Positions 1 through 32,000 of a stretch of DNA of 32,000 nucleotides are shown piece by piece. The notes under the pieces were generated by a model. The model ran no database searches, was not told where the DNA came from, and saw only the letters and a list, made by a program, of their open reading frames with translations. Where the stretch lies: positions 1,680,001 through 1,712,000 of the forward strand of contig NC_014833.1 of assembly GCF_000179635.2 (NCBI RefSeq). The letters run 5' to 3'. Made by a program: the position numbers and the translations under genes. Every line of letters begins with the position of its first letter. Positions within the stretch are counted from its first letter, which is position 1. Source of the DNA: Ruminococcus albus 7 = DSM 20455. GTDB lineage: Bacteria; Bacillota; Clostridia; Oscillospirales; Ruminococcaceae.

Positions 1-1
1 G

Positions 2-1822
2 ATAAAGCAGGTTGAGAACGGCAAGACCACGACCTATACCTTTGACAAGCAGAACAGGCTCGTCAGAGCAACCATTTCGAGCGGTCAGAATGTTACGGTC
101 GAGGAGTATAGGTACGATTACGCAGGCAACAGAACTGCAAAAATAACCGAGGGCGAAACTACCAATTATGTAGTTGATACCAACAGTGCGCTTGCTCAGG
201 TCCTTTATGAAACTGACGGCACGGGCAGCTTGAAAACCTATTACACCAGAGGCAGTGAGCTTATTAGCTTACAGCGTGAGCACGAAGAACGCTACTATTT
301 GTATGACGGTCACGGCAATGTCAGAAGACTTACCGACGAGGACGGTGCTGTAACCGATACCTACGATTATGATGCGTTTGGAAACCTTACAGAGCATACG
401 GGCGAGACCGAGAACAGCTATCTCTATTGCGGTGAACAGTATGATGCAAATACAGGTTTCTACTATCTCCGTGCAAGATATATGAACCCGTCAACGGGGA
501 CATTTATCTCGATGGACAGCTATCAAGGCTCGATGTTTGATCCTGTAAGTCTGCATAAGTATCTGTATGCTAATGCGAATCCGGTGATGAATTGCGACCC
601 GACAGGTTATTTCACGATTGGGGAATGTGATGTCAGTGCAGCTATTCAAGGTGTTCTGGATAAGCTGATTACTCCTAAACTTATTCAGGTATTTAATCGT
701 ATCAACGATCTTGCCACTATTTATGAAACAGGTAAGCAAGTTGTAATGATCTTGACAGACCCTGATATGTCTGCATGGGATGTTGTGTTTGCCCTTGGTC
801 GTGGTGTTATCACAGGTTTGTTCATTAACCATATGTGTGCTATGAAACGCATTGGACCTATCATAAGTAAAATTATGGTTGGTTACGGTCTTGTGTCACA
901 ATGGGAAAGCATAATGGATGCCGCCAAAGACGGAGATTGGGATTTAGTTGCAACTCGTTCTATACAGTTTGTGGTTCAGCTTATCACAATGCACCAAAAC
1001 TGCTTTACCGGGGATACTCTGGTTGCGGCAGAGGACGGACAGATACGCATTGACGAAATTAAAGTCGGCGATAAGGTTTGGGCATATAATGTTGAAACCG
1101 GAGAAACCGAGCTTAAAGGAGTTAAGCAAGTCTACATTCACGAAACAGATGAGCTTTTACACCTATACACTTCTGTTGGTGCAATAGATACTACTTCTAA
1201 TCACCCATTTTACGTGCTTGGAGAAGGCTGGGTTGCCGCAGGTGACTTGGCTGTCGGCGATGAGATCTACTCTCTTGACGGAACGATTGGTATTGTCACC
1301 GGTTCTCAGTTTGAAAAGCTTGATGTGCCTATCAAGGTTTATAATCTTGAAGTTGCTGACTTCAATACATACTTTGTCGGCGATAATGCGGTTTTGGTGC
1401 ATAATTATTCTGATGGTGCAGATACAATGCACTATCCTAAGAAGGCACAAGATATCGATTTACGTGGTACAGGAACCAACTATCGTGATGCATTAGATAT
1501 CGCATTTGAACAGACTGGTTATCCAAAAGAACAGTTTATGGTTTCAAAGTGGGCAAGAGATATAAATGGTAAGTCTATACCAGTGGAATACATGGGACCG
1601 AATGGTTCATATGTTGACATAGATATAGCTCATTTGTCAAGTTTTGATAGAAATGGTAATTGGGCTACTGGACCAGATGTGCCACATGTAGGTTGGCAAA
1701 CTGGAAGAAGCAATAAAACAACAGGTCATATTTTACTTGATGATGTTCCAACAGGAAGAGATTATTGCTATTCTGATTTATCATCGCAAATCGCCAAAAT
1801 ATTAAAGCAATTCGGTTTATAA
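2..1822 (+). CDS. RHS/YD-repeat polymorphic toxin, C-terminal part (5' end lies upstream of the window). Layout: YD repeats, RHS core (ends at DPTG, ~nt 607), hydrophobic pre-toxin linker, PT-HINT (1001-1405), C-terminal toxin domain (1406-1819, family not recognised).
   Basis: Frame 2 is open from nt 2 (IKQVENGKTTTYTFDKQNRLV...), so the TTG at 230 in the ORF track is not the true start. YD-type repeats are present (YRYDYAGNR, YLYDGHGNVRRLTDEDG, YDYDAFGN). The RHS core signature reads YCGEQYDANTGFYYLRARYMNPSTGTFISMD...DPVSLHKYLYANANPVMNCDPTG. Hint motifs follow: CFTGDTLV...TSNHPFYV...VLVHN. Confidence 0.9.
   Translation: MKQVENGKTTTYTFDKQNRLVRATISSGQNVTVEEYRYDYAGNRTAKITEGETTNYVVDTNSALAQVLYETDGTGSLKTYYTRGSELISLQREHEERYYLYDGHGNVRRLTDEDGAVTDTYDYDAFGNLTEHTGETENSYLYCGEQYDANTGFYYLRARYMNPSTGTFISMDSYQGSMFDPVSLHKYLYANANPVMNCDPTGYFTIGECDVSAAIQGVLDKLITPKLIQVFNRINDLATIYETGKQVVMILTDPDMSAWDVVFALGRGVITGLFINHMCAMKRIGPIISKIMVGYGLVSQWESIMDAAKDGDWDLVATRSIQFVVQLITMHQNCFTGDTLVAAEDGQIRIDEIKVGDKVWAYNVETGETELKGVKQVYIHETDELLHLYTSVGAIDTTSNHPFYVLGEGWVAAGDLAVGDEIYSLDGTIGIVTGSQFEKLDVPIKVYNLEVADFNTYFVGDNAVLVHNYSDGADTMHYPKKAQDIDLRGTGTNYRDALDIAFEQTGYPKEQFMVSKWARDINGKSIPVEYMGPNGSYVDIDIAHLSSFDRNGNWATGPDVPHVGWQTGRSNKTTGHILLDDVPTGRDYCYSDLSSQIAKILKQFGL
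1001..1405 (+). repeat. HINT-domain coding block, copy 1 (5' homology handle of the toxin cassettes)
   Basis: Runs from Cys codon 1001-1003 (CFTGDTLV) to His-Asn 1400-1405. It aligns at the nucleotide and protein level with 2489-2896 and, for its 3' half, with 3790-3974. Confidence 0.85.
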
Positions 1823-1835
1823 GGGAGTGCTATTA

Positions 1836-2291
1836 ATGATTGAAGATTTAATAGAATATTGTGTTAAAGGTGATATTAGCTATCGAATTATATCAAACGA
1901 TGAGAAAGAAAAGATTAAAGGTTATATAAATGAACGATATCTTGATAAAAATAGAAAAAGTGGACGTACACTTTTCGACCATTTAAAAATCAGCGAAAGT
2001 GTTACTGCTGATGCTGTTGATTCATGGCAATGGTTGAAGCAGTTTTTCAAAGAGAAAAAGGCGGTTGCTTTTTTTAGATATGATGAAGAACAATACGTTG
2101 AATTGTATGATAGTAGTCTTTTCTTTGAATTCTATGATGATTATGCAGCAATTGAGTTCTATTTGATAGATTCAAATGGAGAATATCTATGCGGTTATAA
2201 TCATTCTCATTGTATTTTTACAATGGGAACTGCTGCCGATTGGTTAGAGAACAATGAGCAATATCGAAATTATTATGGATATGATTTGTGA
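1836..2291 (+). CDS. Candidate cognate immunity protein for the RHS C-terminal toxin (151 aa, acidic, no recognised family)
   Basis: An ORF lies immediately downstream of the toxin stop (1820-1822). RBS AAGGGAG at 1821-1827 sits 8 nt before ATG 1836; the GTG at 1827 in the track lies inside the RBS. The position is typical for a polymorphic-toxin immunity gene, and a strong terminator follows. Confidence 0.7.
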   Translation: MIEDLIEYCVKGDISYRIISNDEKEKIKGYINERYLDKNRKSGRTLFDHLKISESVTADAVDSWQWLKQFFKEKKAVAFFRYDEEQYVELYDSSLFFEFYDDYAAIEFYLIDSNGEYLCGYNHSHCIFTMGTAADWLENNEQYRNYYGYDL

Positions 2292-2360
2292 TTTGAATAT
2301 GTGGCTGATTGTCGAAAAAGTATAATGATATTTTCGATCTATTTGCCGAGGTCAAAATAA
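2277..2360 (+). repeat. 3' cassette handle, copy 1 (relic of an immunity-gene tail plus downstream sequence)
   Basis: GGATATGAT[TTGT]GATTTGAATATGTGGCTGATTGTCGAAAAAGTATAATGA...CTATTTGCCGAGGTCAAAATAA aligns with 3666-3744. A 4-nt indel (TTGT) creates the TGA stop of the first immunity gene. Confidence 0.8.
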
Positions 2361-2380
2361 ACTGACCTCGGCAATTTTTT
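2343..2380 (+). terminator. Rho-independent terminator after the toxin/immunity pair
   Basis: Perfect 12-bp stem TTGCCGAGGTCA / TGACCTCGGCAA with an 8-nt loop, followed by TTTTTT (2375-2380). Confidence 0.85.
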
Positions 2381-2389
2381 GCAAACCAC

Positions 2390-2418
2390 TTGACAAAACA
2401 TTAAACTTATGGCAAAAT
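2390..2418 (+). promoter_or_regulatory. Possible sigma-70-type promoter upstream of orphan cassette 1
   Basis: Perfect -35 TTGACA (2390-2395), 17-nt spacer, weak -10 CAAAAT (2413-2418) preceded by TGG. The -10 is weak and no RBS precedes ATG 2471, so this call is tentative. Confidence 0.3.
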
Positions 2419-2470
2419 ATAGATAAGCGAATGATTTTTTGTATGTTCAATACAGCTTCTGCTTTCACTC

Positions 2471-3256
2471 ATGTCTCTGCATCAGAACTGCTTTACAGGA
2501 GAAACACTTGTATCGACTGAGGACGGACAGAAGAGAATCGACGAGATAGAAGTCGGTGACAAGGTATGGGCGTATGACATATACACTGGAAAAACAGAGC
2601 TTAAAGAAGATCTGACAGTATATGTTCACGATGATGAGACAGAGATACTCCACCTTCACACAACAGCCGGCGACATAGACACAACAACAAATCACCCATT
2701 CTATGTAAACGGCAGAGGCTGGGTAGCTGCAGGCGACTTAACTGTTGGTGATGAGATTTATCAGCTTGACGGGTCAATTGCTGTTGTTACTGGTTCGCAG
2801 TTTGAGAAGCTTGATGTGCCTGTTAAGGTTTATAACCTTGATGTTGAAGATTTCCATTCTTACTTTGTTGGTGATGTGCCGGTTTTGGTGCATAATTATG
2901 GTGGTTCAAGTGATGATACTCCAAATACGCTCTACCATTACACAAATGAAAAGGGTCAAAATGCAATTTTAGAATCAAATGAATTGAAACCTTCGCTTAA
3001 AGCTAACAACCCAAATGATGCAAGATTTGGTGACGGTCAATATTTATCAGACCTTTTACCAGATGAATATTCGCCAATACAATTAGCGTCTCGGTTCATC
3101 CACAGACCAAACCGATACAAGTATACCCATTTTATAGAAATTTTAGTTGAAGGACTAAACGTTGTAAAAGGACGTGACGGAGTATATGTCATTCCTAATC
3201 AAGATTCTTTAGATTTGACTGGAAGAATTATACGATGGGGTAAAGTTGGGAGTTGA
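2471..3256 (+). CDS. Orphan toxin cassette 1: complete PT-HINT domain fused to a different C-terminal toxin (possible HYD1-type ADP-ribosyltransferase-like domain)
   Basis: The ORF starts 6 codons before the Hint Cys (MSLHQN-CFTGETLV). The Hint block 2489-2896 is homologous to 1001-1405 and ends VLVHN-YG. The tail LYHYTNEKGQNAILESNELKPS...ARFGDGQYLSDL resembles the H-Y-D signature of Tox-ART-HYD1 as I recall it (unverified). There is no RHS or delivery region and no RBS. Confidence 0.75.
   Translation: MSLHQNCFTGETLVSTEDGQKRIDEIEVGDKVWAYDIYTGKTELKEDLTVYVHDDETEILHLHTTAGDIDTTTNHPFYVNGRGWVAAGDLTVGDEIYQLDGSIAVVTGSQFEKLDVPVKVYNLDVEDFHSYFVGDVPVLVHNYGGSSDDTPNTLYHYTNEKGQNAILESNELKPSLKANNPNDARFGDGQYLSDLLPDEYSPIQLASRFIHRPNRYKYTHFIEILVEGLNVVKGRDGVYVIPNQDSLDLTGRIIRWGKVGS
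2489..2896 (+). repeat. HINT-domain coding block, copy 2
   Basis: Aligns with 1001-1405 over its full length and with 3790-3974 over its 3' half; I estimate ~93% nucleotide identity to the latter by eye. Confidence 0.85.
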
Positions 3257-3710
3257 TAGTACGGTATATATTTGTATTTCATTCTCTGATGATAAATATT
3301 ACATGGAACTAAATAAGGAAAATGTAGCTTTAAGAGAAATAATACTCCATTCAAAATCATCCATATTCGAGATATCATGTTTTGATGATTGTTTAGCAGA
3401 AGGAGAAGTGGACATTCGCCAAACTGAAGGAGAGATTCTAAAACTCACAAAAGAGCAATTCGAGGAAGTTTGGCAAGGCTATACCGCTCCGTGTAGACCT
3501 GAATGGAATAGAGTAAAAGAATCTATGACTATTGGTACACTTTTAAATATGAAACAGTGTTACATTTATCCGCAAGGAATTATACTTAAACAAAATCATA
3601 TAACAGGATTGTGTAAAAAAATTGACGATTTTTCGTTAAATAAAATTGTAACAGTAAAGATAACCGGGTATGATGATTTGAATATGTGGTTAATTGCCGA
3701 AAAAATATAA
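3246..3710 (+). CDS. Candidate immunity protein for orphan toxin 1 (about 154 aa)
   Basis: The ORF overlaps the toxin stop (3254-3256). Start is uncertain: TTG 3246 or ATG 3303. The C-terminus GYDDLNMWLIAEKI is the intact version of the tail relic seen at 2277-2330. Confidence 0.6.
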   Translation: MGVDSTVYICISFSDDKYYMELNKENVALREIILHSKSSIFEISCFDDCLAEGEVDIRQTEGEILKLTKEQFEEVWQGYTAPCRPEWNRVKESMTIGTLLNMKQCYIYPQGIILKQNHITGLCKKIDDFSLNKIVTVKITGYDDLNMWLIAEKI

Positions 3711-3744
3711 TAAGATTAGAACTATTTGCCCAGGTCAAGATAAT
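3666..3744 (+). repeat. 3' cassette handle, copy 2
   Basis: GGGTATGATGATTTGAATATGTGGTTAATTGCCGAAAAAATATAATAA...CTATTTGCCCAGGTCAAGATAA aligns with 2277-2360. The terminator hairpin present in copy 1 is missing here. Confidence 0.8.
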
Positions 3745-3789
3745 CTCAAAGTTTCGTCTCTTTTTTTGGTACTGTAAAGACAATTTGTC

Positions 3790-3974
3790 GGCTGGGTTTG
3801 GTTGCCGCAGGTGACTTGGCTGTTGGTGATGAGATTTATCAGCTTGACGGTTCAATTGCTGTTGTTACTGGTTCGCAGTTTGAAAAGCTTGATGTGCCTG
3901 TTAAGGTTTATAATCTTGAGGTTGAGGATTTCCATTCCTATTTTGTTGGTGATGTGCCGGTTTTGGTGCATAAC
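3790..3974 (+). repeat. HINT-domain coding block, copy 3 (3' half only)
   Basis: Near-identical to 2712-2896 by eye. Ends at CAT AAC (His-Asn) 3969-3974. Confidence 0.8.
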
Positions 3975-4229
3975 TATGGGAATGATGAACATCTGCCAAC
4001 ATATAATACGCCAGGAACTGGACCATTAAATAAATACGACGAATACGGTAATATTATCCAAACAAAGTATTATGACGAGTATGGTAGGCAAATAGGTTGG
4101 GTCGATTTTACCGATCATGGGTATCCTGATGTCCATACAATACCACATTGGCACGAAGTGATTTATAATGTTATTTTCCCAGATGGAAAAATAATCAATC
4201 ATAGAATGGATCCAAATCCACCATTTTAA
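3798..4229 (+). CDS. Orphan toxin cassette 2: 5'-truncated HINT (C-terminal half only) fused to a third, unrelated toxin domain. Probably not expressed on its own.
   Basis: Homology to the other HINT blocks begins abruptly at ~3790 (GGCTGGGTT) with a 5-nt TGGTT insertion. The protein reads (G)WVAAGDLAVGDEIYQLDG...VLVHN-YGNDEHL... The tail has YDEYGN / YYDEYGR repeats and the His-rich stretch DHGYPDVHTIPHWHE. The only start available is TTG 3798. Confidence 0.6.
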   Translation: MVAAGDLAVGDEIYQLDGSIAVVTGSQFEKLDVPVKVYNLEVEDFHSYFVGDVPVLVHNYGNDEHLPTYNTPGTGPLNKYDEYGNIIQTKYYDEYGRQIGWVDFTDHGYPDVHTIPHWHEVIYNVIFPDGKIINHRMDPNPPF

Positions 4230-4553
4230 CTAATTCCTGAATCTGCAAAGTTCATGTGTATTAAAATAGTAAAAGCATTGATATTTCAACGTTAAATTTA
4301 CTGTTTCATAGTACAATTATAGGTTATCAGTTGGGTGAAGTCACAAATAGTTATTATATCGCTAATAAACTGCGTTATATTGCTGTATTTTTCGCATATT
4401 TGTTGATTGAACTTTGCGGATTAAGGTAATTCTTTGTAAATTCTAAATGTTGTATGTCGAATGAAAAGAGTAATGTATTATTTGTTTGTACATTATTTTT
4501 AAAAAGGTATTCAATATTTAGCATTAACGATATACTAATAGGGAGGGATAAAG

Positions 4554-4901
4554 ATACTATTTACTTTAGATGATAGTAACTTTAATACTAGTAAGATCAT
4601 CAATATAATAAATGCAATTTCTACCATTGATAATAAAAATACTTATTTTATAATTAAACAATACGAGATTGCATTATTAAATAAGTACTATGATTGTTAT
4701 GAATTACCTAATGATTTAATAACAACTTTTGTTAAAATGCAAATTAAGAGTAATGGATTTGCTTGCATAGATTATTCCATGTTTATGCAGTCATTAAATG
4801 AATGCAGGACAGTATATTATGGTTTAATTGAAGCATATTCCTCTAATAATAAGCTTTTTCAATTAAAAATCCATGACGGTGATATTATAGAAATCGATTA
4901 A
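4554..4901 (+). pseudogene. Immunity-like open frame with no canonical start codon (115 sense codons). It may continue by a frameshift to the stop at 5024-5026.
   Basis: The frame is open from 4542 to TAA 4899-4901 in ~25% GC DNA, where stop codons should be frequent. A strong RBS GGGAGGG (4541-4547) lies 6 nt before ATA 4554. The first ATG/GTG/TTG in frame is far downstream, so the ORF track missed it. A second open frame (4891-5026, ...KAAQQLGIEKVKVDVIISYEESNELGITQLEIFKPVPKQYR) abuts it. The merged length of ~157 codons matches the neighbouring immunity ORFs. Confidence 0.4.
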
Positions 4902-5036
4902 AAGCGGCACAACAACTTGGCATTGAAAAGGTAAAAGTTGATGTAATAATATCATATGAAGAGTCTAACGAGTTGGGAATAACTCAATTAGAAATATTTA
5001 AGCCTGTTCCAAAACAATATAGGTAATGATGGTAAA

Positions 5037-5504
5037 ATGGGATTTGAAAGTTATTCATGCAAAGTTGTGATGGACAATTCAGATAATGATGGTGTACTTA
5101 ATGAATTTAACAATACTGTATCAAATATTTTGGATTTAAAAGTAAAAGAATTTAATAGTTACTATATTTATAAAAATATAGAAATTTATGTAGAAAAAGA
5201 AAACTTTGTTTCTTTTATTTTGAAGGGTTGTTTTATTTGTTATAATCAAGGATTAGATCAAATGATCGATATAATTAATTGTATAAAAGAAGTTGGTAAT
5301 GTACGCATATATTGCTTAGATCAATTAATTGATGATATTTCTTTTAAAACAAATATAAAGATACTATACAAAGAAAAGCAGGATTTTTTTGATAAAAAAT
5401 ATTCTAATATTATAGTAGAAACAACTTGTACTGGTTTTTATAGAATAAAGCCCTATATTGACTTTATGTTAAAAATAAAAAGTAAATTAGGGTTCTATAA
5501 ATGA
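5037..5504 (+). CDS. Hypothetical AT-rich protein (155 aa), possibly an orphan immunity protein at the end of the toxin locus
   Basis: Intact ORF in very AT-rich DNA, with size and composition similar to the other immunity candidates. Only a weak RBS. GC content rises sharply immediately after its stop (TGA 5502-5504). Confidence 0.55.
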   Translation: MGFESYSCKVVMDNSDNDGVLNEFNNTVSNILDLKVKEFNSYYIYKNIEIYVEKENFVSFILKGCFICYNQGLDQMIDIINCIKEVGNVRIYCLDQLIDDISFKTNIKILYKEKQDFFDKKYSNIIVETTCTGFYRIKPYIDFMLKIKSKLGFYK

Positions 5505-5924
5505 GCAATTTCGTCAAACTTCACGAATTTCGCGCCGAAAAGCGTACCAAAATACGCATCAGCGAAGTGGGATTCCAAAGGGGGGCACCCACACGGTGGT
5601 GCGCCCCTTATGGTGGGGTACGGGGCAAAGCCCCATTAAAATCAGCTGCGAGACTACAAACTTACCGGTCTGCACACTATTTCGAGCAGCTGCTACTTCC
5701 TTTGGGCGATATGAGCAACAGCGAACGAGCATACCCCCGAACCGTCACCGCAAAGCCGTCAAAATTGAGATTTAGTTCTGTGAAACTGATTACTAAAAAG
5801 TACGAATTTCCAATAACCCTTAGCCTACTGGCGCACCTGATTTCCGTTTCACACAAGTCATAATCAGAATTGTGGAGCATTCCACAACAGGCATAAACCC
5901 TATTGAAACGAATAACCGCAAGCT

Positions 5925-5967
5925 CTCGGAAACGCTCTGTAAGCGTTTCTGAGGGCTTTTTCTTTTC
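5925..5967 (+). terminator. Strong plus-strand intrinsic terminator inside the ORF-free left arm of the element
   Basis: 12-bp stem CTCGGAAACGCT / AGCGTTTCTGAG (one G-U pair), loop CTGTA, then GGCTTTTTCTTTTC. Confidence 0.6.
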
Positions 5968-6138
5968 AGCGGTTAGTTTTCCGCTCCGCAGGCTCGGACG
6001 GTGATGTGGAGCTTTTCCGTTCGTCTGACGGTCAAGCTGAGGTCTGCTCGGTGATGCCGTGACGGAGTTCATACGTAAGCGTATAACCCCCCGCATCATA
6101 AAAGCAAACAGCCGGGCAGATAACACCCGGCCGTAACA

Positions 6139-6677
6139 TCATATTCTGGCTTTGATTTCTCCATTTCTCTTTGCGTCCATGTATATTTCTTTGAAATCAG
6201 CTTTGCTGTTCGGACCGAATATGATCGGCATAACAGATACCAGGCCATCGGAAATGATCGCATTTTTAAATGGCAGAAGCGCTGCATCAAGCAAAGTTGG
6301 CATCGGTGCATTTCTCAGCATTTCCTCCCAACTGCTGACAATGCCGTTTACAAGAAAAACAGAATTGTCATCGATCGATATAAATACCGATCCCTTTTTC
6401 CAATGTCGCTCAATGATAAATCTGCCGGTGATGCACCCTTTCCAGCTTTTAAGTATCTCCATGTGTTCTTCGGGCAGATCCGATCGCTCAAGATAATCAT
6501 CAATGATCCATGTCCGTTCCCATAAAAGTGGGCAACCTCCGCAGCGTCCTGTGGGTCGATCATTCCTTGCCCGAAATAATCTTCCTCAGGAAGTATATGA
6601 TATTCTCTGTTCACATAGTCAAGCAGTGGAAAAAACAGTTCATAAAACAGCTTTGCATCTTCATTACTAAGTTTCAT
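6139..6677 (-). pseudogene. IS66 copy A passenger gene of unknown function (~180 aa if repaired), apparent frameshift
   Basis: Two overlapping ORFs (6348-6677 and 6139-6462) read as a single protein if one base is restored near the T-run at ~6515-6525. Its ATG overlaps the tnpC stop (GGAGGGAAGAAAATGAAA). A hairpin (GCCGGG...CCCGGC, ~6110-6132) lies between the ORF and the IS end. Confidence 0.5.
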
Positions 6678-8177
6678 TTTCTTCCCTCCATGGTAATAAT
6701 ATCGTCCCCGCAGGCTGTGAAAACAGCTCGGTCAGGTATTTCTCAGCATCAACACCGTTCGCCTGTGCAGTTGAAATGATCGAATACAGCGTTGCACTTG
6801 ATCTGGCTCCGTTTGCTGTATTTGAAAACAGCCAATTTTTTCGGCCTAACGCAAACGGTCTTATTGCGTTTTCGGCTCTGTTGTTGTCGATAGGCACGTC
6901 TCCGTTTTCAAGAAACGTGTAAAGATATTTCCGTTCATTCAACGCATATCTTACTGCATCTGTCAGCTTGCCCTTACCACTGACCTGAACATTTTCAAGC
7001 CACGCAAAAAACTCGTCAAGCAAAGGCTTTACCTTCACAAGGCGCTGTTTATATCTGTATTCTGTGGAGCTGTCGGCAAGCAGATTTTCTTCGTGATATA
7101 TCTTGTTGAAATATTCTACTGCCTTTGCCGCAACAGAAGTGCTGTGCAGCTTTTGGTCGTTCGGAAGAGCCTGAATAAAACCACGCCTTGCATGAGTCAT
7201 ACAGCCGCATCGCTTAGCACCCTCGACTGCATTGTAGGCATCGTATCCGTCACAGATAAGATAGCCGATAAATCCTTTCAGGAAATTCGAGGCGTGCTCA
7301 CCCTTTCGTGTCGGCTGATAATCGAAAATGATGATGCTCCTGTCATTCATTTTGCCGTTGCAGTAGACCCACATTCTTGATGTCGTGGTAGGCTTTCGGC
7401 CTTCCTCGTGAAGCACCTGAACGGTCGTTTCATCGGCATGGATCATCTGCCCTGCGATAAGCATCTCATGCATTTTCTCCACAATCGGCAAACACCATTT
7501 TTCGGCAGCAGTGCCTACCCAATTAGACATAGTCGCTTTGAGCAGAGGTATGTTTTTGGAATTAAAGTCCTTTTCCTGACGGTGCAGAGGTACTGACTTT
7601 GCATATTTTCGTAGATGATATGAGCCAGAAGTTCGGGAGAGCAATAGCTTCCCGGGATCATAGCGTGAGGATATGGCGCACGGATGATATGACAAGGTTC
7701 GTCCCTTTCTTCGGGCTTTTCTCCGCACTCGGGACACTTGTACTTATGTACTATATGCCTGCGGATATGATATTTTGGCGGCGTAAATATAAGTTCATCG
7801 TAAGCCTTTTCGGGAGTCAGTTCTTCCATTTCGGCGCCGCATATTTCGCATACCGGGTTGTCAATTTTGTGATGTTCTTCTTTTACAGGCAGATTGTTCA
7901 TCCATTCATCGTGAGTGCGTTTTTTCTTGCGCTTGTGTTCGGGAACAGTAATTGTTTCGGCAGATTTAGCTGCGGATTTTTCTTCATTGTTTCCGAACAT
8001 GGAAAGCTGAACACCGAACTCCTTTTCCATAACAACAGATGTCTGCTCTGTTTTTCTTCCGAATATCTGCTTTCTGAACCACGCTAACTGCTGATTGGCA
8101 AGTGCTAGTTCTTCCTTGAGAACAGCGTTTTCATTACGGAGCGATACAATTTCCGATGTCATATTTGGTTCGGACAT
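6667..8177 (-). pseudogene. tnpC: IS66 transposase TnpC, copy A, single frameshift
   Basis: The N-terminal frame (MSEPNMTSEIVSLRNENAVLKEEL..., zinc-ribbon CEICG...CPECG) and the C-terminal frame (...HADETTVQVL...DGYDAYN...NRAENAIRPFALGRKNWLF, DDE region) overlap. The shift maps to an A4 run (7606-7609, minus strand) that is A5 in copy B. RBS GGAGGGG lies before ATG 8177. Confidence 0.85.
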
Positions 8178-8269
8178 AAAGCACCCCTCCGTTCGTGATG
8201 ATACTTTAATGATACCACGAAAAGAGGGGCTTTTCAAGCACATATTCTGAATATTCGGTAAGTATTGCC

Positions 8270-8626
8270 TTAATACAGCGCCCCCGGCTTTCCCTCACGG
8301 ATAGCCTTCGGCTGCTCTATTTTCAAGCCTTCCAGAAGCCAGCGAATTTGCTGAGATGTGAGCATTACTGCTTCGGTCTCACTGCGCGGCCACTGGAATC
8401 TTCCGTTGTCAAGGCGCTTGTACAACAGCAGAAAACCATCGCCCTCCCACAGCAGACCTTTGATGCGGTCACAACGTCTGCCGCAGAACAAAAACAATGC
8501 TTTCGAGAACGGGTCAAGTCGAAGCTGAGCCTGAACGATAGTCGCAAGTCCGTCTATCCCGCGTCGAAGGTCGGTGTATCCCGTAACAAGATAGACCTGT
8601 GCGTCCGCTGCCAGATCATTCAGCAT
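8270..8626 (-). CDS. tnpB: IS66 accessory protein TnpB (Orf2), copy A, intact
   Basis: The 118-aa product is identical in sequence to the copy B product (16789-17145). It has the typical IS66 Orf2 size and position, overlapping the tnpA end. Confidence 0.85.
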   Translation of the reverse strand: MLNDLAADAQVYLVTGYTDLRRGIDGLATIVQAQLRLDPFSKALFLFCGRRCDRIKGLLWEGDGFLLLYKRLDNGRFQWPRSETEAVMLTSQQIRWLLEGLKIEQPKAIREGKPGALY

Positions 8627-8938
8627 AGCTCATGCACCAAAGCGGTCAGAGTGTCCGCAGATATATCTGCCGGAAGAGATATTTGAAGTCCGTTTTTCTC
8701 AATGCGGATATTTTCGTTTGAGCAAGGAACTGATACAGGAACGATGGTCGGAGAATTTTCGATATACTTTTCTACGAACTTTTCTTAGGCGGTTGTAATA
8801 CGTGTTTGGCTTGATCCCTTTTTCTTTGCACCATTCCCGGATCGTCAGACCGCTTGCCTGCTGTGCTTTGATCTGCGCAGACCATTCCTGAAGCTGCATT
8901 TCTTTTTTGATTGTTGTGATGGATGTTGTTTTGTCCAT
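8620..8938 (-). pseudogene. tnpA: IS66 TnpA (Orf1, HTH), copy A, frameshifted
   Basis: Same N-terminus as copy B (MDKTTSITTIKKEMQLQEWSAQIKAQQASGLTIREWCKE). An extra A at ~8773 (CGT-A-GAAAAG versus CGTGAAAAG in copy B) changes the frame and gives a premature stop at 8699. Confidence 0.75.
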
Positions 8939-9038
8939 ACCTGTTACCTCCTTGTCTAATCGTCTCCAATGAACTCCATGGATCAATTTGGATTATTCAA
9001 TTTACTTCATGGTGTTCCTTGGAGTTTATTATACTTTA

Positions 9039-9638
9039 TTAGACTTCGGTGGGGTAGGTGCTGGGGGTTATACGCTTACGTTCATACTCACGCACACGGC
9101 GGTAAAAGGTATTTGCCGACATATCCATTCTCCGCATAAAATCACGCCCCGTGATGTGCTTTGATTTCCATTCCCCATAGAGCTGCCCGAACCTCGTCCA
9201 GTCGGTGGGGATAGGCTTTCGCCCGGTGTACTTGCCCTGTGCCTTAGCGATCTCGATGCCCTCACGCTGTCGCTGTTTAAGCTGCTCACGCTCCAACTGA
9301 GAGAGTGCAGCGAACACAGTCAACATAAATTTACCCGCAGGCGTGTCGGTGTCAATTTTCTCCTTGTGGCTGATAAGGGTAACACCCTTTTCCGTCAGGG
9401 TGTCGATGATGTTCAGCAAGTCTTTCGTGGAGCGTCCGAGACGGCTGATGCTCTCGATATAGAGAGTATCGCCCTCACGCACATAGTCCAGCATAGCCCT
9501 GAGCTGAGGGCGGTCTGTGTTCGCTCCTGATAGCTTCTCGGAGAAGATGCGGTCAACCTGATAGTCGCACATGATCTCCTGCTGTCTTGCCGTCTCCTGA
9601 TGTTCGGTGGAAACTCTGATGTATCCGATTTTGCTCAT
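9039..9638 (-). CDS. Small serine recombinase (resolvase/invertase family) whose 3' end is replaced by the IS66 terminus
   Basis: MSKIGYIRVSTEHQ...RLGRS...C-terminal HTH. RBS AGGA lies 9 nt before ATG 9638; an alternative ATG at 9656 overlaps the relaxase stop. Codons after ...RRVREYE are encoded by the IS end (RKRITPSTYPTEV*). Removing the IS and one TSD copy restores ...REYELRHGITEQTSA* with its stop at 6032-6034, and the restored length (612 nt) is in frame. Confidence 0.85.
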   Translation of the reverse strand: MSKIGYIRVSTEHQETARQQEIMCDYQVDRIFSEKLSGANTDRPQLRAMLDYVREGDTLYIESISRLGRSTKDLLNIIDTLTEKGVTLISHKEKIDTDTPAGKFMLTVFAALSQLEREQLKQRQREGIEIAKAQGKYTGRKPIPTDWTRFGQLYGEWKSKHITGRDFMRRMDMSANTFYRRVREYERKRITPSTYPTEV

Positions 9639-9655
9639 GTTATCGTATCCTTTCA

Positions 9656-11332
9656 TTATTCCAGATAGTTTTTGTTTTTCTGCTGGGTGAGCTTCTTCTG
9701 CCTGTATTTCTCACGCTCACGCCTGTTGTGTTCTTCGTTCATATAGTTTCTGACCTGTCGGACATACTTCTTCGCTGTATCACGCTTGGTGACAAATGCC
9801 GTGTGTTCAGGGAGAAGACTGTTATACTTCGATTTCAGCTTGTTGGACTTCTCCAAAAGGTCAAGCATTGTCGGCGGTTTGCCGTCAACAAGATAGGGCT
9901 GTCTATGCTCCTTGATGTACTTGGCTGTTTCCTCATAATCCTCGATAGCGGCGGCGTTTTTCTTCTTGAAACGGCTCTGAAACCAGCCCGATTTGCCTTG
10001 ATACTCCTTGTAGACAGGTGCAAGCTCGTCACGGTGTTTCATCTTGGCGATAAGTGTGTCGATAGCTGTGTATTTCTTTTTCAGCTCCGCAAGTTCGTCC
10101 GTGTGGTCATCAGGGTGACCGCCCTTGTAAAAGAAACTCGCAAGCACATGATATGAAGTCACACCGCCCGATTCAAGGTCTGCGATAATTTCATTGGCTC
10201 TGCCCATACCACGAATCTCTGCCCACGGGTCGGCAGGTGGTGTTGCTTTCTTTTCTGCCTGCGCCTGCCTATCCTGCTCGTTGAGGATTTTGATATATTC
10301 CTCCTCGGTCATAACGCTGAGATTGCTTTCAGGTTCGTTCGCAACAGTTGTCGGTTTGGGTGCAGGAGTGATCTCGGCTGACCTCTCGTCAAGAAGTGCA
10401 AAGAATTCCTCGCTTGTGAGTCCTTTGCTCTTGGTTGGCTTAGTCGGTGCGGTAACTGTCGGTGTCGGCTCGGTCTTGGGTGTGACCGTAGGTTTGGGCG
10501 GTGCAACAGCCTTTTCGGGATTTTTCTTTTCAGCAAGCCTTTCCATAGCAGACTTTGCTTTCTGTATCTGCTCTATCTGCTCGGCTATTCGCTCTGCGGT
10601 GTAGTCTTCGCCCAGCGTTTCGGCTCTTGTGAATTTCTGCTGTCCCTCGCCCGAAAGTCTGAACTTCAGCTTGACTTTGTTCTGTGGCTTGTAAACATAC
10701 TCGATACCGCTTGCAGAACAATTGCGGAGAAAATCTGCAAAGTCCTTGCTGTAAAATGCGACTTCGGCAATCTTGGCTCGGAGTTTGTCTTTCCACGACT
10801 TGCCCTGCAACTGCATATCACGTTCAAAATGAGATACGCCTTTCGCTTTCGGTTCAATTACAGATATGCCGTGTTCCTTGCATAGCTCGTCCGAAATAGC
10901 CCGTAACTGCGCCCATGACCTGTCCTTTACCTTGCCTTGATTGTGTTCGTAGGTAAAACTAAGCCCGTTGTAGAGATTTGTGTTGTTGAAAATGATGTGA
11001 CAATGGGTATGGGACTTGTCTGTGTGAACGGCAAGCACATATTGATAGTTGCCTTGTAAGAAACGGTCGCACAATTCCTCTCCGATCTGCAAGGCTTGTT
11101 CGGGTGTCACTTCATCAGGAGCGAAACTCTGGACTATGTGGTGTGCGAGAATTTGTGTTCGTTCTGTGCCGCCTGCTCTGACGGCTCGGAAGTCGGCGGC
11201 AGCACCGATGCTGTCGGCTCGGCAGGAATAAGACTGCACATATAAGCCGTTGATGGTCTTATCACTTCGGGTGATGTAGTCAAGCGCCGCCCAGTCTGTT
11301 GCCTTGATTGAATGGATAGAAGTGTATGCCAA
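9656..11332 (-). CDS. Relaxase / mobilization nuclease (MobA/VirD2-type) with a Pro/Thr/Lys-rich linker and a long C-terminal region
   Basis: N-terminus MAYTSIHSIKATDWAALDYITRSDKT and the His triad motif VLAVHTDKSHTHCHIIFNNT. TTG start with an upstream GAGAGGGG. The gene sits directly downstream of the mobC-like gene. Confidence 0.85.
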   Translation of the reverse strand: MAYTSIHSIKATDWAALDYITRSDKTINGLYVQSYSCRADSIGAAADFRAVRAGGTERTQILAHHIVQSFAPDEVTPEQALQIGEELCDRFLQGNYQYVLAVHTDKSHTHCHIIFNNTNLYNGLSFTYEHNQGKVKDRSWAQLRAISDELCKEHGISVIEPKAKGVSHFERDMQLQGKSWKDKLRAKIAEVAFYSKDFADFLRNCSASGIEYVYKPQNKVKLKFRLSGEGQQKFTRAETLGEDYTAERIAEQIEQIQKAKSAMERLAEKKNPEKAVAPPKPTVTPKTEPTPTVTAPTKPTKSKGLTSEEFFALLDERSAEITPAPKPTTVANEPESNLSVMTEEEYIKILNEQDRQAQAEKKATPPADPWAEIRGMGRANEIIADLESGGVTSYHVLASFFYKGGHPDDHTDELAELKKKYTAIDTLIAKMKHRDELAPVYKEYQGKSGWFQSRFKKKNAAAIEDYEETAKYIKEHRQPYLVDGKPPTMLDLLEKSNKLKSKYNSLLPEHTAFVTKRDTAKKYVRQVRNYMNEEHNRREREKYRQKKLTQQKNKNYLE

Positions 11333-11805
11333 ATTTCATTAACCCCTCTCTTTATCTCGGTAATATCCTCGGCATAGATGTGACCTGTGCTGTAAAGTCG
11401 GACAAGTATCTGATTGATGTTCGCTCCGATACGCTTCATAAGCCTGTTGGTTTCAGCAATCTCGGTGCGGTCGGGTGTGAGATCAACCCTTGCACGAACA
11501 CAGTCACGGATATACTCCGTTTTGTTTTTATAGCCGTACTGCTCACACTTCGCAAGAATATCCTGCATTTCCGATTCCGTAAAGCGAACATTCAGCGTGT
11601 ATGACTTCTTCTCCCTCTTGCGTTTCAGGTACTTGCGTTCATCGTTGGAAAGCTCGTCCTCGGACTTGTGTGCAAGGGTATCGTCAAGCTCGGCTCTGAC
11701 CTCTTTGTCCAGAGCGTTGTTGATTGCTCCCTCATAGGTCATGCCCTCGAACTCCATAACCTTGCGTTTAGGCGGTCTGCCCCGCTTCTTTTTCTCGGTT
11801 TCCAT
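11134..11805 (-). CDS. mobC: MobC-type relaxosome accessory protein. The last ~60 codons overlap the relaxase gene and may not be genuine.
   Basis: RBS AAGGAGA before ATG 11805. MobC-like core: VRFTESEMQDILAKCEQYGY...RIGANINQILVRLYSTGH. The ORF runs 199 nt past the relaxase start (11332) in another frame. Confidence 0.7.
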   Translation of the reverse strand: METEKKKRGRPPKRKVMEFEGMTYEGAINNALDKEVRAELDDTLAHKSEDELSNDERKYLKRKREKKSYTLNVRFTESEMQDILAKCEQYGYKNKTEYIRDCVRARVDLTPDRTEIAETNRLMKRIGANINQILVRLYSTGHIYAEDITEIKRGVNEIWHTLLSIQSRQQTGRRLTTSPEVIRPSTAYMCSLIPAEPTASVLPPTSEPSEQAAQNEHKFSHTT

Positions 11806-11825
11806 AGTGGTGTCTCCTTTGTATT

Positions 11826-12200
11826 TATTTCGGCGTTAGCCGATTTTTCTGACCGCTTTGCGGTCATTTCGGGGCTTGGGGTGTCCCCAACAAGCATTGG
11901 TGGAATTTCGCTCGCTGTGCGGCGCATTCCACTATGCTTGTTATTTTTGTTGCGCTTAGGCGCATATTTTCTCGCCTGAGCGTTTCTCTCAGCTCAGGCT
12001 TTCGATGCTCCGTCATCGAATTTGGAGCGACAGCGACTTATCTACGACGCCGCTTTGGTCGGCGGTCATCTTCACTCACGCTCCTGCGTGATGTTCTCAA
12101 TATCATCATCTCCAAAATTGTAAACTGGCTCGGCGCAGTTTCAGCGCAATGATGGCGGCAATCTTGTGAAAAGTTTGCCGTTAAAATTTTCCCCATAACA
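11826..12200. other. Candidate oriT / divergent control region upstream of mobC
   Basis: A dense cluster of short inverted repeats in non-coding DNA: GACCGC-TTT-GCGGTC (~11850), TTGGGG-TG-TCCCCAA (~11875), GCGCTTAGGCGC (~11953), CCTGAGC...GCTCAGG (~11975-11998), TCGATG-CTCC-GTCATCGA (~12002). The position, upstream of mobC and the relaxase, is typical for an oriT. Confidence 0.4.
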
Positions 12201-12253
12201 ACTTGACGAACTCGAAAACTCTAATGGCGCACAAAGTTCATGCGCCCTGCGAA

Positions 12254-12283
12254 TAGACAGATAGTTCCGAAATTTGCTATAAT
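12254..12283 (+). promoter_or_regulatory. Promoter for ORF 12342-12740
   Basis: TAGACA (12254-12259), 18-nt spacer, TATAAT (12278-12283) with an extended -10 TGC immediately upstream. Confidence 0.5.
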
Positions 12284-12341
12284 ATTATCGTGGGGTTAAA
12301 TCAAATCCTGCGATACTCAAAACCGAAAAGAGGTGATGCGA

Positions 12342-12740
12342 ATGAGCAAGAAAGCTAAGAGTGAGGTCGCTGACAACTCTGCTGATGCTGTCATGGACGA
12401 AGTGCTGTCTGAGAATCAGGCAAAGCTCAACAAACTGAACAGTTCTATTCAGACAGCCTATGAGCGCCGCCGTAAGATTATTACGGACAGCAAACTCTAC
12501 ACCTACGATAAGCTCGCACAACTTTACGGCGGTGCTGAGGGGCAGGCACTTCTCGATGCTGTGACTGCGGAACATACGATGATCGGTAAGCTGACCAACA
12601 GCGGAATGTCCTACGCTGACATTGAGGGGCTGGTCGATAGCTCTGACGGTGCAGACAGCAAGTCGGGCAACAGCTCGGACAGTGATGTTGCTGACGGACA
12701 GACTTCCTTCTTTGAAAACGAAAATCCGTATACGGTTTAA
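12342..12740 (+). CDS. Hypothetical acidic protein with a coiled-coil-like N-terminus and a Ser/Asp-rich tail (132 aa)
   Basis: RBS AGAGGTG lies ~8 nt before ATG 12342 (MSKKAKSEV...). No family recognised. Confidence 0.6.
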   Translation: MSKKAKSEVADNSADAVMDEVLSENQAKLNKLNSSIQTAYERRRKIITDSKLYTYDKLAQLYGGAEGQALLDAVTAEHTMIGKLTNSGMSYADIEGLVDSSDGADSKSGNSSDSDVADGQTSFFENENPYTV

Positions 12741-12895
12741 TATAACCAACAACAAAACGATAGCTGTAAGGGACGGCAGCAATGCCGTTCCGCACGGCTA
12801 TAATCACAACCAACAACCATGAGGGTAAGAGATATAAAGCGAAGCCCTCAAACCAAAAGCATAGAAACAGACAAGCTAAAGGAGAAAAATTCGCT

Positions 12896-13099
12896 ATGAA
12901 TGAAACAACAACTGCCGCTGTTGCGGTATCGGGAAGTGTGTCCGAGTATCATATCGGGCATACGATTTACAGAGTGAAAACCGTCTTTAACCCAGCTTTT
13001 CGGCAAAGCCTGAGCGACATTCTCGCAAGGCTCATAACGGCTGACTGCGAGAAAATGCTCAGTGATAATGAACAGGAACAGGACAAGCAGGCTGTGTGA
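12896..13099 (+). CDS. Small TnpW-like transposon-encoded protein (67 aa)
   Basis: RBS AAAGGAGAAAA before ATG 12896. The motif IGHTIYRVKTVFNPAFRQSLSDILARLI resembles the IGxTxYxVxxxF...LxRLI pattern of TnpW-type proteins as I recall it (unverified). It lies directly upstream of the large serine recombinase. Confidence 0.5.
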   Translation: MNETTTAAVAVSGSVSEYHIGHTIYRVKTVFNPAFRQSLSDILARLITADCEKMLSDNEQEQDKQAV

Positions 13100-13118
13100 A
13101 ATTTTAGCTTGGTGCGTA

Positions 13119-14818
<1,700 letters not shown>

Positions 14819-14908
14819 AAAAAGGTCGCATAATGCCTATTTTATGCGACCTGAATTAAGGGAGAAAAAACTTCTATATCACCACTGTGCTTTGCCGCCG
14901 GGGGTGAA

Positions 14909-15439
14909 ATGACGGATGATGATATTGCAATTATCATGGATAAGCTGGAGATACTCATATCCCATTCTCCGATTTATATACGAGAAAGAGGACTGGATAC
15001 TCTATTTATGGCATCAAGGCTGGTCTCGGCGGATGATGGCAGCGATGAGTGTATATACGGACTCAGCGAAGATATCAATATCAAGATAGGAAAGCTTTCC
15101 GATAAACGTCATCACGCATACTATAAAGACTATCTTCAGGTAAGGAACTCCATGTACTGTGAGCCCGGGAAAGAATGGGATGCACAGAAGACCTGCCGTG
15201 ATTTTCAGCTGAGTTATGGTCATTTCCGTGCAACCTACAAAGATATTTTTGGTATAAGTTTTCATCAGGATCTGATCATGAGCCGTATCTCAATGGCGAA
15301 ATACCTTTTGCTGTCTACTGTAATAGGTATACCTGCGATATCTTTCAAATGCGGTTATACGGATGAAAAGTATTTCATGCGCCAGTTCCGCCGCTTAACG
15401 GGAAGTACACCGAACAGCTACCGTAACAGTACTATCTGA
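14909..15439 (+). CDS. Short AraC/XylS-family transcriptional regulator (176 aa; HTH domain only, no recognisable sensor domain)
   Basis: C-terminal double HTH: FQLSYGHFRATYKDIFGISFHQDLIMSRISMAKYLL...ISFKCGYTDEKYFMRQFRRLTGSTPNSYR. Confidence 0.75.
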   Translation: MTDDDIAIIMDKLEILISHSPIYIRERGLDTLFMASRLVSADDGSDECIYGLSEDINIKIGKLSDKRHHAYYKDYLQVRNSMYCEPGKEWDAQKTCRDFQLSYGHFRATYKDIFGISFHQDLIMSRISMAKYLLLSTVIGIPAISFKCGYTDEKYFMRQFRRLTGSTPNSYRNSTI

Positions 15440-15555
15440 TAATCAGTGGTCAAAAAAATGATCCCCTCGGAGTTTTACACGATCTCATTTTTCGTATAAA
15501 CTTTTAGGGGATCTTATCTATTCAGTCAGATATCGGTCGGAACGAATTGCGTTTT

Positions 15556-16152
15556 TCAGAGCCTTGCTCTGCTTTGCTCAGTCATTTTTTTCAGTCTGCC
15601 TTTTTCGACGATATATACTTTGTCAGCAAGCTTCATAAGGGGCTTGTCATTGAATGAATCGGTGTAGAAGCTGTCGATAGGGGTGTCACCGTAAATTTCT
15701 TTGTAGCGTCTGGCTTTGTTCTCACCGAAGTTGAAATATATCATTTCACGTTTGTCGGGGTCGATAACGCTGCTGAGTATATTATCATTACCTAGTTTGT
15801 CCCTTATGCCGTCAATAAGCATATCAGGACCTGCTGTTATAATAACATCGTTCTTGCTTATGCGCTTTATCATATTTTTATCCAGTCTGTGGCTGTTCTC
15901 TTTCCAGAAGCATTTTACAATATCAGCAGCTTCGTACTTGTCTTTGACAGCTATTTTCAGAAATTCGTTTATGCTTTGTTCTGCTTTTTCCTTGTCCACA
16001 AGACACATCTTGTACTTAGCCAGATTTATCAGTATCGATGGTACATACAGCAGTATCCTTTTGTTTCTGCGTATCATATAAAACGCAAGATCCACCGAAC
16101 TTTCGCCGTGGTATAGGGTGTTATCGAAATCAAATACTTTTATATCGTCCAC
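15556..16152 (-). CDS. HAD-superfamily hydrolase (HAD-IB-like)
   Basis: Motif I FDFDNTL near the N-terminus and motif IV TDSFNDKPL near the C-terminus. GTG start at 16152. Confidence 0.75.
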   Translation of the reverse strand: MDDIKVFDFDNTLYHGESSVDLAFYMIRRNKRILLYVPSILINLAKYKMCLVDKEKAEQSINEFLKIAVKDKYEAADIVKCFWKENSHRLDKNMIKRISKNDVIITAGPDMLIDGIRDKLGNDNILSSVIDPDKREMIYFNFGENKARRYKEIYGDTPIDSFYTDSFNDKPLMKLADKVYIVEKGRLKKMTEQSRARL

Positions 16153-16477
16153 AACCTTTCAGATCAGTATCAGTTATTCAAGCGGATAAGCAACTGAGTG
16201 ATCGTTATATCAGTTTACTAAGTTTGCCGTCCTTGGATAATTATACCACAATAATATCTTCAAGTAAAGTGTTTTGATGCGCGGGTTAACACGGTATCTT
16301 GGTACAGCTTTTTCTGCACATAAAAAAGCTCCGACAGTAAGCGTATAACCACACGCACCTACCTCACCAAAGTCTAATGAAGTATAATAAACTCCAAACA
16401 ACACCATGAAGTAAATTGAATAATCCAAATTGATCCATGGAGTTCATTGGAGACGATTAGACAAGGAGGTAACAGGT

Positions 16478-16795
16478 ATGGACAAAACAACATCCATCAC
16501 AACAATCAAAAAAGAAATGCAGCTTCAGGAATGGTCTGCGCAGATCAAAGCACAGCAGGCAAGCGGTCTGACGATCCGGGAATGGTGCAAAGAAAATGGG
16601 ATCAAGCCAAACACGTATTACAACCGCCTAAGAAAAGTGCGTGAAAAGTATATCGAAAATTCTCCGACCATCGTTCCTGTATCAGTTCCTTGCTCAAACG
16701 AAAATATCCGCATTGAGAAAAACGGACTTCAAATATCTCTTCCGGCAGATATATCTGCGGACACTCTGACCGCTTTGGTGCATGAGCTATGCTGA
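16478..16795 (+). CDS. tnpA: IS66 TnpA (Orf1, HTH), copy B, intact
   Basis: RBS AAGGAGG before ATG 16478. The stop overlaps the tnpB start (ATGCTGA). Confidence 0.85.
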   Translation: MDKTTSITTIKKEMQLQEWSAQIKAQQASGLTIREWCKENGIKPNTYYNRLRKVREKYIENSPTIVPVSVPCSNENIRIEKNGLQISLPADISADTLTALVHELC

Positions 16796-17145
16796 ATGAT
16801 CTGGCAGCGGACGCACAGGTCTATCTTGTTACGGGATACACCGACCTTCGACGCGGGATAGACGGACTTGCGACTATCGTTCAGGCTCAGCTTCGACTTG
16901 ACCCGTTCTCGAAAGCATTGTTTTTGTTCTGCGGCAGACGTTGTGACCGCATCAAAGGTCTGCTGTGGGAGGGCGATGGTTTTCTGCTGCTGTACAAGCG
17001 CCTTGACAACGGAAGATTTCAGTGGCCGCGCAGTGAAACAGAAGCTGTAATGCTCACATCTCAGCAAATTCGCTGGCTTTTAGAAGGTTTGAAGATCGAA
17101 CAGCCGAAAGCTATCCGTGAAGGAAAACCGGGCGCGCTGTATTAA
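16789..17145 (+). CDS. tnpB: IS66 TnpB (Orf2), copy B, intact
   Basis: 118 aa, protein identical to copy A. Nucleotide differences from copy A are synonymous and are confined to the 3' third. Confidence 0.85.
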   Translation: MLNDLAADAQVYLVTGYTDLRRGIDGLATIVQAQLRLDPFSKALFLFCGRRCDRIKGLLWEGDGFLLLYKRLDNGRFQWPRSETEAVMLTSQQIRWLLEGLKIEQPKAIREGKPGALY

Positions 17146-17237
17146 GGCAATACTTACCGAATATTCAGAATATGTGCTTGAAAAGCCCCTCTTTTCGTGG
17201 TATTATGGATGTATCATCACGAACGGAGGGTTGCTTT

Positions 17238-18750
17238 ATGTCCGAACAAAATATGACATCGGAAATAGTATCACTCCGTAATGAAAATGCTGTCCTCAAA
17301 GAAGAACTAGCACTTGCCAACCAGCAGCTGGAATGGTTCAGAAAGCAGATATTCGGAAGAAAAACGGAGCAGACAGCTGTTGTCATGGAGAAAGAATTCG
17401 GTGTTCAGCTATCGATGTTCGGGAAAGAAGAAAAGTCTGTATATAAAGAGCATGGAACAATAACTGTTCCCGAACACAAGCGCAAGAAAAAGCGAACTTA
17501 TGATGACTGGATGAGCAGTCTTCCTGTTAAAGAGGAACATCATGAGATCAAAGATCCCGTCTGTGAGATATGCGGCGCGAAAATGGTGGAGATCGGTGAT
17601 GAAAAGGCTTATGATGAGCTTGTATATTCACCCGCCAAATTCTATATCCGCAGACATATCGTACATAAATACAAGTGTCCCGAGTGCGGAGAAAAGCCCG
17701 AAGAAAGAGACGAACCTTGTCATATCATCCGTGCGCCATATCCTCACGCTATGATCCCGGGAAGCTATTGCTCTCCCGAACTTCTGGCTCATATCATCTA
17801 CGAAAAATATGCAAAAGTCAGTACCTCTGCACCGTCAGGAAAAGGACTTTTTTTAAATTTCCCAAAAAAAGATACCTTTGCTAAAAGCGACTATGTCTAA
17901 TTGGGTAGGTGCTGCCGCTGAAAAATGGTGTCTGCCGGTCGTTGAGAAAATGCATGAAATGCTTATCGCAGGACAGATCATCCACGCTGATGAGACAACA
18001 GTGCAAGTTCTTCACGAGGAAGGCAGAAAAGCCACATCGGTATCGAGGATGTAGGTGTACTGCAACGGCAAGATGAACGACCGCAACATCATCATTTTCG
18101 ATTATCAGCCCACAAGGAAAGGCGAGCATCCCTCGAATTTCCTTAAAGGCTTTATCGGATATCTGGTCTGTGACGGATATGATGCCTACAACGCTGTCGA
18201 GAGTGCGAAGCGGTGCGGCTGTATGACTCATACCAGGCGTGGTTTTATTCAGACTCTTCCGAACGACCAAAAGCTGCACAGCACTTCTGTTGCGGCAAAG
18301 GCAGTAGAATATTTCAACAAGATATATCACGAAGAAAATCTGCTTGCCGACAGCTCCACAGAATACAGATATGAACAGCGCCTTGTGAAGGTAAAGCCTT
18401 TGCTTGACGAGTTTTTTGCGTGGCTTGAAACTGTTCAGGTCAGCGGTAAGGGCAAGCTGACAGATGCAGTAAGATATGCGCTGAATGAACGGAAGTATCT
18501 GTATACATTTCTCGAAAACGGAGACGTGCCTATCGACAACAACAGAGCCGAAAACGCAATAAGACCGTTTGCTGTCGGCAGACGCAATTGGTTATTCAGT
18601 AACACAGCCAACGGAGCAAAAGCGAGCGCCGCACTGTATTCAGTCATTTCAACTGCACAAGCGAACGGTCTTGATGCCGAGAAATACCTGACCGAGCTGT
18701 TTTCACAGCCTGCGGGAACGATATTATTACCATGGAGGGAAGAAAAATGA
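17238..18750 (+). pseudogene. tnpC: IS66 transposase TnpC, copy B, with three lesions
   Basis: An extra A in the run at 17813-17816 shifts the frame. A 9-nt T/A-rich insertion carries an in-frame TAA (17854-17856). A TGG-to-TAG nonsense change lies at 18052-18054 (SRM*VYCNGK, versus SRMWVYCNGK in copy A). Confidence 0.85.
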
Positions 18751-19127
18751 AAGAAGTACTTGAAGAGTGCCGTTACTGCCATGCACCTCTGAAACTTGAG
18801 ATCAGCGAGACTTCGATCCATACATTTCAAGGTCACAGGAATGAATTCACAATAAAGAACGAGCCCTATCTTGCCTGCACAAAATGCAATAACCGCTTTC
18901 AGGCAGAGCCGTACCAGTTTGAGAAAACCGGTGCATTCTTAGATTTTCTTATGTCGATCAAGCTGAAGAGCGCTGAGATCGAGTACAAAAACATGATTGT
19001 GTATGCCGTTTCGTCAGAGCCATCTGCACGGACTTTGAGAGAGCCACTTTCACGGAGTAAAGAGCCACTTGTGATAAACGCCATTCTCGAACTAGGTTCG
19101 TTCGCATTTATTCCACAGTCCACTTGA
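18747..19127 (+). CDS. IS66 copy B passenger protein (126 aa) with an N-terminal zinc-ribbon-like CxxC...CxxC
   Basis: ATG 18747 overlaps the tnpC stop (ATGA), and RBS GGAGGG lies 6 nt upstream. The sequence is MKEVLEECRYCHAPL...YLACTKCNN. It is unrelated to the passenger of copy A. Confidence 0.55.
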   Translation: MKEVLEECRYCHAPLKLEISETSIHTFQGHRNEFTIKNEPYLACTKCNNRFQAEPYQFEKTGAFLDFLMSIKLKSAEIEYKNMIVYAVSSEPSARTLREPLSRSKEPLVINAILELGSFAFIPQST

Positions 19128-19217
19128 CAGCAAGCCTCTATGAGTGCGGTAGTCCGGCAGCACAGGCAGGCAGCCACGAGGGCTGCTGCCTGGCCACCAG
19201 CCTACCACACTCATACT
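19114..19217 (+). other. Long imperfect hairpin (about 105 nt) inside the IS66 copy B passenger region
   Basis: Outer arms TTGACAG (19114-19120) / CTGTCAA (19211-19217) and TATGAGTG (19129-19136) / CACTCATA (19198-19205). These enclose a GC-rich inner hairpin GGCAGGCAGCC-ACGAG-GGCTGCTGCC (~19154-19180). Confidence 0.5.
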
Positions 19218-19274
19218 CACTGTCAAGCGGCTTTTGCGGCATAAAAGCTCACTCCGTCATGCAGATTATCGAAG

Positions 19275-19348
19275 TGGCTCTCATGTCTGGCAAGGTGGCT
19301 CTCAAACAGCGGCAGACTGGCTCTGAAACACCGTGCAGGTGGTTCTCA
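19275..19348 (+). repeat. Four direct 10-bp repeats (G/C)TGG(C/T)TCT(C/G)A phased at 21-22 bp (iteron-like array)
   Basis: GTGGCTCTCA at 19275 and 19296, CTGGCTCTGA at 19317, GTGGTTCTCA at 19339. Two inverted copies (AGAGCCACT) at 19040 and 19061 are also 21 bp apart. Confidence 0.7.
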
Positions 19349-19417
19349 CACGCCGGCGTATACAATGATCAAGTATGTTGATAAAAACCTCAAGTTTATA
19401 TGCGTGGAATGATCAAA

Positions 19418-19456
19418 CCCCTGCTCGGAAAAATCACGGGCAGGGGTGAGTTTTTT
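19418..19456 (+). terminator. Intrinsic terminator just inside the right end of IS66 copy B
   Basis: Stem CCCCTGCTCG / CGGGCAGGGG (9/10), 9-nt loop, then TGAG and TTTTTT (19451-19456). Confidence 0.65.
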
Positions 19457-19526
19457 ATGGGACGCGGTTTATTTTACGCTTACCTCCGACAAAATGAGTC
19501 AGAGCTTTTTATCATTTGAAACAGTA

Positions 19527-22500
19527 TCAGTTCTTGAAAGCTATGCGGAAGAAGTTATAGAGGTGAGCTCTTATACAGTTATCTCCGTGATAGCCGCCGT
19601 TTACATAGTGCCATATATGAGGCACACCATTCTTTTCAAAGCTGGAGTGGTAGTTTTTGGGATTGTCATAAACGGTCTTATCGTCGCTGCCGGCAGTTAT
19701 CATCAGGAAGTAGGGCTGATCATCACCGCTCCATCTGAATGAACCTGATACTCCGGGAGCAGGGCATATCGCACCGATGTAGCCGAATAAGTCGGGGCGC
19801 TTCATTCCGATCAGGAGCGATTCACGTCCGCCCATTGAGAAGCCTGTGATAGCAGTATTGTCCTGACCTGTTTTGATACTGAAATTTTTCGCAATATATG
19901 GCATAAGATCCTTGGTCAGATCGTTTATGAAGTTATCGTATGCCTGATTGTTTGTTTCATCCATACCTGTACAGGATCTCAGGGTAGGACTTGAGAATAC
20001 ATCAGGGAATACGCAGATCATTTCCTTGGCTGCTCCTTCTGCAATAGCATTTCCTATCATTTCGCGGGTATGCATATCGGCATTTCCTTTTGTGAGCATT
20101 CTGTCGATACCCTCATAGTAGCCGTGAAGGATGTACATTACGGGATATTGCTTGTTGGGATCATAGTTCGGGGGCAGAAGGATATTTACGTCCTTTTGTC
20201 TGTTGCAGGTGGTCGAATAGTAGCTCTTTTTCAGTATCTCACCGTAAGCTACACCATTCTTTGAACTATTTGCTGAATCAGGCTCTTTTTCAACTATACC
20301 GTTCTGGACCTTTGCGGTGAAATCCTTCATTGAAAGATGTGTGTTTATTACAGGAAATTCTTTGATCTCACCCAGAAGATATGACCTGAGCAGGGCTTCG
20401 TCGTTTTCATCAACAGCACCGCTGCGGTCTATATCAGCATTGTATTTTGAAGCACTGTTGTTTATACCCCTGATCATGCCTTTTTTGAGTTCTATAAGAT
20501 CCTTTATCGTGATATTTCCGTCAAGATCAACATCGCCTGTTACGGGTGCTGCAGATCTGTTTATCTTAGTGCCTGCAGGAGCAGCAATGATCTCATCTAT
20601 ATAGAAATCACAAAGCTCCTGTGTGGTTTCTGCCACGAGAACAAGATTCTCGGCACCGCTTGGGATAGTGTACGAAGGATTGTACAGTTGTACGAACTTT
20701 CCTCGGTCGGCATAAGCTTGTGCTATCTTGTCATATTTCGTTTCGCCGTTCAGGTCGTACTGTAATGTTAGTTTGAACTCAGTGGTGTCTGAACCTTCAA
20801 GATTTGCAAAGCAGGCACTGAATGTGTAGCTCTTGCCCGGTACGAATGCACTTGTGCTCAGGGACTTCTGTCCGCCGTTCCATGCTCCGCTCCTTCCCGA
20901 AAGGCTGAGTGATTTGGAGCCTTTATACTTGGCAGAGGAGCTTGCAGCAGCTGTGCATCCGCCTCTTGCAGACCAGTCATCTGTACCGTTTTCAAAAGTA
21001 TCATGGAAAATGTAGCTGCTTGTTTCGGTTCCGGAAGTGTTTCCTTGTGATACTGATGCGGAAGGTGCATCTATCTTTGTCCCGGCGGGAGCAGCTATAA
21101 CTTCATCAATATAGAAATCACAGTTCTCCTCGGTGGTCTCAGCTACCAGCACAAGATTAGTAGCACCGGATGGGATAGTATATGAAGAATTGTAAAGCTG
21201 TACATACTTGCCGCGGTCGCCTGTTTCCTGAGCTATCTTGTCATAATTTGTCTGACCGTTCAGATCGTACTGTAATGTGAGCTTGAATTCTGCAGTGTCA
21301 GGACCTTCCCGATTTATAAAGCAGGCGCTGAACGCATAGCTTTTGCCCGGTACGAATATATTGGTGCTCAATGATCTCATTCCGCCGTTCCATGCTGCAG
21401 TTCTTTCCGAAAGACTTAATGAGTATGATCCGCTGTATTTTGAATCAGTGCTTACAGCAGCTGTACAGCCGCCTCTTGCAGACCATTTACCAATGCCGTT
21501 TTCAAAAGTATCATGGAGCAGGTAGCCGTCCGCATCAGGTTCAACTACGGAAGGCGGATTCCACTCAGCGCGTTCATAGTCAAAATAGTCAACATCAACG
21601 AAACCGCCTGTTGACTTTGTAGCGTAGCTGAATATAGCATTTCTGTATCCTGTGAAAAGTTTTAGATCATAAGTCATACTCAGCTGACTGCCTATCTTTT
21701 TCCATGATATACCGTCAAGAGAGTAATAAAAATTAACCTTGTCTATGTTGTTGGATACGTTATAATTTCCGTCAACGGTATTGAACTGAAATTCTGTTTT
21801 TAAAAATACAGTACTTCCGCTGAATGATACTTCTTCCTGTATCTTGTCAGCGCTGTTCATTACATCGTTTCCACCGTAATTGCCATTTGTAGCCATGTAG
21901 ATCTTTTTTTCACCGCTGTCTGTAATACGCACTCCTATATTTCCGTAGTTATACTGGAAAGCTGAAAGACCTGCATAGTCGCCCGGTTTCATATTGGATA
22001 CATCCATTTTTATAATGCCGGAACAGGAGGGACCTTCTGTTCTCATGGTCAGTGTATTTCTGGCATTCATTATGCTTTTTGCTGTGTAACCGTTTTTAAG
22101 GCGCAGCCAGCCCGGTCTTTCGGTAAGGGACCAGTACCTGTTGTCAGGGTTATGGTTCCACTGCCATTCAGGTTTAAGCTTATTATTGCTGTAAACAAAT
22201 TCGTCATCCACGGCAAGCTGTGTGCCTTTGTGATCACCGGGAATATCCAGTACTACAGGTGCTTTGCCGTTTACACCCATGATCGGCCAGTCGTTCTGCC
22301 AAGTAACAGGGACAAGAACAGGTATACGTCCGACCGCACCATGATCCTGGAAAAGAAGTCCGTACCAATCACCGTCGGGTGTATCTACTATACCGCCCTG
22401 AGCCACTCCTGAACCGTAGGTGCCGAGTCCCGAATCAAGTACGGTCTTGCCTTCAAAAGTTCCGGTAAGGCTCTTGCTGCGGTAGCAAAGTTCGATCCTT

Positions 22501-23228
22501 TTGCTGCCGCTTGGCCATGCTATAAGGAATACGTAGTACCAGCCGTTTATTTTCTGTACATGAGCGCCCTCGCCCGCAAGTCCCGAAAGACCTGTCCTGA
22601 TGATAGTACGCTCCTGTGCGCCGTATGCAAATCCTGTCATCTGTGAGTTGAGCTCCTTGATCTTGATATTGCCGTCGCCGCCGTAAACGAGATAGTTTCT
22701 TCCGTCGTCATCGAAAAGGATAGAAGCATCATGGTACATACCGCTTATCTCACTTTTTGTCCAGCTGCCGTTCTCGATATCATTTGTCTTGTAAATATAT
22801 GACTTGTTCGTGCCGTAGCTTCCGAAAAATACAAAGAACGTTCCTTTGTGATATCTCAGACTTGCAGCCCATGAACCGTGAGAATAGTCATGCTGGCCGT
22901 TTGAAAGCGTCTGCTTAGCACCGTCAGCCATGGTATCATAAACATAGGAGCATATCTCCCATGATACAAGGTCTTTCGATTTCATAACAGGCACGCCGGG
23001 GCTGAAGTACATGGTAGTACTTACCATATAGTAAGTATCACCGACCCTTATTATATCAGGGTCGGGAACATCTGCCCATATTATTGGGTTAGCTACCTGT
23101 CCTGTTTCAAGAGCGTGTGCAGTTGTCACAGGCATCTCTCCGCAAGCGGCTGCCATACAGGATGCTGCAAGTGCCGCTGATGACAATACTGACAGTAGTC
23201 TTTGGGTTATCGGTTTTGGTCTTGACAT
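19527..23228 (-). CDS. Secreted multidomain cellulosomal hemicellulase: signal peptide, GH43, beta-sandwich domain, two CBM22-like (CBM_4_9) modules, dockerin, CE1-type esterase
   Basis: RBS GGGAGGA before ATG 23228 and a hydrophobic signal sequence. GH43 N-terminal motif NPIIWADVPDPDIIRVGDTYYMVSTT...KSKDLVSWE. Two 150-aa repeats (HDTFENG...WSARGGCTAA...FYIDE). Dockerin GDVDLDGNITIKDL...NADIDRSGAVDENDEALL. Esterase motifs YPVMYILHG and GFSMGG. Confidence 0.9.
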   Translation of the reverse strand: MSRPKPITQRLLSVLSSAALAASCMAAACGEMPVTTAHALETGQVANPIIWADVPDPDIIRVGDTYYMVSTTMYFSPGVPVMKSKDLVSWEICSYVYDTMADGAKQTLSNGQHDYSHGSWAASLRYHKGTFFVFFGSYGTNKSYIYKTNDIENGSWTKSEISGMYHDASILFDDDGRNYLVYGGDGNIKIKELNSQMTGFAYGAQERTIIRTGLSGLAGEGAHVQKINGWYYVFLIAWPSGSKRIELCYRSKSLTGTFEGKTVLDSGLGTYGSGVAQGGIVDTPDGDWYGLLFQDHGAVGRIPVLVPVTWQNDWPIMGVNGKAPVVLDIPGDHKGTQLAVDDEFVYSNNKLKPEWQWNHNPDNRYWSLTERPGWLRLKNGYTAKSIMNARNTLTMRTEGPSCSGIIKMDVSNMKPGDYAGLSAFQYNYGNIGVRITDSGEKKIYMATNGNYGGNDVMNSADKIQEEVSFSGSTVFLKTEFQFNTVDGNYNVSNNIDKVNFYYSLDGISWKKIGSQLSMTYDLKLFTGYRNAIFSYATKSTGGFVDVDYFDYERAEWNPPSVVEPDADGYLLHDTFENGIGKWSARGGCTAAVSTDSKYSGSYSLSLSERTAAWNGGMRSLSTNIFVPGKSYAFSACFINREGPDTAEFKLTLQYDLNGQTNYDKIAQETGDRGKYVQLYNSSYTIPSGATNLVLVAETTEENCDFYIDEVIAAPAGTKIDAPSASVSQGNTSGTETSSYIFHDTFENGTDDWSARGGCTAAASSSAKYKGSKSLSLSGRSGAWNGGQKSLSTSAFVPGKSYTFSACFANLEGSDTTEFKLTLQYDLNGETKYDKIAQAYADRGKFVQLYNPSYTIPSGAENLVLVAETTQELCDFYIDEIIAAPAGTKINRSAAPVTGDVDLDGNITIKDLIELKKGMIRGINNSASKYNADIDRSGAVDENDEALLRSYLLGEIKEFPVINTHLSMKDFTAKVQNGIVEKEPDSANSSKNGVAYGEILKKSYYSTTCNRQKDVNILLPPNYDPNKQYPVMYILHGYYEGIDRMLTKGNADMHTREMIGNAIAEGAAKEMICVFPDVFSSPTLRSCTGMDETNNQAYDNFINDLTKDLMPYIAKNFSIKTGQDNTAITGFSMGGRESLLIGMKRPDLFGYIGAICPAPGVSGSFRWSGDDQPYFLMITAGSDDKTVYDNPKNYHSSFEKNGVPHIWHYVNGGYHGDNCIRAHLYNFFRIAFKN
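20562..21014 (-). repeat. CBM-coding tandem repeat, unit 2 (aa ~739-889)
   Basis: Offset of 510 bp (170 aa) from unit 1. The mirrored antisense ORFs 20833-21015 and 21343-21525 show the same periodicity. Confidence 0.8.
21072..21524 (-). repeat. CBM-coding tandem repeat, unit 1 (aa ~569-719)
   Basis: See unit 2. The protein repeats align along their whole length (KLTLQYDLNG(Q/E)T(N/K)YDKIAQ...NLVLVAETT). Confidence 0.8.
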
Positions 23229-23680
23229 TTCTTATTCCTCCCGTTCTTATTTATATATTACAGCAAACGAGATCCTTTGATTTACGTTTGCAGTTTTCTA
23301 TTATTTACTGGAATTTGGTGATATATATGATAATATTATTATATACCACAATAATGCACTGAGCTGTTTTAAAACAAAAATTGATCTAATATGGTGATGT
23401 GTCTTAAAAATATCAATATAATTGCTTGATTTAGTGTAAGCTGTCTTTATTGTTAAAAATTATAGCACGGTCAATATTTCTTGTCAAGAAAATTCTTAAT
23501 CTATTTGAAGGTTAATTTTTTGATATATTACAGATATCAATAAGTTTTTAATATCTGTATTTTATAATATCGATTGTAAAAACGAAAGCATATCATATTT
23601 CACAGGGCGAGTTTATCGGCAGTATTACCGGTATTTTTGTAAGACTTATCTTCGGCGGAAGAAAAATTTTCTTGCACTAC

Positions 23681-26580
<2,900 letters not shown>

Positions 26581-26662
26581 TATTTGATTTGTGAAAAATT
26601 ATAAATGTTTGGTTTTTGCAGGATTTCATTTCGTATATTGCAATAAATCTTGATGAAAGCTA

Positions 26663-26691
26663 TTGACATAATCAATTGCATATGTTAGAAT
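26663..26691 (+). promoter_or_regulatory. Promoter for gltBD
   Basis: TTGACA (26663-26668), 17-nt spacer, TAGAAT (26686-26691) with TGT immediately upstream (extended -10). Confidence 0.6.
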
Positions 26692-26771
26692 AATAAACGA
26701 ACAAGGACGTTCATACAAGGGCATAGTGCCCTTGCGTGAGCGTCTTTTTATTTATGCAGAGGTGTTATCGT

Positions 26772-28163
26772 ATGAAGGAACAAGAATCCAAAAATTCATT
26801 TCGCGGCGGACTTTACCGCAGCGAGTTTGAGCATGACAACTGCGGCATAGGTGCGGTCGTCAACATCAGGGGCATCAGATCGAGAAGAGTTGTGGATGAT
26901 GCACTGACTATCGTTGAGAAGCTGGAACACCGCGCTGGTAAAGATGCGGAGGGCAAAACTGGTGACGGTGTCGGTATACTTTCACAGATACCATACGATC
27001 TGTACCGTCGGGAATGCCGGAAACTTGGTTTCGATATCGGCGGTGAGGGCGATTTTGCTGTAGGTATGTTTTTCCTGCCACAGAACGAGCTGAAAAGGAA
27101 TCAGGCAATTAACCTGTTCGAGATAATCGCAGGGAAGAACGGTATAGAGGTACTTGGCTGGCGTGATGTTCCCTCATCACCTGATATACTTGGTCAGAAA
27201 GCCCTTGACAGTATGCCCTGTATCATGCAGTGCTTTGTAAAGCGTCCCGAAGACTGTGCCGCAGGTATGGAATTTGAGCGCAGGCTGTATGTTACAAGAA
27301 GGATATTCGAGCAGAGTGCGGAGAGTACCTATGTATGTTCACTTTCAAGCAGAACAGTGGTATACAAGGGTATGTTCCTGGTGCATGAACTCAGACGTTT
27401 CTATACCGATCTTGCAAGTGAGGACTTTGTTTCTGCAATTGCTATGGTACACTCACGTTTCTCTACCAACACCATACCATCATGGCAGAAAGCGCATCCT
27501 AACAGAATGATCGTACATAACGGTGAGATAAATACCATTACGGGTAATGCAGATAAGATGCTGGCGCGTGAAGAAACCATGTCCTGTGAGGCTTTCAAGG
27601 ACGATATGTACAAAATTTTACCCGCTATCAATGCAGATGGTTCCGACTCCGCAAGGCTGGATAATGCACTGGAATTCATGGTTATGTCCGGTATGCCACT
27701 GCCTCTTGCGGTTATGATAACCATACCCGAACCCTGGAAAAATGATAGGAGCATATCCAAGGAGAAGTACGATTTTTATCAGTACTATGCAACTATGATG
27801 GAACCCTGGGACGGTCCTGCTTCCATTATATTCTCCGACGGCGAGATGATGGGCGCTGTACTGGATCGTAACGGTCTGCGTCCTTCGCGTTACTGTGTGA
27901 CCTCAGACGGTTTTCTTGTGCTGTCCTCAGAAACAGGATGTATAGATATCCCTCCCGAAAATATAGTAAGCAAGGACAGACTTCGTCCCGGAAAAATGCT
28001 GCTTGTTGATACTAAACAGGGAAGGCTTATTGATGATGATGAACTGAAGTCCTATTTTGCAACACGTCAGCCTTACGGTGAGTGGCTTGATTCACAGCTA
28101 GTAAAGCTACATGATCTTCATATGCCCACAAGCACGTCAGCACCTATGACCGCGAAGAACTGA
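26772..28163 (+). CDS. gltB: Glutamate synthase large subunit, N-terminal fragment (Ntn glutamine amidotransferase domain). The frame is broken near 28115-28125.
   Basis: RBS AGAGGTG before ATG 26772. A propeptide is followed by the catalytic CGIGAVV. The ORF ends in an out-of-frame tail (...LHDLHMPTSTSAPMTAKN*). Confidence 0.85.
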   Translation: MKEQESKNSFRGGLYRSEFEHDNCGIGAVVNIRGIRSRRVVDDALTIVEKLEHRAGKDAEGKTGDGVGILSQIPYDLYRRECRKLGFDIGGEGDFAVGMFFLPQNELKRNQAINLFEIIAGKNGIEVLGWRDVPSSPDILGQKALDSMPCIMQCFVKRPEDCAAGMEFERRLYVTRRIFEQSAESTYVCSLSSRTVVYKGMFLVHELRRFYTDLASEDFVSAIAMVHSRFSTNTIPSWQKAHPNRMIVHNGEINTITGNADKMLAREETMSCEAFKDDMYKILPAINADGSDSARLDNALEFMVMSGMPLPLAVMITIPEPWKNDRSISKEKYDFYQYYATMMEPWDGPASIIFSDGEMMGAVLDRNGLRPSRYCVTSDGFLVLSSETGCIDIPPENIVSKDRLRPGKMLLVDTKQGRLIDDDELKSYFATRQPYGEWLDSQLVKLHDLHMPTSTSAPMTAKN

Positions 28164-28168
28164 CCCGT

Positions 28169-32000: not shown

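Follow-up and report, generated by a model that had tools for sequence, protein, structure and literature searches.

The expressed RHS toxin unit

The window is a stretch of 32,000 nt from Ruminococcus albus 7 (NC_014833.1, positions 1,680,001 to 1,712,000 of the forward strand), and the features described here lie on its plus strand. Judged from sequence, its first part holds a polymorphic-toxin system of the RHS type from the Gram-positive R. albus, with two orphan toxin cassettes. The frame at 2-1822 is open up to the window edge, and positions 1-1822 are the 3' end of a gene with a 3501-aa product (gene call in assembly GCA_000621285.1). The upstream 3116 aa of this protein contain 14 RHS_repeat stretches. 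In the window, the 3' end of the RHS shell (2..607) comprises RHS/YD repeats and the RHS repeat-associated core domain (Rhs_assc_core, TIGR03696; 63.6 bits, cut-off 32.5, aa 123-202), which ends at DPTG (596-607). It is followed by a 131-aa linker (608..1000; aa 203-333), a PT-HINT domain (1001..1405; PF07591, 98 bits) with Cys1 (CFTG), a TTSNHPF block and a terminal VLVHN, and the toxin tip Ntox47, a predicted BECR-fold RNase (1406..1822 including the stop codon; PF15540, 86 bits, cut-off 25). An earlier note on this DNA had described the chain of RHS core, linker, PT-HINT and toxin, and these profile matches bear it out. It had also called the linker hydrophobic and about 130 aa long. The length is right, while the hydrophobicity is moderate rather than strong (Kyte-Doolittle mean 0.42, peak 1.47), and the Kyte-Doolittle profile has no clear transmembrane segment in aa 203-333. 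No Pfam family matched the linker in a Pfam search. It is kept among relatives, with 56 tblastn matches in the fetched loci.

The toxin gene is followed by the small immunity-like ORF and the terminator that had been claimed for this position. Imm1 (1836..2291, 151 aa; RBS AAGGGAG at 1822-1828) is by its position the presumed Ntox47 immunity gene. The same pairing is found elsewhere. In the related locus L007, a full-length RHS gene bears an Ntox47 tip that is 69% identical to the main tip, and a 67% identical Imm1 homologue that stops at the same place as Imm1 lies directly 3' of it. In L005, a weak Imm1 homologue directly follows the Ntox47 tip. The strong intrinsic terminator (2343..2380) has a 12-bp stem at 2343-2374 with 7 GC pairs, then TTTTTT.

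Directly after the intact Imm1 lies what is left of an Imm2-type gene, its last 11 codons, together with a terminator arm. This remnant (2289..2325, 37 nt) is out of frame, reads DLNMWLIVEKV and a stop, and is about 87% identical to 3674-3710. The similarity runs on to 2364/3746, and the junction sits on the microhomology GG(A/G)TATGAT. We read the remnant as the scar of an earlier cassette overwritten by Ntox47-Imm1; as far as sequence can tell, it shows a past replacement of the tip.

The orphan cassettes

Orphan 1 (2445..3256) contains a complete PT-HINT (2489-2896; PF07591, 92 bits) with all catalytic motifs and a Tox-ART-HYD1 tip (about 2897-3253; PF15633, 94 bits) that covers the full Pfam profile (1-97 of 97). 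This confirms a complete-HINT orphan at 2471-3256, and the suspected likeness of its tip to HYD1-type ARTs was correct. Homology to the main gene sets in 12 codons upstream of the HINT Cys. The presumed ART immunity gene Imm2 (3246..3710) starts at a TTG that overlaps the orphan 1 stop, a layout permitting translational coupling; an alternative ATG at 3303 gives 135 aa (NCBI call). Imm2 has no Pfam or NCBIfam match. In 18 of 29 metagenome loci, a homologue of it (28-43% identity) begins where the ART-tip ORF ends or shortly thereafter. The Imm2 tail is joined to a degenerate copy of the terminator block (3674..3770), which in an alignment with 2289-2378 has lost the second stem arm and kept the T-run.

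A putative promoter-like site, TTGACA-17-TG-CAAAAT (2390..2418; 10/12 matches plus extended -10), lies just past the terminator, about 50 nt upstream of orphan 1. That this site and an ATG (2471) precede orphan 1 is an observation that counts against the main reading given below. Orphan 1 might then be an independent HINT-ART protein with its own promoter, as suggested for the TTG-initiated, BIL-led mafB-CT cassettes of Neisseria, which Jamet et al. termed 'potentially expressed' (PMC4287609). Its complete HINT would fit such a role, and databases contain short HINT-toxin ORFs in great number. We consider this very improbable. Promoter-like sites in the region are no more numerous than expected from shuffles, and the Met of the ATG is inherited from main-gene sequence (TMHQNC) and so gives no indication of a start. 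Orphan 1 has no signal peptide or secretion domain, and on reading the sequence we found no Shine-Dalgarno upstream of 2471 or, for orphan 2, of 3798. Across 77 species loci, the 5' truncation points of orphans spread continuously from the RHS core to HINT position 118, which fits recombination debris and not a defined gene.

Orphan 2 (3789..4229) was predicted to carry only the distal half of a HINT at 3798-4229, and indeed only profile positions 76-136 of PF07591 are matched (41 bits). It comprises the distal 60 HINT codons (3798-3977; HMM 81-143) and an 83-aa all-beta tip (3978-4226). Its HINT has no Cys1 and no TxxH block, so it cannot fold or cleave alone. The tip is Ntox24-like at 20.8 bits, below the cut-off of 24. 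A structure search with its AF2 model (pLDDT 72.7) returned no PDB match. The view that none of the three tips can be confidently assigned to a family thus holds for this one only, since Ntox47 (86 bits) and Tox-ART-HYD1 (94 bits) score three to four times their Pfam cut-offs. Orphan 2 has no adjoining immunity gene and is followed by a 310-nt gap. An AT-rich open frame of about 116 codons (4542..4901) has a strong Shine-Dalgarno (GGGAGGG, 4541-4547) and ATA as its sole start codon; it matched no family in profile searches and may be an immunity gene that has decayed or is unconventional. The array closes with an AT-rich ORF of 155 aa (5037..5504; NCBI gene call), immunity-like by size and position only, with no family match and no homologue in any fetched locus. 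The interleaved AT-rich ORFs described earlier are thus present (3246-3710 and 5037-5504), in surrounding DNA of GC 0.23-0.36. GC rises from 0.23 to 0.49 at 5504/5505, where mobile-element DNA cuts off the array.

Several of these features would suit decaying relics, in which the orphan toxins are dead and, if anything is kept, it is only the immunity genes, against neighbours still firing those toxins. The defective HINT and missing RBS of orphan 2, the degenerate terminator copy, the ATA-started frame and the truncation of the array at 5505 all point this way, as do the fragmentary, frameshifted HINT pieces in many relatives. Yet both orphan toxin ORFs are intact, with 261 and 143 codons free of stops in AT-rich DNA. 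This is not as expected from long neutral decay, leaves room for function and counts against the main reading as well. The full-length ART match and the overlap of Imm2 with the orphan 1 stop also speak against decay, and we hold this explanation to be possible, though rather doubtful.

The HINT-coding region as a shared handle

The three HINT copies have in-register similarity over 258-455 nt, far beyond chance, and HINT-coding DNA is the only sequence common to the orphans and the expressed gene. The main gene (957-1408) and orphan 1 are 72.7% identical over 455 nt with a longest exact run of 20 nt, while the main gene and orphan 2 are 82% identical over 178 nt with a longest run of 24 nt. 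In the distal HINT, the two orphans are 92% identical to each other in nucleotides and 79-82% identical to the main gene. At the amino acid level, the orphan 1 HINT is 69.6% identical to that of its own main gene, whereas its identity to the HINTs of the L006 and L007 main genes, from two other species, is 80-81%. By these comparisons, the orphan HINTs are of a different lineage from the main HINT. The dN/dS among the copies is 0.07-0.17; hence, they diverged while under selection. The shared stretch stops 3 nt before the last HINT codon, so that crossing over between two HINT copies would join an orphan tip to the main gene in frame. The handle claimed by the earlier note is thus real, though weak in identity (73-82%, exact runs of at most 24 nt).

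In the 77 related loci there are 127 HINT copies, 24 in full-length genes and about 86 in orphans. Of the full-length genes, 19 are followed by 2 kb or more of sequence, and 8 of these 19 have a HINT orphan downstream. Fifteen main/orphan pairs, drawn from 11 loci, were compared for where their common DNA gives out; this point is no more than 6 nt from the end of the HINT in 10 pairs and no more than about 50 nt from it in 13. Loci of other species have long, near-identical main/orphan handles (L001, 99% over 935 nt; L065, 99% over 1676 nt; L032, 99% over 1612 nt). The earlier note had proposed looking for related strains with an orphan tip fused to the main gene, and one case was found, with an ART/Imm2-type cassette of 63% identity. 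In L096, a human-gut contig, this cassette forms the main tip, whereas L091/L110, with 99% identity to L096 over 6.3 kb, carry it as an orphan. Cassettes thus do change position between main tip and orphan; the L096/L091 junction fits activation by deletion and displacement by insertion equally.

These observations could be taken to mean that the orphans are an active silent reservoir, kept for regular tip swaps by HINT x HINT homologous recombination. The in-frame handle, the intact orphan ORFs, purifying selection on the HINT copies, the long handles of L001, L065 and L032 and the alternation between L096 and L091/L110 all favor this. RecA recombination drops steeply with divergence and needs about 20-30 nt of uninterrupted identity, which weighs against swaps through the R. 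albus handles. In Salmonella Rhs, where orphan-main recombination was shown experimentally and provides a precedent, the handle is 95% identical over 522 bp (PMC3967940). A crossover in R. albus would delete the current tip together with Imm1, orphan 2 has no adjoining immunity gene, and main and orphan HINTs show no trace of gene conversion. At 73-82% identity such a crossover should be rare. We therefore regard regular swapping as unlikely, and the ready-to-use reservoir proposed earlier is not borne out, given the diverged handles, the scar and the HINT lineage.

Comparison with known toxin systems

The main/orphan Rhs loci of Enterobacteria are likewise built around a full-length RHS gene whose C-terminal toxin varies and which is followed by an immunity gene (Poole 2011; Koskiniemi 2014, PMC3967940). 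Their promoter-less orphan tip/immunity pairs share part of the conserved 3' region with that gene, and an orphan can become fused to it by recombination. Their handle, however, consists of RHS-core DNA up to the DPxGL motif, and delivery relies on the T6SS. R. albus is a Gram-positive anaerobe, has a linker and PT-HINT between core and toxin, a variable region that begins after VHN, and a much more diverged handle (73-82% vs 95%). CdiA-CT/CdiI orphan modules are also toxin/immunity pairs that lie downstream of a main gene and keep a short conserved pre-toxin segment. They differ in using type V secretion in Gram-negatives and in being demarcated by a short peptide motif (VENN), not a 135-aa autoprocessing domain.

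The class-1 MafB islands of Neisseria contain orphan cassettes that open with a slightly 5'-truncated BIL (HINT), followed by a variable toxin and an immunity gene, and the upstream full-length gene may hold a complete BIL (Jamet et al., 2015; PMC4287609). The authors proposed that variation involves the BIL-coding region. The delivery module is DUF1020/MafB and not RHS, and the cassettes start with TTG and lack only 7 residues, whereas the R. albus orphans hold a whole HINT in one case and only the distal 60 codons in the other. HINT-led orphan cassettes have thus been known since 2015. The HINT handle as a new principle finds no support, given these BIL-led mafB-CT orphans and the spread of orphan truncation points. 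In the available text of Zhang et al. (2011, 2012; PMC3113570, PMC3482391), polymorphic toxin systems of Firmicutes with a PT-HINT releasing peptidase have the same order of RHS, (hydrophobic segment), HINT and toxin, the toxin gene precedes the immunity gene, and solo toxin cassettes form arrays. Ntox47, Ntox24 and ART-HYD1 all appear in their catalogue of toxin modules, the first two listed with HINT and RHS partners. As far as that text goes, there is no essential difference, and it does not say explicitly that cassettes frequently begin within HINT-coding DNA.

Origin of the orphan cassettes

Our preferred reading, which we consider likely, is that of an expressed RHS-HINT-Ntox47 unit with displaced or imported orphan cassettes. 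The 3501-aa protein would build an RHS shell whose C-terminal cargo is the linker, PT-HINT and Ntox47 RNase. Release of the cargo would start with a cut by the aspartyl protease of the RHS core at DPTG|Y; the HINT would then cut at VHN|Y via a Cys1 thioester and/or Asn cyclisation. Imm1, on the same transcript, would protect the producer, and the terminator at 2343-2374 would close the operon. The scar after Imm1 and the closer similarity of the orphan 1 HINT to the L006/L007 main genes indicate that the two orphan ORFs would be former or imported tips displaced by successive replacements of the 3' end. Each would have kept the conserved 3' region beyond its junction, which is the full HINT for orphan 1 and the distal 60 codons for orphan 2. 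As noted earlier and borne out here, neither orphan has an RHS/delivery region or a convincing RBS, so the orphan toxins are probably not produced, and their immunity genes may still have a use. The architecture of RHS genes with HINT orphans is common in the loci compared, and by sequence the R. albus locus, though well preserved, is an ordinary case of a bacterial warfare system already known.

The RHS Toxin Gene and Its Presumed Immunity Gene

The polymorphic-toxin locus is real and well preserved, and it was correctly recognized in the earlier note: the RHS chain, the immunity ORF, the terminator, the two orphans and the AT-rich ORFs are all present where they had been placed. The frame of the RHS toxin gene (main gene) is open from base 2 at the window edge to 1822, and the same DNA in GCA_000621285.1 forms the end of a 3501-aa gene. 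The upstream 3116 aa match RHS/YD repeats (PF05593) in 14 stretches with 432 bits, and one repeat lies within the window. The RHS core (TIGR03696, Rhs_assc_core; 63.6 bits, cut-off 32.5) covers aa 123-202 and ends with DPTG (nt 596-607). Between the RHS core and the HINT domain lies a linker of 131 aa (608-1000, + strand). Its length agrees with the roughly 130 aa described earlier, but it had been called hydrophobic and is only moderately so (Kyte-Doolittle peak 1.47). The PT-HINT domain (1001-1405, + strand; PF07591, 98 bits, cut-off 27.7) contains the catalytic motifs CFTG, TTSNHPF, and VLVHN, and the NCBIfam intein N- and C-terminal models match as well. Autoproteolysis by PT-HINT that frees the toxin is a prediction here, as it is in the literature.

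The C-terminal toxin domain, or tip, is Ntox47 (1406-1819, + strand), a predicted RNase that matches PF15540 over profile positions 5-118 of 120 with 86 bits against a cut-off of 25. It is followed by the presumed immunity gene Imm1 (1836-2291, + strand), which is preceded by AAGGGAG, and by a terminator with a 12-bp stem (2343-2374, + strand) located 3' of Imm1. A cognate immunity gene directly 3' of the toxin is assigned by position and conserved linkage only. The gene family is polymorphic at its end. Locus L003, one of the loci fetched from other genomes and metagenome contigs, is 69% identical over aa 14-484 of the main gene and then carries a barnase-type Ribonuclease tip instead. Among protein-database matches, the same HINT precedes many different toxin Pfams. 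We consider it quite probable that the locus comprises an expressed RHS-HINT-Ntox47/Imm1 operon together with two displaced or imported tip cassettes, which recombination between HINT DNA could fuse to the main gene again only rarely.

The Orphan Cassettes

Orphan 1 (2471-3256) contains a complete PT-HINT (92 bits, cut-off 27.7) with the motifs CFTG, TT(S/T)NHPF, and VLVHN. Its tip matches Tox-ART-HYD1 (PF15633) over the full profile (1-97 of 97) with 93.8 bits against a cut-off of 25, and is a predicted ADP-ribosyltransferase. Thus two of the three tips fall into known families, Ntox47 at 86 bits and Tox-ART-HYD1 at 94 bits, and the earlier statement that none was assignable was wrong for these two. 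Orphan 2 (3798-4229) has a partial PT-HINT (41 bits, profile 76-136 only) that retains only VLVHN of the catalytic motifs, and an 83-aa tip. Similarity to the main gene begins at 2445 for orphan 1, which is 12 codons 5' of the HINT Cys, and at about 3789 for orphan 2, at HINT model position 81. Only 12 in-frame codons of orphan 1 and 16 of orphan 2 stand 5' of the HINT match. Both orphans are devoid of a delivery region and share with the main gene a segment upstream of the variable tip.

The tip of orphan 2 reaches 20.8 bits with Ntox24 (PF15529), below the cut-off of 24 (E 4.8e-4), and none of its three relatives matches this profile. Its AlphaFold2 model is all-beta, as described for Ntox24, and has no match in the PDB. 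The best fold matches are weak and are to RHS beta-hairpins, which is consistent with the YD-like YDEYG motifs of the tip. A homologue search, a per-member Pfam scan, the AlphaFold2 model, and a PDB fold search did not lead to an identity for this tip.

Among the orphan cassettes lie two AT-rich ORFs, at 3246-3710 and 5037-5504 (both + strand). The first is Imm2, the presumed ART immunity gene, and it overlaps the toxin stop of orphan 1. Orphan 2 has no adjacent immunity gene; an ORF-free stretch of 310 nt comes next, and then an AT-rich frame of 116 codons (4554-4901) behind a near-perfect Shine-Dalgarno sequence, GGGAGGG (4541-4547). The only possible start of this frame is ATA, and the frame has no homologue in any fetched locus. 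Neither it nor the ORF at 5037-5504 matches a Pfam or NCBIfam family even at E<=10, and the same searches gave no match for a candidate ParB-like toxin remnant at 4895-5027. A blastn search of 2289-2470, 3711-3797, and 4230-5036 against all 110 fetched loci returned nothing meaningful as a conserved intergenic element 5' of the orphans, and an Rfam scan of the whole window returned no RNA family.

The orphans might be stand-alone, expressed HINT-toxin genes. Their ORFs are intact and a promoter-like site is located at 2390-2418. On reading the sequence we found no Shine-Dalgarno sequence ahead of either, which bears out the earlier remark that they have no convincing ribosome-binding site, and we regard this reading as very improbable. 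The same slight chance is given to its specific form, in which orphan 1 would be transcribed from 2390-2418 and translated from the ATG at 2471 as a HINT-ART protein with a catalytically used HINT. If it were true, the complete HINT would serve, for example, self-processing or loading onto another carrier, and HINT-led short ORFs would form a functional class of genes instead of being debris of recombination.

HINT DNA as a Possible Recombination Handle

The DNA common to the main gene and the orphans, which could act as a handle for recombination, stops 3 nt short of the last HINT codon. The main gene and orphan 1 are 72.7% identical over 455 nt, with a longest exact run of 20 nt, and the main gene and orphan 2 are 82% identical over 178 nt, with a longest exact run of 24 nt. 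RecA-dependent exchange requires an uninterrupted identity of roughly 20-30 nt and becomes much less frequent as sequences diverge. With this requirement and a handle so diverged, a tip swap in the R. albus locus would be possible but should be rare. Such a HINT swap would delete Imm1. In the one experimentally demonstrated case of orphan activation, the handle was 522 bp long with 95% identity (PMC3967940). A frequently used reservoir of tips, which the earlier note's picture of replacement by recombination could suggest, is therefore an unlikely role for the orphans.

The two orphans are 92% identical to each other over 180 nt of the distal HINT. The HINT of orphan 1 is 69.6% identical (aa) to that of its own main gene and 80-81% identical to those of the main genes in L006 and L007, which are two other species, hence both orphans belong to one HINT lineage that is distinct from that of the present main gene. 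Such a lineage is a better fit for successive displacement or import than for a reservoir homogenized locally. The dN/dS ratio is 0.07-0.17 in all comparisons of HINT copies, and it follows that the copies diverged while encoding working HINT domains.

A Scar Behind Imm1

Directly behind the Imm1 stop lie ~77 nt (2288-2364) that match the end of Imm2 and the first terminator arm (3674-3746) with ~87% identity. Translated out of frame, 2290-2325 gives DLNMWLIVEKV followed by a stop, and Imm2 ends with DDLNMWLIAEKI and a stop. The shared block thus consists of the last 11 codons of an Imm2-type gene and a terminator arm, and it stands behind two unrelated immunity genes. Homology between Imm1 and Imm2 was ruled out as the source of this common tail (BLASTP E=24), and only the last ~77 nt are common. 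The 67%-identical homologue of Imm1 in L007 has the same end point, so Imm1 is complete. The junction behind it falls on the microhomology GG(A/G)TATGAT (8-of-9). Judged by sequence, the scar is the apparent footprint of a former cassette, terminating in an Imm2-type gene, that Ntox47-Imm1 has overwritten.

Movement of Toxin-Immunity Cassettes

The Ntox47 tip and an Imm1 homologue are found on a full-length gene in L007. An Imm1 homologue is also located 3' of Ntox47 in L005, where the tip is an orphan, as it is in L052; in L073 the tip is a fragment without a handle. The ART tip has 547 representative relatives, and in all of the 150 listed the match ends no more than ~16 residues from the C-terminus of proteins that are 103 to 4590 aa long. 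In 29 metagenome loci its upstream contexts differ and include the RHS core directly, a hydrophobic linker, and other regions. An Imm2 homologue is present 3' of the ART tip in 18 of the 29 metagenome loci. Imm2 belongs to an unannotated family of ~135-158 aa found directly behind these ART-HYD1 tips (3246-3710 in the window; L084-L110). The 70%-identical ART tip of L001 instead precedes DUF6881 and a Macro-domain protein; it is plausible that the latter is an ADP-ribose-removing immunity protein.

Swapped tips, for which the earlier note had pointed to related strains, were found in the human-gut contig L096 compared with L091/L110, though in another species and with a non-HINT handle. The compared stretches (L096:1531-8914 against L091:115-10766 and L110) share 6.3 kb of an RHS gene of 2312-2315 aa at 99% identity. 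An ART/Imm2-type cassette, 63% identical to that of the window, is the main tip in L096. In L091/L110 a different tip is followed by several small ORFs and, 2.6 kb downstream of that tip, by this cassette as a 238-aa orphan. The junction gives no indication which state is ancestral. The RHS gene of these contigs has no HINT, and HINT-led orphans lie further downstream. That the orphans of R. albus are pure relics, with only the immunity genes mattering, is in our judgment doubtful. The competing readings of the orphans are not all mutually exclusive.

HINT Copies in Related Genomes

One genome per species was scanned with a HINT-domain alignment, which gave 77 loci. Six-frame ORFs of these loci were searched with an HMM built from the HINT alignment, and 127 HINT copies were found. 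Full-length genes with at least 1000 aa upstream account for 24 copies. The orphans include 17 with a complete HINT and <100 aa upstream, 16 with HINT and linker, 13 with HINT, linker, and an RHS piece, and 40 with a 5'-truncated HINT that starts anywhere from position 11 to 118; 17 copies are cut by a contig end. Orphans thus make up ~86 of 110 classifiable copies, and HINT-led short ORFs outnumber full-length genes by ~3.5 to 1 in the sampled gut Clostridia, counts that are approximate because some fragments are pieces of one frameshifted copy. Of the full-length genes, 19 have 2 kb or more of sequence downstream, and 8 of these are followed by a HINT orphan. Two protein-database searches gave no basis for calling full-length carriers rare, as the longest protein returned had 917 aa and the known 3501-aa protein was absent. 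Since the matches included no long proteins, length distributions were set aside and the genome loci were analyzed instead. One array of orphans (L003:10001-16170) has 917-aa and 549-aa ORFs with RHS piece, HINT, and toxin, accompanied by immunity genes; it has no full-length RHS gene upstream and adjoins an rve integrase fragment.

In 10 of the 15 main/orphan pairs compared (11 loci), the common DNA ends no more than 6 nt from the HINT end, and in 13 no more than ~50 nt from it. Therefore, the HINT end is the fixed boundary of variability in the RHS-HINT family. The 5' end and the identity of the common DNA vary widely: L001, L065, and L032 reach 99% over 935-1676 nt and the other loci 73-91% over 100-450 nt, and the handle of the window is at the low end of this range. 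The start point of orphans is not fixed, and HINT-anchored orphans are consequently part of a continuum.

The Edge of the Array

The array ends at 5504, where GC content rises from 0.23 to 0.49 (5504/5505) and mobile-element DNA begins (5505-19400). This DNA contains two inverted IS66 copies (6677-9079, - strand; 16337-18746, + strand) with 83-96% identity, and in each the DDE transposase is split into two ORFs. The intervening genes encode a resolvase, a MobA/VirD2 relaxase, NikA/MobC, a large serine recombinase, AraC, and HAD proteins. An inversion between the IS66 copies that carried the rest of the array to 15.5-16.4 kb was considered and rejected; the AT-rich ORF at that place encodes a HAD hydrolase and is not an array gene. 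Just past the array, at 5818-5981, is a 169-nt stretch 79% identical to L076:8426-8594 of another species, where it lies between the main RHS gene and an orphan. It is a repeat or small element, and neither Rfam nor Pfam matches it. A GH43-CBM-dockerin enzyme, in keeping with R. albus, is encoded at 19527-23228.

Implications

According to Zhang et al., polymorphic toxin loci can contain arrays in which solo toxin cassettes stand with immunity genes, HINT directly precedes the toxin and acts as the peptidase that releases it, and some Firmicute toxins unite hydrophobic segments with HINT (PMC3482391; PMC3113570). Jamet et al. described Neisseria MafB orphan cassettes led by an intein-like (HINT) domain and marked its coding region as potentially involved in variation (PMC4287609), and a review presents the general scheme of main and orphan genes with a homologous region (PMC4436062). 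Together these sources mean that HINT-led orphans were already described. The locus opens no new question, as the principle of orphan cassettes, including those led by intein-like domains, is in the literature. For annotation, the share of orphans in the survey and the previously unnamed immunity family that travels with ART-HYD1 tips may be of use, and it would be wrong to take the short "polymorphic toxin-type HINT domain-containing proteins" for complete toxins. The locus offers a clean and fully parsed case of RHS toxin diversification in Gram-positive gut and rumen anaerobes, in which the variable region starts right after the predicted self-cleaving HINT and former tips accumulate downstream, retaining HINT portions of varying length.

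Follow-up and report, generated by a model that had tools for sequence, protein, structure and literature searches.

Three toxin modules on the plus strand share a HINT domain with a terminal His-Asn, and their DNA similarity collapses at that point, one codon past the Asn. Judged by its sequence, the shared domain is an A-type BIL / PT-HINT. Within the window (the whole stretch of DNA analysed, 32,000 nucleotides), the locus very probably encodes the C-terminus of a giant Rhs/YD-shell polymorphic toxin, with two orphan toxin–immunity cassettes downstream; the host would be a Ruminococcus-type Firmicute. Module 1 belongs to the main Rhs gene, and modules 2 and 3 are the orphan modules behind it. 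The arrangement is a typical example of an already known type: a HINT-before-toxin boundary has been described for polymorphic toxin loci since 2003–2015.

The 3' part of the Rhs/YD-repeat toxin gene (2..610, + strand) runs off the window start, and locus L001 likewise stops short of the gene's 5' end. It holds RHS repeats (Pfam RHS_repeat, E 8.8e-13) and an Rhs-associated core (TIGR03696, E 1.8e-17, residues 123–202), which closes with PVMNCDPTGY, a motif of the PxxxxDPxG type (nt 581–610, residues 194–203 of the window translation; DPTGY at nt 596–610). Together with a variable C-terminal toxin and orphan cassettes sharing the junction sequence, these are the features of an Rhs-type toxin. 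In GCA_000621285.1, the called product comprises 3501 residues, with matches to TEN_YD-shell, RHS_repeat, PT-HINT, and Ntox47. Between the core motif and the HINT lies a pre-toxin linker of 130 residues (611..1000, + strand), without any Pfam family match and with a moderately hydrophobic centre (WDVVFALGRGVITGLFINHMCAM...IGPIISKIMVGYGLV). This linker is conserved together with the constant part of the gene, since 12 related loci match query residues 1–267 or 1–266 at 52–63% identity.

At the three junctions, the peptides and coordinates are those of the original prediction: FVGDNAVLVHN/YSDGADT (Tyr at 1406–1408), FVGDVPVLVHN/YGGSSDD (2897–2899), and FVGDVPVLVHN/YGNDEHL (3975–3977). Ungapped nucleotide identity was anchored on the Asn codon and measured in three 60-nt windows before the junction. 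For modules 1 and 2 it is 0.75, 0.85, and 0.78 in these windows, all three bases of the Tyr codon match, and the values afterwards are 0.30, 0.32, 0.27, and 0.20; for modules 1 and 3 it is 0.80, 0.88, and 0.75, falling to 0.28; and for modules 2 and 3 it is 0.87, 0.97, and 0.92, falling to 0.27. Overall, identity drops from 0.75–0.97 over the last 180 nt to about 0.27–0.35, and a value of ~0.27 is what base composition alone yields at 36% GC. An independent repeat finder places the end of the three-copy family on the third base of the Tyr codon (1408, 2899, and 3977), and modules 2 and 3 have two more bases in common past it. Thus, the claim that similarity stops exactly at His-Asn holds for the sharp drop in the nucleotide alignment and needs correction by one codon, because the shared DNA runs through the +1 Tyr. 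With HINT repeats of 180–450 nt, chance is not a credible explanation of the shared segments. Beyond the junction, comparison of the three toxin tails by BLASTP at E<=10 found no similarity except one 18-residue chance match. The same drop is observed in 21 within-locus pairs from 16 related loci (mean 0.88 before, 0.33 after), and in loci where the +1 residue is not Tyr, divergence sets in right after the Asn.

All three HINT copies exceed the PF07591 (PT-HINT) cut-off of 27.7 bits. The module 1 HINT (1001..1405, + strand; E 1.8e-27, profile positions 1–136 of 137) is a domain of ~135 residues without an endonuclease insert, bearing Cys1 (1001–1003), block B TSNH, block F VYNLEV, and block G VLVHN with its His-Asn at 1400–1405. 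Against the Clostridium thermocellum BIL structure PDB 2LWY, reportedly solved by Aranko et al. in 2013, it aligns with an E-value of 1.5e-32, query residues 15–149 covering chain residues 4–138 from position 1 to the terminal His-Asn. The orphan HINT of module 2 is complete (2445..2896 from homology start to His-Asn, + strand; E 4.1e-26, profile positions 1–136). Its ORF starts at ATG 2471, Cys1 lies at 2489–2491 and His-Asn at 2891–2896, and homology with module 1 begins ~14 codons 5' of Cys1 (957 / 2445–2447). Over the HINT codons (tblastn 2489–2896), it is 72% identical to module 1 in amino acids and 73% in nucleotides, with a dN/dS of 0.13 (repeat families D1 and D2), and both copies retain Cys1 and the block B TxxH (CFTGD...TSNH and CFTGE...TTNH). 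Module 3 (3790..3974, + strand; E 2.8e-10, profile positions 76–136 only) begins inside the domain, at ~3790 near HINT residue 73, with a 4-nt insertion near its 5' edge. It keeps ~residues 73–135 (tblastn 3795–3974, query residues 76–135), including blocks F and G and the His-Asn at 3969–3974, at 92% nucleotide identity to module 2; its 5' truncation leaves it without Cys1 or the block B TxxH. On these sequence features, module 3 is a HINT fragment and not a functional member of the A-type BIL / PT-HINT family.

The catalytic positions are conserved well beyond this locus. Block G reads VLVHN in all three modules, and the terminal His-Asn is found in 101/101 close homologues with an intact C-terminus. 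Among 54 full-length copies from other genomes, position 1 is Cys or Ser in 53, and block B holds His in all 54 and Thr in 48. Block F carries Asn where many inteins carry Asp; this Asn is invariant (54/54 relatives), and it is therefore probably normal for BILs. The +1 residue is Tyr in all three modules, and only 16 of the 135 distinct tails of relatives present Cys, Ser, or Thr there. The assignment to the A-type BIL / PT-HINT family draws on the profile match, the position-1 nucleophile, TxxH, His-Asn, the lack of a +1 nucleophile, and the similarity to 2LWY. A canonical class 1 intein was rejected, given the +1 Tyr in place of Cys/Ser/Thr and C-terminal flanks consisting of three unrelated toxin domains. 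A Hedgehog-type Hint (Hog) was rejected as well, since the terminal His-Asn is present and PF01079 matches in the N-terminal part only (24.8 bits for module 1, cut-off 29.7).

Between modules, dN/dS is 0.07–0.17 with saturated synonymous sites, which shows purifying selection on the HINT protein and not on its DNA. This bears on the view that the boundary is a mere domain-shuffling edge and the HINT is catalytically idle, serving as a structural spacer or only as DNA homology. A sharp boundary requires no catalysis on its own, and module 3, reduced to the C-terminal 60 residues, is not catalytic alone; however, selection at the protein level and the conservation of all catalytic positions across phyla make an idle HINT very improbable.

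Past the junction, each module encodes a different toxin. Toxin 1 (1406..1822, + strand, stop at 1820–1822), of 138 residues from the shared +1 Tyr, is an Ntox47-family toxin (PF15540, E 3.3e-24), predicted to be a BECR-fold RNase. Toxin 2 (2897..3256, + strand), of 119 residues with the +1 Tyr, matches the HYD1-type ADP-ribosyltransferases (PF15633 Tox-ART-HYD1, E 1.1e-26). Toxin 3 (3975..4229, + strand), of 84 residues with the +1 Tyr, has an intact ORF and a weak, sub-threshold Ntox24-like match (PF15529, E 0.002; 18.8 bits, cut-off 24). Both Ntox47 and Ntox24 have been listed with HINT and RHS (Zhang 2012, PMC3482391).

The small ORFs after toxins 1 and 2 are, from their position, candidate immunity genes. 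The first (1836..2291, + strand; called at L001 9366–9821) encodes 151 residues from ATG 1836, within a mechanical ORF from GTG 1827, and the one family it hits, DUF6756, scores weakly and below the cut-off (E 0.0016). The second (3303..3710, + strand) encodes 135 residues as called in the public assembly, within a mechanical ORF from TTG 3246, and found no family match in profile searches. It is unrelated to the first outside a common 3' repeat (family D3, 86% identity), through which its ORF reads. Copy 1 of this repeat lies at 2289–2332 and reaches ~2368 (feature 2289..2374, + strand), with an intrinsic-terminator hairpin at 2343–2374; in copy 2 (3674–3717; feature 3674..3750, + strand), the hairpin is decayed. 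A 23-nt probe from the repeat (2289–2311) gave two matches, with 0 expected in 100 shuffles. In cassettes 1 and 2, the variable block includes the whole candidate immunity gene and ends at the 3' repeat (2289–2332; 3674–3717). Consequently, the proposal of a precise match between variable DNA and released polypeptide applies to the 5' edge only, and even there the released Tyr is common to all modules.

The regular spacing of the HINT repeats (1491 and 1488 nt) and of the 3' repeat (1385 nt) might point to modules that arose recently by local tandem duplication and then had their 3' parts overwritten, as opposed to cassettes of separate origin. The 3' repeat common to the ends of both immunity genes and the close identity of modules 2 and 3 would fit such an event. 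Nevertheless, the dS of about 1.4 between the HINTs of modules 1 and 2 is far too old for it, toxins and immunity genes are unrelated, and each module has closer HINT relatives in other genomes (e.g., P0001 at 82%), so that a recent duplication is highly unlikely.

In the predicted reaction, the terminal Asn would cyclise onto its own carbonyl, aided by the penultimate His, breaking the Asn–Tyr bond and freeing the toxin with an N-terminal Tyr. On the upstream side, Cys1 and the block B TxxH would form a thioester, so that the HINT could also detach from the Rhs stalk. The identification of His-Asn as the point of cleavage by Asn cyclisation is supported by block G as defined through PF07591 and 2LWY and by its full conservation in homologues, and for this copy it stands as an accepted prediction; cleavage in vivo, with its place and timing, is what we infer. 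Cleavage by Asn cyclisation has been demonstrated in vitro for A-type BILs (PMC4031507, PMC7664689). HINT adjoins the toxin on its N-terminal side as the releasing peptidase of polymorphic toxins (Zhang 2012, PMC3482391), and PT-HINT was still being described in 2026 as "predicted to facilitate toxin release" (PMC13483458). The upstream PVMNCDPTGY offers a second, independent cleavage site, and release by the HINT may thus be preceded or accompanied by another cut.

The statement that splicing is impossible and C-terminal cleavage the only reaction left went too far. Even when a +1 nucleophile is lacking, A-type BILs do splice, in low yield and through aminolysis of the Cys1 thioester, and they cleave at both ends, giving mainly N- and C-cleavage products (PMC4031507; PMC7664689). 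Splicing at this locus would have the amine of Tyr469 attack the Cys1 thioester after Asn cleavage and join the toxin to the 130-residue linker, leaving the Rhs aspartyl-protease site (DPTGY) as the real release point. This is an unlikely course, even though type A BILs, including the related C. thermocellum domain, can ligate their flanks without a nucleophilic side chain and a cleavage-type motif lies 130 residues upstream: cleavage products prevail in the BILs tested, and the one studied BIL with Tyr at +1, from Magnetospirillum, spliced only after a Tyr to Cys change (PMC4031507).

N-terminal chemistry is to be expected in addition to Asn cleavage, because Cys1 and TxxH are intact in modules 1 and 2 and a position-1 nucleophile is almost universal among relatives. 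The same residues, as well as the N-cleavage products of BILs (PMC7664689), lend some plausibility to a HINT acting mainly at its N-terminal junction, with Asn cleavage secondary and the Cys1 thioester either hydrolysed or passed to another nucleophile, in the manner of Hedgehog cholesterol transfer or of Tetrahymena BIL2, which moves its N-extein onto a lysine (PMC8616854). The unit released would then be HINT–toxin, or the stalk on the upstream side would end up covalently bound to something else. We regard this as possible but doubtful, since His-Asn is conserved as strictly as Cys1, which would be surprising for a dispensable C-terminal reaction, and the two reactions are not mutually exclusive. 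Moreover, Hedgehog-type Hints are not known to carry a terminal His-Asn.

Regarding exchange, comparisons of related loci show the HINT as the zone of recombination. In three pairs (L002/L004, L003/L007, L010/L011), mismatches per 50 nt rise from 0–7 in the linker just 5' of the HINT to 1–15 within it and ~33 past the His-Asn; these near-identical relatives diverge from inside the HINT, which marks it as the crossover zone. The linker is nearly identical in L002 and L004, though their toxins differ. Orphan copies in other loci are cut off at many HINT positions (query start 16 to 106). As each cassette carries its own HINT or its 3' part, this is the last sequence common to all cassettes; exchange between loci would occur inside it, and similarity probably ends at His-Asn(-Tyr) for this reason. 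Both orphans would be displaced or acquired reserve cassettes that may still exchange with the main gene, and module 3, without the catalytic N-terminal half, would have to recombine into a complete gene before it could work. The main HINT and the orphan HINTs are 73–82% identical in DNA (dS 0.7–1.4, dN/dS 0.13–0.17), with longest exact runs of 20–24 nt. RecA-type exchange is inefficient at such values, and between these copies it would therefore be so. Hence, the equation of recombination handle and processing domain is borne out among related loci, while within its own genome the handle is weak.

The proposed interpretation is largely right but was published before for HINT/BIL toxins (Zhang 2012, Jamet 2015 for MafB, and the CdiA WVHN motif in 2016 and 2022), and the "tidy design principle" drawn from it is accordingly not new. 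A-type BILs, reportedly described by Amitai et al. in 2003 and Dassa et al. in 2004, agree with the present domain in their length of ~135 residues without an endonuclease insert, in Cys1, TxxH, blocks F and G, the terminal His-Asn and the lack of a +1 Cys/Ser/Thr, and in sitting in variable regions of secreted bacterial proteins. Nothing essential sets it apart; the host protein here is an Rhs/YD-shell toxin from a rumen or gut Ruminococcus-type organism, and the HINT copy it carries is of predicted activity. Canonical Rhs toxins with orphan rhs-CT arrays are demarcated by PxxxxDPxGL, whereas PVMNCDPTGY is here not the variable boundary: the linker and the HINT come after it, and the orphans carry HINT and no Rhs core sequence. 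Orphan rhs CT–immunity cassettes reportedly retain part of the conserved region, which provides homology (Jackson 2009, Koskiniemi 2014). [quoted passage not shown]

In Neisseria class 1 MafB, downstream mafB-CT orphan cassettes open with a slightly 5'-truncated BIL with its own start codon, followed by the immunity gene (Jamet et al. 2015, PMC4287609). Module 2 has this same layout, although the MafB carrier is a Sec-dependent DUF1020 protein and not an Rhs, and its orphan BILs lack the first 7 residues only, whereas here one orphan is complete and the other lacks ~72 residues. The same boundary idea applies to Pseudomonas class I CdiA, where the BIL motif WVHN separates conserved and variable regions and cleavage is predicted to leave the terminal Asn as the last residue (Mercy et al. 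2016, PMC4725963; Cuthbert et al. 2022, PMC9086364); the carrier, however, follows type Vb (two-partner) secretion, and orphan arrays are not described for class I CdiA. Finally, the Streptomyces umbrella toxin UmbC (PDB 8W20 / 8W22) also has a HINT directly N-terminal to a polymorphic toxin, for which its authors suggested cleavage by the HINT, but on an ALF-repeat stalk in a multiprotein particle and with a distantly related HINT (E 4.5e-09).

Three toxin modules lie on the + strand between positions 1 and 4229 of the window. Module 1 is the 3' end of the main Rhs gene, which enters at the left edge in the frame of nucleotide 2 and runs, as shown by ORF translation, to a stop at 1822. On the same strand, it holds RHS repeats and an Rhs-associated core (TIGR03696, E 1.8e-17) ending in PVMNCDPTGY (residues 194–203, nt 581–610), followed by a linker of 130 residues (611–1000), a HINT domain of 135 residues extending from the Cys1 codon (1001–1003) to the His-Asn pair (1400–1405), and an Ntox47 toxin of 138 residues that begins with YSDGADT at 1406. 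The toxin is followed by a small ORF (1836–2291, +) and a strong terminator hairpin (2343–2374). The gene call for this main gene in GCA_000621285.1 is a protein of 3501 residues, which matches YD-shell, PT-HINT, and Ntox47. No Pfam match was obtained for the linker. The 611–1000 segment is conserved in a dozen Oscillospiraceae and Ruminococcus loci (52–63% together with the HINT) and is moderately hydrophobic at its centre; it may, for example, play a role in membrane translocation.

The remaining modules, also on the + strand, are orphans placed behind the main gene. Module 2 (ORF 2471–3256, whose exact product is encoded in GCA_000621285.1) joins a complete HINT, with Cys1 at 2489 and His-Asn at 2891–2896, to a HYD1-type ADP-ribosyltransferase (E 1.1e-26), and is followed by a small ORF ending at 3710. 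Module 3 begins within the HINT at about 3790, near residue 73, so that only blocks F and G are present; its His-Asn (3969–3974) precedes a tail of 84 residues with a sub-threshold match to Ntox24. No more HINT fragments were found elsewhere in the window (e.g., beyond the IS66 transposase), and no homology was detected between immunity ORFs 1 and 2 (E 23). Just past the terminator, at 2390–2418, a promoter-like match (TTGACA-17-CAAAAT plus a TG) is a possible internal promoter of orphan 2, but such matches are no more frequent here than chance would give (25 found, 23.9 expected from shuffles).

[quoted passage not shown] Modules 1 and 2 hold all four intein blocks (Cys1, TxxH, block F, and VLVHN). 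His-Asn is present in all 101 relatives with an intact C-terminus, while the full-length copies from other genomes exhibit Cys or Ser at position 1 in 53 of 54 cases and the block B His in 54 of 54. Between modules, dN/dS is 0.07–0.17, with synonymous sites near saturation for modules 1 and 2 (dS 1.4), and the similarity of the HINT is therefore kept by selection on the protein. Two PDB entries labelled as ADP-ribosyltransferase, 6TMM and 6Y75, were discarded as toxin-linked HINT structures, as they actually correspond to the Tetrahymena BIL2 domain.

The original prediction held that the similarity of the three modules stops exactly at His-Asn, and every peptide and coordinate given for it is right. 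The drop is borne out by nucleotide alignment. With the alignments anchored where the Asn codon ends, identity in the three 60-nt windows leading up to the junction is 0.75, 0.85, and 0.78 for modules 1 and 2; 0.80, 0.88, and 0.75 for modules 1 and 3; and 0.87, 0.97, and 0.92 for modules 2 and 3. The next codon, for Tyr, is identical in each pair (3/3), and identity then falls to 0.30 and lower, 0.28, and 0.27, respectively, a value near 0.27 being predicted from composition only. In addition, a repeat finder ends the three-copy family at 1408, 2899, and 3977, and the toxin tails are unrelated by BLASTP. The identity drop, the repeat-family ends, and the unrelated tails therefore confirm the observation, with the refinement that the common DNA takes in the codon of the first residue after Asn (+1), a Tyr (1406–1408, 2897–2899, and 3975–3977). 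Selection on the DNA itself at the junction was considered and rejected: across 44 related copies, the final 20 codons vary at synonymous sites, and nothing beyond the protein constraint points to a conserved nucleotide signal.

The variable DNA had also been equated with the released polypeptide, but it runs on through the immunity gene; for cassettes 1 and 2, its far edge is another shared repeat with a 44-nt core (2289–2332 and 3674–3717, 86% identical). This 3' repeat spans about 80 nt (2289–2374 and 3674–3750, including the terminator in copy 1) and covers the immunity gene tail and the terminator region; owing to a 4-nt indel, immunity ORF 1 stops at the repeat start and ORF 2 reads through. 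Sequence comparison indicates that the repeat is local to this genome. A blastn survey of the variable segments of 15 other multi-copy loci, in which the window's own second segment was cut too short to contain the 3' repeat, revealed extra common segments in two or three only. A role as a general cassette element was rejected, the core 15-mer not being present in the 59 other loci.

Regarding toxin release, the published mechanism, with HINT as the releasing peptidase, is the best-supported reading. This peptidase is sited just before the toxin (PMC3482391). Cys1 and TxxH would generate a thioester at the upstream junction, and cyclisation of the terminal Asn would cut the Asn–Tyr bond. Type A BILs end in His-Asn, as inteins do, and their N- and C-cleavage products dominate, although splicing is still possible when the freed amine attacks the thioester; in one BIL from Magnetospirillum, whose +1 residue is Tyr, splicing required the replacement of this Tyr by Cys (PMC4031507, PMC7664689). 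The proposal that only C-terminal cleavage is possible is thus too strong, because N-cleavage and splicing by type A BILs are reported in these reviews. The Rhs core motif, 130 residues upstream of the HINT, constitutes a further site associated with cleavage (PMC13515810). The released species could be the free toxin, HINT-toxin, or linker-HINT-toxin.

A bias also marks the positions that directly follow His-Asn. In a set of 135 distinct toxin tails located downstream of PT-HINT copies, Tyr occupies +1 in 60 and either +1 or +2 in 74, while 53 hold a Cys within +1 to +4; one or the other is found in 126, a raw count that ignores the shared ancestry of junction residues. The background frequency at any one position is 4.2% for Tyr and 0.6% for Cys. 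A junction constrained past His-Asn by a functional requirement, whether this stems from the C-terminal reaction of the HINT or from a later step, would be a rather improbable reading of these counts; for the later step, a possible candidate is the capture of the Cys1 thioester by a shifted thiol. Alternatively, the one to four residues following His-Asn belong to the constant part linked to the HINT. The junction rule is the point that may exceed the published literature, and the functional requirement, if true, would be an undescribed rule, one applying to PT-HINT substrates as well as to the engineering of BIL-based release tags. Copies from Ktedonobacteria consistently read HN-C, with a true +1 nucleophile.

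A locus scan restricted to a single genome for each species gave 59 loci, distributed over Firmicutes, Bacteroidota, Proteobacteria, Chloroflexota, and Planctomycetota, holding one to three HINT copies each (tblastn). The extra copies are truncated at varied internal points (query start 16 to 106), and they always reach the His-Asn end. Mean identity for 21 within-locus pairs from 16 loci is 0.88 over the 90 nt before the junction versus 0.33 after it, and pairs with a +1 residue other than Tyr diverge, within the locus, from the first base past Asn. Three pairs of loci with near-identical main genes and different toxins (L002/L004, L003/L007, and L010/L011) differ, per 50 nt, at 0–7 positions in the linker immediately before the HINT, at 1–15 inside the HINT, and at ~33 after His-Asn. 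These mismatch and truncation patterns identify the HINT as the crossover zone, with cassettes moving together with their own HINT 3' part. When L004 (8419–8819) is compared with L006 (4809–5209), ~1000 nt upstream of the junction are near-identical and the toxin is identical (100% and 99% past the junction), while the last ~250 nt of the HINT differ by 4–10 mismatches per 50 nt, which looks like a gene-conversion patch within the domain. Both are MAGs, and their family assignments differ (Lachnospiraceae and Ruminococcus).

The predicted use of the HINT as a recombination handle is hence supported at the family level but weaker in the window, where the module 1 HINT is 73% identical to that of module 2 and 82% to that of module 3, the longest stretches of exact match being 20 and 24 nt. 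Modules 2 and 3 have more similar HINTs (92%, sharing an exact run of 32 nt). Given minimal homology lengths, exact runs of 20–24 nt at 73–82% identity are marginal for RecA-type exchange. Both orphans look like old displaced or imported cassettes, and not like an actively shuffling set.

That the domain freeing the toxin also provides the homology for swapping it is a principle already known for MafB, CdiA, and polymorphic toxins generally. In Neisseria class 1 MafB, the mafB-CT cassettes located downstream open with a BIL and carry a start codon of their own (PMC4287609); in Pseudomonas class I CdiA, the BIL motif WVHN marks the pre-toxin boundary (PMC4725963); and an analogous form is known for the Rhs PxxxxDPxGL motif. 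The terminal Asn is explicitly described in a 2022 review as the predicted last residue remaining after cleavage (PMC9086364), Ntox47 and Ntox24 were already paired with HINT and RHS in the tables of Zhang 2012 (PMC3482391), and both a Streptomyces umbrella-toxin study and a 2026 survey (PMC13483458) treat HINT-mediated release as a possibility or prediction. The original interpretation is therefore right in outline, albeit wrong on C-terminal exclusivity, and it does not give the full extent of the variable block. Since the principle is in the literature, what this ordinary, well-preserved locus adds is a clean and well-resolved case in a Ruminococcus-type, cellulosomal genome, where a full gene is accompanied by a complete and a truncated orphan. 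In practice, it could serve to test the predicted release of toxins by PT-HINT in vivo; a small construct of HINT-Ntox47 or HINT-ART together with the matching immunity gene would suit this purpose.

After toxin 3, the 4230–5504 region is very AT-rich (24–28% GC). It holds an open frame (4551–4901) with an RBS-like AGGGAGGG at 4543 and no ATG, GTG, or TTG before 4737, and a second ORF of 155 aa (5037–5504); these two candidates for the module 3 immunity gene gave no family match. An IS66-family transposase (6667–8243, - strand), ~1.3–2.4 kb downstream of the array, is divided into two overlapping ORFs, probably by a frameshift. The GCA_000621285.1 draft contig ends within this IS66 region. In other genomes, a PT-HINT fragment and IS66 transposase sequence occur in single ORFs (proteins P0073 and P0082), indicating that IS66 elements recur beside PT-HINT arrays. 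Also downstream, a MobA/VirD2-type relaxase (9656–11332, - strand) and a large serine recombinase (13190–14818, + strand) with Resolvase, Recombinase, zinc ribbon, and DUF4368 domains hint at a mobilisable element integrated next to the array. Finally, a 1233-aa protein (19527–23228, - strand) bearing GH43, CBM_4_9, dockerin, and esterase domains is a cellulosomal enzyme, which fits a Ruminococcus-type host.

Follow-up and report, generated by a model that had tools for sequence, protein, structure and literature searches.

Two unrelated immunity genes in one toxin array of Ruminococcus albus end in the same stretch of about 80–110 nt, an observation that favors reading this stretch as a maintained handle for cassette exchange and raises the question of whether it is one, or is instead a trace left by recombination. 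A first-pass annotation of the 32-kb stretch of DNA analyzed here (the window) had described the repeated block as a second conserved handle that, together with the PT-HINT region on the 5' side, would flank each toxin–immunity pair and permit double-crossover exchange. Our analysis indicates that the copy behind the first immunity gene is probably the fossil of one old replacement of a HYD1–imm2 cassette by an Ntox47–imm1 cassette, and not a dedicated exchange handle.

Gene Content of the Locus

The window originates from R. albus. It opens in the 3' portion of the main gene for a YD/RHS polymorphic toxin (1–1822, + strand, as are all features of the array described below), which is followed by the candidate immunity gene imm1 and then by orphan cassettes. 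The attribution to a YD/RHS toxin system is supported by a Pfam match of the main toxin fragment to RHS_repeat (5e-8) and by the full-length gene, read from the R. albus contig L063, which is identical; its 3501-aa product has TEN_YD-shell and RHS_repeat matches. The same fragment contains a PT-HINT domain (nt 1019–1405; 7e-28) directly upstream of the variable toxin domain, here Ntox47 (nt 1433–1753; 3e-24), and this arrangement recurs in the orphan cassettes, whose first codons in each case derive from part of the conserved region. Orphan cassette 2 (2434–3256) starts with about 12 codons of the sequence preceding HINT, followed by PT-HINT (2507–2896; 4.1e-26), 73.6% identical to the HINT of the main toxin, and by Tox-ART-HYD1 (2930–3229; 1.1e-26); repeat families D1/D3 are also found in it. 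Orphan cassette 3 (3789–4229) begins in mid-HINT, with the 3' half of PT-HINT (profile positions 76–136; 2.8e-10), 91.8% identical to the corresponding part of cassette 2, and a weak Ntox24-like domain (0.002, below the cutoff). A ribosome-binding site is not evident for the ORF of cassette 2 (ATG at 2471).

Small putative immunity genes that co-vary with the toxin type lie directly downstream, both in the window and in related loci. The gene imm1 (1836–2291, 151 aa), a candidate Ntox47 immunity gene whose last codons, GYDL*, belong to the block discussed below, directly follows Ntox47 toxins in the window, in L003–8 and in L009–12; it shows a weak Pfam match to DUF6756 and has homologs P0008–P0013. 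For the HYD1 ADP-ribosyltransferase, imm2 (3246–3710) is the candidate immunity gene, since PT-HINT+HYD1 toxins precede its homologs in L058 and L059, as remnants of toxins do in L002 (where 15 codons of the HYD1 toxin remain) and P0014. The usual ATG of the family is an ACG in the window (3261–3263), and NCBI annotates a 135-aa product from 3303. An NCBIfam search with the immunity candidates gave no match, nor did an Rfam search of the entire window, and no T6SS genes were found in the window. The nearest recombinases, a resolvase (9039–9656) and a serine recombinase (13190–14818), are both more than 5 kb distant, within an IS66-bracketed element.

Two Copies of One Block

The two copies occupy positions 2277–2363 and 3666–3746. 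A gapped local alignment yields a 75-nt core (2289–2363 against 3674–3746) with 82.7% identity and one 2-nt gap, and the motif GG(A/G)TATGAT, upstream of a 4-nt gap, matches between the copies too. The close alignment of these blocks had been reported beforehand, with low-complexity coincidence named as the result that would undo it; the core scores 84, far above the 19.6 ± 2.6 (maximum 29) obtained in 500 shuffles. No other match to the block was found in the 32-kb window, on either strand.

In copy 2, the coding part (3666–3710) reads in frame as ..GYDDLNMWLIAEKI* at the end of imm2, so that the first-pass annotation was right in regarding it as a real C-terminus. This is the native end of the protein throughout its family. 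All close imm2 homologs end in ..GYD[DN]LNMWL[IV]V[ED]K., and G141, Y142, D143, L145, N146, M147, W148, and L149 are invariant in their family alignment; among the 183 clusters (at 50% identity) gathered by an imm2 profile search, distant members retain a C-terminal GYD[DE]xN[ML]W. A structure model places strands at 135–143 and 148–153, the tail being predicted as the last β-strand, and matches to S1-domain folds suggest, with moderate confidence, that this strand is the final one in an S1-like barrel. These alignments show that the block is the native 3' end of imm2, composed of its last ~14 codons, a short 3'UTR and the gene's own predicted intrinsic terminator.

A Relic of imm2 behind imm1

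Copy 1 has a different status. Its coding part (2277–2325) corresponds to what were the last 14 codons and the stop of an imm2-family gene, now arranged as GYD|TTGT|DLNMWLIVEKV*; it is frameshifted and mostly untranslated, the remaining codons lying out of frame beyond the imm1 stop (GYDL*). The former imm2 3'UTR follows (2326–2380), with a spacer, GTATAATGATATTTT.., that matches the 3'UTR of the imm2 homolog L001 (82% over 89 nt for the L001 3'UTR against copy 1), and then an intact intrinsic terminator. The earlier view of this copy as an untranslated relic of C-terminal codons that still function in imm2 is borne out. The 4-nt TTGT insertion held responsible for the new stop is correct as a pairwise description of the two copies, but not as history: the junction reads GAT-ATGAT-GGTTTGA in L057 and GAT-TTGAT-GATTTGA in L003, while L013 shares the lineage of the window, and from these variants the ancestral change appears to be a 5-nt ATGAT tandem duplication, with a subsequent 1-nt loss in the window/L013 lineage.

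This frameshifting duplication is common to the relic-bearing imm1 subclade, which comprises four lineages with 79–92% amino acid identity, all of them with out-of-frame relics and nested indels at one site. Outside the subclade, the homology of imm1 to its short form (L009) stops at position 2264, and no relic was found after the more distant short-form imm1 genes (L009–12, L015–16), which end in YYK* or YGL*. This distribution shows that the relic has a single origin and is confined to one imm1 clade. Between lineages, the relic is 72–79% identical, compared with 71–76% at third positions of the imm1 coding sequence for the same lineage pairs (a sample of about 100 nt). On that sample, the noncoding block is not conserved above the neutral expectation, and these identities show a relic that is decaying at a roughly neutral rate.

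The resemblance between the two gene ends might also derive from a C-terminal motif that imm1 and imm2 share by ancestry or convergence, or from a recent gene conversion of copy 1 by copy 2; we hold these explanations to be extremely improbable. Both genes have about 150 codons with G-Y-D close to the end, but protein and profile similarity is absent elsewhere, the 83–90% DNA identity is restricted to the last ~110 nt and extends into noncoding sequence, and distant imm1 genes lack the motif. The immunity ORFs in front of the blocks had been called otherwise unrelated, and we likewise rejected a remote imm1–imm2 homology (BLASTP E = 24 for the proteins; hhalign probability 0.25% for the family profiles). 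Regarding conversion within the genome, also rejected, the coding relic of copy 1 shares 89.8% identity with the imm2 tail native to L059, as against 82.7% with copy 2 of the window; its being closer to foreign imm2 alleles (L059, L001) than to its own neighbor argues against such an event, as does the presence of the relic in L003–8 and L057, whose sequenced flanks are devoid of an imm2 gene.

Terminators and a Promoter-Like Site

A terminator scan delimits in copy 1 a stem-loop (2343–2374) with a 12-bp stem, seven GC pairs and a loop of 8, followed by a T6 run (2375–2380), that is, the GC-rich hairpin and T-run of an intrinsic terminator. In copy 2 the corresponding 3'UTR (3711–3766) has preserved its left arm, loop (AGATAATCTCAAAG) and T-run, but its right arm is mutated and the hairpin is lost; its homology to the terminators of L003, L059, and L002 nonetheless reaches 3764–3766. 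Folding energies (−21.9 kcal/mol for copy 1, −3.0 kcal/mol for copy 2, and −14 to −16.5 for those three loci) agree with the first-pass statement that the first copy has kept its terminator and the second has lost it.

Could the segment have been kept as a functional 3' regulatory unit (a terminator, an mRNA-stability element, or a terminator–promoter junction for expression of the orphans), with the coding relic as a passenger? The hairpin is retained with different, compensating right arms in five lineages (window, L013, L003, L002, and L059), and a promoter-like site (2390–2418; TTGACA, 17 nt, TG-CAAAAT, a 10/12 consensus match with an extended −10 TG) is located between the terminator and orphan cassette 2. 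This candidate site is contained in the 618-bp module described below and is conserved in L013, and L003 has TTGACA-17-TATAAT after its own terminator. Against this, L057 has the relic without the hairpin, copy 2 has lost its own, and the promoter-like sites are consensus matches of a kind not in excess in the promoter scan (25, vs. 23.9 in shuffles). Such a unit is unlikely as an explanation of the block; it would account for the retention of the terminator and not for the origin of the block, and is compatible with a fossil rather than a true alternative to it. Nothing in copy 1 but the hairpin seems to remain functional, as a candidate terminator of the rhs–imm1 transcript.

Is the Block an Exchange Handle?

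According to the handle hypothesis, the block is a maintained 3' element that, with PT-HINT on the other side, flanks cassettes for double homologous crossover. Mobility of the segment is consistent with it: a 618-bp module made of imm1, the relic, the terminator and the promoter-like site (1814–2431) is 94.3% identical by blastn to L013 765–1382, in a different toxin array with unrelated flanks, and imm1 with its relic is found in three surroundings (window, L003, and L013). Moreover, the chimeric imm1 unit combines an upstream toxin linked to HINT with a downstream tail of the imm2 type, so a two-sided replacement of HYD1–imm2 is possible in principle. The distribution of the block is, however, not that of a handle, as it is native to imm2, arose once in imm1, and follows neither orphan cassette 3, nor short-form imm1 genes, nor the other immunity genes of the fetched arrays (a DUF4304 gene, L013). 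As stated above, the relic is no better conserved than third positions. With 83% identity overall, the two copies have at most 16 identical nt in succession, a length that would be short for RecA-type exchange, and the HYD1–imm2 cassette of the window stands intact and unreplaced downstream.

Further carriers were sought in several collections. The degenerate coding pattern DLNMWLI[AV]EK had 0 matches in genome_contigs, a collection without the source genome, and a second pattern had three matches there, all due to chance; a relaxed DNA pattern had 40 matches in metagenome_contigs, of which only L035 was real, the others being chance matches. A synthetic protein query of the tail in triplicate returned no candidates, and the plasmid collection contained no blastn match to the block. 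Altogether, these collection-wide scans, limited in reach, delivered a single additional carrier, an imm2 homolog, and none outside imm2. No block was found behind a third immunity family with exact DNA patterns and with proteins reached via the imm1 and imm2 families, a search that out-of-frame relics elsewhere could escape, and the data contain no surviving donor/recipient pair or in-frame imm1 chimera. Recurrence behind at least three unrelated cassettes with independent junctions was not observed within the reach of these scans, the block being known from imm2, where it is native, and from one imm1 clade.

We consider a maintained handle quite unlikely on this evidence. The proposal that the block flanks each toxin–immunity pair finds no support here, and of the proposed tie between the 3' block and cassette recombination, what survives is that the relic bears witness to recombination on the 3' flank of a cassette, not that it is a second conserved handle for double crossover. 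It is very doubtful, too, that the last-strand codons and terminator of imm2 form a recurrent right-hand anchor in rumen Ruminococcus, with tail-capturing cassettes replacing HYD1–imm2 by two-sided homologous recombination.

A Proposed Single Cassette Replacement

The fossil of a single replacement, the reading that we prefer, can be reconstructed as follows. In the ancestor of the imm1 subclade, an Ntox47–imm1 cassette would have overwritten a resident HYD1–imm2 cassette. The left crossover would presumably have fallen within the conserved PT-HINT/RHS coding region, which is present as a candidate homologous anchor for illegitimate recombination, and the right-hand joint immediately ahead of the GYD codons in the imm2-family gene then resident; we infer both the event and its mechanism, one-sided homology (homology-facilitated illegitimate recombination). 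The product would have been an in-frame chimera of the imm1 core and GYDDLNMWLIVEKV, with the terminator of the resident gene retained. The 5-nt ATGAT duplication would then have frameshifted the borrowed tail (GYDMMV*/GYDLMI*), and an additional 1-nt loss would have led to GYDL* in the R. albus lineage. Afterwards imm1, the relic and the terminator (with the promoter-like site) would have been inherited and moved as a single piece.

At the joint, imm1 ..GTATTAT| (L009) and imm2 ..GTATAATC| (L059) precede GGATATGAT, with a microhomology of only ~3–4 nt. Its exact position is subject to some latitude: as a short-form relative ends in YGL*, imm1 itself may have contributed some of "YG". Placing the joint instead at a microhomology of 10 nt, GATGATTTGA, with the native imm1 stop, seems less likely because the upstream GGxTAyGAT match, whose register is shifted by 5 nt, would then be a coincidence. 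Ragged right-hand joints are seen elsewhere, in L002 (the HYD1 remnant before imm2) and in L013 (imm1 retained without Ntox47).

Comparison with Known Systems

The closest organization is that of Rhs/CdiA loci with orphan modules. As described by Poole et al. (2011; PMC3150448), these share with the present locus a large conserved delivery protein, a variable C-terminal toxin with its cognate immunity gene next to it, downstream orphan modules that begin in a piece of conserved sequence (PT-HINT here, VENN or PxxxxDPxGL there), and modules common to loci of different strains; the paper gives the exchange mechanisms of this "C-terminal displacement" as unknown. The present locus differs in belonging to a Gram-positive rumen Ruminococcus, in having its boundary marked by PT-HINT, and in the fusion of the 3' remnant of the previous immunity gene to the incoming one, a detail not found in the searched passages of that paper.

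For T6SS effector–immunity modules of Vibrio cholerae, sequential displacement by homology-facilitated illegitimate recombination has been proposed (Kirchberger et al. 2017; PMC5361080). There, and in the reconstruction proposed here, a conserved upstream anchor is combined with a nonhomologous right-hand joint, past replacements are recorded by remnants and retained immunity genes, and ordinary homologous recombination subsequently moves the arrays (PMC5361080); L002 and L013 also display the outcome in which immunity is kept and the toxin lost. The proposed imm1 joint differs in lying inside the resident immunity gene, both resident genes having been lost save for 14 codons and a terminator, and delivery here is by a YD/RHS protein with PT-HINT; for both systems the mechanism is an inference. 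Integron attC cassettes likewise form promoterless arrays downstream of a fixed point, with older cassettes pushed distally. However, each integron cassette has an attC recognized by the integrase, whereas here the block is present behind only two of three cassettes, is the native coding sequence of one family, and has neither an imperfect-palindrome site beyond an ordinary terminator nor an adjacent integrase.

As we read it, the block is an ordinary recombination scar and no new kind of element. Were the recurrent imm2-tail anchor true after all, it would constitute a genuine two-ended exchange system for PT-HINT arrays. The analysis also brings to light imm2 as a sizeable immunity family without a Pfam model, tied to HYD1 ADP-ribosyltransferase toxins. 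Read as the fossil of one replacement, copy 1 would be a clean sequence-level footprint of toxin–immunity cassette replacement in a Gram-positive YD/RHS–PT-HINT locus, and this reading supports models of displacement by one-sided homology (Rhs, CDI, and T6SS) and argues against a designed two-sided exchange.

Organization of the Locus

A polymorphic toxin locus ends in the left 5.5 kb of the window. The main YD/RHS gene, represented by the 3′ end of a 3501-aa protein, carries PT-HINT (nt 1019–1405) and then Ntox47 (Pfam), and is followed by the candidate immunity gene imm1, a 151-aa ORF (1836–2291). Orphan cassette 2 (2471–3256; PT-HINT and Tox-ART-HYD1, hereafter HYD1) is followed by a second candidate immunity gene, imm2, a 154-aa ORF (3246–3710). 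Orphan cassette 3 (3798–4229, in a region spanning 3789–5504) starts in mid-HINT, about 25 nt past the decayed imm2 terminator; its HINT is 91.8% identical to that of orphan 2 and 80.9% to the main copy, and its toxin part matches Ntox24 weakly, below threshold. An AT-rich stretch follows to about 5500: GC is 23–29% in the 1.3 kb downstream of orphan 3 and rises abruptly to 48% at about 5600, and no family matched the ORFs at 4560–4901 (without a standard start) and 5037–5504. A draft R. albus contig (GCA_000621285.1, JHYT01000043.1) is 100% identical to window 1–6392, where it breaks, and the imm2 protein carries an R. albus annotation. Farther right lie two IS66-family copies (6677–9079 and 16337–18746), inverted to each other and 83–96% complementary, both with the tnpC transposase frame broken into two ORFs. 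The approximately 7.3 kb between them encodes a resolvase, a MobA-type relaxase, a large serine recombinase, an AraC-type regulator, and a HAD hydrolase, and the bracketed segment looks like a composite or mobilizable element inserted directly beside the toxin array.

The Repeated Block and the imm2 Family

The two immunity genes, rightly considered unrelated in the first-pass annotation (BLASTP E = 24; hhalign family-profile probability 0.25%), share a block whose close alignment, also reported there, is real. In local alignment, a 75-nt core of copy 1, behind imm1 (2289–2363), is 82.7% identical to copy 2, at the 3′ end of imm2 (3674–3746), with one 2-nt gap and a score of 84 versus 19.6 ± 2.6 (maximum 29) in 500 shuffles. 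The longest identical run is 16 bases, GG(A/G)TATGAT is common to both copies upstream of a 4-nt gap, and no third copy was found on either strand of the window.

When 1.84 billion representatives (clusters at 50% identity) were searched with the family profile, 183 imm2-family clusters were retrieved at E ≤ 0.001, 79 of them at E ≤ 1e-10. Because all close metagenomic homologs (63–79% identity) share one ending (..GYD[DN]LNMWL[IV]V[ED]K.), distant members keep GYD[DE]xN[ML]W[LIV] at the extreme C-terminus, and residues 135–143 and 148–153 form the last two strands of the AlphaFold model (moderate confidence, pLDDT 65), the tail belongs integrally to the imm2 fold and is old. Locally, the model is matched best by S1 domains in the PDB (e.g., 4nnh, rmsd 2.4 over 77 columns), S1_RRP5 is weakly matched by one relative, and the C-terminal half of the family looks S1/OB-like, the N-terminal half having a conserved ..ALRQI....SC.EDCLAEG.. 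motif; no Pfam or NCBIfam model represents the family. Homologs of imm2 directly follow PT-HINT + HYD1 toxins in loci L058 and L059 and toxin remnants in L002 and P0014, which makes imm2 a candidate immunity gene for HYD1. The proteins retrieved with the profile of the 3246–3710 family (P0014–P0162) form a large HYD1-associated immunity family. Homologs also occur as lone "orphan immunity" genes without a toxin (L002 200–270, L035 8092–9078, and L001 2880–3560), in L035 after a further small unknown ORF and in L001 apparently just downstream of a tRNA-like sequence. Family members start with ATG AAA TAT ATT TGT behind a GGAGG-type site, where the window reads ACG GTA TAT ATT TGT (ACG at 3261–3263); the only in-frame starts at 3246–3310 are TTG 3246 and the internal ATG 3303, the latter being the NCBI start (135 aa, P0001). 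The window's imm2 may be poorly translated or N-terminally truncated.

An Inherited Relic behind imm1

Homologs of imm1 follow Ntox47 toxins in L003–8 and L009–12. Distant ones (58–67% identity; L009–12, L015–16) end in ..YYK* or ..YGL*, followed by unrelated sequence. The close clade (79–92%) ends in GYDL*, GYDLMI*, or GYDMMV*, and in every member the imm2 tail follows out of frame, then an imm2-type 3′UTR; the block behind imm1 had been read correctly as an untranslated relic. The junctions, compared with native imm2 (GGGTATGAT-GATTTGAAT), are nested variants of one change: GGATACGAT-ATGAT-GGTTTGAAT in L057, GGATACGAT-TTGAT-GATTTGAAT in L003, and GGATATGAT-TTGT-(G/A)ATTTGAAT in the window and L013. 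The TTGT described as a 4-nt insertion is present in the latter two, but it goes back to a tandem duplication of 5 nt (ATGAT), after which their lineage lost 1 nt. Without the indel, the frame reads imm1-core + GYDDLNMWLIVEKV*, which indicates that the original product was probably an in-frame chimera, and the indel site common to the clade argues for a single origin of the relic. Copying from the neighboring imm2 was rejected because copy 1 is nearer to foreign imm2 alleles, being 89.8% identical to that of L059 versus 82.7% to copy 2, with a spacer, GTATAATGATATTTT, that matches L001 (82% over 89 nt).

As had been proposed, copy 1 keeps its terminator hairpin, a strong one (12-bp stem, T6, dG −21.9), and copy 2 has lost it (dG only −3.0). 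The imm2 homologs of L002 and L059 have a 3′UTR hairpin (CCGAGG..GAGATAATCTCAA..CCTCGG and a T-run), of which copy 2 retains the left arm, loop, and T-run up to 3766; within the imm1 clade, the window, L013, and L003 retain the hairpin, although their right arms differ, and L057 lacks it. The terminator behind short-form imm1 genes, the distant homologs without relic (L009 1835–1875), has the same stem core as copy 1 (window 2343–2395), GCCGAGGTC..GACCTCGGC, then CTTGACAA; the likeness may be due to chance or may mark another 3′ element in common.

Between imm1-clade lineages, the GYD-to-terminator region is 72–79% identical (window/L013, 90%) versus 71–76% (96%) for imm1 codon third positions in the same pairs, no sign, in this small sample, of extra constraint on the relic. 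Exact-pattern scans of species-representative genomes gave nothing or chance matches only, the plasmid collection contained no match to the block, and the metagenome scan added one imm2 homolog, the orphan immunity gene of L035. Among all fetched loci, imm2-family genes and members of the imm1 clade were the sole genes followed by the block; neither these loci nor the exact DNA-pattern scans revealed relics behind other immunity families.

Proposed Cassette Replacement and Module Movement

The simplest history would be one swap, in which an Ntox47-imm1 cassette replaced a HYD1-imm2 cassette, the left exchange lying inside the conserved RHS/PT-HINT coding region and the right joint immediately upstream of the resident immunity gene's GYD codons. 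The joint reads ..GAGTATTAT|AAATAA in short-form imm1, ..CGTATAATC|GGATATGAT in native imm2, and ..AATTATTAT|GGATATGAT in the chimera, with microhomology of a few bases only, a pattern as would be expected of homology-facilitated illegitimate recombination. For Vibrio cholerae, this mechanism has been proposed to explain effector-immunity displacement, and the same paper notes that it was hypothesized for Rhs loci (PMC5361080); orphan arrays are described by Poole et al., who leave the mechanism open (PMC3150448). Related loci have further ragged right-hand joints: in L002, a HYD1 toxin survives as its last 15 codons before imm2, and in L013 imm1 is retained without Ntox47, preceded by a different toxin and a DUF4304 gene.

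Window 1814–2431 and L013 765–1382 share, at 94.3% identity and in unrelated flanks, a 618-bp module made up of imm1, the relic, the terminator, and a TTGACA-17-TG.CAAAAT site. In L013 this module precedes an orphan that begins within the RHS core (..YYLRARYMNP..), in the window one that begins about 12 codons before HINT, which shows that the chimera moves as a unit. The L013 array is a metagenomic toxin array different from that of R. albus. The module edges are sharp, on the left at the toxin stop/RBS and on the right at ..AGATAAGC, and the same right edge abuts both the pre-HINT and the RHS-core orphan. The promoter-like TTGACA-17-(TG)CAAAAT lies between the terminator and orphan 2 (2390–2433) and is conserved in L013; a TGA stop (2431–2433) falls exactly at the module edge, and no Shine-Dalgarno sequence is obvious in front of the orphan 2 ATG (2471). 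In L003, too, the terminator is followed by TTGACA-17-TATAAT, though only a convergent helicase gene comes next.

The first-pass annotation had taken the block for a second handle, an exchange site flanking cassettes opposite PT-HINT. The repeat and the relic stand; the block itself, judging from these comparisons, is the native 3′ end of a single gene family together with one inherited scar rather than a handle shared by cassettes. The double-crossover cassette exchange that it was thought to allow is not supported. The HYD1-imm2 cassette is intact downstream of the relic, so that no two-sided replacement has occurred in this locus. The finding represents a well-documented case of an established process in a familiar type of locus.
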